Source of the DNA: a virus
Virus record (IMG/VR): IMGVR_UViG_3300028909_000011
DNA length: 39,999 bases
Direction: 5' to 3' (one strand)
Shown: one piece after another, positions 1 through 39,999 of the stretch
Numbering within the stretch: the first letter of the stretch is position 1
Layout of the letters: every line of letters starts with the position of its first letter
Program-made: the position numbers and the translations under genes
The notes under the pieces: model-generated
What the model was told of the DNA's origin: nothing
The model's input: the letters and a program-made list of their open reading frames with translations, nothing else
The model's database searches: none

Positions 1-128
1 GTAGAAAAAATTTTTGATCGTATGTTGCTCAGTTTTGGGAAGAAGTTCATAGACCAATGGGCTGGCGCTGATCCTCAAAAGTTGTTAAATCATTGGACTA
101 TTGAATTGGCAGGGTTCACAGGGGCTGA
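1..128. repeat. Terminal direct repeat, copy 1 (circular-assembly overlap or terminal redundancy)
   Basis: Bases 1-128 (gtagaaaaaatttttgatcg...ggttcacaggggctg) are identical to 39872-39999 by direct reading. Confidence 0.95.
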
Positions 129-639
129 AATAAAGAGCGGCCTAACTGCAATGGATTCGATGGATTGGCCGCCAAATCTGCCTCAGTTCAAGAAACTGTG
201 TCGGCCTGATGCCGACCCCATGAAGGCGTATTACGAAGCCCTGGCAGGCGTCCAGGCGCGCGCAGCCGGTCAGATGGGGGTTTGGTCCCACCCGGCGATT
301 TATTGGGCCGCCATGCCTCTTTCCTTCGATCTGGGGAGCCAGTCGTACTCGCAGATCAAAGGTCGATGGGAGCAGGCGTTTTCCGAGCAGATGGATCGCG
401 GCGAATGGGCGCAGATACCGGAACCCATGCTAGCCCTGCCAGAACCCGGCAAAGGCAAGCTATCCAGGGAGGGCGCGGCAAAGATGATGGAGGAATTGGG
501 CGCGGACGGTGTTCTGAAATCAACGAGTGACCATCTTCGCTGGGCAAAGCGAATCATGGAGCGCGTCAAACGCAAGGATCGCACGCTGGAAATGATCCAG
601 GTTCGATTCGCAAAAGAAGCGCTCGGCATAGATGTTTAG
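22..639 (+). CDS. Lambda P-like replication protein (helicase loader)
   Basis: 205 aa. By recall of lambda P: WPPNLPQFKKLCRP resembles PFLPSPGQFVAWCRE, WSHPAIYWAA resembles WKSNAHYWLV, and IPEPMLALP resembles IPEPVKQLP. It lies after the initiator gene. The region upstream of the start sits across the circular junction (ATG 22 = 39893; an in-frame TTG at 39857 is possible). Confidence 0.75.
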   Translation: MLLSFGKKFIDQWAGADPQKLLNHWTIELAGFTGAEIKSGLTAMDSMDWPPNLPQFKKLCRPDADPMKAYYEALAGVQARAAGQMGVWSHPAIYWAAMPLSFDLGSQSYSQIKGRWEQAFSEQMDRGEWAQIPEPMLALPEPGKGKLSREGAAKMMEELGADGVLKSTSDHLRWAKRIMERVKRKDRTLEMIQVRFAKEALGIDV

Positions 640-669
640 CGCAGCATCTTTAACACCAAAGGGGAATCC

Positions 670-984
670 ATGAACACCGAAACACCAGAAGAGAAAGCCA
701 AGCGAATCTATATCGCCGGCCCGATGACAAACATACCGGAACTCAACTTCCCGGCATTCCACGCAGCCGCAGCCGATCTGCGCAAGGCCTGTCATCACGT
801 TGTCAATCCGGCGGAAATCAACGCGGATACGACGGCGCAATGGGTTGATTGTATGCGGGCGGATATTCGCGAGCTGGTGGATTGCACTCACATAGCGATG
901 CTGCCGGGTTGGGAAAAGTCGCGCGGGGCTACGCTTGAGCATCATATTGCTGTCGCGCTGGGCTTCTATGTGGGATATCTATGA
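670..984 (+). CDS. DUF4406 / nucleoside 2-deoxyribosyltransferase-like protein
   Basis: 104 aa. The N-terminal IYIAGPMT...NFPAF...VVNP pattern is typical of DUF4406. The stop overlaps the next start (ATGA at 981). Confidence 0.65.
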   Translation: MNTETPEEKAKRIYIAGPMTNIPELNFPAFHAAAADLRKACHHVVNPAEINADTTAQWVDCMRADIRELVDCTHIAMLPGWEKSRGATLEHHIAVALGFYVGYL

Positions 985-2084
985 CGATCCGGCATATTGT
1001 TTCAGTGTCTGGCGGAAAAGACAGCCTCGCTACGCTGCTGATCGCTATCGAACGCTTTGGCTTGGCGGCGGTCATGGCTATCTTCTGCGATACAGGGAAT
1101 GAGCACGAGTTGGTCTATGAGTACCTGGGCTACTTGGAATCTGCGCTCGGCATCAAGATACATCGGTTGAAGGCCAGCTTTGATGACCAGATCGCCGCAA
1201 AGCGCATGTTCATCGCCCGCGATAAACGTACACGCCGGTCTTATGACACTGTTGTTCGCAAGGATGCCGCTGGCAACATTATCTACCGCATGGACAACAA
1301 CGGCCTCCCGATGCTGGAGCCGGTCTGGAAGAGCGGAGTCATGGATCTAGTCGGCGTACCGAAGACAAAGAAAGCCAATGGGAAAAAGACGCGATGGTCG
1401 AACAAAGCCAAGCGCCGCGCCCTTGAATTCCTCAAGCCAACAGGCAATCCGTATCTCGACCTGTGCATGTGGAAGGGCCGCTTTCCGAGCCGCAAAGCGC
1501 AGTTCTGCACTGAATTTCTGAAGCGCAATCCGGCTGTCGAGTTCCAGCTCGAAGTGCAGGAGCAGGGCTATACTGTAGTTTCCTGGCAGGGCGTGCGTTG
1601 CGACGAGTCAGCGGCCCGTCGCAACGCAAAGCCATTCGAGAAGCTTGGTGCGGATTTCTACATCTATCGCCCGATTGCCTTCTGGTCGGCAATGGACGTG
1701 TTCGCGTACTGCGCCTCCAAGGGCATCAAACCGAATCCGCTGTACATGATGGGGATGAACCGGGTCGGCTGCATGCCATGCATCAACGTCGCAAAGTCCG
1801 AGTTACGCGAGATTGCAAGTCGATTTCCTGATCATATTTCAAAGATTGGGGAATGGGAGTGGTTTGTTGCCGCGTGTAGCAAGCGCCAGGCCGCGACATT
1901 CATTCCTGCGCCTACACGTGGCAAGAAAATCACCGACCAGAAAGCTTACGCTGCTAAGAACGATATTTACTCCGTGGTCGAGTGGTCAAAAACGACTCGC
2001 GGCGGCAATCAATACGATTTACTCGCCAATCTCAGCGAGTCATCTGGATGCTCATCCTCTTACGGTCTTTGCGACAATGGATAA
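981..2084 (+). CDS. PAPS reductase family / PP-loop ATP pyrophosphatase-like protein (DndC-like fold)
   Basis: 367 aa. PP-loop SVSGGKDS near the N-terminus. Cys motifs GCMPC and GCSSSYGLC in the C-terminal half suggest a metal or Fe-S site. Confidence 0.75.
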   Translation: MTIRHIVSVSGGKDSLATLLIAIERFGLAAVMAIFCDTGNEHELVYEYLGYLESALGIKIHRLKASFDDQIAAKRMFIARDKRTRRSYDTVVRKDAAGNIIYRMDNNGLPMLEPVWKSGVMDLVGVPKTKKANGKKTRWSNKAKRRALEFLKPTGNPYLDLCMWKGRFPSRKAQFCTEFLKRNPAVEFQLEVQEQGYTVVSWQGVRCDESAARRNAKPFEKLGADFYIYRPIAFWSAMDVFAYCASKGIKPNPLYMMGMNRVGCMPCINVAKSELREIASRFPDHISKIGEWEWFVAACSKRQAATFIPAPTRGKKITDQKAYAAKNDIYSVVEWSKTTRGGNQYDLLANLSESSGCSSSYGLCDNG

Positions 2085-2286
2085 AATCGTGATCCCCACA
2101 ACCTACACCGACGAAAAATACGCCGAAGCCGAGAAACACGTCAGAGCATCGAAGACCGGCATCAGCATACCGATGCTTGGGCGGCTGTTGGGCATAGGCT
2201 ACAACCGGGCTGAACGGCTGATGTGGGCGCTAATAGCAAACGGTGTGGTGTTTGAGGATGGGCATTTATTAAAGTTGGTGAAATAG
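2077..2286 (+). CDS. Standalone FtsK-gamma-like winged-helix domain protein
   Basis: 69 aa from an internal ATG that overlaps the PAPS-reductase stop (ATGGATAA). ISIPMLGRLLGIGYNRAERLMWALIANGVVFEDGH resembles the FtsK gamma core (S.S.LQR.L.IGYNRAAR.I..ME..GIV...GH). Confidence 0.7.
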   Translation: MDKIVIPTTYTDEKYAEAEKHVRASKTGISIPMLGRLLGIGYNRAERLMWALIANGVVFEDGHLLKLVK

Positions 2287-2289
2287 GGG

Positions 2290-2324
2290 TTGCAATACAT
2301 ACGAATACGTATAGAATTATTGCA
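2290..2324 (+). promoter_or_regulatory. Sigma70-like promoter with flanking inverted repeat (putative operator)
   Basis: TTGCAA (2290-2295), a 16-nt spacer, then TAGAAT (2312-2317). Inverted-repeat arms TGCAATA (2291-2297) and TATTGCA (2318-2324). Central palindrome ATACGTAT (2305-2312). The -10 ends 7 nt before the ATG at 2324, implying a leaderless mRNA. Confidence 0.5.
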
Positions 2325-2455
2325 TGAGAGTAAATTTCGTATTCAAGGATGAGCTTGTAGAGCGCATCAAAAAAGCGTGCGCCAAAAACGGCCAGTCAAT
2401 GTCCGAATTCGTGCGCAGGGCGATAACTGCCGCACTCGAAAAAATGAAGCTGTAA
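2324..2455 (+). CDS. Ribbon-helix-helix (CopG/Arc-like) small DNA-binding protein
   Basis: 43 aa, below the ORF-track cutoff: MRVNFVFKDELVERIKKACAKNGQSMSEFVRRAITAALEKMKL. It shows the beta-strand/helix/helix pattern of RHH proteins. There is no SD, consistent with a leaderless start. Confidence 0.6.
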   Translation: MRVNFVFKDELVERIKKACAKNGQSMSEFVRRAITAALEKMKL

Positions 2456-2474
2456 AACAACCAATGGATAAAAA

Positions 2475-2702
2475 ATGATAACCACCCCATTCGAAAAATA
2501 CACGCTAATCACCAGCGCAATACTGGCGACGATAATAATCGTTCTGTTGATCCGCAATGTCTTCATTGCTCAGGCAGCAGTGACGATTAAAAATACTAAC
2601 CGCACGGCATTTTACCGCCTGCCATCGCATCGCTCGATGATGCTGCATCCGAAGTATTGGATATGCTGGACGTCCGCCCAATTTGGGAGGAGGTTGAAAT
2701 GA
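2475..2702 (+). CDS. Small membrane protein, hypothetical
   Basis: 75 aa with one clear hydrophobic helix (LITSAILATIIIVLLI). Its stop overlaps the next ATG (ATGA at 2699), which suggests it is translated. Confidence 0.45.
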   Translation: MITTPFEKYTLITSAILATIIIVLLIRNVFIAQAAVTIKNTNRTAFYRLPSHRSMMLHPKYWICWTSAQFGRRLK

Positions 2703-2851
2703 ATAAAGCAGAAGAAATCAAACTGCGCTATGACTTCGAGGCCAACTGTCGGCATGCTGGTTTTAGTACGGAGATGAATGCGTTGGCGAAATATGTGGAT
2801 CCTCAGGTGCAAGGGATGTGGAAAGAGGTTAAGGAGCGCGACTCTAAATGA
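2699..2851 (+). CDS. Hypothetical protein
   Basis: 50 aa from the internal ATG at 2699, preceded by a strong SD (GGGAGGAGG, about 6 nt upstream). Confidence 0.5.
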   Translation: MNKAEEIKLRYDFEANCRHAGFSTEMNALAKYVDPQVQGMWKEVKERDSK

Positions 2852-2856
2852 AAAAC

Positions 2857-2885
2857 TTGTAAACAATCAATAATACAATTATGAT
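2857..2885 (+). promoter_or_regulatory. Sigma70-like promoter upstream of the morphogenesis operon (candidate late promoter)
   Basis: TTGTAA (2857-2862), a 17-nt spacer, then TATGAT (2880-2885), in the 123-nt gap before the GroES-like gene. Confidence 0.45.
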
Positions 2886-2922
2886 GAAGCGGTCCCCTTA
2901 TGCGAAGTCATCTCGCATCTTC

Positions 2923-2964
2923 GCCGCTGACGCGCATTGAATTGTGCCAGCGGCATTTTTATTT
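2923..2964 (+). terminator. Leader hairpin plus T-tract (intrinsic-terminator-like) between promoter and first late gene
   Basis: GCCGCTG (2923-2929) pairs with CAGCGGC (2948-2954), followed by ATTTTTATTT. An upstream hairpin GCGAAG (2902-2907) / CTTCGC (2919-2924) overlaps it by 2 nt. Confidence 0.45.
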
Positions 2965-2974
2965 GGATATAATA

Positions 2975-3286
2975 ATGATTACACCATTGCAGGATTACAT
3001 CGTAGTAAAGCCAGTCCAGCGCATGAGGTCTGAAATATTGACCGTCATTACATCAGAGACTGATCAAGGATCATGGGGCGCATATGCTGATGTAATCGCA
3101 GTGGGGCCTGGGCTGCCGAACAAGAAGGGGAAAATTATGCCGCTAGATGCAAAGATTGGCGACCGCGTGATGTATGGCGGTGACCGGCTCGGATGCATCA
3201 ATTTCCCCAAATACGTCGAGGATGGCGTCGAATATCGACTGATACAGGAAGCCGACATCTGTTTTGTGGAGGAATCGAAGTGTTAG
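2975..3286 (+). CDS. GroES-like co-chaperonin (Cpn10 family)
   Basis: 103 aa from ATG 2975. MITPLQDYIVVKP...ADVIAVGPG...IMPLDAKIGDRVMY...EADICFVE parallels E. coli GroES MNIRPLHDRVIVKR...GEVLAVGNG...KPLDVKVGDIVIF...ESDILAIVE. The ATG at 2900 in the ORF track would read through the leader hairpins and adds no homology. Confidence 0.75.
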   Translation: MITPLQDYIVVKPVQRMRSEILTVITSETDQGSWGAYADVIAVGPGLPNKKGKIMPLDAKIGDRVMYGGDRLGCINFPKYVEDGVEYRLIQEADICFVEESKC

Positions 3287-3516
3287 ACATTCTCAGCCTA
3301 GTAAATGGCTGCGTTTCCTCAATAGGAAAGAAAGAAAATATGAATACCCCCGATGAGGCCATGAAAAGCTACCACGATCGCAGAGAACGGGAAGCCTTGG
3401 TCGATATGGCCTTAGACCGCCTGAAAAGCGCAGGTAGCCCTTTTGAGCTTGAGAAGGCCCAAGCAATTGCTGCTCATGTGCAATGGCGCATTGAACGAGC
3501 AGATCGCGGGTTGTAA
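3280..3516 (+). CDS. Hypothetical protein
   Basis: A GTG at 3280 lies 6 nt after GGAGGA (3268-3273) and overlaps the GroES-like stop. An alternative ATG is at 3340. The product is helical and charged. Confidence 0.5.
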   Translation: MLDILSLVNGCVSSIGKKENMNTPDEAMKSYHDRREREALVDMALDRLKSAGSPFELEKAQAIAAHVQWRIERADRGL

Positions 3517-3960
3517 ATGGGACGCCCATCAGATTTCACGCAAGAGATGGCTGATTTGATATGCGAACGCATGGCTGATGGTCAAAGTCTTCGCGCCATT
3601 TGTGTTGATGACGAAATGCCAAGTAGAGCGGCAATATTCCGTTGGCTTGCTGCCAATGAAGCATTTCGTGACCAATACGCCCGCGCATGCGAGATTCGCA
3701 CCGACGAATTATTCGACCAAATGCTGGAAATTGCTGATACACCAAAGGTAGGAACCAAAACTGTCAGCAAAGCCACTGTCCTAGAGATTACCGAGGCCGA
3801 TATGATCGAGCATCGTCGGCTCCAGGTTGAGACGCGCAAATGGGCATTGGCTAAGATGGCACCGAAGAAATATGGCGACAAACTTGATCTGAACCATGGT
3901 GGCCAGCCAAACAACCCGATCACCGGCATACAGATAGAGATCATCAAGGCAAATGGCTGA
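3517..3960 (+). CDS. terS: Terminase small subunit
   Basis: 147 aa. MGRPSDFTQEMADLICERMADGQSLRAICVDDEMPSRAAIFRWLAANEAFRDQYARA is the HTH-type TerS N-terminus common in podophages. It lies immediately upstream of, and overlaps, terL. Confidence 0.8.
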   Translation: MGRPSDFTQEMADLICERMADGQSLRAICVDDEMPSRAAIFRWLAANEAFRDQYARACEIRTDELFDQMLEIADTPKVGTKTVSKATVLEITEADMIEHRRLQVETRKWALAKMAPKKYGDKLDLNHGGQPNNPITGIQIEIIKANG

Positions 3961-5260
3961 GAATATCCTCAAGGCTCAGGTAGCCGAGGTATTCACCCCG
4001 CTACTGTCTCCGAGCCGCTACAAAATGGCAAAGGGTGGCCGTGGATCGGGTAAAAGTCACTTCTTTGCTGGCAATATGATCATGGAGCATTTGCGCGTAA
4101 AGACCGATTCCGTCTGTCTGCGCGAAGTCCAAGAATCCCTGAAATTTAGTTCGAAGAAACTCCTTGAATCAAAGATTGCCGAATATAACGCCGGCTATTA
4201 TTTCGATGTACAGGATTTCGTCATTAAAGACCGTAACGGCGGCATTATCATTTTTCAGGGTATGAAAGATCACACTGCTGAGTCCATTAAATCGCTGGAG
4301 GGATTCCGTATAGCATGGTTCGCCGAGGCCCAATCTGCTAGCAAGCGCAGCCTAGAGCTATTGCGCCCAACAATGCGCACTGGGTCTGAGCTTTGGTTCG
4401 ATTGGAACCCATTCAAAGAAGATGACCCGATTGAAGAGTTGCAGAATCTCCTAATGCTCAGCGAGAAGCCGCCAGTCGTCGTGCATGCCAATTGGAAGGA
4501 TAATCCATGGCTGCCAGATGATTTGCGCCAGGAAATGGCAATTGATGCCAAGGGAGACCCCGATCTATTTGAGCATGTCTGGAATGGTGCATGCCTCAAG
4601 AATACCGAGGGCGATTATTATAAATTCCAATTGGCCCAGGTCCATAAAGAGGGCCGCATCTGCTTTATCCCGCGCCTGGATATCCCGGTAAACACCTTTT
4701 GGGATATTGGTAATAGCGACGGCTGCGCAGTCTGGTTTCACCAGAAAGTGGGCCTCGAAGACCGCTTTATCGGCTATTACGAGGGCCATGGCGAAACTCT
4801 TGCTCATTACTATAAAGAATTACAAGACCGTGGATATGTTTTTAATAAGCATTTCTTCCCACATGATGCCGACCACGAGAAACTCAGCAAGGATAATAAG
4901 TCCGTAAAAATGATGATGAAGGATTTGGGTCTGCAAAACATTGTTGTTGTTCCGCGCATCCTTGATTTGAATACTGGTATTATGCAAACACGCAAGCATT
5001 TCGCATCGGCCTGGTTCGATAGTGATTTGGACGGGAAGAATGGATGTAAGCAAGGGTTGAATCGGCTTACGAATTACCGGAAGCGGTTTAATCAGAAAGA
5101 TCAGCGCTGGATTGATGAGCCGAATAAGGCTAATGGGTGCAGCGAGGGCGCAGACGCATTTAGAATGTGGGCGCAGGCCAAAGAGGGTGGAAATATTACG
5201 ATGGCCGGCAGAACGCGGCCTAAACAGCAGGAAGAAGCATTTTCTGGGTGGATGGGATGA
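3953..5260 (+). CDS. terL: Terminase large subunit (PBSX-type)
   Basis: 435 aa. Walker A GGRGSGKS near the N-terminus. A C-terminal nuclease-like region (WDIGNSD...FFPHDADH). Confidence 0.9.
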   Translation: MAENILKAQVAEVFTPLLSPSRYKMAKGGRGSGKSHFFAGNMIMEHLRVKTDSVCLREVQESLKFSSKKLLESKIAEYNAGYYFDVQDFVIKDRNGGIIIFQGMKDHTAESIKSLEGFRIAWFAEAQSASKRSLELLRPTMRTGSELWFDWNPFKEDDPIEELQNLLMLSEKPPVVVHANWKDNPWLPDDLRQEMAIDAKGDPDLFEHVWNGACLKNTEGDYYKFQLAQVHKEGRICFIPRLDIPVNTFWDIGNSDGCAVWFHQKVGLEDRFIGYYEGHGETLAHYYKELQDRGYVFNKHFFPHDADHEKLSKDNKSVKMMMKDLGLQNIVVVPRILDLNTGIMQTRKHFASAWFDSDLDGKNGCKQGLNRLTNYRKRFNQKDQRWIDEPNKANGCSEGADAFRMWAQAKEGGNITMAGRTRPKQQEEAFSGWMG

Positions 5261-5421
5261 TACCGAAGTGGGCAGAGACGCCAGAGATTCGCAAGCCGCT
5301 ATTCACCGCTGAGCAAATCGCGGAAGTGCGCGCAATTACCCATCCCGAACCGCCGCCAATAGTTGAATCTCCCCAAATTCGCGAAATCATCAAAATCAAG
5401 AGGAAGAAAAATGGCGAGTGA
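5257..5421 (+). CDS. Small hypothetical protein coupled between terL and the portal gene
   Basis: 54 aa, not in the ORF track: MIPKWAETPEIRKPLFTAEQIAEVRAITHPEPPPIVESPQIREIIKIKRKKNGE. ATGA overlap with the terL stop; its stop overlaps the portal ATG at 5411. Confidence 0.4.
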   Translation: MIPKWAETPEIRKPLFTAEQIAEVRAITHPEPPPIVESPQIREIIKIKRKKNGE

Positions 5422-7489
5422 AGTTGATGAGGCAATCGAGTTTATGCGGCTCAGTGTCGATGCGGAGTCGGAGAATCGCGCTCTTGCCCTCGTTGACCTG
5501 CAATTCCGGTATGGCGACCAATGGCCAGCATATGCCAGCCTCAGCCGGGGCCAAGAGCGTCCGCAGTTGACCATCAACGAGATGGATAGCTACATTCGCC
5601 AGATCACCAATTCACAGCGCCAGCAGCGCCCGCGCATCAAAGTGCATCCATGCGATGATTTCGCCGATGTCAAGACCGCTAAGGTACTCACGGGCCTTAT
5701 GCGGCATTTTGAGGTCAATTCGGACGCTGATAATGCCTACGATATCGCATTTGATTTTGCCGCTACCATGGGATGGGGTTATTGGCGCGTGCGCAATGAT
5801 TATGTCCGCGAAGATTCGTTCGATCAGGATATTTTTATTGATTCGGTAGATAACCCATTTTCGGTATATTTCGATCAGGCGGCGCGTCTTCCAGATGGCT
5901 CAGATGCAGAAAAATGCCTCGTTACCGATCTGATGCGCATATCCACCTACAAGACAGAGCATCCAGGCGCTGAGGTGGGCAGTTTCAGCGAAACGGCGTC
6001 TGGCGACTCAGACCCAACTTGGGTCACTAAGGATATGATCCGACTTGCCGAGTTTTTCTTCATTGAGCGTGAGAAGTGCAAGCTAATCATGCTTTCCGAT
6101 GGATCGCCTGTATGGGCAGATCAGATGCCGGCAGGCGCAATTCTGTCCAAGCTCGGCATCACTGTCACCGGTGAGCGTGATAGCTTTAAGCGCATCGTCA
6201 AATGGCGCAAACAGAGTGCCTTTGATATCCTTGAAGAGAAGGTTTTGCCATGGCGCTGGATTCCAGTCGTGCCGGTCTACTGGACTAACACTAAGATCGA
6301 CAACAAGATCCTGCGTCAAGGCATGGTGCGGCCCGGCATGGACCCGCAGCGGATGATTAACTTTTGGCAGACGAGTATCACGGAGTCCATCGCTTTGGCG
6401 CCGAAAGCCAAATGGCTGGGCTATGAGGGCTTCGACGAGGGCCATGAGAACGAATTCAGGAACGCCAATCTATCGTCAAGCCCAGTATTGCGCGCAAAGG
6501 CAACAGGTATTGATGATCAGCAGATTCCATTGCCTACCCGATTGCAGCCAGAGCCTCCACCATCAGGCACGATTGAGGCCGCAATGCAGGCCAATCAAAA
6601 TCTCCAGCGCGTCATGGGCATGTTTGACCCTAAAACGAGCTCAACACAACCTAAATCAGGTGTTGCAATTCAGGGAGAGCAGGGCCAGTCTGAAATGTCA
6701 AACTACCATGGCTATGATAATTTGACTCGCTCGATCAAGCATACCGCGCGCATCATCCTCTCCGGACTGCCAAAGGTGCTGGACGTGGCAACCACGCGCC
6801 GGATCATCGGTGAAGACGGTCGGCCAGAACTAGTCAAGATCAACGATCCGCAGCAAGGAACTGATGATCAGGCTATCAGCAGGGTTTTAAATGATGTACG
6901 CGTCGGAACCTATGACGTCGTGATGGATACCGGCCCCGGCTACGATACCAGGCGCATCCAGGGCGTCGATTCCATGATGCAGCTCATGCAAACCCCGATT
7001 GGCGAGAAGGTCGCAGCCGTGGGCGACGACCTGATCGTGCGTCAGATGGATTTCAACGGGTCGGATGTACTGGCTGACCGCCTGGCCGCTGCGAATTCCA
7101 TGTCGCAGGTTGACGAGCAATCGGAAATCCCGCCACAGGTGCAAATGCAGATCAAGCAGTTGCAGCAGCAATTACAGCAGGCTCAGCAGCAATTGCAGGC
7201 GCAGGAGCAGGTTATCAAATCCCGCTCCGACCTCAAACAAATGGAAGAATCAGCCGAGACGCAGCGCGAGCATATGCGGCTCACGGTCAAGGCGCACGAT
7301 ATCGAGACGCAGGACGCTACTAAGCGCCATGACATCGCCACAGAGACGCAGACGAAGGCGCACGATGCCGCCCTAGGCTATAAGAAGGCCGTGACAGTCG
7401 AGGAAATCAAAGGACAAATAGCTTTGCTACTCGCTCAAATCGGATCTGGCGAAGAGGCCAAAGATAACGCAATCGATTCAGCAATTTAA
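5411..7489 (+). CDS. Portal protein (P22-like, with C-terminal Gln-rich coiled-coil barrel)
   Basis: About 692 aa from ATG 5411 (SD AAGAGGAAG upstream; the ORF track starts at 5363). Position after terL. C-terminal QMQIKQLQQQLQQAQQQLQAQEQ helix, as in P22-type portals. Confidence 0.85.
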   Translation: MASEVDEAIEFMRLSVDAESENRALALVDLQFRYGDQWPAYASLSRGQERPQLTINEMDSYIRQITNSQRQQRPRIKVHPCDDFADVKTAKVLTGLMRHFEVNSDADNAYDIAFDFAATMGWGYWRVRNDYVREDSFDQDIFIDSVDNPFSVYFDQAARLPDGSDAEKCLVTDLMRISTYKTEHPGAEVGSFSETASGDSDPTWVTKDMIRLAEFFFIEREKCKLIMLSDGSPVWADQMPAGAILSKLGITVTGERDSFKRIVKWRKQSAFDILEEKVLPWRWIPVVPVYWTNTKIDNKILRQGMVRPGMDPQRMINFWQTSITESIALAPKAKWLGYEGFDEGHENEFRNANLSSSPVLRAKATGIDDQQIPLPTRLQPEPPPSGTIEAAMQANQNLQRVMGMFDPKTSSTQPKSGVAIQGEQGQSEMSNYHGYDNLTRSIKHTARIILSGLPKVLDVATTRRIIGEDGRPELVKINDPQQGTDDQAISRVLNDVRVGTYDVVMDTGPGYDTRRIQGVDSMMQLMQTPIGEKVAAVGDDLIVRQMDFNGSDVLADRLAAANSMSQVDEQSEIPPQVQMQIKQLQQQLQQAQQQLQAQEQVIKSRSDLKQMEESAETQREHMRLTVKAHDIETQDATKRHDIATETQTKAHDAALGYKKAVTVEEIKGQIALLLAQIGSGEEAKDNAIDSAI

Positions 7490-7535
7490 CGTACCTACGC
7501 GATCGTAGGGAAAATCCACTTAATGGAGTGTGACC

Positions 7536-7784
7536 ATGGCACATGATGGCAAGATTAAAGAGCAGTTGGATGCGATCTACGCAGATGAGCGGGCTATTTT
7601 GCAATTCGATATTTGCAACGATTTGTATAAAGCTCGCTTCAAAGAAAAAACATATTTTGTCAATGATTTCCACTCGATGAAAGAATGCGGAAGGATGGTT
7701 CCGAATGCGTTTTTTGACCTGTCATCAGTTCCATTCGCCGATGTAATGGGCGCCGGGCAAGGCGAGGAGATTGTCCATGTCTGA
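7536..7784 (+). CDS. Hypothetical protein
   Basis: 82 aa. ATG 7536 lies 7 nt after GGAG. Located between the portal and scaffold genes. Confidence 0.5.
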   Translation: MAHDGKIKEQLDAIYADERAILQFDICNDLYKARFKEKTYFVNDFHSMKECGRMVPNAFFDLSSVPFADVMGAGQGEEIVHV

Positions 7785-8733
7785 TGCTCAAACCCCAGAA
7801 GTACGATCTGACGTGGTAGTAGTAACGCCCGACAATTTCGCGCAATACGTCGATGAAAAGATGGGCATCGTCGCCGATACTCCGGAGCAGATCGCCGAGA
7901 AGGAATTAGCCGCGCTCACTGAGACGAAGGCCTCTACCGATGCCGCAAAAATCGCCGAGGAAGACCCTACGCACGATGCTGGCGAACTCCCTGACGAGAA
8001 AAAGAAGGGCATCAACGAACGTTTCTCCAAACTATCGGCAGCGAAGCGGGCAGCCGAGGAAGCGACCACCAAGGCCCTAGCCGATGCTAAAGCCGCGACA
8101 GAGCGCGCCGAGAAGGTAGAGCAAGAAGCCGCTGAATTACGCAATAAGTATGAGCCAAAGAAAACTGAGCAGGACCCAGAGCCCCGCTTCGATCAGTTCA
8201 AGAATTTGGAAGAGTACACGTTGGCCGTAAAAGAATGGAGTGCCGACAATGCGCTGCGCCAACGCGAGAAGCAGATTGCCGAGGACGCCAAGAAATCGCA
8301 ACAGGAGAAGACGATCGCTGGCTGGAATGATCGCCAAGCTGCGGTAAAGGTCGCTATTCCTGATTATGCCGAGACGCTCGCGGCGAGTGATTTAAAGGTT
8401 TCCAATGAAATCCGGGATGCGGTCATCGAATCGGATATCGGCCCGGAAATCCTCTACCATCTCGCCAAGAACCCGGAAATCGTCGCCGAACTGAACGCGA
8501 TGGCACCGGCGAAGGCTCTGATTAAGTTCGGGCGCTTGGAAGTTGCATTAACGCCCAGCACCGAAAAGCCGACTGGATCTGCTAAAGTCGTCGAAGTTTC
8601 CAAGGCCCCAGCACCAATCACCCCATTAAAAGGGTCCTCGTCCGTGACTACCAATGGCCTCGACGCCAAAGGCGAGTTTCACGGGACTGCCGACGAGTGG
8701 CGCAGATTAAGGCAGTCTGGTAAGATAAAGTAA
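7777..8733 (+). CDS. Scaffolding protein
   Basis: 318 aa. Highly charged, Ala/Glu/Lys-rich and helical. ATG 7777 lies 7 nt after GAGGAG. It is directly upstream of the coat gene. Confidence 0.7.
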   Translation: MSDAQTPEVRSDVVVVTPDNFAQYVDEKMGIVADTPEQIAEKELAALTETKASTDAAKIAEEDPTHDAGELPDEKKKGINERFSKLSAAKRAAEEATTKALADAKAATERAEKVEQEAAELRNKYEPKKTEQDPEPRFDQFKNLEEYTLAVKEWSADNALRQREKQIAEDAKKSQQEKTIAGWNDRQAAVKVAIPDYAETLAASDLKVSNEIRDAVIESDIGPEILYHLAKNPEIVAELNAMAPAKALIKFGRLEVALTPSTEKPTGSAKVVEVSKAPAPITPLKGSSSVTTNGLDAKGEFHGTADEWRRLRQSGKIK

Positions 8734-8910
8734 TGGTAATATGCAATAAATAGCGGGGTTTTAAGGTCGTACCCGCCGACATATCAATATCCGCATGGCT
8801 GCGTCATCGGCCCGACACTCCGGCGTAACGGTGGAACATCCAAGAAAGCTCCTTGAGTCAGCAGAGCATGTGCAGTCCGGCATACTTTTCTTAACTTTTG
8901 GAGCTTTATC

Positions 8911-10191
8911 ATGGCAACAGATACCATCCTCACGATGTCCCAGATCACCAACGAATCGTTGATGGTCTTGGAGAATGAAACCGTTTTCGCCGCCGGCGTC
9001 AATCGTAATTATGATGACTCGTTCGGCATCGACGGCGCAAAGATTGGCGATACACTGAATGTTCGCCGCCCTCCGCGCTTCATCGGGACCAGTGGTCCGA
9101 ACCTGAATGTTGAAGATTTCAACCAAACTAGCATCCCGGTTGTCATCGGTAATCCAGCCAAATACGGCGACCAATTCCACGTCGATGTTGCGTTCACCAC
9201 CAAAGACCTGAAACTGTCCCTTGGCGCATTCAGCGAAAACGTCGTCAAACCAGCCGTTGCGGCGATTGCCAATCGCATCGACTATATCGGCCTGCTGATG
9301 GCTAAAAACTCAGTGGCTAACATCGTCGGCACGCCCGGCACGCCGAATTCGTCTCTGCTTACCTACCTGACAGCCGGTGCTTACATGACCGCCGAAGCGA
9401 CCCCGCTGAAGGGCAATCGTTCGATGGTATTGGAACAATTTGGCGGCGCAACAATCGTCGATTCGCTGAAGGGCCTGTTTATCCCGAACGACAAAATCGG
9501 CGCGCAGTTCCGCAGTGGTCTGATGGGGCGCGATTCTGCCGGTATGGATTGGGTGACTGATCAGAACGTACAGAATCAGACCTTTGGCTCTTGGGCTGCA
9601 TCTACTGCTGGAACTTTGACTGGATCGACCAGCGATACTGGCATCTTGACATCAGGCTGGGCTTCAACCAGCACTATTACCCTGACTCAGAGTGCTACAT
9701 TGACACTGAATCAAGGCGATGTGATTAGCATGGCGGGCCTGTATCCTGTCAATCCGCAAAATCGCCAAGTATATGGCACAAAACCACGGACATTCGTCGT
9801 TCAATCGACTGCGACCGGCACGGGTAATGGCACTTTCACTGTGACCGTAGCGCCAGCAATCATCACAGGTGGACAGTTCCAAAACTGCTCCGTGGTGACT
9901 GCCAGCACTACCGCAACCGTTACCCCATATAACATCGGGGTTTCGGGCGCAGGAACTACTTCTCCACAAAACATCCTTCATCACAAAAATGCTTTTACCT
10001 TGGCAATGGCCGATCTGCCGATGCCTCGCGGTGTAGAATATGCTGGCCGTGCATCGAGCAAGGAAGGCGGCATGTCGATTCGTGTGGTGACGCAGTACAC
10101 CATCAATAACGATCAGATGCCAACTCGTTTCGATACGCTATTTGGCTGGGCGCCCCTTTACCAGGAAATGGCGTGCAGGGTCGCTGGTTAA
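8911..10191 (+). CDS. Major capsid protein (P22 coat protein family)
   Basis: 426 aa. N-terminus ...ESLMVLENETVFAAGVNRNYDDSFGIDGAKIGDTLNVRRPPRF matches the P22 coat-family pattern. Gene order fits. Confidence 0.85.
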   Translation: MATDTILTMSQITNESLMVLENETVFAAGVNRNYDDSFGIDGAKIGDTLNVRRPPRFIGTSGPNLNVEDFNQTSIPVVIGNPAKYGDQFHVDVAFTTKDLKLSLGAFSENVVKPAVAAIANRIDYIGLLMAKNSVANIVGTPGTPNSSLLTYLTAGAYMTAEATPLKGNRSMVLEQFGGATIVDSLKGLFIPNDKIGAQFRSGLMGRDSAGMDWVTDQNVQNQTFGSWAASTAGTLTGSTSDTGILTSGWASTSTITLTQSATLTLNQGDVISMAGLYPVNPQNRQVYGTKPRTFVVQSTATGTGNGTFTVTVAPAIITGGQFQNCSVVTASTTATVTPYNIGVSGAGTTSPQNILHHKNAFTLAMADLPMPRGVEYAGRASSKEGGMSIRVVTQYTINNDQMPTRFDTLFGWAPLYQEMACRVAG

Positions 10192-10195
10192 TGGC

Positions 10196-10217
10196 TGCCC
10201 CTGCGGGGGCATTTTTG
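10196..10217 (+). terminator. Rho-independent terminator after the coat gene
   Basis: TGCCCC-tgcg-GGGGCA stem followed by TTTTT, 5 nt after the TAA. Confidence 0.65.
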
Positions 10218-10238
10218 AATTGATTTAGGAGAAATGCA

Positions 10239-10661
10239 ATGGCAACTTCCACCAATCCAGGCCCAGCAACCACGGTTCGCTCGCCTACCCAAACTCTCAA
10301 CTCTAACCAAGCGATTCGCTTGATCGGCGTCGCCAAGGGCGTGAGCCTGAATGCTGTCGCCGATACGGTCATCCCAACAATTGATACCAGTGCGTTCAGC
10401 GTCTCGCAAGTCATCGTCACTAATGCATCAGCCAGCTTGGCGCAAGCTGCTGGCGCGCTTTATACGGCCCCTGCTGCGGGTGGCACTGCAGTGGTTTCAC
10501 CAGCAGCACTTTCTGCCTGCACTACTTCGCTGAAAATCGCTTCGATGACCGTGGCATCCACTGACAACCCAGCTGTGAACAATCTGTATTTCCGCTGCAC
10601 CACCATCAATACGGCGGCTGCGACCTGCGATGTTTATGTGTATGGCTACGATTTTTCGTAA
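10239..10661 (+). CDS. Hypothetical virion-module protein (A/T/S-rich, beta-rich)
   Basis: 140 aa. Good SD (AGGAG). Followed by a terminator. Confidence 0.6.
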   Translation: MATSTNPGPATTVRSPTQTLNSNQAIRLIGVAKGVSLNAVADTVIPTIDTSAFSVSQVIVTNASASLAQAAGALYTAPAAGGTAVVSPAALSACTTSLKIASMTVASTDNPAVNNLYFRCTTINTAAATCDVYVYGYDFS

Positions 10662-10670
10662 TCACAATTA

Positions 10671-10692
10671 ACCCCGCTTTGGCGGGTTTTTA
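10671..10692 (+). terminator. Rho-independent terminator
   Basis: CCCGC-tttg-GCGGG stem followed by TTTTT. Confidence 0.6.
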
Positions 10693-10703
10693 AGGAAAGC
10701 GAA

Positions 10704-11237
10704 ATGTCGAATTCAAAAACTTTAGGCGTCGCCTACACGGACCAGGCAATCGTTGGCGGGTCGGTGGATAACTCCCCGATTGGCGCAGTCACGCCAAGCA
10801 CTGGCGCATTTACTTCCCTGTCTGGATCTTCGTTCTCAGGGAGCGGAGGTCAAATGGTTAGCAATGATCCAATCGATGTTTATGCCCCTGTCGCAATTAA
10901 TGCGACGGCTACAGCTACGGCTGCACAAGTAGCTGCTGGTTATATAACATCGACATCGGCCGCAGCCACCACGATCACTTTGCCGACTGGTACGCTGCTC
11001 GGTGCCGCGCTGGGTGCCAAGCAAGGTACGGTCTTCAATTTGTATATTGATAATACTGCCGGGGCAAATACCGTAACGATGGCGGTTGCGGCCAATGGCA
11101 TCCTATCTGCCGCTGCCGCTGCTGGTTCTGGAGCTGGTGCTGGCCTCCTGACAGTCCCATCTGGAGTGACTGGACAGGCATGCTTTACGCTGATGTTTTC
11201 CAGCGCTACAGCCTATACTTTCTCACGGTCGGCATAA
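10704..11237 (+). CDS. Hypothetical virion-module protein (fibre/decoration-like)
   Basis: 177 aa, Gly/Ala/Ser/Thr-rich. TAATG overlap with the next gene. Confidence 0.6.
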   Translation: MSNSKTLGVAYTDQAIVGGSVDNSPIGAVTPSTGAFTSLSGSSFSGSGGQMVSNDPIDVYAPVAINATATATAAQVAAGYITSTSAAATTITLPTGTLLGAALGAKQGTVFNLYIDNTAGANTVTMAVAANGILSAAAAAGSGAGAGLLTVPSGVTGQACFTLMFSSATAYTFSRSA

Positions 11238-11551
11238 TGTCAGCGACCGATACCTTCAACCCATCCGGAAATAATACGGTCAGTATTTCCGGGTCTTCGA
11301 CGTCCGGATCGGCGACGCTTACGAATCCCATCGCAGGTAACTCACCGAACGTGCGCATTTATAATGCCGGCCCGAATACCGCATTTGTGCGATGGGGCAT
11401 CGGTACGCAAACTGCCATTGCGGCTACGGATATCCCGATCCCGGCTGGAGCTATTGAAAACTTCTTCAAAGGCCAGTCGGACACCTTCGCGGCGATCTGC
11501 GCTGCGACGCAGACGGCAACGATCTATTTCACGCCTGGATCAGGGGTATAG
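11237..11551 (+). CDS. Hypothetical small beta-rich protein
   Basis: 104 aa from the internal ATG at 11237 (TAATG coupling). Confidence 0.55.
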   Translation: MSATDTFNPSGNNTVSISGSSTSGSATLTNPIAGNSPNVRIYNAGPNTAFVRWGIGTQTAIAATDIPIPAGAIENFFKGQSDTFAAICAATQTATIYFTPGSGV

Positions 11552-11552
11552 C

Positions 11553-11762
11553 ATGGGCCTGCGCGCTATTGCAAGCCCATCGTTACCGCTCTCCGTTGCG
11601 AACGGCGGGACAGGTGCATCGGTACTGTCCGGGAATACAGCAGCGCGTCCTGCATCGCCAGCGGTCGGGCAACCATACTACGACACTACCCTTGCGTTAC
11701 CAATCTGGTGCAAATCCACCGGGCCGTCTGTCTGGATAAATTCTGCGGGAGTAACGTCATGA
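11553..11762 (+). CDS. Short tail-fibre-N-terminus-like protein
   Basis: 69 aa. LPLSVANGGTGAS...ARP...GQPYYDTTLALPIWCKSTGPSVWINSAG carries motifs common at tail-fibre N-termini (NGGTGA; Y.DTTL...W). Confidence 0.5.
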   Translation: MGLRAIASPSLPLSVANGGTGASVLSGNTAARPASPAVGQPYYDTTLALPIWCKSTGPSVWINSAGVTS

Positions 11763-12553
11763 GGCGAATTTTTGCTTGTCTTTTGCTATTTTTTTCAGTT
11801 GCGTGTTATGCGCAATTCTCAGTGCCGAATGTTGCGCAGTTTGATAAGAGCGCGAATGCGGCGAATACAGCATGGGTGACGCAGCAATCTGGAAATTACT
11901 CCAACTCATTTATAGCAAGTATTTCTGGAACTTTGCCCTTGACCGATATGGGGGCCGTCATCGTTGTCACATCATCGGGAACTACTCAAACTCTTCCGAT
12001 AGCCTCATCTACATCGGCTGGGTCATCCGTAACGATAGAATCCTTTTTTCCAACAGGATCCACCACAGTCACCATCACCGGTGGCATTAATTTGATCTAC
12101 GGCCCTACTGCCGTGGGGGCGACCACATTTGTTTTAAATGCCGGCGAATCAGCGACATTCACTACTGATCAATATCTGCAATGGGTCATCAGTAACTACA
12201 CATCAACTGTCGGTGTATATCAGTCGATATTGCAGCATTCCGCGCAAGAGGTAGATAAGAGCTACACATTCACCATTCCCACGACAGGCCAGACCATCAC
12301 CCTTGCGACTGGCACTGAGACGGCGATCATCGCTCCAGCCGGCACGCTCGCGGCGCTGACGGTGACACTGCCAGGCTGCACGGCTGGCTACGACGGTTCA
12401 ATTGCACGATTCTCCAGTTCGCAGATCATCACGACGCTGACGGTCAACGCTACCAGCGGGTCAGTCGCTGATGCCCCTGCGAGCCTTGCGGTTGGAGGTG
12501 GTGGCGGGTATATCTGCCGAGGCTCAACCACTACTTGGTATCGGCTATATTAA
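11759..12553 (+). CDS. Fibre-like protein with an N-terminal signal-peptide-like segment
   Basis: 264 aa from ATG 11759 (ATGA overlap). MRRIFACLLLFFSVACYAQ looks like a Sec signal. NTAWVTQQ resembles the fibre ATTAFV motif. Two internal beta-rich repeats. An alternative start is at 11708. Confidence 0.55.
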   Translation: MRRIFACLLLFFSVACYAQFSVPNVAQFDKSANAANTAWVTQQSGNYSNSFIASISGTLPLTDMGAVIVVTSSGTTQTLPIASSTSAGSSVTIESFFPTGSTTVTITGGINLIYGPTAVGATTFVLNAGESATFTTDQYLQWVISNYTSTVGVYQSILQHSAQEVDKSYTFTIPTTGQTITLATGTETAIIAPAGTLAALTVTLPGCTAGYDGSIARFSSSQIITTLTVNATSGSVADAPASLAVGGGGGYICRGSTTTWYRLY

Positions 12554-13276
12554 ATGACTACCCAGCCAATCGCCATCATTCAGAGCGCGTTATCCGGTAT
12601 CGGCGCGCTGGCACCGGGCGAACCGCTTGACCCTGCATTGGCGCAAGATGCATTCCTGATGCTGAATGACATGCTTGATGTGGAATCGAACAATGATTTC
12701 ATGGTGGTGAGCATCAGCGAGATTATTCAAAATATCGGAGGCGGTGGCACAGCCTGGACAATTGGCCCAGGCGCGCAAATCAATGTGGCGCGCCCGCTCA
12801 GCATCAATAGCGCCTTTGTGCGCGTTTCCAGCCTCGATTATCGTGTTGCTGTAATCAATGTTGAACAGTACGAACTGATCGGCCTCAAGCAATTGAATGG
12901 GCCATGGCCCCGTGCTGTCTATTATCAAAGCACGAGTCCCATCGGTACGCTGAATTTCTGGCCGAATCCCTCGTCGGGAGAGATCCATTTATTTGTGAAT
13001 CAGCAGTTCACCAGCTTCGCCACGATCAACGATACAGTGCTTTTTCCGCCGGGGTACAACATGTGGATGCGGTGGCAGCTTGCATTGCTGCTGATGCCAG
13101 GGTATGGAAAAACTGATCCATCACTCGCCTCAATGGTAGAGAAAAATATCACTAAGGCGAAGGCCGCGATCAAGCGCACCAACATGAAGCCGCTTCAGTC
13201 GGCGCAGTTCGACCCGAATATCTGCGATTCTCGGCCTCGTGATGCCGGCTGGTTCCTGCATGGGGGATTCGCATAA
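12554..13276 (+). CDS. Head-to-tail adaptor (P22 gp4-like)
   Basis: 240 aa. IIQSALSGIGALAPGEPLDPALAQDAFLMLNDMLD parallels P22 gp4 LVRAALRKLGVASDATL...MQDAVDDLEAMMAEW. Confidence 0.65.
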   Translation: MTTQPIAIIQSALSGIGALAPGEPLDPALAQDAFLMLNDMLDVESNNDFMVVSISEIIQNIGGGGTAWTIGPGAQINVARPLSINSAFVRVSSLDYRVAVINVEQYELIGLKQLNGPWPRAVYYQSTSPIGTLNFWPNPSSGEIHLFVNQQFTSFATINDTVLFPPGYNMWMRWQLALLLMPGYGKTDPSLASMVEKNITKAKAAIKRTNMKPLQSAQFDPNICDSRPRDAGWFLHGGFA

Positions 13277-14718
13277 TGCCTAACTTCGATGGATTCGTCG
13301 GCGGGGCATATGAAGCGCCATCGATCTATCAGGATGCGCAGGAATGCATCAACTGGTATTGCGAGATTGACTCTACCAAGAAAGAAGGTGAGCGCGGCGT
13401 CATTGCGCTTTACCCGACTCCCGGCAAGATACTGCAATTCACTTTCCCTGACCTGCTGGAAGTCCGTGGATTCTATGTCCTTGAAGGCGGCTTGCAAATG
13501 CTGGCGGTATGCGGACCTTCACTTTATCTGGTGAATGCGTCGCTGGTGGCAACATTCATCGGATCGCTGCTATCATTTTCTGGTCCGGTTTCGATATCAG
13601 ACAATCGGATCGAGGCTTTGATTGTTGATGGAGCCAATCGCTATTCATATTCCATCGCTGCGCAAACTCTTTCGGTAATCGCATCAAGCGATGGCGCATT
13701 TGTAGGCGGCAATGTGGTCGATTTCGCCGATGGATTTTTTGTCTATAACCAGCCGAATAGCAATATTTGGGCGGCCTCATCTCCGTTAGGATCTGATACA
13801 CCGGCATTGAGCTTTGGCAGCAAGGGGTCCTCACCCGACAATATCGTCACCATTATCGCGGACCATCGCGAGGTTCTGCTGATAGGTGAGAAAACGACCG
13901 AGGCATGGATCAACGTCGGGGCCTTCCCATTCCCATTCCAGATCATCCCCGGAACATCATTTCAGCATGGCTGCGCGGCCCAGTGGAGTCTTGCGCGTCT
14001 TGGCGAGTCAACTGCATGGCTGGCGCAGGATACGCGCGGTCAGGCCGTGGTGGTACAGATGGCTGGCTATCAGCCAAAGCGCATTTCCACGCATGCGGTC
14101 GAGGTCGATATCATGAATGGCGTCATCAGTGATGCAATCGCTTATACCTACAATCAGGAGGGGCACGAATTTTATGTTCTAACCTTCCCGACTCAGGATA
14201 AAACTTGGTGCTATGACCTAGCCACGCAGCTATGGCACAAACGGGCTGAGCGCGACAATCTGAATGTGCTACATCGGGATAGCGGAAACTGCCATGCTAT
14301 TTTTCAAGGAATGCATCTCGTCGGGGACTTCCAGAATGGGAATGTCTATTCCCTCGATCTGAATACTTATACCGACAATGGTGCGCCGATCCTGCGCATG
14401 CGCCGCGCTCCGCATATGACAGTCAATCTCAATAGGGTATTTTACGACTCGCTCCAGATTCAGTTTCAGCCAGGCGTCGGAATACCGAGCGGACAGGGTT
14501 CGGACCCCCAAGCGATGCTGCGCTGGTCCGATGATGGTGCTTCGACTTGGTCGGCATATTACCCGCTTCCGATTGGAAAGATAGGGCAATTCAAAAATCG
14601 CTGCATTAAACGAAAAATGGGTTTCGCTCGGGACCGAGTTTATGAGGTAACGATTACTGACCCGGTGCGCGCCGTGATTATCTCTGCCGAAATTGAAGCA
14701 ACCGCAGGGAGTAGCTGA
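13276..14718 (+). CDS. Tail hub / packaged-DNA stabilisation protein (P22 gp10-like)
   Basis: 480 aa (P22 gp10 is of similar size as I recall). Position after the gp4-like gene. The C-terminal pattern ...RCIKRKMGFARDRVYEVTITDPVRAVIISAEIE resembles the gp10 C-terminus. Confidence 0.55.
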   Translation: MPNFDGFVGGAYEAPSIYQDAQECINWYCEIDSTKKEGERGVIALYPTPGKILQFTFPDLLEVRGFYVLEGGLQMLAVCGPSLYLVNASLVATFIGSLLSFSGPVSISDNRIEALIVDGANRYSYSIAAQTLSVIASSDGAFVGGNVVDFADGFFVYNQPNSNIWAASSPLGSDTPALSFGSKGSSPDNIVTIIADHREVLLIGEKTTEAWINVGAFPFPFQIIPGTSFQHGCAAQWSLARLGESTAWLAQDTRGQAVVVQMAGYQPKRISTHAVEVDIMNGVISDAIAYTYNQEGHEFYVLTFPTQDKTWCYDLATQLWHKRAERDNLNVLHRDSGNCHAIFQGMHLVGDFQNGNVYSLDLNTYTDNGAPILRMRRAPHMTVNLNRVFYDSLQIQFQPGVGIPSGQGSDPQAMLRWSDDGASTWSAYYPLPIGKIGQFKNRCIKRKMGFARDRVYEVTITDPVRAVIISAEIEATAGSS

Positions 14719-15128
14719 TGAGCACCGGTTTCGGAATACCGCTCCCAAGCTCTAAATTCGTCTCGCCTGACGGAATGATATCGCGTGATTGGTATCTTTT
14801 TTTAAGTGCGCTGTTGCAATCGGTCGGGGGGCCGTCAGTAGTGAATATAATAACGCCATCGGCTGGCGGCTCAACGCCGGGCGGCGTACCAACGACGATT
14901 GAGCTTCAGACGCTTATCGAAGATACCCCACCTTCCAGCCTTGAGGCTTTGGCGGCATTGCAGGCAATAGATGAATTGCGGAATACTCAGCAGATTGGGA
15001 TTGACCCGCGAATCAACGATCTGATGTTGATGATTGACGAGCTGAGAAATAATTTAGATTCCGCATTGACCAGTAATCAGGCTTTGCGGCTACGCATAGA
15101 AACCTTGGAAGCACAGACACTTATATGA
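14718..15128 (+). CDS. Coiled-coil tail needle/plug-like protein (gp26 position)
   Basis: 136 aa. The C-terminal half has heptad-like, Leu-rich repeats (LEALAALQAIDELRN...LMLMIDELRNNLDSALTSNQALRLRIETLEAQ). Confidence 0.45.
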   Translation: MSTGFGIPLPSSKFVSPDGMISRDWYLFLSALLQSVGGPSVVNIITPSAGGSTPGGVPTTIELQTLIEDTPPSSLEALAALQAIDELRNTQQIGIDPRINDLMLMIDELRNNLDSALTSNQALRLRIETLEAQTLI

Positions 15129-15469
15129 CAATTTCCTACGCTAAGTTCTTCCAGCCGACCGTGCTGTCGGGGTCGAATGCCATTTTATTCACCGTGGCCG
15201 CACCGCAGCCAGCATCAACACTTCTGCGTGGTGGCCGCGTGCGCCTAACCAATGTTACGGCATCACCGGCAACCGTCACACTGAATGCGGTTCCTTCAGG
15301 CGGCTCGCTGCTTACCGGTAACGAATTCCTTGCCGCTCAATCCATTCCCGCGAATACCTACCTCGACGTTGATCTGCCAATTCTGGCGTTTGGAGATTCG
15401 CTGCAAGGTCTTTCCGGAACAGCCAGCGCGATAAATATTTGCATCATCGCGGGGAGTTACTTCTCATGA
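15125..15469 (+). CDS. Hypothetical small beta-rich protein (gp14 position)
   Basis: 114 aa. ATGA coupling on both sides. Confidence 0.55.
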   Translation: MTISYAKFFQPTVLSGSNAILFTVAAPQPASTLLRGGRVRLTNVTASPATVTLNAVPSGGSLLTGNEFLAAQSIPANTYLDVDLPILAFGDSLQGLSGTASAINICIIAGSYFS

Positions 15470-16035
15470 AAAACTTTCAATTGGTCGCATCTGGTGTCGA
15501 TATTATGCCACTGCTACTCGCCATCAAGCGCCGGGCCGACCTATGGAAAGAGGATACCTATCTGCGCGATTATCCGCAGGGGCCGTTCAAGCAAATCGAA
15601 TCGATCATGCTGCGCTTTCCGACCAAGGGAGTTTATGAGACTGAGGAAGAATTGCAGAACCATCTCAGTACCTACGACCAGCACGAAAATGTTGATTATC
15701 CAGCCTATAAGACACTGCCAGAAGCCCGGCAAATCGTCATGGCGCTGATGTCCCGCGTCGGCGGTGAGCGTCTGGGCCGCGTGATGATCAACAAAATCGC
15801 GCCGGGCGGCGTCATTTTCCCGCACGTCGATACGAAGTCGCATACTGATTATTACAGCCGGTTCCATGTTGTTTTGCAGAGTCAGCCCGGCGTCGTTTTT
15901 CGCGCTGGAGATGAATCGATTCACATGCAGACCGGGGAGTCGTGGTGGTTCGATAATAGCCAAGAGCATGAGGTTATCAACAATAGCGCAGATGATCGAA
16001 TCCATATGATTGTCGACATAAGGACTTCAAAATGA
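15466..16035 (+). CDS. Aspartyl/asparaginyl beta-hydroxylase family (cupin Fe(II)/2OG dioxygenase-like) protein
   Basis: 189 aa from ATG 15466. GGVIFPHVDTKSH...YSRFHVVLQS...GESWWFDNSQEHEVINNSADDRIHMIVD matches the Asp_Arg_Hydrox family core (PH.D...R.H..L...FD.S..H.V.N.S...R). Confidence 0.75.
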   Translation: MKNFQLVASGVDIMPLLLAIKRRADLWKEDTYLRDYPQGPFKQIESIMLRFPTKGVYETEEELQNHLSTYDQHENVDYPAYKTLPEARQIVMALMSRVGGERLGRVMINKIAPGGVIFPHVDTKSHTDYYSRFHVVLQSQPGVVFRAGDESIHMQTGESWWFDNSQEHEVINNSADDRIHMIVDIRTSK

Positions 16036-16487
16036 TCACCGCGCATATTGAATCATTCGAGCAGCGCCTGCCGGAATTACAGGTGCTATTGCCGGATCAC
16101 TACAAAGAACTCGCGCTCGATCAGGAGCACGTCCCGCTTGATCCGCAATATGAGATTTATGTGCAGCGTGAGCGGCAGGGTGAATTGATGTTCGTTACCT
16201 TGCGTGATGCGGGTGCGCTTGTGGGCTACCTTATCGCATTTGTTGCCCCTGGCCTGCATTACAAAACATGTCTGACCTGCATTACTGACATTTTCTATAT
16301 CCGCAAGGACAAACGCAAGGGCAACGCAGGCGTCAGATTGTTTCGTTTCGCAGAGGCAGAATTGCGTCGGCGCCGCGTGCGTCGCTGGTTCATGGGGTCG
16401 AAAGTCCATGCCGATGCAAGCGCTCTATTTAAGCGAATCGGCGCGCGCCCCGTCGAGACGACTTACAGCAAGTGGCTTGGAGATTGA
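16032..16487 (+). CDS. GNAT-family N-acetyltransferase
   Basis: 151 aa. ...LVGYLIAFV...DIFYIRKDKRKGNAGVRLFRFAEAEL...LFKRIGARPVE is a GNAT motif-A-like R.G.G segment. ATGA overlap with the hydroxylase gene. Confidence 0.7.
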   Translation: MITAHIESFEQRLPELQVLLPDHYKELALDQEHVPLDPQYEIYVQRERQGELMFVTLRDAGALVGYLIAFVAPGLHYKTCLTCITDIFYIRKDKRKGNAGVRLFRFAEAELRRRRVRRWFMGSKVHADASALFKRIGARPVETTYSKWLGD

Positions 16488-16490
16488 TTG

Positions 16491-17279
16491 ATGAGTATTT
16501 TTAAGCTGATGGATTGGGTCTTTCCATTGCGACTGTATCAGTCGAATGTAGCGGCTGCGGTTATCGGTGGCGCTGTCGTTGGTGGCGCTGTCAATGCATA
16601 TTCTGCAAATACTGCATCTAATGCGCAACAGTCTGCGGCAAGTACTGCGGAAAATACGCAGTTGGATATGTACAACACGACCAACGCGCAGCAAGCGCCT
16701 TATAGGGCTGCTGGTGATACTGCGCTGGGTCAATTGTCGGACGGGACCGCGCCGGGAGGGCAATTCACGCATACATTCGATGCAAATGATCTGAATTCAA
16801 ATCTTGCGCCGAATTACAATTTCCAGCTTCAGCAGGGTTTGGGCGCAGTGAATAATCAGAACTCGGTGGCTGGCGGCCTAGTCGGCGGGAACGCCCTAAA
16901 GGGCATTAGCGATTATGCGCAGAACTCAGCGGCAAGCGCCTATCAGCAAGCGTTCAACAACTACAATACAAATCAGACGAATATTTATAATAGATTGTCG
17001 AATATTGCAGGTCTAGGTCAAACCGCAAATGGTCAGAGCGCGACATCAGCATCGAATGCGGCAAGCAATATCGGGTCGGCGCAACTAGCCAATGGCGCGG
17101 CATCGGCAGCAGGAACTATCGGGACTGGGAATGCAATTTCAGGGGCAATTAATAATGCTTCTGGTTGGTACGCTGGGCTGAATTCTGGAGGGTATAGCGG
17201 AAGCGGAACAGGTGTCTCAAATGGCGTTCAAATCTATGGCAATGGCACCACGGCCCAAGCGGCTGGGTTCACTCAATAA
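16491..17279 (+). CDS. Ejection/internal virion protein-like (gp7 position)
   Basis: 262 aa, Asn/Gln/Ala/Gly-rich, with an N-terminal hydrophobic segment. ATG 16491 lies 8 nt after GGAG. Confidence 0.55.
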   Translation: MSIFKLMDWVFPLRLYQSNVAAAVIGGAVVGGAVNAYSANTASNAQQSAASTAENTQLDMYNTTNAQQAPYRAAGDTALGQLSDGTAPGGQFTHTFDANDLNSNLAPNYNFQLQQGLGAVNNQNSVAGGLVGGNALKGISDYAQNSAASAYQQAFNNYNTNQTNIYNRLSNIAGLGQTANGQSATSASNAASNIGSAQLANGAASAAGTIGTGNAISGAINNASGWYAGLNSGGYSGSGTGVSNGVQIYGNGTTAQAAGFTQ

Positions 17280-17293
17280 AATAAAGGTAAGTC

Positions 17294-18736
17294 ATGCCAT
17301 TACAAATACCAGATCAGACAATCGCCGACAAAGGTATTCAGCCTCCTAACCCGTTGCAGACTATAAGCGGGATGCTGAACATCCAGAATCAGCGCGCCCA
17401 GTTGCAGGGTCAGCAGATTTACAACCAGGGAAATCAGGCGAATCTGGATGAGAAAACTTCAATCCGCAATCTGGTCAATGACCCTTCGGTGCAAAATCCA
17501 GATGGCAGCTTGAATCAGGATGCGTTCGCTGCTAAGGCGCAGATTGCCGCGCCAACTCTTGGTGCCGGGATAGCGCAAGGCAATCTCCAAAACCAAGGCA
17601 CGCAGACTGCGAATGCATCGAGCGCGTTCGCCCTCCATAAAGATTATGCCGGCACCATGCTGCAAACTGCGGCAGGGGTCATGGCTGATCCGCGCATTAC
17701 TGCTGGCACTCCATCAAACCCGAATACCCAATACGATCCAGAACAGGCCACAAACGCATTAACGGAGGCGATGAGCCAAGCGGAGGCGAAGGGTGTGCCG
17801 AAGGCGCAGGCATTGCTTGCTGTGGCTCCATTCGTCAATGCTGTGCATACGCCCGGCGCAGTTCGGCAGATGCTGGCGAATACCGTGCAGGGGCAACTCG
17901 GAGCAGGCGGCCAAGCAGCGCAAAATCTCGTCCCGGCTGGTGGCCAGCAATCTGTTTCGACAGATTCCAATGGGAACCCAATTACGACCTCACGCGATCA
18001 GTTCGGCAATGTCCAAGGCGTTGCGGGTACTCCGGTACAAGGCCAAGCGCCTACGCCGCCGAATATCGTGCCGCCTGGTGAAAGCCAAGCATCCATGAAT
18101 GAATTACGCCAGGCTCGGACTGCGACCAATACCGCTGCCGCACAGGTGCCGAACTCTCATGTCTACAACCAAAACGTGATTCGCTTGGCATCAGATCCGG
18201 CCATGATGAATCCGAATAGCTGGGCGGGCCAAGGCGCAGCCTATGCGGCGAAACTGGGCCTTCCTCCTGGAACTGATTACAAAACAGCGCTCGACCAGAT
18301 CAGCCACAATCTTGCCATGTCCACGCAGGCAAACGAACAGGCTATGGGCGTGCATACGGACGCCGGAGCGCAAACCACGGCATTGGCTACAGGATCAATC
18401 GGCATGACTCCTGCCGCGCTTGCATCTGCCGCCAAGATGAATGATGCGACTGCCAGCGGTTTGGACGCATTCAATCGAGGCCAAGAGGCGGCAATTTCGG
18501 CAAATGGCGGGAATGTCTCAGCACGGCGCGCATTTCAAAATGCATGGTCAAGCGCCTATAGCCCTACGGTAATGGCGCTCCATAATGCAATCGGAAGCGG
18601 CAATAAGGCCGATGTCACGAACATCATCAATCAAGTAGGAGGTCCCGGCTCAAAAGGCGCGCTTGACCTGGCCAATCGGGCCAAGGCTATCCAGAGCCTC
18701 GTGCAGACCGGAAAACTTCCTCAAGGTTCGCAATAA
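17294..18736 (+). CDS. Ejection/internal virion protein-like (gp20 position)
   Basis: 480 aa, Gln/Ala/Asn/Gly-rich and low-complexity. Size and position match P22 gp20. Confidence 0.55.
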   Translation: MPLQIPDQTIADKGIQPPNPLQTISGMLNIQNQRAQLQGQQIYNQGNQANLDEKTSIRNLVNDPSVQNPDGSLNQDAFAAKAQIAAPTLGAGIAQGNLQNQGTQTANASSAFALHKDYAGTMLQTAAGVMADPRITAGTPSNPNTQYDPEQATNALTEAMSQAEAKGVPKAQALLAVAPFVNAVHTPGAVRQMLANTVQGQLGAGGQAAQNLVPAGGQQSVSTDSNGNPITTSRDQFGNVQGVAGTPVQGQAPTPPNIVPPGESQASMNELRQARTATNTAAAQVPNSHVYNQNVIRLASDPAMMNPNSWAGQGAAYAAKLGLPPGTDYKTALDQISHNLAMSTQANEQAMGVHTDAGAQTTALATGSIGMTPAALASAAKMNDATASGLDAFNRGQEAAISANGGNVSARRAFQNAWSSAYSPTVMALHNAIGSGNKADVTNIINQVGGPGSKGALDLANRAKAIQSLVQTGKLPQGSQ

Positions 18737-21228
18737 TGGATGACTTTTCAGACCTGAGTAATGCAGTAGCGGAAGCCGCCGGCGCGCCGGTATCGCGCGC
18801 GACCTACACCATTCAAACGAATGGGACGAACAGCGCACCAGCACCAGCAGCACAACAATCGCCGCTTGATAAGGCGCTCGCAGCAGAAGGCACAACCGGA
18901 CCAGTGGCCGATATAGCGCGCAGCATCTATACGCAGGAGTCGGGCGCTGGCTCAAACACGAAAACATCGAACGCAAACGCTGTCGGTGGAATGCAGGTCC
19001 AACCGGATACTTTTTCAAGCGTTGCCGACAAGGGGTGGAATATTCATGACCCGGTGCAGAACGCACGCGCCGGTGTACGTTACGTGCAACAAATGTACAG
19101 CCAAGCCGGTGGCGATCCTGTGCTTACCGCAGCTGGCTATTATGGCGGTCCTGGTGGGCTTGAGAAGGCTCGTCAAGGTATTCCAGTATCAGACCCGCGT
19201 AATCCTGGCGCGCCGAATACGCTCCAGTATGGGCAGCAGGTGGCGAGTCGTCTGCCTCAATCTTCGCCGGCAGTCTACGACCCCAATGCATTCAATGCTG
19301 ACGATATCGTTGCAGCCCTCACAGGATCAGGACAAGCGAATGCAGCGCAAGCGCAGCAGACCGTCGCCGGACCATCACAGGCATCGCAAATACCCGGCAC
19401 TAATGCCGTCGCGCCACCTTCGGACCATGGCGTAGCGCAGCCTGATCAGCCACAAACATGGTGGGACAAATTAAAAGGTGCTGGCGAAGCCGCATTGGCT
19501 ACAGGTACTGGACTAGCGGCTGGAGTGGTTGGGCCTGCTGCGGGGCTTGCCTATGGCATCACACACGATTATGGAACGCCACAGGGAGTTAGGAATGCTG
19601 CTGATGTTGCATCGAATGTTTCGGATTCGATGACATACGCGCCACGGACACAATCTGGCCAGCAGCAGACGCAGGCAATCGGCGACGCCATCAATAACAG
19701 CGGCGTCATGGGCTTGGCTCCTATTGCTGAAATGCAGATGCTAGGCCATATGCGCAATCCGAGCGCTGGCGGCGTGCCGATTAGCGACATTACGCAGGAT
19801 GCGCCAGCCCGTATCGAGCCTACATTGAAGCCGCGCATCAAGCTAGGCGTTGATGGATCACAAACTCCGATTGATTCGACTGGCGCACCAGTGACAGCAA
19901 CCGGCCCGCAAAGTGTCGGAGCAGCAGCATCCAGCTATTCTCAACAAGCTGCTGCTTCTGGTGCATCTCCTGAAATGGTAGCAGCTATCGCAAAGGCAGA
20001 AGAAAACGGACAATTAAATTCGACCGCAGCCGCTCGACATATTGAGGCAAGTTCACTTCCTGTCCCAGTTGATCTTACTGCCGGCCAAGCTACTGGAGAC
20101 GTTAATATCCTCTCTCATGAACAGAATACCAGAGGCGCGCAGCCTGGTCTGGCCGAGCGGTTTAATGGACAGAATGGACAATTAATAGAAAATATCAATG
20201 CAATTCGTGATCAAGCAGCACCAGACGTATTTGGCGCTAATCATGTAGAGAACGGGCAATCAGTCATCAATTCATATTTGGCAAAAGATGATCTTGCCAA
20301 TACCGATATTTCGGCAAAGTATCAGGCTTTGAAAGATGCGAATGGGGGCGACTTCCCATTGAAAGGGAGTGATTTCGTCAATTCAGCAGATGCCGCCCTT
20401 AAAGCGGATAACGTCACACGATTTCTGCCTCCGGAGGTAGGCGGGATATTAGGAGACTTGCGTGACGGGGGGGCAATGACGGTTAATGATTTTGAGAATT
20501 ATCGGACAATCCTTGCTCAGCAAGCCAGAAAAGCAGCGCGATCCGGCGACGGTACGGCTGAGCATGCAATCAATGTCGTTAGAAACTCTCTTGAAAGCAT
20601 CCCAATGTCTGATGAAGCAGCAGCTATCAAACCCCTAGCAGATGCTGCCAGATCAGCAGCAAAGGCAAGATTCGATGCTCTACGCGAAGATCCAGCTTAT
20701 AACGCTGCCGTCAATGGCACCGTGGCGCCTGATGATTTCATCCATAAATTTGTAGTGAGTGGGAAAGTTGGGGATGTCGGAATAATGCAAGCGAATCTTG
20801 CAGATGATCCGTCAGCAGCTCAAGCTATTGCATCGGGCGCAATCAACCATCTTAAAAACCGCGCGGGTGTCGGTAATGATGCTGGCAACTTTTCGCAGGC
20901 TGGATACAACAAGGCATTACAGGCGATGGCACCTAAACTAAACGCTCTCGTTCCATCTGAGCAGGCACAACAATTACAGACTCTTGGGAATGTTTCGCGC
21001 TATACGACCGAGCAGCCACGTGGGGCATATGTGAACAATTCTAATACCCTTGTTGGATCAATGGCAAATAGCTCAAAAGAACTCGTACTCGGGGTTCTCA
21101 ATGCAAAAACTTACGGCGCATCTGGACTGATTAGAAATAAATTAGCTGAACGGGCGGCGTCAAAGTCAGCAGCAAAATCTTTGGAAGTTGGAGCTGGCTT
21201 AACTAACATTTCAGGATTTCCAAAATGA
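18736..21228 (+). CDS. Ejection/internal virion protein with N-terminal lytic transglycosylase (SLT) domain
   Basis: 830 aa. IYTQESGAGS...VGGMQVQPDTF...ARAGVRYVQQMY...AGYYGG fits the SLT E-S...GLMQ...Y pattern. It is the last and largest of three ejection-type genes. Confidence 0.75.
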   Translation: MDDFSDLSNAVAEAAGAPVSRATYTIQTNGTNSAPAPAAQQSPLDKALAAEGTTGPVADIARSIYTQESGAGSNTKTSNANAVGGMQVQPDTFSSVADKGWNIHDPVQNARAGVRYVQQMYSQAGGDPVLTAAGYYGGPGGLEKARQGIPVSDPRNPGAPNTLQYGQQVASRLPQSSPAVYDPNAFNADDIVAALTGSGQANAAQAQQTVAGPSQASQIPGTNAVAPPSDHGVAQPDQPQTWWDKLKGAGEAALATGTGLAAGVVGPAAGLAYGITHDYGTPQGVRNAADVASNVSDSMTYAPRTQSGQQQTQAIGDAINNSGVMGLAPIAEMQMLGHMRNPSAGGVPISDITQDAPARIEPTLKPRIKLGVDGSQTPIDSTGAPVTATGPQSVGAAASSYSQQAAASGASPEMVAAIAKAEENGQLNSTAAARHIEASSLPVPVDLTAGQATGDVNILSHEQNTRGAQPGLAERFNGQNGQLIENINAIRDQAAPDVFGANHVENGQSVINSYLAKDDLANTDISAKYQALKDANGGDFPLKGSDFVNSADAALKADNVTRFLPPEVGGILGDLRDGGAMTVNDFENYRTILAQQARKAARSGDGTAEHAINVVRNSLESIPMSDEAAAIKPLADAARSAAKARFDALREDPAYNAAVNGTVAPDDFIHKFVVSGKVGDVGIMQANLADDPSAAQAIASGAINHLKNRAGVGNDAGNFSQAGYNKALQAMAPKLNALVPSEQAQQLQTLGNVSRYTTEQPRGAYVNNSNTLVGSMANSSKELVLGVLNAKTYGASGLIRNKLAERAASKSAAKSLEVGAGLTNISGFPK

Positions 21229-21229
21229 A

Positions 21230-21373
21230 CTATTTTTTCGGCTTGAAATTTAGACCGGCACCCACGCTAAGCGTCCACCTTACGAATTTAGCTTCACGTC
21301 GAGCCTTGATTTTGTCGATACACAAAAGCACTAAATAAAGTAGAACGCAAGCAATAGTAATCAGCACGAACAT
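21230..21373 (-). CDS. Small membrane protein on the opposite strand (moron-like)
   Basis: 47 aa, not in the ORF track: MFVLITIACVLLYLVLLCIDKIKARREAKFVRWTLSVGAGLNFKPKK. SD AAGGGGA 5-6 nt upstream. Lies in an AT-rich gap between the ejection and tailspike genes. Confidence 0.4.
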   Translation of the reverse strand: MFVLITIACVLLYLVLLCIDKIKARREAKFVRWTLSVGAGLNFKPKK

Positions 21374-21409
21374 GTTGTTCCCCTTGTTGTTTTTATCAGT
21401 TTAATCTCA

Positions 21410-21433
21410 CCTAGCAAAAATGCGAGGTTTTTT
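21410..21433 (+). terminator. Intrinsic-terminator-like hairpin 11 nt upstream of the tailspike start
   Basis: CCTAGC-aaaaat-GCGAGG (5 of 6 bp paired) followed by TTTTTT (21428-21433). Confidence 0.5.
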
Positions 21434-21444
21434 ATGGGCCACAC

Positions 21445-23196
21445 ATGACAGTCAGCCTTTCGCCAATATTAAATGGCTTCCAAGCCTTCCTGGCAACCGG
21501 CCTGCCGAACAATGGCGGCTTCATTTACACCTATCAGGGCGGCACGACTACGCCGCTGGCGACCTATACGACAAGCGCCGGGAACGTGGCGAATGCGAAC
21601 CCGATTCCGCTAAGTGCAGATGGGCGTCCGCCGAATGAAATATGGTTGACCGATGGAACCTCTTGCAAATTCGTCATAACTGATGCAAATTTAGTGCCAG
21701 TTCCTGGCGCGACATTTGACAATATTTCAGTGACGCCTGGCATATCTGCGGCATCTGGCGCCGGATTGATCGGCTATCAGCCACTTGGCACTGGGGCAGC
21801 CGCAACCACTGTAGCAGCATCCCTTCAACGTTACTTCGTTGACGGTGATGCGTTTATCAATCCATCCTACTCGAGTGCTGGCAATACCGCTGGGTGGGCG
21901 GCTCTTGTCGCCTACGCGCTAACACTCCCTTTCGGGGCGCACGTCATGGTGTCGGCGGGGACGTTCCTGTTCAGTGGGACCACCCCGCTTGCCAAAGGAA
22001 TGACGGTAACCGGCGCGGGAAAGTTTGCGACCATTTTCAGCTACAACCATACCGGCGACGGTATGACAATGACATCGCCTATAAACAGCAGCACCGCTGT
22101 TTATACCCATGTGGAAAATATTTACCTTAAAAACACTAACGTCAGCAACACCGGTGGGGGTTACGTCGACCTCGGGGGCACTTTCGTACGCCTGACCAGT
22201 GTACTTTCTTCGGGTTGGGGATACCCGTGCATCTTGGATCAGACAGAACTCGCCGATATCGACTACTGCGATTTCGAGGCGAACATTACTGCGGCGGTGT
22301 GGCTGACAAATGGCTCCGATCGTACCGCCGGCGCGAATGGCGGCTTTACAAACCGCATCGCCTTCCGGGGGTGCCAATTCAATGGGACCGCAGCGTGGGG
22401 GGTTATCGATGACGGCGGTTATAACCATACGTATTCTGACTGTAATTTCAATGGCTTTACTTCCCATATCCGAACAGCAGGGGGCGTAAGTATTAATGTG
22501 CAAACCTGCGAGATGGAGGGGGCTACCGGCCCTAACATCGTAGCAGCCTATACGACTGCAAAATCGGGAACGGGTGTTGGCAGCACGATAGGACTCAAAT
22601 TAGACTCCAACACGATCAGCCCAAGCGCGGGTAACACATGCCTGAACATCGTATCGCTGACTTCGCTGACATCGATCAATAATCGTTATGGCAACACCAC
22701 CGCCGCGAAAATTACCGGCTCCGCTCTATGCGGCTTCTTGTCCTCCGTTGGTGACACCAGTGGCGGAGGGGGGGCCATTATCGACGGCAGTGCAACATCG
22801 CAATTTAGCACCTCAGAACAAGGAACATTTTTACCAGTTTTAAATCTCGGAGGTTCCGTCACAGGTATTACATATTTGATTCAAAGCGGGGAATACACGA
22901 AGTGGGGCAATTGTGTAAATTTCAGAATCACACTCGCGCTGGCCAGTAAGGGTGCTGCTTCTGGGGTGGCGACTATATCCGGCTTGCCGTATCCTGGTGG
23001 ACCCTTCACTCAAGCGCTGCCGCCGCCATTCGCCACTGGGATAATCACATCTACCAGCGTAGGCGCATGGATCACAGCAGGATCATCTTCGATACTTCTG
23101 CAAAATTCAAATACAAATTTTAGCAGCGCATTGCTGGATACGAATCTATCAAATACAAGCTACCTTATTTTCAACGGGTGTTATTTTGTTCGCTAA
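21445..23196 (+). CDS. Tailspike / depolymerase (right-handed beta-helix type)
   Basis: 583 aa. N-terminus SLSPILNGFQAFLATGLPNNGGFIYTYQGGTTTPLATYT...NPIPLSADGRP is typical of tailspike/fibre anchor domains. The central region has repetitive N/G/T-rich beta-helix-like turns. Confidence 0.75.
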   Translation: MTVSLSPILNGFQAFLATGLPNNGGFIYTYQGGTTTPLATYTTSAGNVANANPIPLSADGRPPNEIWLTDGTSCKFVITDANLVPVPGATFDNISVTPGISAASGAGLIGYQPLGTGAAATTVAASLQRYFVDGDAFINPSYSSAGNTAGWAALVAYALTLPFGAHVMVSAGTFLFSGTTPLAKGMTVTGAGKFATIFSYNHTGDGMTMTSPINSSTAVYTHVENIYLKNTNVSNTGGGYVDLGGTFVRLTSVLSSGWGYPCILDQTELADIDYCDFEANITAAVWLTNGSDRTAGANGGFTNRIAFRGCQFNGTAAWGVIDDGGYNHTYSDCNFNGFTSHIRTAGGVSINVQTCEMEGATGPNIVAAYTTAKSGTGVGSTIGLKLDSNTISPSAGNTCLNIVSLTSLTSINNRYGNTTAAKITGSALCGFLSSVGDTSGGGGAIIDGSATSQFSTSEQGTFLPVLNLGGSVTGITYLIQSGEYTKWGNCVNFRITLALASKGAASGVATISGLPYPGGPFTQALPPPFATGIITSTSVGAWITAGSSSILLQNSNTNFSSALLDTNLSNTSYLIFNGCYFVR

Positions 23197-23209
23197 ATTG
23201 AGGTAAAAA

Positions 23210-23377
23210 ATGGACCAATTCAAACACATGATGGATGGCGTCTCTCTGGTGGCTGTTTTGACCGGGATATTTAACATGCTTCCGGCCTTTGTCACGGTTA
23301 TCTCAGGCATGCTATCTGCGATCTGGTTCGGGATACGCATTTACGAATACATCAAGACTAGCAAAGCGGGGGAGTGA
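23210..23377 (+). CDS. Holin (putative)
   Basis: 55 aa, not in the ORF track: MDQFKHMMDGVSLVAVLTGIFNMLPAFVTVISGMLSAIWFGIRIYEYIKTSKAGE. Hydrophobic core and charged C-terminus. TGATG coupling to the endolysin gene. Confidence 0.6.
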   Translation: MDQFKHMMDGVSLVAVLTGIFNMLPAFVTVISGMLSAIWFGIRIYEYIKTSKAGE

Positions 23378-23871
23378 TGCCACAAATCAACGTAACTCAA
23401 GCGGGCGGTCAGAACGTCTGCGCATTCCTCGATATGATCGCCAATTCAGAGGGAACTTCGCATGATCCTGCAACATTGGACGATGGCTATGATGTGCTGG
23501 TGACGGGGATTAATGGCCCGGCACGATTCGATAGCTACGTTTCGCATCCGGATGTTCTAGTGCAGGTAAATCATAGCGGGCTGGAATCGACAGCGGCGGG
23601 CCGGTATCAGCTTCTTTATCGGTATTGGGTGGCATATCAATCATCTCTGAAACTTCCAGATTTCAGCCCTGTATCTCAAGACCTGATCGCCATCCAGCAA
23701 ATCCGCGAACGAGGCGCTCTGCCATATATCGCATCTGGAAACTTCGCGCATGCCGTCCAGCTTTGTTCAAATATTTGGGCCTCATTGCCTGGCAATGGGT
23801 ATGGGCAGCATCAGAACACCGTAGCATTGCTTCAAGCGGATTATGTCGCCGCCGGCGGCACCGTAGCTTAA
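23377..23871 (+). CDS. Endolysin, lambda R-like lytic transglycosylase
   Basis: 164 aa. AFLDMIANSEGT...GYDVLVTG...SHP...STAAGRYQLLYRYWVAYQSSLKLPDFSPVSQDLIAIQQIRERGALPYI...CSNIWASLPGNGYGQ is nearly collinear with lambda R (AFLDMLAWSEGT...GAGRYQLLSRWWDAY...CSNIWASLPGAGYGQ). Confidence 0.9.
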   Translation: MPQINVTQAGGQNVCAFLDMIANSEGTSHDPATLDDGYDVLVTGINGPARFDSYVSHPDVLVQVNHSGLESTAAGRYQLLYRYWVAYQSSLKLPDFSPVSQDLIAIQQIRERGALPYIASGNFAHAVQLCSNIWASLPGNGYGQHQNTVALLQADYVAAGGTVA

Positions 23872-23889
23872 TTAAACAAGGAAATCACC

Positions 23890-24207
23890 ATGGCACGTAC
23901 CGTAATCGTAAAAGTACCAATGACCGACAGCGATAAAACTTTCGCGGCCGGAACCGAAACAACTGGCCTGCAAGTTACCCTGATGCGCGCCGACGTTCAG
24001 CTTGCGCAGCAGAACATCGCCCCTGATTCCAACGGCGACATGATCGCAACCTTTGATAACATCGAGGCCGGGATCGTCGTCGCGCTGGCGCAGTCGCTGG
24101 GACCGAATGGACCGCTGGGAGACGTCATGACGTCGGCGCAGTACACCGTTGATCCTGATCCGGTATCGATCAAGATTCCGCTGTCCATCGATCTGACGGT
24201 GTCGTAA
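23890..24207 (+). CDS. Hypothetical protein inside the lysis cassette
   Basis: 105 aa. SD AAGGAA. Beta-rich, with no TM segment and no recognisable motif. Confidence 0.55.
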   Translation: MARTVIVKVPMTDSDKTFAAGTETTGLQVTLMRADVQLAQQNIAPDSNGDMIATFDNIEAGIVVALAQSLGPNGPLGDVMTSAQYTVDPDPVSIKIPLSIDLTVS

Positions 24208-24298
24208 TGCGGTTCCTCGGATGGCTATCTGAGTGCTTCGCGCCCAAAGTCTCCATTCGGGTGCCGGCAGGTTTTCACATCAGGATCAAGGGCAAGTG

Positions 24299-24532
24299 AT
24301 GAATATCAAATACACTACTCTCATCATCATCGGCGTAATTGGGTATCTGGTCTGGGCTGCCATGGCAATCCTCGATCCCTCTCTGCGCCATGACTTTCTG
24401 GCTTTTAATATCATGATGGCGTCCGGGACAATAGGGGTCGTGGTGCGTGATATGAAATCGGGGGATGATCCAAAACCCCCTCCATCGCCGCCTGTTGCGG
24501 CCCCCACTGTAATTGTGAAGGAACTCCCATGA
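24299..24532 (+). CDS. Membrane protein (i-spanin-like or second holin/antiholin)
   Basis: 77 aa from ATG 24299. Two hydrophobic segments followed by a Pro-rich tail (DDPKPPPSPPVAAP). ATGA overlap with the lipoprotein gene. Confidence 0.45.
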   Translation: MNIKYTTLIIIGVIGYLVWAAMAILDPSLRHDFLAFNIMMASGTIGVVVRDMKSGDDPKPPPSPPVAAPTVIVKELP

Positions 24533-24936
24533 AAATCGTTATTGCCTTATTCGCCATCCTGCTTGCCGGTTGCGCTGGCGCGCCAATCCAACCGCTTACC
24601 CCTGCGCAGATCGTCGCGCAGATCAATACGCAAGTCTGTCCATCGGTGAAACTGATCCTGGCCGACCTGCAAACGCCGGGCCTCGTCACCGATCCCGCAT
24701 TGCTTGCCAAACTTCCGACGGTCCAGAACGACGTTACAGCCGTTTGTGCTGATGGCGCTACCCTGAATGCGGCGAGCCTGCAAACGCTTGCCACAAGCGC
24801 GCTGCCTATCGTCCTTGACGTGGTTAAGGCTGTACCGGGTCCGCAGCAAGACGCGGCGATTGCTGGAATTACCGCAGCGCAGATCCTGCTGCCGATCCTG
24901 ATTGCGCAAGTGCAAGCGCTGCCGGCCGTAAAATGA
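24529..24936 (+). CDS. Lipoprotein (o-spanin-like)
   Basis: 135 aa. The lipobox in MKIVIALFAILLAGC is a signal peptidase II motif. Position is downstream of the endolysin gene. Confidence 0.55.
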   Translation: MKIVIALFAILLAGCAGAPIQPLTPAQIVAQINTQVCPSVKLILADLQTPGLVTDPALLAKLPTVQNDVTAVCADGATLNAASLQTLATSALPIVLDVVKAVPGPQQDAAIAGITAAQILLPILIAQVQALPAVK

Positions 24937-25553
24937 TTACCCCGCTCCTGTTAGCGCAGTTCAGTAACGCCATCTATTCGCAGTCCACAGGATGGGACGA
25001 CTATTGGACGCTGGATGATGTCGTGGTGGCACGCAAGCGCGTTGACGATACTGATGTGATCGTGCATCGCGGCTCGGCAGTCGGCTCGGATTGGGTGAAA
25101 AACTTTACCGCTTATCCGAAGTGGCATTCTCAGCTCGGCTATTGCCATGCCGGGTTCCTGTCTGGCATGGATGAGGTATTTAGTGAAGTTCGCGTGGCTG
25201 TCGGCGCAAATGTCGCCATTACCGGTCACAGCTTAGGCGGGGCGCGTGCGCGGATATTGGCGGGACTATTCGCTTACAACAAAATCCCGGTTGATCTGCT
25301 GACCGTATTCGGCGCACCGAAGCCGGGATTTATCAACCTGGCGCGAATCATTCAGAAATCAGGCATCGTGCATACCTCATTTCGCAACAGAAATGACGTC
25401 GTTCCTACGCTGGCGCTGTCAATCGCCCCATTCCTTGAGTTCGTGCATACAGAAGATTGGCAGGTATTGAACGCCGCCCCGGCATCCGATAACTTGGAGC
25501 CGTTGCGGGACCACTCGATTGATTTGTATATCAAGGCATTGTCCGTCGCCTAA
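24933..25553 (+). CDS. Class 3 lipase / alpha-beta hydrolase
   Basis: 206 aa. Nucleophile elbow ITGHSLGGARA, Asp candidate NRNDVVPTL, His candidate RDHSIDLY. ATGA-coupled to the lipoprotein gene. Confidence 0.75.
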   Translation: MITPLLLAQFSNAIYSQSTGWDDYWTLDDVVVARKRVDDTDVIVHRGSAVGSDWVKNFTAYPKWHSQLGYCHAGFLSGMDEVFSEVRVAVGANVAITGHSLGGARARILAGLFAYNKIPVDLLTVFGAPKPGFINLARIIQKSGIVHTSFRNRNDVVPTLALSIAPFLEFVHTEDWQVLNAAPASDNLEPLRDHSIDLYIKALSVA

Positions 25554-26361
25554 CGGCATCTTGACGAGCCTTTTGAGCAATGGACATATTTTTCTTTGCT
25601 TCTGGTGATCTGGTCTTACCTCTATTTGTTTCAGCTATTTTTTTCCTTGTATCTTCCGATACCGGCCTCCCGGTTAATGCCGCGACGATTTTAGCTTTCG
25701 TCTCATCTGTCACTATCCTTGCTCTGCCAATAACAGATAGCTTTTCACGCTGCTCTTGCGACATGGATCGACCGGTTAATGCTGCAGTGATTTTTGACTG
25801 GTGATCAAATGATTTAACTCTTCCTTTATGGAATAGCGAAACCTTTTCTTTGTGCTCATTAGATAATTTTCTCCCGGTAGTTGCGGCCGATATTTTTTCT
25901 CTTTGCTCTGGCGTTCTGATTGATCCGGTATTTGCTATAGAAATTTTTTTACGAGATTCTTCGCCAAGAGTATGACCTCTACTTTTCTCCCCTATAAGCC
26001 TCCGAGTTTCTGCGCTTGGGGACGTCCCCTTTCTTCCTTTTAGTGCTTGCGATATCTTCTTTCTAACTTCGGGCATGAGTGACGGGGATATGTCTCCACC
26101 AGTAGTCATGTTATAGCCTCCGGGAGCCAGCGACCCAGCCTCAGCTATGAATCTAATCTCCTCGTCATGCAAAATATCATTACCGACCTCTGCAAGAGTT
26201 GATACGGATGGATCTCCATATTTTCTCCACGCATGGTAGATCGCTTGATTTTGGTATTTTGATGAGGATTTATGCTCGGCGTAGCGAGAATCTACGGTTT
26301 TTGTAGTAAGACCAACATATTTTTTGCCATTTGAAAACTCAAGACAATAGATAAAGCCCAT
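25531..26361 (-). CDS. GIY-YIG homing endonuclease with about 10 tandem NUMOD3-like repeats
   Basis: 276 aa. GFIYCLEFSNGKKYVGLT...RYAEHK...YNMTTGG is a GIY-YIG core. Ten roughly 17-aa units of the form x-E-x-R-x-K-I-S-x-A-x-x-G-R follow. The 3' end overlaps the lipase 3' end by 23 bp. Confidence 0.85.
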   Translation of the reverse strand: MGFIYCLEFSNGKKYVGLTTKTVDSRYAEHKSSSKYQNQAIYHAWRKYGDPSVSTLAEVGNDILHDEEIRFIAEAGSLAPGGYNMTTGGDISPSLMPEVRKKISQALKGRKGTSPSAETRRLIGEKSRGHTLGEESRKKISIANTGSIRTPEQREKISAATTGRKLSNEHKEKVSLFHKGRVKSFDHQSKITAALTGRSMSQEQREKLSVIGRARIVTDETKAKIVAALTGRPVSEDTRKKIAETNRGKTRSPEAKKNMSIAQKARQDAVRRRTMP

Positions 26362-26465
26362 CTTTGATACCCTTCACGGTAGTTTGATTTGGTGCCGGTA
26401 ATCCTCATGTGAAGATGAGGAAACGGTTGCAACCGCTGTCCCGACATTGAAATTATACAGTTACA

Positions 26466-26585
26466 TCAATAAATCCTGACGTGATCGGCTATAAAAAGGC
26501 CGACATATTTCAGCGATTCAATAACCACCCATCCTGCGCCCGAAAGTATGGCGCATACCGTGAGCCATATCAGTTTTTCGCGCAT
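26466..26585 (-). CDS. Small hydrophobic hypothetical protein
   Basis: 39 aa: MREKLIWLTVCAILSGAGWVVIESLKYVGLFIADHVRIY. Overlaps the upstream gene end by 16 nt. Confidence 0.3.
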   Translation of the reverse strand: MREKLIWLTVCAILSGAGWVVIESLKYVGLFIADHVRIY

Positions 26586-26917
26586 GGTGCAGCTCCAAAG
26601 AAAGCCACGCACAGAGCATCTCTAAAAGGCTTTACGCTGCTAGTCTGCGCAAACGCTTCTGCTTCGTGACTCACTACTGGGTGATATTGACCAGTACCTT
26701 GATACTGTACATGTACCCCCCCCGCTTTGATGCTAACGCGTCCGACTTCTATCAGCGCACCAGCCTCACGCAAATGGACCACATACGGACGTAATCCAGC
26801 AAGCCTTATGCCCATCTCGACGGCGATTTCACGCGATGTCATAGGCTTCTGCACAAGCTCGGTTATGCGCTTTATTTTTGACTTCGCTTGTGCGCTATTG
26901 AAATTGATTCTTCCCAT
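26570..26917 (-). CDS. Winged-helix DNA-binding protein, hypothetical
   Basis: 115 aa. TSREIAVEMGIRLAGLRPYVVHLREAGALIEV resembles a MarR/ArsR-type wHTH. Confidence 0.5.
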   Translation of the reverse strand: MGRINFNSAQAKSKIKRITELVQKPMTSREIAVEMGIRLAGLRPYVVHLREAGALIEVGRVSIKAGGVHVQYQGTGQYHPVVSHEAEAFAQTSSVKPFRDALCVAFFGAAPCAKN

Positions 26918-27007
26918 ATTTCCCTCACCTAAAAATGAAATAGAAAACCGCGCCCATCACCGCAGCCGATGAGACCCATGCGAGTAGGTGTATTTGTCGC
27001 GGAGTCA

Positions 27008-27205
27008 TCAGAATTCCTCCGTTCGCTGAGTCCGTCGATTCCATTTCGCAGTGAGTGCTGGCCGTGGGTCTGCGCCGCCAAGCGATAGCATAGGCGTTGC
27101 AACACATAGGTCAACACACATGATGTAGGCGATACGCTCACTTAGCAGTTCTTGATAGACCGCTGGCTGCCCGCAGCATGGGCAGCATTCGAGTTCTTTA
27201 TTCAT
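27008..27205 (-). CDS. lar: Lar-family restriction alleviation protein (putative)
   Basis: 65 aa. An N-terminal CCPCCG zinc-ribbon-like motif, a second Cys pair, and a C-terminal ...LTAKWNRRT, as in Lar family members (CPFCG...WNRR). Confidence 0.55.
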   Translation of the reverse strand: MNKELECCPCCGQPAVYQELLSERIAYIMCVDLCVATPMLSLGGADPRPALTAKWNRRTQRTEEF

Positions 27206-27639
27206 GGTTTCATTTCCCGTAAAGTCTCACCTTTAGTCAATTCCAGAATACGCGCCCGAAGCTGCGTAATCTGCCGCTTTGCCTGCGATAGATCAAGTAC
27301 ATCGTCATAGCCCATATTCAGAGATTGCGCTTGGTCTGCGAGCGATTGCAGCGGGTCCGTCTTGCACCGCTCAGGATAGTCCGCAGGATCAGCCCATGTC
27401 TGCGTGCCTTTCTCGACCATTGTGTCATGCTCGGCTTGGTCGAACGTCGGCGCAACTGTCAAGGAATCCTTGACAGTTGGAAGTGATGCAATAGCGGCCT
27501 CAATCTTGCGCACCTCTTCGTCAACGGCATCGTTCTCCTTCATAACGTACGAAAGTGGATTTCTGTGTTGCATGGTTACGCGCAGCTTCGCATATTTCAT
27601 CCCGATTTCCAGCGCCTCGCGCAGTTCTTCATTGCTCAT
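27202..27639 (-). CDS. Hypothetical protein
   Basis: 145 aa from ATG 27639 (AAGGAG 7 nt upstream). ATGA overlap with the Lar-like gene. Confidence 0.55.
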   Translation of the reverse strand: MSNEELREALEIGMKYAKLRVTMQHRNPLSYVMKENDAVDEEVRKIEAAIASLPTVKDSLTVAPTFDQAEHDTMVEKGTQTWADPADYPERCKTDPLQSLADQAQSLNMGYDDVLDLSQAKRQITQLRARILELTKGETLREMKP

Positions 27640-27842
27640 TCTGATTCTCCTTGATGGCATCAATAGCACGCGCAACGAATAGTTCGCAGGTCATCGGCGC
27701 ACTATCGACTTCTACATAGTTGGACCATTCATTAGCAGCATTTAGTGCCGCTTTGCGAATCTCCAAGATGCAGTGTTCCGCATCCTTCGCAGTCTCGGCA
27801 AGCTGGCGCGATCAGTGGCACTTCTTTGACGTATGCATCCAT
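27629..27842 (-). pseudogene. Apparently frameshifted small early gene
   Basis: ATG 27842 (GAGGA 5 nt upstream) opens MDAYVKEVPLIAP..., which ends after 36 codons. A second frame, blocked by TGA at 27812-27814, continues ...QLAETAKDAEHCILEIRKAALNAANEWSNYVEVDSAPMTCELFVARAIDAIKENQNEQ and ends in an 11-nt overlap with the next gene start. Confidence 0.4.
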
Positions 27843-27850
27843 AATCATCC

Positions 27851-28927
27851 TCAGTAAGAAATTGCAACAGCGGGAATCTTGCCTTGCGCGATCAGCGTTA
27901 CCGCCAGCTTTGCGCACTCCGCAGTCATGCCGCCAGCCACAAATGCGTCAAGTGCAGCACTGTTGATCTTGCGAAGATGGGCCTTGTTGGCCTCACGCTT
28001 GGCAGTTGCATCTGCCTCTGCTTGCAAAACGGCGGCTGCGCGATCCTTTTCATCCTGAATAGCTTTGAGCCTCGATTGCTCGGCACGTTCCTCTGTGTCC
28101 TTGATATCCTGCGCGGCTTTCTGCTCGGCCTCGACACGTTTGCGTTCCGACGTTTCAGCGTCCAGCTTCAATTGCAACTCGCGGCGTTCGGCGTCTTCGC
28201 GCTCCTTCTTCGATCTAGCTTCGGAATCTGCAATGGCCTGCGCCGCCTTTTTCGCTGCGGCCTCTGCGCGCTCCGTGGTTTCGGCCTGAGTTTTGCGTAC
28301 TGCCTCGGCTGCAATCGCGTCGTCACGGTCTTTCTGCGCGCGTGCCGCTGATTCTGCGCGTAGTCGTTCGAGTTCGGCAGCTTCATCGTCGCTCTTGATG
28401 CGCAGCATTAGGCAGGAACGAAGTTGTTCTAAGCGATTCTCTTTTGCGCGCATAGCCTCCACTTCAAGCTCTTCAAAGTCGGCGCCAATCTTCATCGATT
28501 CGATGCCCTCAATTCCCGCGCGCAAATCGTCCTGCGTCTGAGCTAGGGCGTGAAATTCTACGATAGCAGCAACACGGGCTTGCAATGCGGCTTGGCGATC
28601 CGTCTCGCGCTGCTCAATTTCGTCAAGAGGCTCTTGATGAACCTTGATCATGGCTTCGATACGCGATTCAATCTCTGATGCCTCGGAATCCACGGCACGG
28701 CCTTTTTTAAGGTATTCGGCTTTGGCCTCCTTGCGGGTGCGCTCCAATGCACCTTTGGTCAGCCGCAGCGTGTTGATATGGCTACGCGCTTCCTTGTTAC
28801 CTTTTTTCGTCTCATACGCAAAGACGAGGGTGGAGTTGTTCTGCTCCAGTTCGGCAAGTTGCGAGTAAAACGGCGCATACTCGGCAACGGCAGTCTTGCT
28901 TGGTGCGTCGATGATTTCCTGTGTCAT
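27851..28927 (-). CDS. Charged coiled-coil protein (DUF1351-like, recombination-module associated)
   Basis: 358 aa, extremely Glu/Ala/Lys/Arg-rich. It sits next to exonuclease/RecT, where DUF1351-type proteins occur. Confidence 0.45.
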   Translation of the reverse strand: MTQEIIDAPSKTAVAEYAPFYSQLAELEQNNSTLVFAYETKKGNKEARSHINTLRLTKGALERTRKEAKAEYLKKGRAVDSEASEIESRIEAMIKVHQEPLDEIEQRETDRQAALQARVAAIVEFHALAQTQDDLRAGIEGIESMKIGADFEELEVEAMRAKENRLEQLRSCLMLRIKSDDEAAELERLRAESAARAQKDRDDAIAAEAVRKTQAETTERAEAAAKKAAQAIADSEARSKKEREDAERRELQLKLDAETSERKRVEAEQKAAQDIKDTEERAEQSRLKAIQDEKDRAAAVLQAEADATAKREANKAHLRKINSAALDAFVAGGMTAECAKLAVTLIAQGKIPAVAISY

Positions 28928-29553
28928 GATTTAGCCCTCAAAATTGCTTCGTTTGCTGCAACCTTCGCGGAGAATTTCATCAGGTCTTCGACCATGGAAT
29001 CAATGAAATTGTCATCGCGCATTACCCGGCGCCGGAATATTTGCTTGCCGATTCGCTCAAGTTGCGGGCAGTACATAACGAAGTCACACCACTTGCGGCC
29101 CGTTACCCACATTCCGCCCTGCATCTGGTGCATGTATTTCGACATGTCGCCGTCGCGCCACATGTCGATAATGCCGATAGCGCTCGCGAGACACTTGATT
29201 TCGATCATTCCGTCGTCTTCGATAAATCCATCTGTCGAATAGCCGAATAGTCGATCATCGGTCAGTATCACACCTGATTCCGACGCGAGATTGCCAGTCT
29301 CAGCCTCGTAGGCCATGCGGGCGAATGGCTCCAACTCGGTCCCGCGCTTCATCTGCCACGAATTGAAAACTTCGTCGCATGGCTGGCCGCTGATACGCTC
29401 GATTGCTACCTGGGCGGCATAAAGTGTCGATTGGGCTGTCGGCAACCCTTTGGCCGTGGTTTCTATGGCATCGCGGTACTTGCTGGCGGTTATCACGCCA
29501 CATCTGGCAGCATGCCAAGATTCGCTTCCTTGCTCACAAATTATCTCGATCAT
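28924..29553 (-). CDS. YqaJ-type viral recombinase exonuclease
   Basis: 209 aa from ATG 29553. GSESWHAARCGVITASK...MKRGTELEP...GYSTDGFIEDDGMIEIKC is the YqaJ/lambda-exo-like PD-(D/E)xK pattern. Confidence 0.8.
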   Translation of the reverse strand: MIEIICEQGSESWHAARCGVITASKYRDAIETTAKGLPTAQSTLYAAQVAIERISGQPCDEVFNSWQMKRGTELEPFARMAYEAETGNLASESGVILTDDRLFGYSTDGFIEDDGMIEIKCLASAIGIIDMWRDGDMSKYMHQMQGGMWVTGRKWCDFVMYCPQLERIGKQIFRRRVMRDDNFIDSMVEDLMKFSAKVAANEAILRAKS

Positions 29554-29554
29554 C

Positions 29555-30544
29555 TCAATCTCCCCCTTGAACGTATTCGCCGTTTTCTTTATCCATTGCA
29601 TCAACGAATTCGACATCAACAACAGATTCGTTTTTCGCTGGCGCGACATTCTCGACCGTGCGGGCCACTTCTTTTTCCTGCATAGACAATCGATGTGATG
29701 CAATCGCTTCTTTCAGGCGCTTGTGATCAGCCGGTTGCTTGACCAGCTTTCCGTTATTGTCCTTCCAGTATTGGAGTGCGTCGGCATCGGTGGCAGTAGC
29801 GCGGGCGGCGATAATCAGCGGCTCAACATCGACGGAGACTACATCGACGTCGCCCATGTTGCGCACCTGCTGCGCCTGCTTGTTGCCGTCTTCGAGTTCG
29901 TCTCGTGTGTAGACGCCCAGGATCACATCAGGAGCGTACAGGCGCGTCCAGCGCTTCACAGCTAAGTATGCCAACTGCTGCTTTGGATCGGTCGCCCACA
30001 GCGGCGAATTGCGGACACTAGCTTGCTCAAGCAATAGATCCATGATGCGCGGTTCGACCTCTCCTTTTAGTGTCGCCCATACCCGAATGCCTATACCCTT
30101 CTCGGCGGACATGCTGTAATCCGGCACGCGGAATTCGTAGGCCTTTTTGCCATCCTTGGCGGCAACTTGGACGACCTTGGTTTTGCCAATGATGTTTTCC
30201 CACGGGCCGTACCATTCGTAATTGAATCGATCTTCGGTGACGCCGCTGGATTGGATCACGGCATTGACTAGCTGGGCCTCATAGCCAAGCACGCCGTTGA
30301 CCGTGTGCGTCTTCTGCGCGACGGCGAAAGGATTCATGCGCCATTGTATTGCCTGCATAACGATGCCCATGCAATCGCCAACATTGCCCTTTAGATGATC
30401 TGGTATCGTTGACTTGCCTTTTGCCATGACCTCGGCCATGCGATACATCGAGTCCATGCTTGCCGAATCGAGTATCAGTGCGCCGCTGGATTGCGATACC
30501 ACATTCAATTCTTGCGTCTGTACTTCTGTGATTTCATTACTCAT
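29555..30544 (-). CDS. recT: RecT-family single-strand annealing protein
   Basis: About 329 aa from ATG 30544. ...AEVMAKGKSTIPDHLKGNVGDCMGIVMQAIQWRMNPFAVAQKTHTVNGVLGYEAQL is RecT-like. Paired with the YqaJ exonuclease. Confidence 0.8.
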   Translation of the reverse strand: MSNEITEVQTQELNVVSQSSGALILDSASMDSMYRMAEVMAKGKSTIPDHLKGNVGDCMGIVMQAIQWRMNPFAVAQKTHTVNGVLGYEAQLVNAVIQSSGVTEDRFNYEWYGPWENIIGKTKVVQVAAKDGKKAYEFRVPDYSMSAEKGIGIRVWATLKGEVEPRIMDLLLEQASVRNSPLWATDPKQQLAYLAVKRWTRLYAPDVILGVYTRDELEDGNKQAQQVRNMGDVDVVSVDVEPLIIAARATATDADALQYWKDNNGKLVKQPADHKRLKEAIASHRLSMQEKEVARTVENVAPAKNESVVDVEFVDAMDKENGEYVQGGD

Positions 30545-30580
30545 TTTCACCCCTAGTTATTATTCGATTGCCCAAAGAAA

Positions 30581-30646
30581 AAGGCATTTAGAGCATGTTC
30601 GCCGGGGTGAGAACCGGAACAACTTTGAACACGCTTTAAATGCCTT
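30581..30646. other. Long imperfect inverted repeat / compound hairpin upstream of recT
   Basis: AAGGCATTTAGAGC (30581-30594) pairs with GCTTTAAATGCCTT (30633-30646): 13 Watson-Crick pairs plus one G-T. An inner CCGG-N7-CCGG hairpin lies at 30602-30616. The element sits in a 228-nt ORF-poor gap. Confidence 0.5.
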
Positions 30647-30772
30647 CTGTTACGTCAGTGTCTCACCAATGACGATGCGAAATCTTAATGCAATACGGCA
30701 ACACAAGCAACAAAATTCACAACAATTTCCGCAACTTCTCCCGCGCATGCCGGATGTCGGCCTGGATCGCTT

Positions 30773-30964
30773 CTACGTGGTCCGTACAAGTTGCAGACCA
30801 GAGGCTATTGCCCATGACTTTGATGGTGCGGCGGTAGTACCATCGCTTAACGGCTTTCCACATATCGGACTCCAATTGTTGATGGTTCGTATCCATGCCT
30901 GCTCGCGGGCGATGATTGCGGCGTGGCGGGCGATGATTTCAGAATCTGATAATTTATGGCTCAT
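30773..30964 (-). CDS. Hypothetical protein
   Basis: 63 aa from ATG 30964, overlapping the upstream gene end by 11 nt. Confidence 0.4.
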   Translation of the reverse strand: MSHKLSDSEIIARHAAIIAREQAWIRTINNWSPICGKPLSDGTTAAPSKSWAIASGLQLVRTT

Positions 30965-31379
30965 CGCACACCTTTTTCGTTGGGCATTCATAGCACTTGC
31001 TATCAGGGCCATTCGTGCCGATGCCGGTGTCTTGGCAAGAGTGGCAGTGCGGCTCGTCGTCTTCATCAGCTATGCGGCGCACCCATATCCAAACTGGCCC
31101 GTCTTCCGTTTCGTGGATCGAAAGTGTGAACCAGCCTTTGCCATCGGGCGGATCTGGGTTCCATCCGATAACGCCAGCGCATTCCTCTTCAAAATAGGCG
31201 CGATATGCGGGGTGCGATTCATCCTCGCTTTCTAGGAATGTTTGCGAGTACTCAAGGCGTTGCTCGTCCTTCCACTCGCCCCATGCCTCATAATCCTCAT
31301 CTAAATCCGGCAATCCAGGATGCGACCAATAGCCATCGGAGTAACGCTCGACAGCAACCGCTTCAATTAACTCATTCAT
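30954..31379 (-). CDS. Highly acidic hypothetical protein with a C-terminal Cys cluster
   Basis: 141 aa with many D/E/W residues (DLDEDYEAWGEWKDE..., ADEDDEPHCHSCQDTG...CYECP). Confidence 0.6.
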   Translation of the reverse strand: MNELIEAVAVERYSDGYWSHPGLPDLDEDYEAWGEWKDEQRLEYSQTFLESEDESHPAYRAYFEEECAGVIGWNPDPPDGKGWFTLSIHETEDGPVWIWVRRIADEDDEPHCHSCQDTGIGTNGPDSKCYECPTKKVCDEP

Positions 31380-31536
31380 AATTCACCCCATTTTCACGGT
31401 CAATTTCTTTACAGTGCTTGCAAGGCGATTCAATCGATACCCGATGCTGGCATACCGGGATTTTTATGTCACCAGTGCGCAGCGGCTCGGGATTCGGGTA
31501 GGCCAGGATGTAGTCCTGGATTTCTTGCGGCGTCAT
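31372..31536 (-). CDS. Small hypothetical protein
   Basis: 54 aa, not in the ORF track: MTPQEIQDYILAYPNPEPLRTGDIKIPVCQHRVSIESPCKHCKEIDRENGVNYE. ATGA overlap upstream, and its stop overlaps the next start. Confidence 0.45.
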   Translation of the reverse strand: MTPQEIQDYILAYPNPEPLRTGDIKIPVCQHRVSIESPCKHCKEIDRENGVNYE

Positions 31537-31796
31537 GATTCCTCCGGCAGCTTATTTACCATGATAGCAAACCGCATCAGCGTGTCTCGCGCATCTTCGA
31601 ATTTCTTCATTGCTGCCTGCATGCTTTCGCAAGCAGTTTTAATCTGATAAGAGAAGTCATATCCCTCGCCAAGATTCATTTTGTCGCCAACTTCAAGCCG
31701 TTTCATGTTGCCGTAATACTTGTCAGCCACCTTTTCAAGTTCGGTATGCGATACCGTGACGATGTAATCTTCCTTTGTTTTACCGATGACATTCAT
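31533..31796 (-). CDS. Hypothetical protein
   Basis: 87 aa, in the packed early-left operon. Confidence 0.55.
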   Translation of the reverse strand: MNVIGKTKEDYIVTVSHTELEKVADKYYGNMKRLEVGDKMNLGEGYDFSYQIKTACESMQAAMKKFEDARDTLMRFAIMVNKLPEES

Positions 31797-31797
31797 T

Positions 31798-31905
31798 TCA
31801 AAACCCCCAAAAGAATTGCAAATATCCGATCATCAGCAAAAGCGCCACCAGGATCAGGCCCCATGCTATCGGACGGGCGTCTAGCCATGCTAGGATTCGG
31901 TTCAT
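31798..31905 (-). CDS. Small single-TM hypothetical protein
   Basis: 35 aa: MNRILAWLDARPIAWGLILVALLLMIGYLQFFWGF. Its stop lies 1 nt before the next ATG. Confidence 0.35.
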   Translation of the reverse strand: MNRILAWLDARPIAWGLILVALLLMIGYLQFFWGF

Positions 31906-31918
31906 TCAGCACCTCGCC

Positions 31919-32269
31919 TTAAATCGGAATGTCGTCGTCGTAAATGTCGGATAACATCGGCTCTTGCGGACCAGGAACCTCGGCGGCCGGCGACATCTCC
32001 AAGCACAGCAGCGACTCGATGCGCTCTTTCAGATTCCGAACCTTCTTGTGATAATCATCGGCCATGGAATCTAACTTCTTTTCGATGGCCGCGACCTCGG
32101 CGGCGACGGCGTTGAAATTTTCCGGCACAGTGAATTTAACTGTGTGCGGCACCACGGTTATGTAGCCGTTATTCGTCATCTCATATTCGGAATGCATGAC
32201 AGTTCCATATTCTGACATTACGATGAATCCAGGAATTTCGAATTCCTGACCTGCGATTAGATTTTTCAT
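31919..32269 (-). CDS. Hypothetical protein ending in an SSB-like acidic tip (DDDIPI)
   Basis: 116 aa. The C-terminus ...PMLSDIYDDDIPI compares with the bacterial SSB C-terminal tip ...DFDDDIPF. Confidence 0.6.
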   Translation of the reverse strand: MKNLIAGQEFEIPGFIVMSEYGTVMHSEYEMTNNGYITVVPHTVKFTVPENFNAVAAEVAAIEKKLDSMADDYHKKVRNLKERIESLLCLEMSPAAEVPGPQEPMLSDIYDDDIPI

Positions 32270-32293
32270 GTATTCCCCCTTTAGTTATATGAC

Positions 32294-33094
32294 TTACGCT
32301 TGCTTCGACTCTTCCTCAGCCATCCGCCTCATATCAGCCAATGCATTTTCATTGTCGCAATAAAAATTCGGAAGGCGCTCAGTTTTCCATCGCTCCGTAT
32401 CGCTTGCCATGTAGATTGCCATCGCAGCGGCTGGAGTGCCTATTTTATCCTCAAGTGCTTTGCCGGCTTCTCCAGCGATGGTTATAACCCATCCGGCGCG
32501 ACAATGTGTGGTTCCGCAATGCCACGAACCCATGTTCAGCGCGCCAGGAGCAGACGCCGCAGCGTAGATAACCTGATGAATATTTGGTACTGAAGGGGCG
32601 CCCGCCAGGTTGGCGCCCGTCAGGTCGGCGCCCGCCAGGTCGGCGTACTTCAGGTCGGCGCCCGTCAGGTCGGCGTACTTCAGGTTGGCGCCCGCCAGGT
32701 TGGCGTACTTCAGGTTGGCGCCCGTCAGGTCGGCGTACTTCAGGTCGGCGCCCGTCAGGTCGGCGCCCGTCAGGTCGGCGCACTTCAGGTCGGCGTACTT
32801 CAGGTCGGCGCCCGTCAGGTCGGCGCCCGCCAGGTCGGCGCACTTCAGGTCGGCGTACTTCAGGTCGGCGCCCGCCAGGTCGGCGCCCGCCAGGTCGGCG
32901 TACTTCAGGTCGGCGCCCGTCAGGTCGGCGTACTTCAGGTCGGCGCCCGTCAGGTCGGCGCCCGTCAGGTCGGCGCCCGCCAGGTCGGCTTGTGCTTTCC
33001 GCGCCATATCCAACGTGATTTTCAGTGTGTTTTCTTCGCAATCATGCGAAAAAAGGACATTTCCGTTATAGCGATTTTTAATTTTGATTAGCAT
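32294..33094 (-). CDS. Pentapeptide-repeat protein with a conserved-looking Cys/His C-terminal domain
   Basis: 266 aa. 26 consecutive A(D/N)Lxx pentapeptides (ADLTG/ADLKY/ADLAG/ADLKC/ANLKY...). Followed by ...GSWHCGTTHCRAGWVITIAGEAG.... Confidence 0.9.
   Translation of the reverse strand: MLIKIKNRYNGNVLFSHDCEENTLKITLDMARKAQADLAGADLTGADLTGADLKYADLTGADLKYADLAGADLAGADLKYADLKCADLAGADLTGADLKYADLKCADLTGADLTGADLKYADLTGANLKYANLAGANLKYADLTGADLKYADLAGADLTGANLAGAPSVPNIHQVIYAAASAPGALNMGSWHCGTTHCRAGWVITIAGEAGKALEDKIGTPAAAMAIYMASDTERWKTERLPNFYCDNENALADMRRMAEEESKQA
32600..32989. repeat. Tandem 15-bp DNA repeat array (26 units) encoding the pentapeptide repeats
   Basis: Units such as caggtcggcgcccgt, caggtcggcgtactt, caggttggcgcccgc and caggtcggcgcactt follow head to tail without spacers. 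Confidence 0.9.
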
Positions 33095-33124
33095 TTTATT
33101 CCCCTTTAGTTATTAAAAATTGAA

Positions 33125-33349
33125 TTACGGGCAGCAATACGGACTGCCTCCGCAATAGTGTTCATAGCCTGCCATCGGTATTTCACTGATGTCGCAAAGG
33201 ATTTCTCTTCGCTCTCCGCAACAGCAGCACCGAGCCGTGAATGTGCCATCGTTCATTTCATCAACACCGTCTGGCAACATTACCTCTTCCTCGGCCACTT
33301 CCTGTTTCGGTGGCGAAAAATCAGAAAACCATTTCCCGAAGTCTTTCAT
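33125..33349 (-). CDS. Cys-rich small hypothetical protein
   Basis: 74 aa from ATG 33349 (GGAG 6 nt upstream); the ORF track extends to 33403. Contains ARCCCCGERREILC...YCGGSPYCCP. Confidence 0.5.
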   Translation of the reverse strand: MKDFGKWFSDFSPPKQEVAEEEVMLPDGVDEMNDGTFTARCCCCGERREILCDISEIPMAGYEHYCGGSPYCCP

Positions 33350-33498
33350 TTGAATCTCCATAAAATTGTTGGCCCCGGCGATGAATCCGGGATTTAGCAT
33401 CACTTGCGGCGCTTCTGTTTGCGGCTACCGGAACCACCCGGCGATTTGTGCACTTCACGGCAAGTTCTTTGCCCAGTCATCACCCTGCGTTACTACGC

Positions 33499-33575
33499 CA
33501 ACAAGATGAGACGCCCGGCTTACATTCCCTGCGCTATCAAAAGACGCGCTCTAATGCGGGTATCTCATCTTGTTG
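33499..33575. other. Strong inverted repeat (candidate RNA structure or protein-binding site) in the early-left operon
   Basis: CAACAAGATGAGA (33499-33511) is the perfect reverse complement of TCTCATCTTGTTG (33563-33575). After one mismatch and one wobble, 4 more bp pair (CCCG/CGGG). No U-tract follows on either strand. Confidence 0.6.
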
Positions 33576-33613
33576 ACTCTGGCATTCCACCAGATTCCGC
33601 ATTCACCGTGCGA

Positions 33614-33712
33614 TCAGTATCCCATCAGGAGGATGCGGAACAGATCGCGTGTGGCGACGGTAAGTTTTGCACCGCCGATGTCCAGCGTGACGTCTGCATT
33701 GGAAGTAGTCAT
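33614..33712 (-). CDS. Small hypothetical protein
   Basis: 32 aa: MTTSNADVTLDIGGAKLTVATRDLFRILLMGY. A strong SD AAGGAG lies 8 nt upstream of ATG 33712. Confidence 0.4.
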   Translation of the reverse strand: MTTSNADVTLDIGGAKLTVATRDLFRILLMGY

Positions 33713-33971
33713 TGCTTGAGACTCCTTAAATTGATAAATGATTAAATTGCTAATCTGCGGACAGCCCGGGCACGGAAACAACTGTCCTTGGGACCGCCGT
33801 ACTGGCTGCGCTGCTCTTTCCTACTGCAATTCAGTGTGGCTCTCTCTCCACTCGTCTCGCCCTTCGATTCATCCAGCGGTAGATTGCCAAATGGTCGTTT
33901 TAATCATCAGTCTCGCGCAGAGCGTTTGCACCTCATTACGGGGATGATTCCCGCGCACAGTTATCGGCCCC

Positions 33972-34154
33972 TCATGTGCGTGTACTGGATTCGATACAGC
34001 CGAAGTAGAACTGGTACTGCTGCAATTCTTTAGTCATCGGAACGAGCCTCAACTCCGATTCAAAAAGCATGTGATACAAAAACTCCCGTTCGATGATTTT
34101 CAGGCGCTCTTCAAACGACAGTTCGCGCTTTGGGTCAATACTTTCGTAGTTCAT
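33972..34154 (-). CDS. Hypothetical early protein
   Basis: 60 aa from ATG 34154 (ATGA overlap with the upstream gene). Confidence 0.5.
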   Translation of the reverse strand: MNYESIDPKRELSFEERLKIIEREFLYHMLFESELRLVPMTKELQQYQFYFGCIESSTRT

Positions 34155-34357
34155 TGCAGGCAAACAAACCGGTAATCAACCGTGCGGATCAACTCACTGC
34201 GATCACCGCAATGAATATATTCCATATACGCATTGGCGAGGATGATGATTACTCGATGTGTGGCGAAGACTTGGCGGATCATTTTGTTCTCCCGTTTGTT
34301 TGCTGCGATGACTGAATCATAGAATTCCGTGCCATGCTTGTCAACAACTATTTTCAA
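34151..34357 (-). CDS. First gene of the early-left operon, hypothetical
   Basis: 68 aa if the TTG at 34357 is used. The next in-frame ATG is 25 codons in, so the start is uncertain. Confidence 0.4.
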   Translation of the reverse strand: MKIVVDKHGTEFYDSVIAANKRENKMIRQVFATHRVIIILANAYMEYIHCGDRSELIRTVDYRFVCLQ

Positions 34358-34372
34358 ACTTTATTCTGAATA

Positions 34373-34401
34373 TTGACATCAGTGGCAAATTGTCGTATCT
34401 T
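34373..34401 (+). promoter_or_regulatory. Rightward early promoter (PR-like)
   Basis: TTGACA (34373-34378), a 17-nt spacer, then TATCTT (34396-34401). It lies in the 65-nt divergent gap, followed by AGGAG and ATG 34423. Confidence 0.55.
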
Positions 34402-34422
34402 TCAGTCAAAGGAGATTTTGAA

Positions 34423-34602
34423 ATGGATGAACGACTCACATTTGTGATCGCGCAGCTCAATAAGAGGAATGTCAACCTGCAAGTGGTGGCAGACATGACC
34501 TCGCTGAGCCGCCGCACACTGTATCGAATTGCGCAGAAAACCAACAGCCCGACCGTGGATACTCTGGATCGGCTCTATAAGTATTTCAACAAGGGGAAAT
34601 GA
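34423..34602 (+). CDS. Cro-like HTH regulator
   Basis: 59 aa from ATG 34423. ...VVADMTSLSRRTLYRIAQKTNSPTVDTLDRLYKYF is an HTH. It is the first gene of the rightward operon. Confidence 0.6.
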   Translation: MDERLTFVIAQLNKRNVNLQVVADMTSLSRRTLYRIAQKTNSPTVDTLDRLYKYFNKGK

Positions 34603-35180
34603 TGACAACGAACAAAAAGAAGTTTGCCGATGCGTGGCAAATAATCGATGGTCGGGATGCCGCATCCATAGCCGATAGATTTCCCAATGGGCTGCCACCG
34701 CAGTTTTTTCGTGTTGGAAAATTTAGCGCGGATGCTATTAATGTGACCGGCGCCCGTCGGGGCTATCCTGGATATAGAAAAGGCGGCGCGGATAAGGTCC
34801 TCAATGCTGATGTCGATGCCGTTATGCGACTTCTGGAAAATTGGCACATTCCAACTGAGGGCGAAACTTTCATTTCATACCAAGAGGATCGCCCATACGG
34901 AAGAATCTCTGGCGCCGAATGCCTGCTAAAGATAAACGCTGGCAAAGATTTGGCTTGGACCGTCGAGCAATTGCAGCCTGAAATAGACCGGCGCAAAGAG
35001 CTTTACGAGCCACGCGAAGGGAATGCGCCATGTGCATATTGCGGGAAGCAGAATCCTCCTAAAAATATGATTGAGGGAGTTGTGATTTACCGGATGCAGA
35101 AAGGCATCGGTCGAAAGACCGGCATGTACTGCAAAGACAAACCATGCGCCACGCATGACCAAATGGGCCACGAAGGGTAA
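34599..35180 (+). CDS. Hypothetical early protein with a C-terminal Cys/His cluster
   Basis: 193 aa. CAYCGK...CKDKPCATHDQMGHEG. Confidence 0.6.
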   Translation: MMTTNKKKFADAWQIIDGRDAASIADRFPNGLPPQFFRVGKFSADAINVTGARRGYPGYRKGGADKVLNADVDAVMRLLENWHIPTEGETFISYQEDRPYGRISGAECLLKINAGKDLAWTVEQLQPEIDRRKELYEPREGNAPCAYCGKQNPPKNMIEGVVIYRMQKGIGRKTGMYCKDKPCATHDQMGHEG

Positions 35181-35182
35181 TT

Positions 35183-35620
35183 ATGAATCTCGATAGCGAA
35201 CGGCAGGCGTTTGAGAAGTGGTACGTGGAAAAGAAGGGATCAAACGATGACCCTCTTGATGTCATTTTTGCGTATGACGACGATTCGGGAGAATACTGTC
35301 GGCTGGCCGTGCATAGCTCATGGGAATCATGGCAAGCACGCGCCGCGCTCCAAGCTCCGCAAGAGCCGGTCTTACATGTGAACAAAGATGATCTTGCGGC
35401 CCTATCTGTCCGTGGGTTTCTTCGGTCTGCGAATGATTGCGCAACACCATATTTTGATGTGCCATTATTCGCCAACCCACCATCCCCGACTCCGCTGACA
35501 GACAAGCAGATAGCCTGCGTTCTGGAGTCAATAGCTGACGATGATCTAATCGTGTTATGCCCAAAAACAATCATTGATGCTGGTCGCTTGCTCATCGCCA
35601 AATTGCGAGGCCAGCCATGA
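35183..35620 (+). CDS. Hypothetical protein
   Basis: 145 aa. An N-terminal ERQAFEKWY...SWESWQARAA motif, seen in many small phage early proteins. Confidence 0.6.
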   Translation: MNLDSERQAFEKWYVEKKGSNDDPLDVIFAYDDDSGEYCRLAVHSSWESWQARAALQAPQEPVLHVNKDDLAALSVRGFLRSANDCATPYFDVPLFANPPSPTPLTDKQIACVLESIADDDLIVLCPKTIIDAGRLLIAKLRGQP

Positions 35621-35712
35621 CCGCCGATACCGCTGTATTCAGAATGGTCCTCGGTGTGATTTTCATGGTCATAGCTATTGCCTGGTGGTGTAGGAGTGAT
35701 TGCGATGACTGA
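35617..35712 (+). CDS. Small TM hypothetical protein
   Basis: 31 aa: MTADTAVFRMVLGVIFMVIAIAWWCRSDCDD. ATGA overlap upstream, and it overlaps the NinB start. Confidence 0.35.
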   Translation: MTADTAVFRMVLGVIFMVIAIAWWCRSDCDD

Positions 35713-36190
35713 GCGCCAGAAATTCGCAGAGCGGAAAATCATCCTGAGCGGCGCATTGCAGGTAGATACTGCGCTGGCTATGGTGCGTAACGCGCCGGTC
35801 TATGCTGAAGATTCCCTGGAGCTTGTTTTACGCGAACAGAAGAAAACTCGCGGCCTTTCAGCCAATGCGAAAATGTGGGTCGGGCCGCTTGCCGATATTG
35901 CCGAGCAAGGTTGGGTTGACGGCAAGCGATTCAGTGCCGAGGTATGGGCCGAGTTTTTCAAGAAGCATAATCTGCCTGATCCGGATGCCGATGACTTCGA
36001 CCTGACGCACGTAAAAGACGGCTACATTAAGTGGGATTATACGCCCGATGGCGAGCGAGTTTTGGTCGGCAGCACCACGCAACTGACCATCAAAGGCTTC
36101 TCGGTGTATCTGGAAAAAATGCATGCGGATGGCGCGAATATTGGCGTACAGTTTTCTGCTAACCCTAACGAACAGAGGATGATGAGATGA
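35705..36190 (+). CDS. ninB: NinB/Orf-family recombination protein
   Basis: 161 aa from ATG 35705 (AGGAG 8 nt upstream). ...LELVLREQKKTRGLSANAKMWVGPLADIAEQ...GSTTQLTIKGFSVYLE parallels lambda NinB (...IQERNRSLDQNRKLWACLGDVS...GQSTSRMRVGEFAELLE). Confidence 0.7.
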   Translation: MTERQKFAERKIILSGALQVDTALAMVRNAPVYAEDSLELVLREQKKTRGLSANAKMWVGPLADIAEQGWVDGKRFSAEVWAEFFKKHNLPDPDADDFDLTHVKDGYIKWDYTPDGERVLVGSTTQLTIKGFSVYLEKMHADGANIGVQFSANPNEQRMMR

Positions 36191-36399
36191 AAACAGGGAA
36201 TTCTTACGACTTATCAGACAAGGAAATTGAGACTCTAAACTGGGTTTCGCATGGAAAAAGTTACGAGCAGGTTGGGGAAATTTTACACGTCACACATGCT
36301 GCGATACATACTCGGATGGTGCGTATTTCTGAGAAATTGGGAACTAGCAATCGAACTGGATGCGTGGCTAAAGCGCTGCGCGAGGGGATTTTGAAATGA
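36187..36399 (+). CDS. LuxR/GerE-type HTH transcriptional regulator
   Basis: 70 aa. LSDKEIETLNWVSHGKSYEQVGEILHVTHAAIHTRMVRISEKLGTSNRTGCVAKALREGIL is a canonical GerE domain. Confidence 0.75.
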   Translation: MKTGNSYDLSDKEIETLNWVSHGKSYEQVGEILHVTHAAIHTRMVRISEKLGTSNRTGCVAKALREGILK

Positions 36400-36701
36400 A
36401 AACAGTCGCATGGTTAGTCGATCAATATGATCGGAAAGATAGATTGCATCAGTCCGTCCATCTCTCGCCATTGGACGACAGCATTACCTTAGACGAAGGT
36501 GATGAGGCGTGGGCGCTCTGCAAAAGCGCGGACATAACTGCCATCATTGCGGCGACGATTGAGAAATGCGCTGTGATCGCCGAAAGCAAATGTGTCTGCG
36601 ATTCAGAAGGTGAGCAAGACGCAGTTGATTTTGTTGCCAGGAACAAGTCGCAACGAATTCGCGCCCTCGATCCCGCAGCCATCCTGGCTGGCATCAAATG
36701 A
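36396..36701 (+). CDS. Hypothetical protein
   Basis: 101 aa. ATGA-coupled on both sides. Confidence 0.6.
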   Translation: MKTVAWLVDQYDRKDRLHQSVHLSPLDDSITLDEGDEAWALCKSADITAIIAATIEKCAVIAESKCVCDSEGEQDAVDFVARNKSQRIRALDPAAILAGIK

Positions 36702-37306
36702 CCACCAGCAAGCCCCTATCAGCAAAGCCCAGCAAGCCGAAGGGCCGTAAATGCGCAAATTGCAAAACGCCATTCCCAATTTTCAATAGTATGAGCAAGG
36801 TTAAATGGTGTTCGCCTGAGTGTGGCCTGATTTTATCTCAGGTGGCGCTCGGAAAAATAACAGCGGTTAAGGCTAAGGCTGAGCGGGCGGATATCAAGGC
36901 GCGCAAGGATATGCGCAAGACGCGCAACGAATGGATTGCAGAGGTCCAAGTCGTATTTAACCTGTTTATCAGGACTCGGGATATCAAAGCTGGTCACGGA
37001 TGCATCGATTGCGGAAAGCCGTTTGAGCCACAGAAGCCGGGAGGATCTATTGACGCCGGCCATTATCTAAGTCGTGGGAGCGCGCCTCATTTGAAATTTG
37101 AGGAAAATAATTGTTTTGCCCAGCGCAAGAACTGCAATAGACCTGGCGGCACGACCCGGGAAGCATTCAGGGAAGGCGTAAAGGCCCGTATCGGCCTTGA
37201 GGCGCTAGAGGCATTGGAATCCGATCAGACATCAAGGGACTGGACGATTGATGACCTGCGAGCGCTCAAAGCGCTTTATCAGGCCAAGATTAAAGCATTG
37301 AAGTAG
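36698..37306 (+). CDS. ninG: NinG/Rap-family recombination endonuclease
   Basis: 202 aa. CANCKTPF...WCSPECG...FIRTRD...CIDCG...DAGHYLSRG...ENNCFAQRKNCN matches the NinG pattern. Confidence 0.75.
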   Translation: MTTSKPLSAKPSKPKGRKCANCKTPFPIFNSMSKVKWCSPECGLILSQVALGKITAVKAKAERADIKARKDMRKTRNEWIAEVQVVFNLFIRTRDIKAGHGCIDCGKPFEPQKPGGSIDAGHYLSRGSAPHLKFEENNCFAQRKNCNRPGGTTREAFREGVKARIGLEALEALESDQTSRDWTIDDLRALKALYQAKIKALK

Positions 37307-37348
37307 CACTGGACGTCACCCCATTGGTGGCAATAACGAAAGGGTAGG

Positions 37349-37852
37349 ATGAAACAATATATCGGAACAAAAATCGTCAACATGGAGCCGATGACGCGCG
37401 CGGAATACAATATTTTCCGTGGCTGGCAATTGCCGCCTGACGAGAACGGCAATGATGCCGGCTACCTGGTCGAATACACGGACGGCGGCAAGCCAAATAC
37501 TGCGCACTATGCCGGGTATGTCTCCTGGTCGCCGAAAGAACAGGCAGACGCAGCCTATCAAGAAACATCCGGCCTGACATTCGGCCTCGCACTCGCAGCG
37601 CTAAAGAAAGGCATGCGAGTTGCGCGGGATGGCTGGAACGGCAAAGGAATGTGGCTTTGCTTATCACCAGGCCGCGAGAGCTTTTCGGCAGTTGATTTCT
37701 GGGCGCCAGCGAACCGTGATTTCGCGCTCGGGCAAGGTGGCAGCGCAAAAGTTCTTCCGTCAATCACCATGAAGACTGCTACCGGCGAAATCCTGATGGG
37801 CTGGCTTGCATCGCAGACCGACATGCTGGCCGAAGACTGGAAAATCGTTTAA
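37349..37852 (+). CDS. DUF2829 (Tad2-like) domain protein with an N-terminal extra domain
   Basis: 167 aa. The C-terminal half, FGLALAALKKGMRVARDGWNGKGMWL...PSITMKTATGEILMGWLASQTDMLAEDWKIV, fits the DUF2829 signature. The N-terminal MKQYIGTKIVNMEPMTRAEYNIFRGWQLP... is a recurring phage domain. Confidence 0.7.
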   Translation: MKQYIGTKIVNMEPMTRAEYNIFRGWQLPPDENGNDAGYLVEYTDGGKPNTAHYAGYVSWSPKEQADAAYQETSGLTFGLALAALKKGMRVARDGWNGKGMWLCLSPGRESFSAVDFWAPANRDFALGQGGSAKVLPSITMKTATGEILMGWLASQTDMLAEDWKIV

Positions 37853-37885
37853 CCGGCCGCTTGCGGCTATCTACCAAGGAAAATT

Positions 37886-38089
37886 ATGACTACTACCGTA
37901 ATTATCAGAAGTCCGTATCCGAACCATCAAGATGTTCTGGTCGAGATCTGCGGCGCAATGGACCAAGATGGAGTTCGGCCATTGCAAAGCTTTATCCGGT
38001 TGAAGGAGGGCGAAGAAACGCGCCAATATGTGCATTCTGGTTCATTCCTTGGTATCTCTGAAATACCAAGGGAGCCAGCAACAGAATAG
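37886..38089 (+). CDS. Hypothetical protein
   Basis: 67 aa. SD AAGGAAAA upstream. Last gene before the terminator. Confidence 0.5.
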   Translation: MTTTVIIRSPYPNHQDVLVEICGAMDQDGVRPLQSFIRLKEGEETRQYVHSGSFLGISEIPREPATE

Positions 38090-38163
38090 CGCCCGTACAT
38101 GCCAGCTATTGACGCCCGGACATTAGACGGTTATGAACTTTATTTAGACGCTGGTGAGACGCG

Positions 38164-38177
38164 AAACACATGTGTTT
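38164..38177. promoter_or_regulatory. Perfect 14-bp palindrome (candidate operator)
   Basis: AAACACATGTGTTT equals its own reverse complement. It lies in the 280-nt non-coding gap. Confidence 0.45.
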
Positions 38178-38205
38178 GCTGAATTGCCTAAATTTTAATC
38201 ACACC

Positions 38206-38231
38206 AAGCCGCGTAACTGCGGCTTTTCTTT
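38206..38231 (+). terminator. Rho-independent terminator ending the nin-like early-right block
   Basis: AAGCCGC-gtaact-GCGGCTT (7 bp) followed by TTCTTT. Confidence 0.65.
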
Positions 38232-38316
38232 ACCCGCACCGCTTCCCGCCAGATTTGTAGCATAGATTCGACCGTTGTTTTAAATTTAAATCTTTCCGAA
38301 AAGTGCATGAATATGC

Positions 38317-38345
38317 TTGCTCTGTAGAAAAAGAATTCGTAAACT
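38317..38345 (+). promoter_or_regulatory. Candidate promoter of the replication module
   Basis: TTGCTC (38317-38322), a 17-nt spacer, then TAAACT (38340-38345). A TATAGT lies immediately downstream. The region is AT-rich. Confidence 0.35.
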
Positions 38346-38369
38346 ATAGTCTCATCAATAAGGGATAAT

Positions 38370-38621
38370 ATGAACAAAAATCAATCACACTCGCAGTTCT
38401 CCCAATGGCTCCAAAGCGAGCATGGTCGATCTGCATCCATCTACAAAAACTCTAAAATCCTCAATGCCGTCTTGGTTAGCAAATACAAGACCGGCAACCT
38501 GCAAATCACGCTCGAAAGCGCTATCGAGATCGAGCGCCAGACAGCCGGCGAGTTCCGTGCAGAATCACTCTGCCCAAAACATGCCGAACTCATCAACTAT
38601 TTGCGTGGTACGGCATCGTAA
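38370..38621 (+). CDS. YdaS/Cro-family HTH protein
   Basis: 83 aa. ...GRSASIYKNSKILNAVLVSKYKTGNLQITLESAIEIERQTAGEFRAESLCP follows the YdaS-like pattern (...VS.W..G...P...A..IE..T.G.V....L.P). Confidence 0.5.
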   Translation: MNKNQSHSQFSQWLQSEHGRSASIYKNSKILNAVLVSKYKTGNLQITLESAIEIERQTAGEFRAESLCPKHAELINYLRGTAS

Positions 38622-39395
38622 ATGGCAAACCCCTGGGTGCGACTCTGGGTGGACATGCCGAACGACCCGAAGTTTAGAACCATAGCGCAAAAATCGAAAC
38701 AGTCCATCAGCAGCGTCATTGCCGTGTATGTACACATGCTTTGCTGCGCATCGAACGCAACCGAACGCGGACGAACGCAGGGATGGGATGACGAAGATAT
38801 CGCGTCGGCTCTGGATATGGATTGCGCCAGCATTACGGCGATCCGCGAAGCGATGGAGGGAAAATTACTGGAAGGCGATCGGTTGACAGGGTGGGGTAAG
38901 CGCCAGCCGATTAAGGAAGACGGGTCTGCTGAGCGCGGGAAAGCATGGCGCGAAGCCAGGAAAGCAGAGGAAGAACGCTTGCGAACGCTTGCGAACGCAA
39001 ACGAACGACCAGAAGAGATACAGAAGAGAGAAGATACAGAAGAGATAAAGATAAAGAAAGAACCAAAGTCAAAGACAGAGGCACGCGGTACCCGCATACC
39101 CTCCGACTGGACTGCGCCAGAAGCGTACATTGAATTCTGCAAAGCGAATCGCCCTGACCTTGACCCGCAGTTCATGCAAGACAAGTTCCGCGATTACTGG
39201 CATGCAAAGCCGGGGAAGGATGGATTGAAATTGGATTGGCTTGGAACGTGGCGAAATTTCATACGGTCCGAGCGCGCGCCGCAAGCAAGAGGATCGCCGA
39301 ATGGCTACCAGACGGCGAATGAAAAACAAAAATCGATTGCTGACAGATTGACTGGAGGGGGTAACCGTGAGCGCACGATCATCGACATTAATTGA
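38622..39395 (+). CDS. Replication initiator (O-like: N-terminal wHTH, charged linker, C-terminal DnaT-like W-rich domain)
   Basis: 257 aa. Precedes the P-like gene. Contains iterons in the linker-coding DNA. The C-terminus RIPSDWTAPEAYIEFC...FRDYWHAKPGKDGLKLDWLGTWRNFIR is typical of phage initiators. Confidence 0.65.
   Translation: MANPWVRLWVDMPNDPKFRTIAQKSKQSISSVIAVYVHMLCCASNATERGRTQGWDDEDIASALDMDCASITAIREAMEGKLLEGDRLTGWGKRQPIKEDGSAERGKAWREARKAEEERLRTLANANERPEEIQKREDTEEIKIKKEPKSKTEARGTRIPSDWTAPEAYIEFCKANRPDLDPQFMQDKFRDYWHAKPGKDGLKLDWLGTWRNFIRSERAPQARGSPNGYQTANEKQKSIADRLTGGGNRERTIIDIN
38752..39080. promoter_or_regulatory. Putative origin of replication (phased iterons plus purine-rich tract) inside the initiator gene
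   Basis: CGAACGC occurs at 38752, 38762 and 38772. (C)GAACGC/CGAACGA occurs at 38973, 38982, 38992 and 39002. All copies have 10-bp phasing. A roughly 70-nt almost pure purine tract follows, with CAGAAGAGATA repeats (39011-39080). Confidence 0.55.
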
Positions 39396-39834
39396 AAGAT
39401 TCCAGAAAAAGTTAGATGTCACCCCTGGATGTTGGAATTGGACCGCATGTACTACGAAGGGTTATGGCGTATTCCAGGTTTCGAGGGGTGTTTCCAAAAG
39501 AGCCCACAGGGTTTCGTATTGCTTATATATTGGGAATATTGATGATGGGATGTTTGTGTGTCATAGGTGCGATAACCCTCTTTGCGTAAATCCGGATCAT
39601 CTATTTCTTGGGACTCATCAAGACAATATGGATGACATGATTTCAAAAGGGAGAAAGGTTTCTGTGGGAGTGAGGGGAGAAGAAAACAAGAGTGCAAAGC
39701 TTACCGAGCCTCAAGTCAGATTAATATTTTTAGATGACCGCTCATCAAGAACAATTGCCGCGCACTATGGAATCGGGAAAACTATCGTGAATAACATAAA
39801 AAATAAAACAAAATGGAGCCACTTATGGAAGTGA
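39367..39834 (+). CDS. HNH homing endonuclease (HNH_3 type)
   Basis: 155 aa. GTG start 5 nt after GGAGGGGG. CWNWTA...GYG...AHRVSY...VCHRCDNPLCVNPDHLFLGTHQDNMDDM. The start overlaps the initiator gene end by 29 nt. Confidence 0.85.
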   Translation: MSARSSTLIERFQKKLDVTPGCWNWTACTTKGYGVFQVSRGVSKRAHRVSYCLYIGNIDDGMFVCHRCDNPLCVNPDHLFLGTHQDNMDDMISKGRKVSVGVRGEENKSAKLTEPQVRLIFLDDRSSRTIAAHYGIGKTIVNNIKNKTKWSHLWK

Positions 39835-39871
39835 CTACCTTACATCAAAATTCTCCATTGCCAGAAACTTG

Positions 39872-39999
39872 GGTAGAAAAAATTTTTGATCGTATGTTGC
39901 TCAGTTTTGGGAAGAAGTTCATAGACCAATGGGCTGGCGCTGATCCTCAAAAGTTGTTAAATCATTGGACTATTGAATTGGCAGGGTTCACAGGGGCTG
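39872..39999. repeat. Terminal direct repeat, copy 2
   Basis: Identical to bases 1-128. Confidence 0.95.

Follow-up and report, generated by a model that had tools for sequence, protein, structure and literature searches.

Directly upstream of the gene for the first ejection protein (ej1), the phage DNA analyzed here (IMG/VR record IMGVR_UViG_3300028909_000011, a 39,999-nucleotide stretch referred to below as the window) encodes a 2OG/Fe(II) hydroxylase and a GNAT-fold acetyltransferase-like protein. We show that the GNAT is this phage's IVP-A-slot gene, which opens the ejection-protein operon, and that the hydroxylase is its obligate, translationally coupled and sometimes fused partner. The phages that carry the pair form a large clade of Burkholderiales and Pseudomonas phages, most of them uncultured. 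Judging from sequence-derived evidence, we put at about even odds (a probability of roughly 0.5) the reading that the two proteins form a maturation module acting on ej1.

The ejection-protein operon and the IVP-A slot

The genes of the region all lie on the plus strand. A small beta-rich ORF (15125..15469, 114 aa) stands 5' of the hydroxylase gene (15466..16035, 189 aa), which is followed by the GNAT gene (16032..16487, 151 aa), by that of ej1, an analogue of IVP-B, P22 gp7 and T7 gp14 (16491..17279, 262 aa), and by those of ejection proteins 2 (17294..18736, 480 aa) and 3 (18736..21228, 830 aa). Ej1 matched PHROG 598 ('DNA ejection') at E = 2e-23. Ejection protein 3, which is of the T7 gp16/epsilon15 gp15 type, carries an N-terminal lytic transglycosylase domain (Pfam SLT, E = 2.5e-12) and also had PHROG matches. 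Ejection protein 2 had no family match in Pfam or PHROG and is assigned to the gp20/IVP-C slot by position only, i.e., by synteny with an 'internal virion protein' of Pseudomonas phage PfAn1. The gene at 13276 is a gp10-type Hc3 gene (E = 2e-106). No DNA-level relatives of the region were found by megablast against phage and E. coli collections.

An earlier, sequence-only reading of the window had seen the P22 gene order reproduced across this region, with two enzymes foreign to the P22-type module inserted into it. Family support for that order was obtained at 13276, 16491 and 18736 (Hc3, PHROG 598 and SLT, respectively), but not at 14718, 15125 or 17294. The 114-aa ORF at 15125, which had been taken for gp14, matched nothing in Pfam or PHROG. 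It shares 51% identity with the ORF that precedes the pair in PfAn1, occurs at just 12 of the 80 related loci, and is an occasional neighbor of the pair rather than a gp14 equivalent; the gp14 slot belongs to the GNAT (16032-16487).

At the gene junctions, the hydroxylase ATG overlaps the TGA of the 114-aa ORF, the GNAT ATG (16032) overlaps the hydroxylase TGA, and the ej1 ATG at 16491 lies 4 nt beyond the end of the GNAT stop codon. The ORF coordinates thus confirm the two ATGA overlaps (15466 and 16032) and the short spacing to the next gene that had been described, and the overlaps bear out the placement of both genes, translationally coupled, in a late virion/ejection operon. The further claim that their products are stoichiometrically linked to the virion and ejection proteins over-reads the ORF overlaps.

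IVP-A is an acetyltransferase-like, non-structural morphogenesis gene of T7, P22, epsilon15 and VpV262-type phages, and its place immediately 5' of the first ejection-protein gene is a standard podovirus feature (Hardies et al., 2016, PMC4819975). Its members are T7 gp13, P22 gp14, epsilon15 gp13 and VpV262 ORFS, with the link to T7 gp13 and P22 gp14 reported via HHpred, and IVP-A is needed for morphogenesis, but T7 virions do not keep it (Hardies et al., 2016, PMC4819975). These genes encode GNAT-fold proteins of 138-160 aa and occupy the same slot as the window GNAT, which adjoins its PHROG 598 gene in the layout seen in P22, T7, epsilon15 and VpV262. P22 gp14 has the same length as the window GNAT (151 aa) and lies directly 5' of gp7; T7 gp13 and epsilon15 gp13 lie directly 5' of T7 gp14 and epsilon15 gp14, respectively, and the RefSeq note on epsilon15 gp13 reads 'HHpred GNAT 3fbu'.

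The GNAT family HMM recognized VpV262 ORFS with 66 bits (E = 3e-22), and in a Foldseek search of BFVD the GNAT matched a VpV262 N-acetyltransferase at TM 0.81. Given that the GNAT belongs to the VpV262 ORFS family and agrees with P22 gp14 in size and position, we take it to be the gp14/IVP-A equivalent and the hydroxylase alone to be extra. The earlier picture of two inserted enzymes is thereby revised, since the GNAT fills a canonical slot and only the hydroxylase has been added. Between the GNAT family and P22 gp14, T7 gp13 or epsilon15 gp13, hhalign and hmmsearch gave no signal with single-sequence templates, which are of low sensitivity; the relatives of epsilon15 gp13 found in IMG/VR were all 84-100% identical and so yielded no diverse alignment. 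The link to gp13/gp14 rests on position, size, fold and literature. T7 gp13 and P22 gp14 (DUF2824) have diverged into Pfam families of their own (PF11090 and PF11039), whereas the window GNAT keeps GNAT motifs, and T7, P22, epsilon15 and VpV262 are without the 2OG hydroxylase that precedes it.

Coupling of both genes inside an internal-virion-protein operon would also suit enzymes that are taken into the virion alongside the ejection proteins and injected with them, to act on the host envelope or cytoplasm at the start of infection, and the SLT domain of ejection protein 3 offers a precedent for an ejected enzyme. We regard this as very unlikely, given that T7 IVP-A is reported to be absent from virions (PMC4819975), that the hydroxylase depends on Fe(II), 2OG and O2 while few copies would be delivered, and that membrane and targeting segments are missing from both proteins. 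Because T7 virions do not retain IVP-A, the hydroxylase and the GNAT are probably not virion components.

Family, fold and active-site residues of the two enzymes

A profile search bore out the assignment of the first enzyme to the Asp/Asn beta-hydroxylase family, with 66.8 bits against Pfam PF05118 (Asp_Arg_Hydrox; cut-off 22.6, E = 2.7e-18). Its HxD...H motif had been read as intact, and it is so: the metal triad of H120 (15823-15825) and D122 (15829-15831), both in PHVD, and H168 (15967-15969), in EHEV, is invariant down to 32% identity in the alignment of hydroxylase homologues, as is the 2OG-binding residue R178 (15997-15999). Matches of the hydroxylase in a phmmer search of the PDB comprised proline 3- and cis-4-hydroxylases and AspH. 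In these alignments, PHVD and EHEV fall on the metal ligands of the proline hydroxylases 1e5r and 4p7w, EHEV also falls on the EHEV of human AspH, and R178 aligns with the AspH Arg in FRLIFIVDV. The AF2 model (pLDDT 81) has a double-stranded beta-helix fold, for which Foldseek returned 4p7w, Cpz10 (7v4o), AspH (6yyu) and 1e5r at E = 1.6e-10 to 1e-8, as well as the EF-Tu prolyl hydroxylase of Pseudomonas (4iw3). The closest of these folds, L-Pro cis-4- and 3-hydroxylases and Cpz10, bind a free alpha-amino group. At the level of its predicted catalytic residues, we show the hydroxylase to be an intact 2OG/Fe(II) oxygenase.

Human AspH, LpxO, Cpz10, 4p7w and 1e5r have the beta-helix fold, the 2OG Arg and the distal His of EHEV in common with the hydroxylase. 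The proline hydroxylases carry the full HxD...H triad, as does the phage enzyme, whereas AspH is a 2-His enzyme. AspH also has a TPR domain and a membrane anchor, both of which are missing from the phage hydroxylase, a minimal 189-aa catalytic domain; the membrane segments of LpxO are likewise absent. Compared with AspH, LpxO and Cpz10, the phage hydroxylase forms a phage-restricted clade that adjoins an IVP-A GNAT. Identity with LpxO was rejected (NCBIfam NF033391, 12.8 bits against a cut-off of 500), as was identity with OlsC (NCBIfam, 15.1 bits against 450), and no hydrophobic or membrane segment is visible in the hydroxylase sequence.

Against PF00583, the GNAT scored 20.5 bits, just under the cut-off of 20.7; some of its homologues pass at 21-41 bits, while the PfAn1 GNAT stays below with 18.3 bits. 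Its assignment is nevertheless upheld by a match to PHROG 1249 'acetyltransferase' (3e-12) and by its fold, the AlphaFold model (pLDDT 83) matching PDB GNATs at TM 0.6-0.76. Foldseek against the PDB gave more than 500 matches at E <= 1e-3, the best 50 of which were all GNATs, among them 4j3g, 5jtf, 1yvo and AAC(3)-I. The best match was a Rim-type N-alpha-acetyltransferase, and phosphinothricin/ArsN/MddA-type amino-acid-analogue acetyltransferases also resembled the GNAT. A HlyC-type lysine acyltransferase was rejected, none being found among the best 50 PDB fold matches. For both enzymes, some of the nearest relatives with solved structures act on small molecules, namely free-proline hydroxylases, Cpz10, phosphinothricin/ArsN-type enzymes and AAC(3)-I.

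The sequence-only reading had also raised LpxO and Mom as parallels, taken up here as an LpxO-like action on host lipid A/LPS and a Mom-like modification of phage DNA. The argument for these roles is superfamily membership alone, PF05118 including LpxO and Mom being acyltransferase-like. The scores for LpxO and OlsC and the missing membrane anchor speak against lipid A, no Mom-like or nucleic-acid-modifying enzymes appeared among the top GNAT fold matches in the PDB or BFVD, and synteny points to an ejection protein instead; we consider either role extremely improbable.

A CoA-loop-like R95-x-G97-x-x-G100 (16314-16331, plus strand), a variant of Q/R-x-x-G-x-G/A, is present in the GNAT. Among 117 GNAT representatives, 32-56% identical to the window protein, R95 is conserved in 94% and G100 in 73% (86% when Ala is included), and E7, H23, Y43, R58, G65, Y66, H76, D86, R95 and K124 are each conserved in at least 90%. 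Some ten near-invariant polar residues together with R-x-G-x-x-G look like a putative active site rather than a scaffold. This conservation bears on a different reading of the pair, in which the GNAT serves the ejection proteins as an assembly chaperone or scaffold without catalysis, a role that T7 gp13 is assumed to have, and the hydroxylase, late in infection, modifies another target. This could be a different virion protein or a host factor such as a translation or ribosomal protein, as with bacterial prolyl and ribosomal oxygenases. Pfam calls T7 gp13 a 'probable scaffold protein', IVP-A is required for morphogenesis yet absent from virions (PMC4819975), the window GNAT falls just short of its Pfam cut-off, and the EF-Tu enzyme among the hydroxylase fold matches would suit a host-factor target. 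The conserved residues of the GNAT and the single-polypeptide fusions described below, which are at odds with separate targets, make this reading doubtful.

Conservation of the pair beside ejection protein 1

The hydroxylase was directly followed by the GNAT in all 78 informative IMG/VR loci, i.e., those with downstream DNA, and the two genes share the 4-nt overlap in 46 of them. The proposal that the two genes co-occur elsewhere is thus borne out on a large scale, and the addition of a hydroxylase to the IVP-A slot is not a one-off but recurs across IMG/VR loci. Median conservation was 66% for the hydroxylase and 60% for the GNAT, against 32-38% for flanking structural genes, in a set of 80 related loci that were picked by hydroxylase similarity, which inflates the apparent conservation of the hydroxylase. 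Natural hydroxylase-GNAT fusions occur in P0300 and P0330, the latter on three independently assembled contigs, and fusion in one polypeptide argues for a common target of both enzymes.

In essentially all related loci, ej1 is encoded directly 3' of the GNAT. The hydroxylase-GNAT-ej1 block is kept where the gp10-like gene has moved from upstream to downstream, and the same order is kept in divergent 49-71 kb contigs. In Limnohabitans phage DC33 the pair lies between TerL and portal, and a gene for a small IVP-B-like protein still follows it. Pseudomonas phage PfAn1 (PV364321; XRX11815-XRX11818) has the same order of small ORF, hydroxylase, GNAT, internal virion proteins and transglycosylase but, unlike the window, encodes its head-closure genes on the other strand. 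Its hydroxylase, annotated as 'hypothetical protein', is 54% identical to that of the window, and its GNAT, annotated as 'putative acetyltransferase', is 51-54% identical. MW202665 encodes a 32%-identical hydroxylase directly 5' of a 'DNA ejection' gene and has no GNAT.

Three close structural relatives, MW202674, PBR31 and P26218, are without either enzyme, and the putative modification would therefore be inessential to this type of ejection machinery. Pfam searches found nothing in the corresponding slot of these three phages. PBR31 orf028, annotated as 'acetyltransferase', was rejected as a counterpart of the GNAT, to which it does not align (19% identity); it weakly resembles the 114-aa ORF. 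A literature search found no paper on PfAn1 and none tying a hydroxylase to ejection proteins. The sole paper found that mentions a homologue is that on DC33, which lists it only as a metabolic gene.

That listing, the best solved relatives of the hydroxylase (free L-proline hydroxylases and Cpz10, a nucleoside-antibiotic enzyme), its weak NCBIfam match to 'nonproteinogenic amino acid hydroxylase' (far below the cut-off), and the resemblance of the GNAT to phosphinothricin/ArsN/MddA-type acetyltransferases would all suit a two-step small-molecule pathway. The pair would then first hydroxylate and afterwards N-acetylate a free amino acid or a metabolite of that sort, with an auxiliary metabolic or anti-defense role, and be a passenger in the late operon. 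Even where neighboring genes are rearranged or identity has fallen to 30-35%, however, the pair stays beside the ej1 gene, and no homologues in non-phage operons were present among the matches listed, so that we hold such a pathway to be quite unlikely.

The N-terminus of ejection protein 1 as a candidate substrate

In the window, ej1 begins with a 19-aa leader, MSIFKLMDWVFPLRLYQSN, which is followed by V20-A-A-A23 (16548-16559, plus strand) and then by a Gly/Ala/Val-rich hydrophobic segment; ej1 is the candidate substrate, or else a partner, of the enzyme pair. VAAA was found at the ej1 N-terminus in 48 of 48 pair-positive loci and, in a second count, in all 55 that were parsed. It is invariant despite an overall ej1 identity of about 36% among pair-positive loci, and its codon usage varies synonymously among them. 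Pair-negative relatives had VAAA in two of 24 cases and an MVAAA start in none of the 24, a correlation that could partly reflect shared ancestry. One pair-positive ej1, 73% identical to gp29 of pair-negative P26218, starts with MVAAAVVG where the latter has MSGVATAIVG. In PfAn1, ej1 begins with MVAAAVG. Distant hydroxylase-bearing loci without VAAA have MPWAAAAIVV, MGVTAAVAAVVG, MGISGTMAAVAG and MVGSAIGAVG. No other ej1 residues separated pair-positive from pair-negative proteins, the conserved columns, including an invariant Pro71, being common to both.

The co-variation with VAAA points to ej1, counter to a non-catalytic scaffold or some other target. Along with occupancy of the IVP-A slot, it would also be unexpected of a pathway acting on free amino acids. 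We infer the substrate from synteny and one correlated motif. Of the roles suggested at the outset, modification of an ejection protein is the one that synteny and VAAA co-variation appear to favor.

As a maturation module, both enzymes would work on ej1, which is encoded directly downstream, at a late stage of infection and inside the producing cell's cytoplasm. The most likely site would be the mature ej1 N-terminus, Val-Ala-Ala-Ala, which in most relatives would be exposed when Met is removed and, in the window, by cleavage of the 19-aa leader, as with P22 gp7. Side-chain hydroxylation by the oxygenase would come first, followed by N-alpha (or nearby) acetylation by the GNAT. The modification may cap and neutralize the hydrophobic segment at the N-terminus, which enters the host envelope later on; alternatively, it may license the incorporation of ej1 into the procapsid.

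P22 gp7 loses a 20-aa leader to the host protease OpdA, and the 19-aa leader of the window ej1 ends just before VAAA. A conserved leader directly before an invariant core, with tailoring-type enzymes encoded upstream, recalls RiPP-style tailoring, by analogy only: in place of a secreted peptide, the pair would act on a virion protein of 26 kDa, and no RiPP recognition element or protease is encoded in the vicinity. The full version of the scheme, in which the ej1 of a large podovirus clade is tailored before packaging, VAAA being hydroxylated by a dedicated oxygenase and N-acetylated by the IVP-A GNAT, with a RiPP-like cleavable leader in some phages, this one among them, is possible but less likely than not.

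The solubility of ejection proteins, their loading into procapsids and their insertion into the host envelope are poorly understood, and to our knowledge the role of IVP-A (T7 gp13, P22 gp14) has never been explained mechanistically. Phages of this clade lead to the testable hypothesis that IVP-A arose as an enzyme modifying IVP-B and, in them, has remained one, and PfAn1 and DC33 are cultured phages that bear the pair. The 'aspartyl beta-hydroxylase' genes of such phages are probably mislabeled as auxiliary metabolic genes. If the hypothesis is true, it would give the IVP-A class (T7 gp13/P22 gp14) a catalytic origin and a function, and would be the first case on record of phage ejection proteins being modified by enzymes.

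The hydroxylase and the GNAT in the late gene block

At about 40 kb, the window amounts to an essentially complete genome of a lambdoid-type podovirus, and an identical hydroxylase protein is also present on a 40,041-bp contig. The enzyme pair is preceded by genes for both terminase subunits (small and large), portal, scaffold and major capsid protein, and followed by endolysin, RecET, NinG and replication genes. The sequence-only reading had placed two overlapping ORFs ahead of the first ejection gene, and this was confirmed. The hydroxylase (15466..16035, + strand, 189 aa) and the GNAT (16032..16487, + strand, 151 aa) both belong to the late gene block and start at an ATGA overlapping the preceding stop, while the ATG of ejection protein 1 (ej1; PHROG 598, "DNA ejection"), at 16491, is found 4 nt beyond the end of the GNAT stop codon. 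The + strand from 10686 to 21500 shows no convincing terminator-like site, so these genes form a single late transcription unit. Two strong GC-rich hairpins with T-runs, at 10196-10211 and 10673-10686 (+), follow the major capsid gene and the next small ORF, respectively, and match the position after capsid genes at which an attenuating stem-loop usually sits.

Several other features of the window were recorded. Among the early/replication genes, a 367-aa protein (981-2084, +) matched PHROG 424, "phosphoadenosine phosphosulfate reductase" (E = 2e-65). An esterase/lipase-like ORF located 3' of the endolysin (24933-25553, +; PHROG 21992, E = 2e-20) could be a deacetylase or a lysis accessory, and just past the lysis region, on the opposite strand, is a GIY-YIG-type homing endonuclease-like ORF (25531-26361, -; PHROG 314, E = 2e-33). 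A 266-aa ORF (32294-33094, -) contains several internal repeats that hit numerous PHROGs without a known function (phrog_31265, E = 2e-104, in two or more stretches).

The podovirus internal-virion-protein module opens with a small non-structural gene, IVP-A, which matches acetyltransferases in T7 and VpV262-type phages (Hardies et al., Virology 2016, PMC4819975). P22 gene 14 encodes 151 aa and lies immediately 5' of gene 7, i.e., it has the exact length and position of the window GNAT. T7 gp13 and epsilon15 gp13 are each directly 5' of gp14, epsilon15 gp13 bearing the RefSeq note "HHpred: 3fbu Acetyltransferase, GNAT family". An HMM of the window GNAT family matched VpV262 ORFS (66 bits, E = 3e-22), the IVP-A-slot acetyltransferase directly 5' of ORFT and the giant internal virion protein; the VpV262 protein was also among the top structural matches of the GNAT in BFVD (TM 0.81). 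Profile comparison of the GNAT to P22 gp14 (Pfam DUF2824), T7 gp13 (PF11090) and epsilon15 gp13, with single sequences as templates, gave no signal. We concluded that the canonical IVP-A slot is filled by the GNAT, leaving the hydroxylase as the only extra gene. The proposal that two foreign enzymes had been inserted into a P22-type module was thus half wrong, holding for the hydroxylase and failing for the GNAT.

The 114-aa ORF preceding the pair (15125..15469, +) had been assigned as "gp14"; slot, length and the VpV262 ORFS match point to the GNAT instead. We concluded that this ORF, found in only 12 of 80 related loci, encodes an unrelated, small beta-rich protein. In Xanthomonas phage PBR31 (L005), orf028 (9078-9449) is labeled "acetyltransferase" in GenBank, a designation that is probably wrong judging by sequence: the protein fails to align to the GNAT (19% identity) and is weakly similar to the 114-aa ORF (pairwise E = 0.002).

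Family assignment of the two enzymes

The hydroxylase scored 66.8 bits against Pfam PF05118 (Asp_Arg_Hydrox), far over the 22.6 cut-off. In phmmer searches of PDB sequences, the best alignments were to Streptomyces proline 3-hydroxylase (1e5r) and Mesorhizobium L-proline cis-4-hydroxylase (4p7w), followed by human AspH. PH(120)VD(122) aligned on the HxD of the proline hydroxylases, EH(168)EV on the distal His, being identical to the FEHEV of AspH, and R178 on the 2OG-binding Arg in FRLIFIVDV of AspH. These four residues, H120, D122, H168 and R178, do not vary among homologues with identities as low as 32%. The AlphaFold model (pLDDT 81) matched 4p7w, Cpz10 (7v4o), AspH and 1e5r at E = 1e-10 to 1e-8. 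Cpz10 acts on a small molecule as a beta-hydroxylase in caprazamycin biosynthesis, and a small-molecule pathway is one rival explanation for the pair. Modification of LPS or DNA is another; the LpxO-like lipid A role raised earlier found no backing in the equivalog models, with scores of 12.8 bits for LpxO (cut-off 500) and 15.1 bits for OlsC (cut-off 450).

The GNAT scored 20.5 bits against Pfam PF00583, just under the 20.7 cut-off; its homologues scored 18-41 bits, most of them over it. The protein matched PHROG 1249, "acetyltransferase" (3e-12), and its AlphaFold model (pLDDT 83) has a standard GNAT fold, with a Rim-type ribosomal-protein N-alpha-acetyltransferase, amino-acid-analogue acetyltransferases of the ArsN/phosphinothricin/MddA type and AAC(3)-I as top PDB fold matches. 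When 1.84 billion cluster representatives were searched with a GNAT profile, 3,847 clusters matched at E <= 1e-3. In 117 aligned representatives that share 32-56% identity with the window GNAT, E7, H23, L36, Y43, R58, G65, Y66, H76, D86, R95 and K124 were at least 90% conserved, and the R95-x-G97-x-x-G100 loop was likewise retained. Such conservation suggests a working enzyme more than a simple scaffold, and counts against the rival view that the GNAT is a catalytically silent chaperone, with the hydroxylase working elsewhere. Two members of the GNAT family, P0309 and P0361 (277 and 279 aa), carry a ~130-aa N-terminal domain of unknown family where the hydroxylase would be, which may be a second kind of partner fused to IVP-A.

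Coupling of the pair across phages

Homologues of the hydroxylase make up at least 1,717 protein clusters (90% identity) and occur in at least 529 IMG/VR stretches, with prophage copies in Massilia and Paraburkholderia. Only five of the 50,697 deposited phage genomes searched contain the hydroxylase, near full length in three (PfAn1, DC33 and the metagenomic podovirus genome MW202665), of which only PfAn1 and DC33 also have the GNAT. The PfAn1 arrangement is identical to that of the window, i.e., small ORF, hydroxylase, GNAT, internal virion proteins and transglycosylase. The DC33 pair has been relocated to between TerL and portal, and is still followed by a 107-aa IVP-B-like protein (IVP-B being the class of ej1, T7 gp14 and P22 gp7). 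In MW202665, a hydroxylase (32% identity) lies directly ahead of a "DNA ejection" gene without a GNAT. In MW202796 and in Vibrio phages of the Zobellviridae, the corresponding slot is held by GNATs of the window family that have no hydroxylase. The GenBank taxonomy line of DC33, a Limnohabitans phage (L002, PQ492659; 39 kb, with TerL and portal), reads Inoviridae, which cannot be right for a tailed phage genome.

We mapped the window proteins on the best 80 IMG/VR loci, chosen by hydroxylase similarity. The pair recurred throughout: the GNAT immediately followed the hydroxylase in all 78 loci with downstream sequence, with a 4-nt overlap in 46. Next came ej1 (PHROG 598) or an analogue whose N-terminus is likewise hydrophobic and rich in Ala, Gly and Val. 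The hydroxylase-GNAT-ej1 block persists despite varying surroundings; the gp10-like gene lies upstream in many loci and downstream of the ejection genes in others (e.g., L008, L012, L014, L019), and tail genes are quite different on some contigs. Median identity to the window was 66% for the hydroxylase, a value inflated by the hydroxylase-based locus choice, 60% for the GNAT, and 32-38% for the flanking gp4-like, gp10-like and ej1 genes. Two cluster representatives, P0300 (352 aa) and P0330 (368 aa), are natural hydroxylase-GNAT fusions; they have linkers of 25-35 aa and retain all four hydroxylase residues. P0300 was found on one contig, and P0330 on three independently assembled contigs from different samples, with ejection-like genes following. 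Rather than a chance neighbour, the hydroxylase is a conserved partner. A further rival to action on ej1 takes the two enzymes as injected effectors.

The ej1 N-terminus as a candidate target

The ej1 sequences of pair-positive loci, only about 36% identical overall, share an invariant V-A-A-A at the N-terminus (48/48 non-identical sequences; 55/55 correctly parsed sequences in a second count). In most, the ORF begins exactly MVAAA; the remainder have a conserved leader, about 18-40 residues long, that stops directly ahead of VAAA. The window ej1 (16491..17279, +, 262 aa) is of the latter kind, reading MSIFKLMDWVFPLRLYQSN followed by VAAAVIGG. Given that the Val and Ala codons vary synonymously and that the motif is internal to the ORF in leader-bearing forms, selection is on the protein and not on translation initiation. 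In a comparison with L012, L026 and L030, the 19-aa leader of the window (16491-16547) proved to be itself conserved in a subset of relatives (MKLFKLMEWLFPAYFQMH, MKLFSLWTWIFPASLYQTN). A second leader class, MKKLRGELKQD...RYC[GNSA], has a Cys at its end, two residues before VAAA, and recalls the starts of T7 gp14 (MCW-AAAI) and epsilon15 gp14 (MCS-PAIA). According to its annotation, P22 gp7 has its first 20 residues removed by host OpdA, a precedent for leader loss in this protein class.

For comparison, we used an independent set of relatives of gp29 from the pair-less Rhodoferax phage P26218. Among its pair-negative loci, VAAA occurred in 2 of 24 distinct sequences, both MSFVAAA, and a MVAAA start in none; typical starts were MSGIATAIVG, MSFVAVAIGG, MSWAAVG and MPIAAIAS. 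In contrast, the two pair-positive loci in the set both begin MVAAAVVG, one of these proteins being 73% identical to P26218 gp29 over residues 37-246 and different precisely at the N-terminal motif. All other conserved ej1 columns were common to both groups. VAAA is not kept in more distant hydroxylase-bearing loci and is therefore specific to a closer subfamily; its correlation with the pair may be partly lineage-based.

A GNAT alone in the IVP-A slot is an already known class. For the hydroxylase-IVP-A pairing, the fusions and the VAAA co-variation, no description was found in the searchable literature, where the sole mention of a homologue files the DC33 hydroxylase as a metabolic gene. With two intact-looking enzymes, obligately coupled, in a fixed place before IVP-B and co-varying with its N-terminus, we put a functional link of the pair to ejection-protein maturation at about even odds (roughly 0.5). 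A specific N-terminal chemistry, hydroxylation and then N-acetylation at the ej1 VAAA, is a tentative and rather unlikely extension. The pair would act on ej1 within the producing cell, most plausibly at the mature Val-Ala-Ala-Ala N-terminus, since the closest solved hydroxylase relatives bind free alpha-amino substrates and the top GNAT fold match is an N-alpha-acetyltransferase. Hydroxylation would come first and N-acetylation next, the order of the genes in the operon and of the domains in the fusions. The hydrophobic segment that goes on to engage the host envelope would thereby have its N-terminus capped and neutralised; alternatively, the modification may mark ej1 for loading into the procapsid.

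Follow-up and report, generated by a model that had tools for sequence, protein, structure and literature searches.

In the accepted model of phage lysis in Gram-negative hosts, the cell is opened by a holin, an endolysin and a spanin, the last of which acts by membrane fusion. To our knowledge, cationic "disruptin" peptides are the only alternative to spanins that has been described, and we know of enzymatic lipid attack in lysis only from phages of mycolata, where it is carried out by LysB. LysB is a mycolyl-arabinogalactan esterase, to which an attack on the outer lipid layer, the final step of lysis, is ascribed (PMC5707550). In the literature we found no description of phage lipases in Gram-negative lysis cassettes. 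The locus analysed here carries a lipase gene in such a cassette.

The window is the whole 39,999-nucleotide stretch of virus record IMGVR_UViG_3300028909_000011. The phage is a short-tailed one of 40 kb with a probable host among the Burkholderiales; relatives of its lipase and of the lipoprotein encoded next to it are found in Rhodocyclaceae, Curvibacter, Glaciimonas, Herbaspirillum and Ralstonia. On the plus strand the cassette runs from a candidate holin through a lambda R-type endolysin, a 105-aa protein, a 77-aa membrane protein and a lipoprotein to the lipase, and all of the elements that an earlier note on this DNA had listed were found where it placed them. The ATGA overlap that it had reported between the lipoprotein and lipase genes is present, and a second one joins the 77-aa gene to the lipoprotein gene. 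The lipase gene is the final gene of the late/lysis operon and adjoins a strand switch, a convergent gene for a GIY-YIG homing endonuclease overlapping its 3′-end. A crude scan revealed no promoter-like site inside the lysis block or just 5′ of the lipase gene, and a megablast search with the cassette gave no match among 50,697 phage records. None of the five small proteins of the cassette had a match in a PADLOC search (0/5), and a reading as a defence system was rejected on this ground.

The lipase (24933..25553, plus strand, 206 aa) matches the Pfam family Lipase_3 (PF01764) at 51.3 bits (cut-off 22, E=1.5e-13) over profile positions 1–136 of 140, and PHROG 21992, esterase/lipase, with E=2e-20. 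It contains the GxSxG nucleophile elbow and the order Ser-Asp-His that is canonical for such enzymes, and all three catalytic motifs recognized in the earlier note hold up: Ser100 in GHSLGG, Asp155 in NRNDVVP and His194 in RDH are invariant in an alignment of 37 homologs of 39–66% identity. The AF2 model (pLDDT 92.1) lies nearest to Rhizomucor miehei lipase and its relatives, with Foldseek matches to 3tgl, 4tgl, 1uwc and 5ap9 (E ~1e-10 to 1e-8, TMq 0.69–0.71), so that the nearest solved folds are fungal lipases, a feruloyl esterase and a plant PLA1. At the position of the lid the model has a short helix (residues 51–58) in which D53 is invariant and W54 near-invariant. The protein is without a signal peptide. 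Its relatives at E<=1e-30 fall into 261 clusters at 50% identity, nearly all of them of about 200–220 aa, and among phage records it matches only cyanophage lipases, at about 30% identity. By sequence and model, the gene encodes an intact, compact class-3 (fungal-type) serine lipase that is predicted to be active.

The 55-aa product of 23210..23377 (plus strand), which had been called a holin, is indeed a hydrophobic ORF, with a hydrophobic core, a charged C-terminal tail and a stop that overlaps the endolysin start. It had no match in Pfam, PHROG, NCBIfam or PADLOC, and its identity as a holin is a matter of size, hydrophobicity and position, so we refer to it as a candidate. The "lambda-R-like" label given to the endolysin (23374..23871, plus strand), a lytic transglycosylase, is borne out by matches to PHROG 90 (endolysin, E=4.4e-52) and to phage lambda lysozyme (1AM7, E=5.6e-41; 1AM7/3D3D ~5e-41), and the protein has neither a signal nor a SAR segment. 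The soluble 105-aa protein is known as an ORF (23890..24207, plus strand) with no family match in Pfam or PHROG; look-alikes sharing the start MxRTVI..., matched by eye, lie directly 3′ of the endolysin gene in two related cassettes (L001, 5095–5424, and L019, 5007–5297). The 77-aa inner-membrane protein (24299..24532, plus strand) has a first TM segment, a weaker second hydrophobic segment (both moderate) and a Pro-rich tail of about 25 aa. Its gene is called at 77–78 aa in independent assemblies, and it had no match among phage records. Comparable short membrane proteins are encoded before the lipoprotein in four further loci (L004, L024, L027 and L037) and, as gp56, in the Ralstonia phage Raharianne; in every locus examined this membrane partner is 50–105 aa long. 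An N-terminal TM segment followed by a long periplasmic coiled coil, as in an i-spanin, was not found in the window, where the sole candidate is the 77-aa protein with its two hydrophobic segments. Going by its sequence, this protein is a candidate for a short i-spanin-like or holin-like partner of the lipoprotein.

The outer-membrane-type lipoprotein (24529..24936, plus strand, 135 aa) has the lipobox LLAG/C without Asp at +2. A scan of the window in six frames gave no other credible lipobox ORF, and no embedded Rz1 was seen. All members of the lipoprotein family have C15 and C73, and the seven closest sequences also share C37. With its lipobox, the conserved C37 and C73, the ATGA overlap with the 77-aa gene and its position, the lipoprotein looks like an o-spanin by sequence, and together with the want of an Rz-like coiled-coil i-spanin this agrees with the earlier description of the spanin candidates as atypical. 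The AF2 model is all-alpha with four helices (pLDDT 79.8) and had no meaningful match in the PDB (best E=0.38). Residues 109–125 are hydrophobic (KD 2.16) and the C-terminal residue is Lys; the same segment is charged or absent in three relatives (L012, L024 and L013) and is modelled as the fourth helix of the bundle. A reading of the lipoprotein as a u-spanin was mostly rejected on account of the conserved cysteines, the all-alpha model and a C-terminal helix that is not kept as a TM segment. Homologs are found in the lysis cassettes of Glaciimonas, Herbaspirillum and Ralstonia phages.

The earlier note had proposed a search for Lipase_3 genes next to endolysins in related phages. We read the genes around lipase homologs by strand-restricted scans and six-frame phmmer, and counted 33 non-redundant relatives whose flanks were long enough. 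For at least 22 of them, a same-strand endolysin gene lies 0.28–2.6 kb upstream or directly downstream of the lipase gene, while a random gene of a 40–60 kb phage would be that close to an endolysin in about 13% of cases, so the placement of the lipase by the endolysin is beyond chance. The remaining 11 loci, taken together, held four wall-hydrolase-type Pfam matches (an Rv2525c-like glycoside hydrolase, peptidase M15_3, M15_4/VanY and Amidase_2). The endolysins beside the lipase belong to the lambda-R, T4-lysozyme, GH19, glucosaminidase, GH108, PHROG 315 and PHROG 873 families, and these are no more clustered on the lipase tree than shuffled labels (13 changes vs. 13.8), which indicates that the adjacency has been kept through module shuffling. 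The lipase also stays with lysis genes where the cassette is placed elsewhere in the genome, as in a Mu-like Rhodocyclaceae prophage, where it sits before gp27, and in L029, where it directly precedes the endolysin gene. In the abundant L008/L022 group (57 contigs) structural genes surround that of the lipase and no endolysin was detected, and none was found near the lipase in L007, L021, L031 and L033. For most of the family, the linkage across many relatives does away with the objection, raised earlier, of a moron with variable positions. Within related cassettes we also observed mobile HNH endonuclease genes, and in a Herbaspirillum locus a gene for an O-antigen acyltransferase follows that of the lipase.

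Pairing with a lipoprotein is frequent and not obligatory, since in 9 of the first 25 loci examined no lipoprotein was seen at a distance of up to 2.6 kb from the lipase. Inspection showed 13 of 25 loci in which the stop of the lipoprotein gene overlaps the start of the lipase gene or lies directly against it; an automated census gave 18 of 46 clusters. The lipoproteins 5′ of the lipase come from several unrelated families, and their type does not significantly track the lipase tree (10 changes vs. 11.4 with shuffled labels). When loci were searched for with the lipoprotein itself, a broad alignment proved too divergent and a narrow one yielded two loci only.

The closest homologs of the lipoprotein (63–65% identity) are encoded in two Glaciimonas prophages, in which an endolysin gene is followed by genes for an 85-aa membrane protein, the lipoprotein and a DUF1353 protein, the last overlapping the lipoprotein stop. 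A Herbaspirillum homolog is followed in the same slot by a divergent lipase with the motifs GHSLGG and DDHSIDL. One lipoprotein family is thus coupled either to Lipase_3 or to DUF1353. In the cultured coliphages IME207 and BASEL Bas80, a DUF1353 gene lies 3′ of canonical Rz/Rz1. The cultured Ralstonia phages Raharianne, Hyacinthe and Albius carry genes for an endolysin, an HNH endonuclease, a 63-aa membrane protein, a lipoprotein of 44% identity to that of the window and a Lipase_3 protein (E=1.2e-11; gp58 in Raharianne), again with a 4-nt overlap. A lipase is not mentioned in the paper on Raharianne. TtaP, the founder of DUF1353, has no signal sequence and has measured phospholipase A2 activity; it is encoded in a five-gene typhoid-toxin islet together with the phage-type muramidase TtsA, and no secretion or envelope phenotype was seen in the published assays (PMC11525133). 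Among 201 Burkholderiales genomes, 21 carry DUF1353. All copies except those of Glaciimonas are chromosomal and many have N-terminal signal-like sequences, so DUF1353 as a whole is not a lysis-only family. The coupling of DUF1353 to the lipoprotein lends new support to the idea that selection keeps lipid hydrolysis in this slot.

What the analysis shows is the gene structure, the intact triad, the fold, a conserved tie to lysis genes and a slot that a phospholipase A2 family can fill in place of the lipase; the timing, the compartment, the substrate and the effect on lysis are what we infer. We suggest that late in infection the lysis operon would yield the lipase as its last, translationally coupled product and that the enzyme, as it lacks an export signal, would be retained in the cytoplasm for as long as the holin has not opened the inner membrane. 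It would then enter the periplasm along with the likewise signal-less endolysin and cleave ester-linked acyl chains of envelope lipids there. The likeliest targets would be phospholipids, both those in the inner leaflet of the outer membrane and those of the inner membrane once it is damaged, while acyl groups of lipoproteins or of lipid A may also be attacked. The outer membrane would be weakened, and lysis would proceed faster or be completed. It speaks against this that a lipase in the cytoplasm might in principle already act on the inner membrane ahead of holin triggering. Toxicity of Tle lipases is known only from the periplasmic side. Class-3 lipases are known to be used against Gram-negative bacteria, since Tle2 effectors of the type VI secretion system carry PF01764 domains (PMC9846239). 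Given the unrelated phospholipase in the same slot of related phages, lipid cutting probably helps to open the outer membrane, with the lipase most likely acting beside the membrane-protein/lipoprotein pair at the spanin position rather than as a substitute for it. As a whole, the explanation that a coupled late lipase aids outer-membrane breakdown alongside this pair is the one we favor, at slightly better than even chances.

Whether such an enzyme would replace or assist spanins had been left open in the earlier note. In its full form, replacement would mean that the lipoprotein, the lipase and the 77-aa protein are the sole device for disrupting the outer membrane, the lipoprotein docking or activating the lipase at the inner face of the outer membrane and hydrolysis alone breaking that membrane. 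The window would fit this in having a single lipobox ORF and neither a canonical i-spanin nor an embedded Rz1, as would the shortness of the membrane proteins before the lipoprotein and the frequent overlap of the lipoprotein and lipase genes. Also in line with it, a recognisable spanin is missing from about 13% of Gram-negative phages (PMC6139136); P-SSM2, which has a Lipase_3 homolog, is among those listed. Against this stand IME207 and Bas80, where DUF1353 following Rz/Rz1 indicates that a phage can have both spanins and a lipid hydrolase in this slot. The o-spanin gene is normally the last one in a lysis cassette, and the several unrelated lipoprotein families that precede the lipase are what would be expected if the lipoprotein is simply an o-spanin. 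Many lipase loci furthermore have no lipoprotein at all, and the pairing of one lipoprotein family with either Lipase_3 or DUF1353 argues against lipase-specific docking. We therefore consider full replacement unlikely, and "assist" the better reading, given the position of DUF1353 behind Rz/Rz1 and the o-spanin-like lipoprotein. The exchange with DUF1353 bears in the same way on a further alternative, in which lipoprotein and lipase form a pair like Tli and Tle, the periplasmic lipoprotein restraining the lipase as an immunity protein or priming it as an activator. Tle2 effectors belong to the class-3 lipases and Tli immunity proteins to the lipoproteins, and the Tli of E. cloacae also activates its Tle; the tight coupling of the two genes here and a helical lipoprotein bundle without a known fold match would agree with such a pair. 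However, homologs of this very lipoprotein are coupled to the unrelated DUF1353 instead, and this, together with the failure of lipoprotein type to track the lipase tree, weakens the reading. The sole match to an NCBIfam T6SS immunity lipoprotein fell below the cut-off (19 vs. 43 bits) and covered the signal peptide only, and the setting is a phage late operon without T6SS context. We regard an immunity or activator pair as highly improbable.

Cargo genes, too, classically land at the end of a late operon, and the lipase could be released at lysis with no role in breaking the cell, its place reflecting a tolerated insertion. It might then digest membrane debris or vesicles that trap progeny, alter neighboring cells or benefit the lysogen. 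The terminal position at the strand switch with the convergent GIY-YIG gene across the 3′-end, the mobile HNH endonucleases within related cassettes, the acyltransferase gene at the same boundary in Herbaspirillum, the L008/L022 clade with its lipase among structural genes and the TtaP study without an envelope phenotype are all compatible with this. On the other hand, the linkage to lysis genes persists where the cassette is internal to the genome and spans six or more unrelated endolysin families, the lipase is translationally coupled with no sign of a promoter of its own, two non-homologous lipid hydrolases alternate behind one lipoprotein family, and the lipase has no signal peptide that would let it leave a living lysogen. 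A pure cargo role thus seems doubtful to us, and we prefer a contribution of the lipase to outer-membrane breakdown.

A broader proposal is that lipid hydrolysis is a widespread and so far unrecognised part of Gram-negative phage lysis, in which the terminal slot after the spanin or lipoprotein gene is interchangeably filled by non-homologous, holin-released acyl hydrolases that digest envelope lipids, here a compact class-3 lipase and a DUF1353 phospholipase A2, and that the TtsA-TtaP islet is a domesticated remnant of such a cassette. We put this forward tentatively, as a possibility that we do not hold to be the likelier case. If true, a conserved lipase/phospholipase slot would provide outer-membrane breakdown with an enzymatic route or a booster, would help to explain part of the roughly 13% of phages without a findable spanin, and would give a rationale for the position of the TtaP phospholipase beside the TtsA muramidase. 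It would also correct the common mis-annotation of DUF1353 as "tail assembly chaperone" and suggest small periplasm-side lipases as partners for endolysin-based antibacterials. The DUF1353 exchange behind the lipoprotein family of the window, the DUF1353 genes after Rz/Rz1 in coliphages and the module of the Raharianne group are new here, and the cultured systems that carry the arrangement allow direct testing of the idea.

Of the systems described so far, LysB of the mycobacteriophages Ms6 and D29 is alike in being a signal-less serine esterase encoded in a lysis cassette after the endolysin, and as an analogy the earlier comparison with LysB stands. A relationship in sequence or fold was not supported, however, as the two share only the alpha/beta-hydrolase superfamily: no LysB chain appeared in the profile search (E<=1) or among the Foldseek PDB matches, and actinophage esterases in BFVD reach the lipase fold only at E ~4e-3 to 2e-2 and TM 0.3–0.39. 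The lipase here is furthermore coupled to a lipoprotein, and the host is Gram-negative, probably of the Burkholderiales, with an outer membrane of phospholipid and LPS and no mycolate layer. The Tle2 proteins (V. cholerae TseL, P. aeruginosa Tle2), which are defined by PF01764/cd00519, share the family and the Ser-Asp-His triad, and across the Tle families in general the immunity partners are lipoproteins. Tle2 proteins are far larger multi-domain effectors, with the lipase domain at residues 288–494 in the PAK protein, and are vgrG/T6SS-linked and delivered between cells, whereas the phage lipase is a bare 206-aa domain that is presumably released by the holin.

DUF1353/TtaP shares with the lipase the terminal cassette slot, including that behind the lipoprotein family of the window, as well as the lack of a signal and, as measured for TtaP, acyl-hydrolase activity. 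It differs in having an unrelated, group XIV PLA2-like fold with a His/Asp dyad in about 113–147 aa, and in standing behind canonical Rz/Rz1 in cultured coliphages. The best matches overall are the class-3 lipases of fungi (Rhizomucor miehei, Thermomyces lanuginosus) and plant PLA1 of the DAD1 type (profile E=2e-17, TM 0.62–0.71), which have the same nucleophile elbow and order of triad residues, but the phage enzyme is about 60 residues shorter and has no secretion signal, propeptide or disulfides. As for the genes 5′ of the lipase, they occupy the position of spanins such as lambda Rz/Rz1, and the lipoprotein resembles o-spanins in its lipobox and conserved periplasmic Cys, but the membrane partner has 77 aa and no coiled coil. 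In its length (135 aa) and its hydrophobic C-terminal helix the lipoprotein is reminiscent of T1 gp11. Known u-spanins are, however, beta-rich and without periplasmic Cys, whereas the lipoprotein is modelled as all-alpha with two conserved periplasmic Cys and with its C-terminal helix, which is not kept as a TM segment in relatives, placed inside the helical bundle.

We find that the window is an almost complete genome of a short-tailed phage of roughly 40 kb, encoding a terminase, portal, scaffold, major head protein and head-closure protein as well as a tail fibre or spike of 583 aa and an ejection protein of 830 aa that contains a lytic domain. At least 24 metagenome contigs, 20–50 kb long, carry this same genome in circularly permuted form, and a search of 50,697 phage records gave no close relative. 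Genes at the end of the late operon encode a hydrophobic 55-aa protein (23210–23377), a 165-aa endolysin (23374–23871), a 105-aa protein without assigned function (23890–24207), a 77-aa membrane protein (24299–24532), a 135-aa lipoprotein (24529–24936) and, as its last gene, a 206-aa lipase (24933–25553). ATGA stop/start overlaps chain the last three genes, and both the gene order and the coupling of lipase to lipoprotein agree with an earlier note on this DNA, whose factual statements all hold. In a crude scan, with counts at chance level, neither the lysis block nor the stretch immediately 5′ of the lipase gave a promoter-like site. On the 3′ side of the lipase, coding passes to the other strand, and there a convergent minus-strand gene for a 276-aa GIY-YIG/NUMOD3 homing-endonuclease-like protein (25531–26361) overlaps the final 23 bases of the lipase; this gene forms the border between the late and early gene blocks. 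The endolysin is lambda-R-like, as had been proposed (PHROG 90, E=4e-52; phage lambda lysozyme 1AM7, E=5.6e-41), and has neither a signal nor a SAR segment. Directly 3′ of three different endolysin families lies a soluble protein of about 100 aa starting MxRTVI (window 23890–24207 and, alike by eye, two compared loci, L001 5095–5424 and L019 5007–5297; positions after an L handle are those within the locus), which has no family match and is possibly a further component of the lysis cassette.

By family, the last protein of the operon is a bona fide class-3 lipase. It matches Pfam Lipase_3 with 51.3 bits against a cut-off of 22, and also PHROG 21992 (esterase/lipase), and the three triad motifs claimed earlier carry residues that are invariant in an alignment of 37 homologs of 39–66% identity (Ser100 in GHSLGG, Asp155 in NRNDVVP, His194 in RDH). 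An AlphaFold model built on this alignment is confident (pLDDT 92.1, pTM 0.91), and the top matches by fold and profile are solved fungal class-3 lipases, an Aspergillus feruloyl esterase and a plant phospholipase A1, all about 60 residues longer than the window protein, which is 23 kDa in size with one cysteine only and no signal peptide. Searched by profile, 1.84 billion cluster representatives yielded 261 clusters at E≤1e-30, almost all of them single-domain proteins of 200–220 aa, and these compact lipases form a sizeable clade. The Prochlorococcus phage P-SSM2 (matches H1–H4, shared with P-SSM5) encodes a Lipase_3 protein 31% identical to that of the window; P-SSM2 has been listed among spanin-less phages (PMC6139136).

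The earlier note had proposed a search for such lipases next to endolysins in relatives. Lipase contexts drawn from gene-called assemblies, IMG/VR and GTDB genomes and JGI metagenomes were reduced to 51 clusters at 90% lipase identity. In 33 of these clusters the available sequence reaches 2.5 kb or more upstream, and at least 22 of the 33 have a same-strand endolysin, located 0.28–2.6 kb upstream or, in one locus (L029), directly downstream; the count is a lower bound because detection used a small seed set. A Pfam scan of the ORFs in the other 11 loci, tallied over the pooled loci and not per locus, gave four more wall-hydrolase-type matches (Rv2525c-like glycoside hydrolase, peptidase M15_3, M15_4/VanY and Amidase_2) and one holin family; no endolysin was found in L007, L021, L031 and L033. 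The neighbouring endolysins belong to unrelated families (lambda-R type, T4-lysozyme type, GH19, glucosaminidase, GH108, PHROG 315 and PHROG 873), and on the lipase tree, which is poorly resolved, their families change 13 times against 13.8 for shuffled labels. As they show no extra clustering, the adjacency does not go back to a single ancestral cassette passed on intact; it persists even though the modules are reshuffled. The lipase stays with the lysis genes also where the cassette is genome-internal, as in a Mu-like Rhodocyclaceae prophage, where it is flanked by the endolysin and the gp27/portal block. Among the exceptions is an abundant SU10-like group (L008/L022), where the lipase is found among structural genes.

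Other genes also occur in these cassettes. HNH-type endonuclease genes lie in or beside them, close to the endolysin: one annotated as such in Ralstonia phage Raharianne (gp55, L072 2117–2686), one HNH_2 match (L036 3475–3894, E=3e-4) and one alike in sequence by eye only (L035 4107–4676), with proteins resembling these types by eye in L020, L024 and L027. Mobile endonucleases seem to insert preferentially into the lysis cassettes of this group. A Cys-rich DUF6527 protein is encoded directly 3′ of the endolysin in a Curvibacter prophage (L012 5082–5477, E=3.9e-13), and a protein like it by eye follows the endolysin in L027 (3390–3716). In a Herbaspirillum contig the lipase is followed by an Acyl_transf_3+SGNH gene (L037 6395–8383), an architecture typical of O-antigen acetylases, so the operon end also takes ordinary cargo genes.

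Two elements recur between endolysin and lipase: a short membrane protein (50–105 aa), which has a Pro/Ala-rich tail and one strong hydrophobic segment, often accompanied by a second, weak one, and a lipobox lipoprotein. In 13 of 25 loci checked by inspection, the end of the lipoprotein gene touches or overlaps the beginning of the lipase gene, and in another three the two are at most 0.5 kb apart; in an automated census the two genes are adjacent in 18 of 46 clusters and within 600 nt in 26. The lipoproteins belong to several families. The window type, with the motif PAQIxAQxNxQVCP and two conserved cysteines, has homologs in L004, L012, L013, L024, L026, L027 and L034, a second type carries ACGTPxS...LCL, and the others are unrelated. 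In L015 (5354–5998) and L019 (5405–5998) membrane protein and lipoprotein form one unbroken frame with the lipobox mid-ORF, either a genuine fusion or the product of an internal non-ATG start. The spanin candidates are atypical, as the earlier note observed. The lipoprotein is the sole credible lipobox ORF in all six frames of the window, which therefore holds no embedded Rz1 or second candidate, and no locus with the membrane-protein/lipoprotein/lipase module has an Rz-sized coiled-coil partner. The lipoprotein is modelled as an all-alpha four-helix bundle (pLDDT 79.8), for which no solved relative was found. Its hydrophobic C-terminal helix raised the question of a T1 gp11-like u-spanin, but this helix is modelled within the bundle and is not kept as a membrane segment in relatives; moreover, the u-spanins known so far are rich in beta structure and always lack periplasmic cysteines (PMC6139136), in contrast to the conserved cysteines and all-alpha model here.

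In the reverse approach we started from the lipoprotein and asked which gene comes next. Its closest homologs (63–65% identity) are in two Glaciimonas sp. PCH181 prophages, ordered as endolysin (GH108 or glucosaminidase), 85-aa membrane protein, lipoprotein and a gene overlapping the lipoprotein stop. The gene in this slot, the terminal position of the cassette, encodes no lipase but DUF1353 (E=2.7e-26). In the Herbaspirillum contig this position is taken by a hydrolase of 259 aa, divergent and without a Pfam match, that carries GHSLGG/DDHSIDL. The founding DUF1353 protein is TtaP, an enzyme with a His/Asp dyad and experimentally demonstrated phospholipase A2 activity; it lacks a secretion signal and comes from the five-gene typhoid-toxin islet that also encodes the phage-type muramidase TtsA; the authors of the TtaP study suspect outer-membrane perturbation, though without finding a phenotype (PMC11525133). 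Lipase_3 and DUF1353, lipid acyl-hydrolases unrelated to each other, therefore occur as alternatives in a single slot behind one lipoprotein family. Random insertion of cargo does not readily account for such alternation, which suggests that lipid hydrolysis is the trait under selection. A pure cargo role of the lipase is possible. The pairing of the same lipoprotein family with DUF1353 also makes it unlikely that the lipoprotein is a Tli-like immunity or activator partner of the lipase.

Cultured phages show both arrangements. DUF1353 is the final lysis-cassette gene in Salmonella/Klebsiella phage IME207 (gp22, L064 2956–3297) and E. coli BASEL phage Bas80 (Bas80_0020, L071 2456–2797), directly behind a canonical Rz in both and with an embedded Rz1 in IME207, and again at a cassette end in L066 (2414–2857). 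In Caulobacter phage DMCA it comes after an M15 peptidase, and in Pseudomonas phage Cygsa01 it overlaps the beginning of the endolysin gene. RefSeq/GenBank label the cassette-end proteins 'tail assembly chaperone' or 'tail fiber assembly protein', which is probably wrong considering the published activity of TtaP and the cassette position. The module of the window itself is found in Ralstonia phages Raharianne, Hyacinthe and Albius, in the order endolysin, HNH endonuclease, 63-aa membrane protein, 151-aa lipoprotein (44% identical to that of the window) and 192-aa Lipase_3 (E=1.2e-11, 24% identical; motifs GHSEGA, NGADVVP and RDH), with the same 4-nt overlap between the last two and a strand switch after. 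The lipase is unmentioned in the paper describing these phages, and our literature search turned up no account of a lipase in the lysis cassette of a Gram-negative phage. Further lipolytic genes, of the GDSL esterase/lipase type, lie within 1–2 kb of the lysis genes in Cygsa01 (L065 283–1587) and Raharianne (L072 89–895).

On whether the lipase replaces or assists spanins, which the earlier note left open, we favor assistance as more likely, because DUF1353 coexists with Rz/Rz1; full replacement is possible for a module as poor in spanins as this one. The best-supported reading is that the lipase acts as a late, holin-dependent accessory lysis enzyme. The signal-less endolysin implies a large-hole holin, through which the 23-kDa signal-less lipase would escape together with the endolysin and reach the inner and the outer membrane from their periplasmic sides. 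New relative to the earlier note are the interchange of lipase and DUF1353/phospholipase A2 in the slot, the occurrence of slot hydrolases alongside canonical spanins, the connection with TtsA and TtaP, and named cultured phages suited to testing the lipid-hydrolase idea.

To our knowledge, Tle lipases are toxic from the periplasmic side only. The Tle2 T6SS effectors contain the same Pfam domain as the window lipase (PF01764; PMC9846239) and so set a precedent for class-3 lipases acting against Gram-negative bacteria, but the window protein has neither their size nor a T6SS linkage. Mycobacteriophage LysB, the comparison first offered, stands as the closest analogue in function but not as a relative, since it shares neither sequence nor fold with the window lipase and faces a different envelope. 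DUF1353/TtaP, on the other hand, is equivalent to the window lipase by slot.

Follow-up and report, generated by a model that had tools for sequence, protein, structure and literature searches.

Pentapeptide-repeat proteins (PRPs) are well known, and a function has been established for few of them; their beta-helix has approximately the diameter of B-DNA. The PF00805 proteins Np275/Np276, HetL, and Rfr23 and the designed solenoid 'Beta1' (4ycq) form the same quadrilateral beta-helix of A(D/N)LXX units that is predicted here. The fold is shared by the topoisomerase-protecting PRPs Qnr, MfpA, AlbG, and McbG, which end in a short C-terminal dimerisation helix; in Qnr, loops A and B interrupt the helix. 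The only functional precedent for a phage PRP in our literature search was gene 24_60 of Vibrio phage 24, for which a role in countering the Sucellos defense was reported from genetic data (bioRxiv 10.1101/2024.07.02.601686); we compare the present gene with it as another phage-encoded PRP.

We analyzed a PRP gene in a stretch of viral DNA of 39,999 nucleotides (IMG/VR record IMGVR_UViG_3300028909_000011), referred to below as the window. This gene is genuine: an accessory early gene carried by an uncultured phage of 40 kb. In natural canonical PRPs the DNA units are degenerate and the C-terminal domain found here is missing, whereas the array of the window consists of near-identical 15-mers with a changing copy number. 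Unlike Qnr, MfpA, AlbG, and McbG, the window PRP, whose array has an acidic surface, is set in a phage early operon and ends in a 101-aa domain with four to five predicted helices. Our reading as a whole, that of an accessory early gene encoding a fast-turnover rod and a constant C-terminal domain with a putative Gam-like role, has in our estimate slightly less than an even chance of being correct.

Gene, family, and relatives

The 266-aa open reading frame starts with ATG, with the Shine-Dalgarno sequence AAAGGGGA upstream, and its product has three parts (Table 1). The match to Pfam PF00805 (E = 4.4e-46; 154.4 bits, cut-off 20.2) places the product in the pentapeptide-repeat family. In the AF2 model, the N-terminal cap comprises two strands (residues 2-7 and 13-18) and a helix (24-33); its motif I.I.NRWTG.V.F is found repeatedly across the phrog_31265 family.

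Table 1. Features of the PRP gene and of the early operon in the window (positions in the window).
Feature	Position	Strand	Basis
Pentapeptide-repeat early protein, whole gene, 266 aa, phrog_31265 family	32294..33094	-	ORF list, Pfam, PHROG
N-terminal cap, residues 1-35 (MLIKIKNRYNGNVLF...)	32990..33094	-	AF2: beta-hairpin + helix
Array, 26 x 15 bp, residues 36-165	32600..32989	-	TRF, unit table, AF2, Foldseek
C-terminal domain, residues 166-266, 101 aa, predicted all-alpha	32297..32599	-	Homologues, AF2
Candidate pL-like leftward early promoter, TTGACA-17-TATGAT, 11/12	34316..34344	-	Consensus match only
RecT annealase	29555-30550	-	Pfam RecT, E = 1.4e-35
RecE/YqaJ-like exonuclease	28924-29703	-	phrog_149 + phrog_434; YqaJ called on sister contigs

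The family phrog_31265, whose members come from Ralstonia phages and Burkholderia prophages, is matched at E = 1.9e-104, with residues 76-265 on profile positions 54-250 of 264, a span that covers the array and the C-terminal domain. The same three-part architecture is present in Ralstonia phages RpY1 (RpY1_018), RsoP1IDN_4, RSK1, DLDT_So2 (ORF30), and Sarlave (S3_00013) and in Burkholderia prophages. These relatives are 60-65% identical to the window protein over residues ~101-262, are encoded by early-region genes, and have likewise variable arrays. The window units ADLKY, ADLTG, and ADLAG are uncommon among them, since the family favors R/S at position 4 and G/D/E at position 5.

The same 266-aa protein occurs, identical, on 9 public contigs (JGI and ENA). 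The phage is also new, with no isolate having a terminase more than 39% identical to its own; a megablast search with the gene and 14 kb of the window found nothing closely related among the phage and E. coli collections, and the exact left junction of the array had no match in the metagenome_contigs and viral_contigs collections. The protein belongs to a large phage and prophage family that has never been studied; a literature search returned no paper on the phrog_31265 family, and no experiment or homology tying it to a function was found.

Three narrower assignments were rejected. The NCBIfam scores for Qnr (45.4 bits against a cut-off of 240) and MfpA (52.1 bits against 360) are far too low, and the score for NF052603 (Alr5209), 129.5 against a cut-off of 125, is summed from three stretches over a 113-position repeat profile.

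The repeat array and its length

The earlier note had read residues 36-165 as 26 uninterrupted A(D/N)Lxx units encoded by a head-to-tail 15-bp tandem array. Unit parsing bore out this count, and Tandem Repeats Finder called one array for the gene, at 32597-32989, with a period of 15, 26.2 copies, no indels, and a score of 513. Six distinct units are present, both as 15-mers and as pentapeptides: ADLTG (9 units), ADLKY (6), ADLAG (5), and ADLKC, ANLKY, and ANLAG (2 each). The third-base differences between units that had also been described proved to be absent. Only nucleotide positions 4, 10, 11, 13, and 14 of the unit vary, codons 1 (GCC) and 3 (CTG) are invariant, and all differences among the 26 units are nonsynonymous; the residues that vary are exclusively the outward-facing positions 2, 4, and 5. 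Across 10 homogeneous arrays of the family, the first two codon positions account for 34 variable sites and the third for 5 (p = 0.003). A diversity-generating retroelement was set aside as the source of variation, there being no retroelement-type gene among the scanned window genes and no adenine specificity of the variable sites.

The G+C content of the array is 74%, compared with 48% in the remainder of the gene. Long ORFs of 196, 144, and 153 aa in the other reading frames over the array are by-products of the stop-free repeat.

The array is predicted to form a right-handed quadrilateral beta-helix of ~6.5 coils and ~31 Å. In the AF2 model, each unit contributes one short strand and the pLDDT is 91-98 through the array (residues 40-140), which agrees with the earlier expectation of a pentapeptide beta-helix of unusual regularity, as do the best PDB fold matches, namely Np275/276 and the synthetic consensus solenoid. 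The Foldseek match to 4ycq has an rmsd of 0.5 Å over 128 columns at 51% identity, and that to 2j8k has E = 4.7e-13. Unit numbers in the family arrays show no quantisation by four units, that is, by whole coils (modulo-4 residues 21, 22, 30, and 25).

The regularity of the array had been taken to imply easy length change, and this holds at the assembly level. Assemblies of the same phage carry 26, 22, 13, 9, and 3 units, with 0 flank mismatches over up to 6.4 kb, and arrays across the family range from 1 to 39 units, with lineage-specific unit repertoires. Every shortened allele corresponds to a single deletion between the longest direct repeats (33-65 bp) within the array: 44/45-bp repeats with a spacing of 60 bp for the 22-unit form, 65-bp repeats with spacings of 195 and 255 bp for the 13- and 9-unit forms, respectively, and 33-bp repeats with a spacing of 345 bp for the 3-unit form. 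The 3-unit allele would read GCACAA, then 45 bp (3 units), then GCCCCTTCAG. Among Ralstonia phage isolates, one 3-unit block separates the arrays of DLDT_So2 and BHDT_So9. From the deletion end-points we infer that the near-identical 15-bp units recombine or slip out of register, a process by which units would be gained, lost, and reshuffled well ahead of the accumulation of point mutations. RecT and the exonuclease are the phage's own single-strand-annealing pair.

The array may instead be stable at 26 units, the 22-, 13-, 9-, and 3-unit forms being assembly collapses at internal repeats, in which case the window gives no support for length polymorphism. We consider this quite possible, although its probability is noticeably below one half. 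Each of the variant contigs stems from a short-read de Bruijn assembly (the k141_ names point to MEGAHIT), and all deletion end-points lie inside exact 33-65 bp repeats, where low-k graphs short-circuit. The 13- and 22-unit forms are on short (1.2-6 kb), presumably low-coverage contigs, the 3-unit form is listed from ENA only, and the 3- and 22-unit forms occur only in ENA MEGAHIT assemblies. The flanks of the length variants contain no lineage-marking SNP, and 3 Ralstonia phage GenBank records stop within their arrays. On the other hand, the longest exact repeat inside the 26-unit array is 65 bp and k-mers of at least 79 are all unique, so that assemblers with k = 127-141 can resolve the 26-unit form, and contigs built at k = 141 require genuine junction-spanning sequence. 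The variants are single clean deletions and not multi-jump shortest paths, and the 13-unit form was obtained in one JGI and one ENA assembly. The 3-unit form is present on five contigs, the longest of which (39,668 bp) is 345 bp below the longest 26-unit contig (40,013 bp). Family-wide variation in unit number, finished Burkholderia chromosomes included, is real under either reading.

If the length variation is real, the array would be a natural in-frame contingency locus in a phage, with a mutation rate far above the point-mutation rate and with changes that the phage recombinase could drive. The 3-unit allele is too short for even one coil, yet it is carried by apparently complete genomes; if this allele is real, the rod is dispensable. 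The same data indicate that short-read assemblies and GenBank records of such phages are unreliable at the PRP gene.

The C-terminal domain

The proposal of the earlier note that the C-terminal ~100 aa are a separate domain was confirmed by a domain-only query, which yielded 344 homologues, and by AF2 modelling of the domain alone (pLDDT 90.9, pTM 0.85), in which it folds on its own as an all-alpha structure of four to five helices. This domain, and not the rod, is the most conserved region of the protein. Its signature is W-H-C-x-T-[TS]-H-C-R-A-G-W; C198, at the N-terminus of the long helix, is invariant, and H173, H192, C193, H197, R199, and E215 are near-invariant. The domain matches 1,989 representative protein clusters (~2,000 at 50% identity). 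Its identity is 44-89% across contigs of Proteobacteria, Acidobacteria, Bacteroidota, and Saccharibacteria, and it is also found behind CxxCxx or LRR-like arrays in place of PRP arrays.

None of 39 members gave a Pfam match to the domain at E<=1, a result on which membership in DUF5758 (PF19062) was rejected, and there were no NCBIfam or PADLOC matches. A search of the PDB returned no neighbor by sequence or by predicted fold, and a BFVD fold search gave one homologous fragment only. Kinship with the C-terminal domain of Rheinheimera Barba gp045 was rejected as well (hhalign probability 0.25%). Judging from the model, the C-terminal fold is apparently new. A large phage and prophage family carries a 100-aa domain that is missing from domain libraries and has a predicted fold with no solved neighbor, and it pairs this domain with a consensus-like, fast-changing beta-helix.

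In our model, the C-terminal domain would be the unchanging head that does the work, by binding or by catalysis, and the array would be an exchangeable rod of variable length and surface. In a more specific version, which seems to us rather unlikely, the domain would be a small enzyme dependent on Cys/His or an effector that binds metal, and the target would be recognized by the array, be it PRP, CxxCxx, or LRR-like. Such a protein would resemble the combination of beta-helix and catalytic domain in NleL/SopA, and array variation would retune which host protein is hit. The invariant C198 and the near-invariant residues around it are consistent with this, as are the fusion of the domain to three kinds of protein-binding-type repeats, the confinement of unit variation to surface-exposed positions, and the presence of NleL among the full-length Foldseek matches. 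However, no similarity of the domain to a known enzyme was found by fold or sequence, four helices in 100 aa are small for catalysis, and the Cys/His cluster may be merely a structural zinc site.

Operon context and proposed function

The gene lies in a leftward early operon, as had been proposed: a candidate promoter precedes it (Table 1), and a consensus scan found no terminator-like site on the minus strand between this promoter and the gene. RecT is encoded ~1.7 kb downstream in the same operon. For the neighbor that had been described as Lar-like, Pfam gave nothing at E<=1, and no Gam-, Abc2-, or Lar-type Pfam matches were found in the left operon of the window.

Of the 51 family loci, 16 (raw count) encode YqaJ or RecT on the same strand at a distance of ~4 kb or less; among the 40 loci with enough downstream DNA, the number is 14. 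At two loci, the next gene directly overlaps the PRP stop codon, this gene being RecT in L017 and YqaJ in L038. The PRP gene has no conserved small partner beside it, and YqaJ and RecT are the only neighbor families that recur beyond close relatives. In the T7-like phages of Ralstonia, the PRP gene comes before the primase gene within the early region, and the stretch examined there revealed no recombinase.

From this context only, we infer what we regard as the most probable function: the protein would neutralize a host DNA-end nuclease or defense factor and thereby protect phage YqaJ/RecT recombination, as a counterpart of lambda Gam. Taken by itself, this role is conceivable but somewhat unlikely. 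If it is correct, it would fill a gap for many RecT/YqaJ phages with no known host-nuclease inhibitor. Against it, the association with recombination genes is confined to about one third of the loci and does not extend to the Ralstonia T7-like phages in the stretch examined. A universal target, or an enzyme, would also account better than RecBCD for how strongly the C-terminal domain is conserved across phyla, RecBCD being absent from some of the hosts concerned.

The earlier note had considered a tunable DNA mimic plausible. In this reading, which we regard as unlikely, the predicted beta-helix would act like Ocr/ArdA or Qnr/MfpA: it would titrate DNA-binding defense enzymes of the host (restriction-modification, BREX), or protect or inhibit gyrase. 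Such a role would be in keeping with the fold and with the early operon, including the early position in Ralstonia T7-like phages; T7 Ocr is an early-region gene too. The earlier note had proposed a check of the charge pattern, which gave a divided result: the window array is acidic (net -12, pI 4.05), but consistent acidity across the family was not found, the array charge averaging -0.31 per unit over a range of -0.8 to +0.33, with some arrays neutral or positive. Since the family does not conserve the charge of its arrays, a DNA-mimic role against defense systems or topoisomerases, which is derived from the predicted fold, is weakly supported. It is further opposed by the unbroken array, in which loops of the Qnr type are absent, by the fusion of the C-terminal domain to arrays that do not resemble DNA (Cys-rich CxxCxx and LRR-like), and by conservation that peaks in that domain rather than in the rod. 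The fold matches to Qnr and MfpA are only 20-26% identical in the Foldseek alignment; for Ocr and ArdA there was no Pfam match, and neither is among the 50 best PDB fold matches listed.

The putative Gam-like role is drawn from known systems in which RecBCD inhibitors, lambda Gam and P22 Abc2, are encoded beside phage recombination genes. The window PRP gene occupies the same operon place as lambda gam, preceding the genes for annealase and exonuclease in an early-left operon. The likeness is one of gene order only, the two proteins sharing no similarity of sequence or fold; lambda Gam itself acts as a DNA mimic.

The most far-reaching version of our model is a modular phage weapon with a coded rod, in which recombination would shuffle the units in order and number and so create new surfaces and lengths, the conserved Cys/His all-alpha domain would be an effector or anchor on a near-universal host DNA-metabolism protein, and the whole would be a Gam-like guardian of YqaJ/RecT. 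We think it improbable that all of this is true; if it were, the family would be among the largest unrecognized phage counter-host families (~2,000 clusters at 50% identity). The known system that it resembles is that of the TAL effectors, whose repeats differ only at specificity residues, just as the 15-bp units of the window are identical save for the codons of three outward-facing residues.

Architecture of the protein and its C-terminal domain

The window gene encodes a three-part protein consisting of a cap, a pentapeptide-repeat array and a C-terminal domain. Its reading frame starts with ATG, with AAAGGGGA 8 bases upstream, and the product matches Pfam PF00805 with E = 4.4e-46. An AlphaFold2 model of the full protein made with the family alignment has a mean pLDDT of 86.9, and the array in it is predicted to form a consensus beta-helix (pLDDT 91–98 over most of its length) with an estimated ~6.5 coils and a length of ~31 Å.

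Features of the window gene and of the surrounding genome
Feature	Position	Description
Window gene	33094..32294 (−)	266 aa
Array, Tandem Repeats Finder	32597–32989	period 15
Array, in-frame units	32600–32989	residues 36–165
Cap	residues 1–33	predicted beta-hairpin and helix (AlphaFold2)
Beta-helix	residues 36–165	predicted continuous (AlphaFold2)
C-terminal domain	after residue 165	predicted all-alpha (AlphaFold2)
Leftward promoter-like site	34344–34316	TTGACA-17-TATGAT, strong
Back-to-back promoter-like sites	34316–34401	leftward TTGACA-17-TATGAT, rightward TTGACA-17-TATCTT, strong
Upstream ORF	33125–33403 (−)	92 aa, Cys-rich
Downstream gene	31919–32269 (−)	116 aa, C-terminus ...DDDIPI
RecT gene	29555–30550	further downstream, same operon
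Exonuclease gene, RecE/YqaJ-like		further downstream, same operon
ORF between lysis genes and early-left operon	25531–26361 (−)	276 aa, GIY-YIG N-terminus, four NUMOD3 motifs

When the whole model was compared with the PDB, Np275/276 and the designed consensus solenoid 4ycq ranked highest, the latter at 51% identity with an rmsd of 0.5 Å over 128 columns; for Qnr, MfpA and AlbG, the fold alignment has an identity of only 14–26%. Membership in Qnr and MfpA was ruled out by NCBIfam scores of 45 and 52 against cut-offs of 240 and 360, respectively. The nearest catalogued family is phrog_31265, which has no assigned function and covers both the array and the C-terminal domain (E = 1.9e-104). Members annotated as "putative pentapeptide repeat protein" occur in Ralstonia phages RpY1, RsoP1IDN, RSK1, DLDT_So2 and BHDT_So9, and further annotated ones in the Bakolyvirus group of Ralstonia phages and among Burkholderia prophage genes. 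The window gene is a new member of this catalogued yet unstudied phage family.

The earlier note had set the C-terminal part apart as a separate domain, and the data bear this out: it is conserved and, modeled alone by AlphaFold2, folds confidently into four predicted helices (pLDDT 90.9, pTM 0.85). Residues 160–266 retrieved 344 matching proteins, and in a library of 1.84 billion proteins a domain-only profile matched 1,989 representative clusters with a threshold of E ≤ 1e-3 and 1,387 with E ≤ 1e-10. The genome contigs bearing the domain belong to alpha-, beta- and gamma-proteobacteria, Acidobacteria, Bacteroidota, Saccharibacteria and others. No Pfam family matched it in 39 members, even at E ≤ 1; NCBIfam, PADLOC and a PDB sequence search gave no match, and Foldseek with the domain model found nothing in the PDB at E ≤ 0.001 and a sole match in BFVD, a 74-aa homologous fragment.

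Conserved residues of the domain form the signature W-H-(0-15 residues)-C-x-T-[TS]-H-C-R-A-G-W, in which C198 is invariant; H173, H192, C193, H197, R199 and E215 are near-invariant. Judging from sequence conservation, the His/Cys cluster may serve metal binding or catalysis. Inspected by eye, the C-terminus of many members (P0004, P0039, P0058, P0083 and other family proteins) reads ...AA, ...QA or ...VA, preceded by an acidic helix, and resembles a C-terminal degradation tag.

Elsewhere the domain stands behind CxxCxx runs or LRR-like repeats, and some domain proteins are nearly devoid of an N-terminal part. Because it follows differing arrays, the domain can be regarded as a constant module and the repeat array as exchangeable. 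The three-residue Cys repeats (CSDCSRCSDCSG..., CNYCNHCND...) occur in long runs fused to this C-terminal domain (genome-contig loci L037, L038, L043, L044, L046, L047, L049, L051 and L054; proteins P0186, P0191, P0192 and P0246), with a distinct N-terminal cap (ENGNRATIEYWGT...). They look like a second hypervariable repeat class; Pfam gave no match over these repeats in the scanned examples P0186 and P0192.

The 26-unit array and its length variants among assemblies

Tandem Repeats Finder detected one sole array (26.2 copies, 0 indels), which in frame is the uninterrupted run of 26 units described in the earlier note. Just six distinct 15-mers compose it: ADLTG (×9), ADLKY (×6), ADLAG (×5), ADLKC (×2), ANLKY (×2) and ANLAG (×2). 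The units vary solely at nucleotide positions 4, 10, 11, 13 and 14, and all differences are nonsynonymous; the third-base differences previously ascribed to them are absent, the third codon position being invariant across all 26. The G+C content is 74% in the array versus 48% in the remainder of the gene. Long ORFs in other frames over the array are mechanical by-products of the stop-free repeat.

Nine JGI and ENA contigs encode the identical 266-aa protein; the window itself is contig Ga0302201_10000393 of JGI 3300028785. Four shorter forms were found in the window protein's cluster and one second cluster, each matching what precisely one deletion between exact direct repeats inside the window array would leave; their flanks show 0 mismatches to the window over as much as 3.1 kb to the left and 3.3 kb to the right. 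These are a 246-aa form with 22 units (one ENA contig; direct repeat 44/45 bp, spacing 60 bp), a 201-aa form with 13 units (one JGI and one ENA contig; 65 bp, 195 bp), a 181-aa form with 9 units (a 34-kb JGI contig; 65 bp, 255 bp) and a 151-aa form with 3 units (five ENA contigs; 33 bp, 345 bp). In length, the longest 26-unit contig (40,013 bp) exceeds the longest 3-unit one (39,668 bp) by exactly 345 bp.

Such a pattern would be expected if the direct repeats recombined or slipped. The operon of the window gene includes RecT annealase and RecE/YqaJ-like exonuclease genes, and annealase/exonuclease pairs are known to help short direct repeats anneal. The short forms could also be assembler short-circuits at internal repeats, since short-read assemblies are the sole data, ENA alone supplies the 3- and 22-unit forms, the contigs with 13 and 22 units are short, and three Ralstonia Bakolyvirus GenBank records stop within arrays. 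However, every k-mer of 79 or longer is unique within the window array, the forms are single clean deletions, and two of them lie on near-complete genomes; on balance, we lean towards one or more of the short alleles being genuine.

The three truncated records, Adzire (L006, MT740725), Elie (L008, MT740735) and Simangalove (L009, MT740747), are labeled "complete genome", and their assemblies evidently broke at the repeat. The cut gene is annotated there only as an 85-aa "hypothetical protein", which is the C-terminal domain.

Array turnover across the family

Whatever holds for the window phage, array turnover is clear at the family level. The comparison of repeat number among relatives, proposed earlier as a check, gave 1 to 39 units, and multiples of four were not favoured. 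Within groups of near-identical proteins, it is chiefly the number of units that differs, and each lineage has its own small unit set; the Ralstonia isolates DLDT_So2 and BHDT_So9 are one ANLVG-ANLSG-ADLDG block apart.

Across 10 homogeneous arrays taken from different lineages, variable nucleotide sites at codon positions 1–2 outnumber those at position 3 by 34:5 (binomial p = 0.003), and most variable sites lie at unit positions 4, 10 and 14, which correspond to outward-facing residues 2, 4 and 5. This bias indicates that homogenisation erases neutral differences while those at exposed residues persist. The nonsynonymous-only unit variation, the allele series on a background without one SNP, and the C-terminal domain with its family size and modular partners were absent from the libraries and literature searched.

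One contig of Xanthomonas sp. NCPPB 1128 (NZ_LFME01000002.1) bears two copies of a family member (L027 and L028), 37 kb apart and identical at the array ends, which may mark a duplicated or tandem prophage. Rheinheimera phage Barba17S (L064) encodes two different repeat-array proteins 0.7 kb apart (742–1719 and 2429–3106): gp043, with ~30 NTG(N/D)x units, and gp045, a regular pentapeptide protein with a further C-terminal domain, unrelated to the one in the window protein.

Operon context and proposed role

The window gene occupies an early-operon position, 1.2 kb downstream of the leftward promoter-like site, with no terminator-like site between them on that strand; the scanned parts of the window showed no gene recognisable as a repressor. 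The window gene is tightly packed between the 92-aa and 116-aa ORFs, from which 30 and 24 nt separate it. In the left operon, the small ORFs match neither Gam, Abc2, Lar nor any other Pfam family, so the label "Lar-like" once given to the 92-aa neighbour is unsupported; Pfam gives nothing for this ORF even at E ≤ 1, and its only matches are weak ones to two PHROGs without assigned function. The 116-aa gene, whose C-terminus a separate note by the same reader had pointed out, has no Pfam match and a weak one to phrog_2479, and is not kept beside the repeat-protein gene in other family loci. The 276-aa ORF is likely a homing endonuclease.

Across the family, this early position frequently adjoins recombination genes: a RecT or YqaJ/RecE-like gene lies on the same strand within ~4 kb in at least 16 of 51 loci, a raw count and lower bound for the two recombinase families sought, and in 14 of the 40 loci whose downstream DNA is long enough. 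Twice, the recombination gene overlaps the stop codon of the repeat-protein gene. In Ralstonia T7-like phages, the latter lies in the early region ahead of the primase gene, and in RpY1 it heads the genes opposite the cI-like repressor.

We suggest that the C-terminal domain would act as the working head and the array as a rod of variable length and surface, whose length would change by unit-to-unit recombination or slippage. The DNA mimicry proposed in the earlier note is possible for the window array, which is acidic (net −12, pI 4.05), but acidity is not family-wide (mean charge −0.31 per unit, some arrays being neutral or positive), and mimicry leaves the CxxCxx and LRR-like variants unexplained. 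By analogy with NleL/SopA, an enzyme joined to a targeting module would be a serious rival.

The likeliest role, tentative as it is, would be the neutralisation of a host nuclease or defence factor. The only functional precedent for a phage pentapeptide-repeat protein that we found in the literature is gene 24_60 of Vibrio phage 24, the deletion of which sensitises the phage to Sucellos (bioRxiv 10.1101/2024.07.02.601686). In neutralising such a factor, the window protein might stand in the place of lambda Gam, which occupies the corresponding position in its operon.
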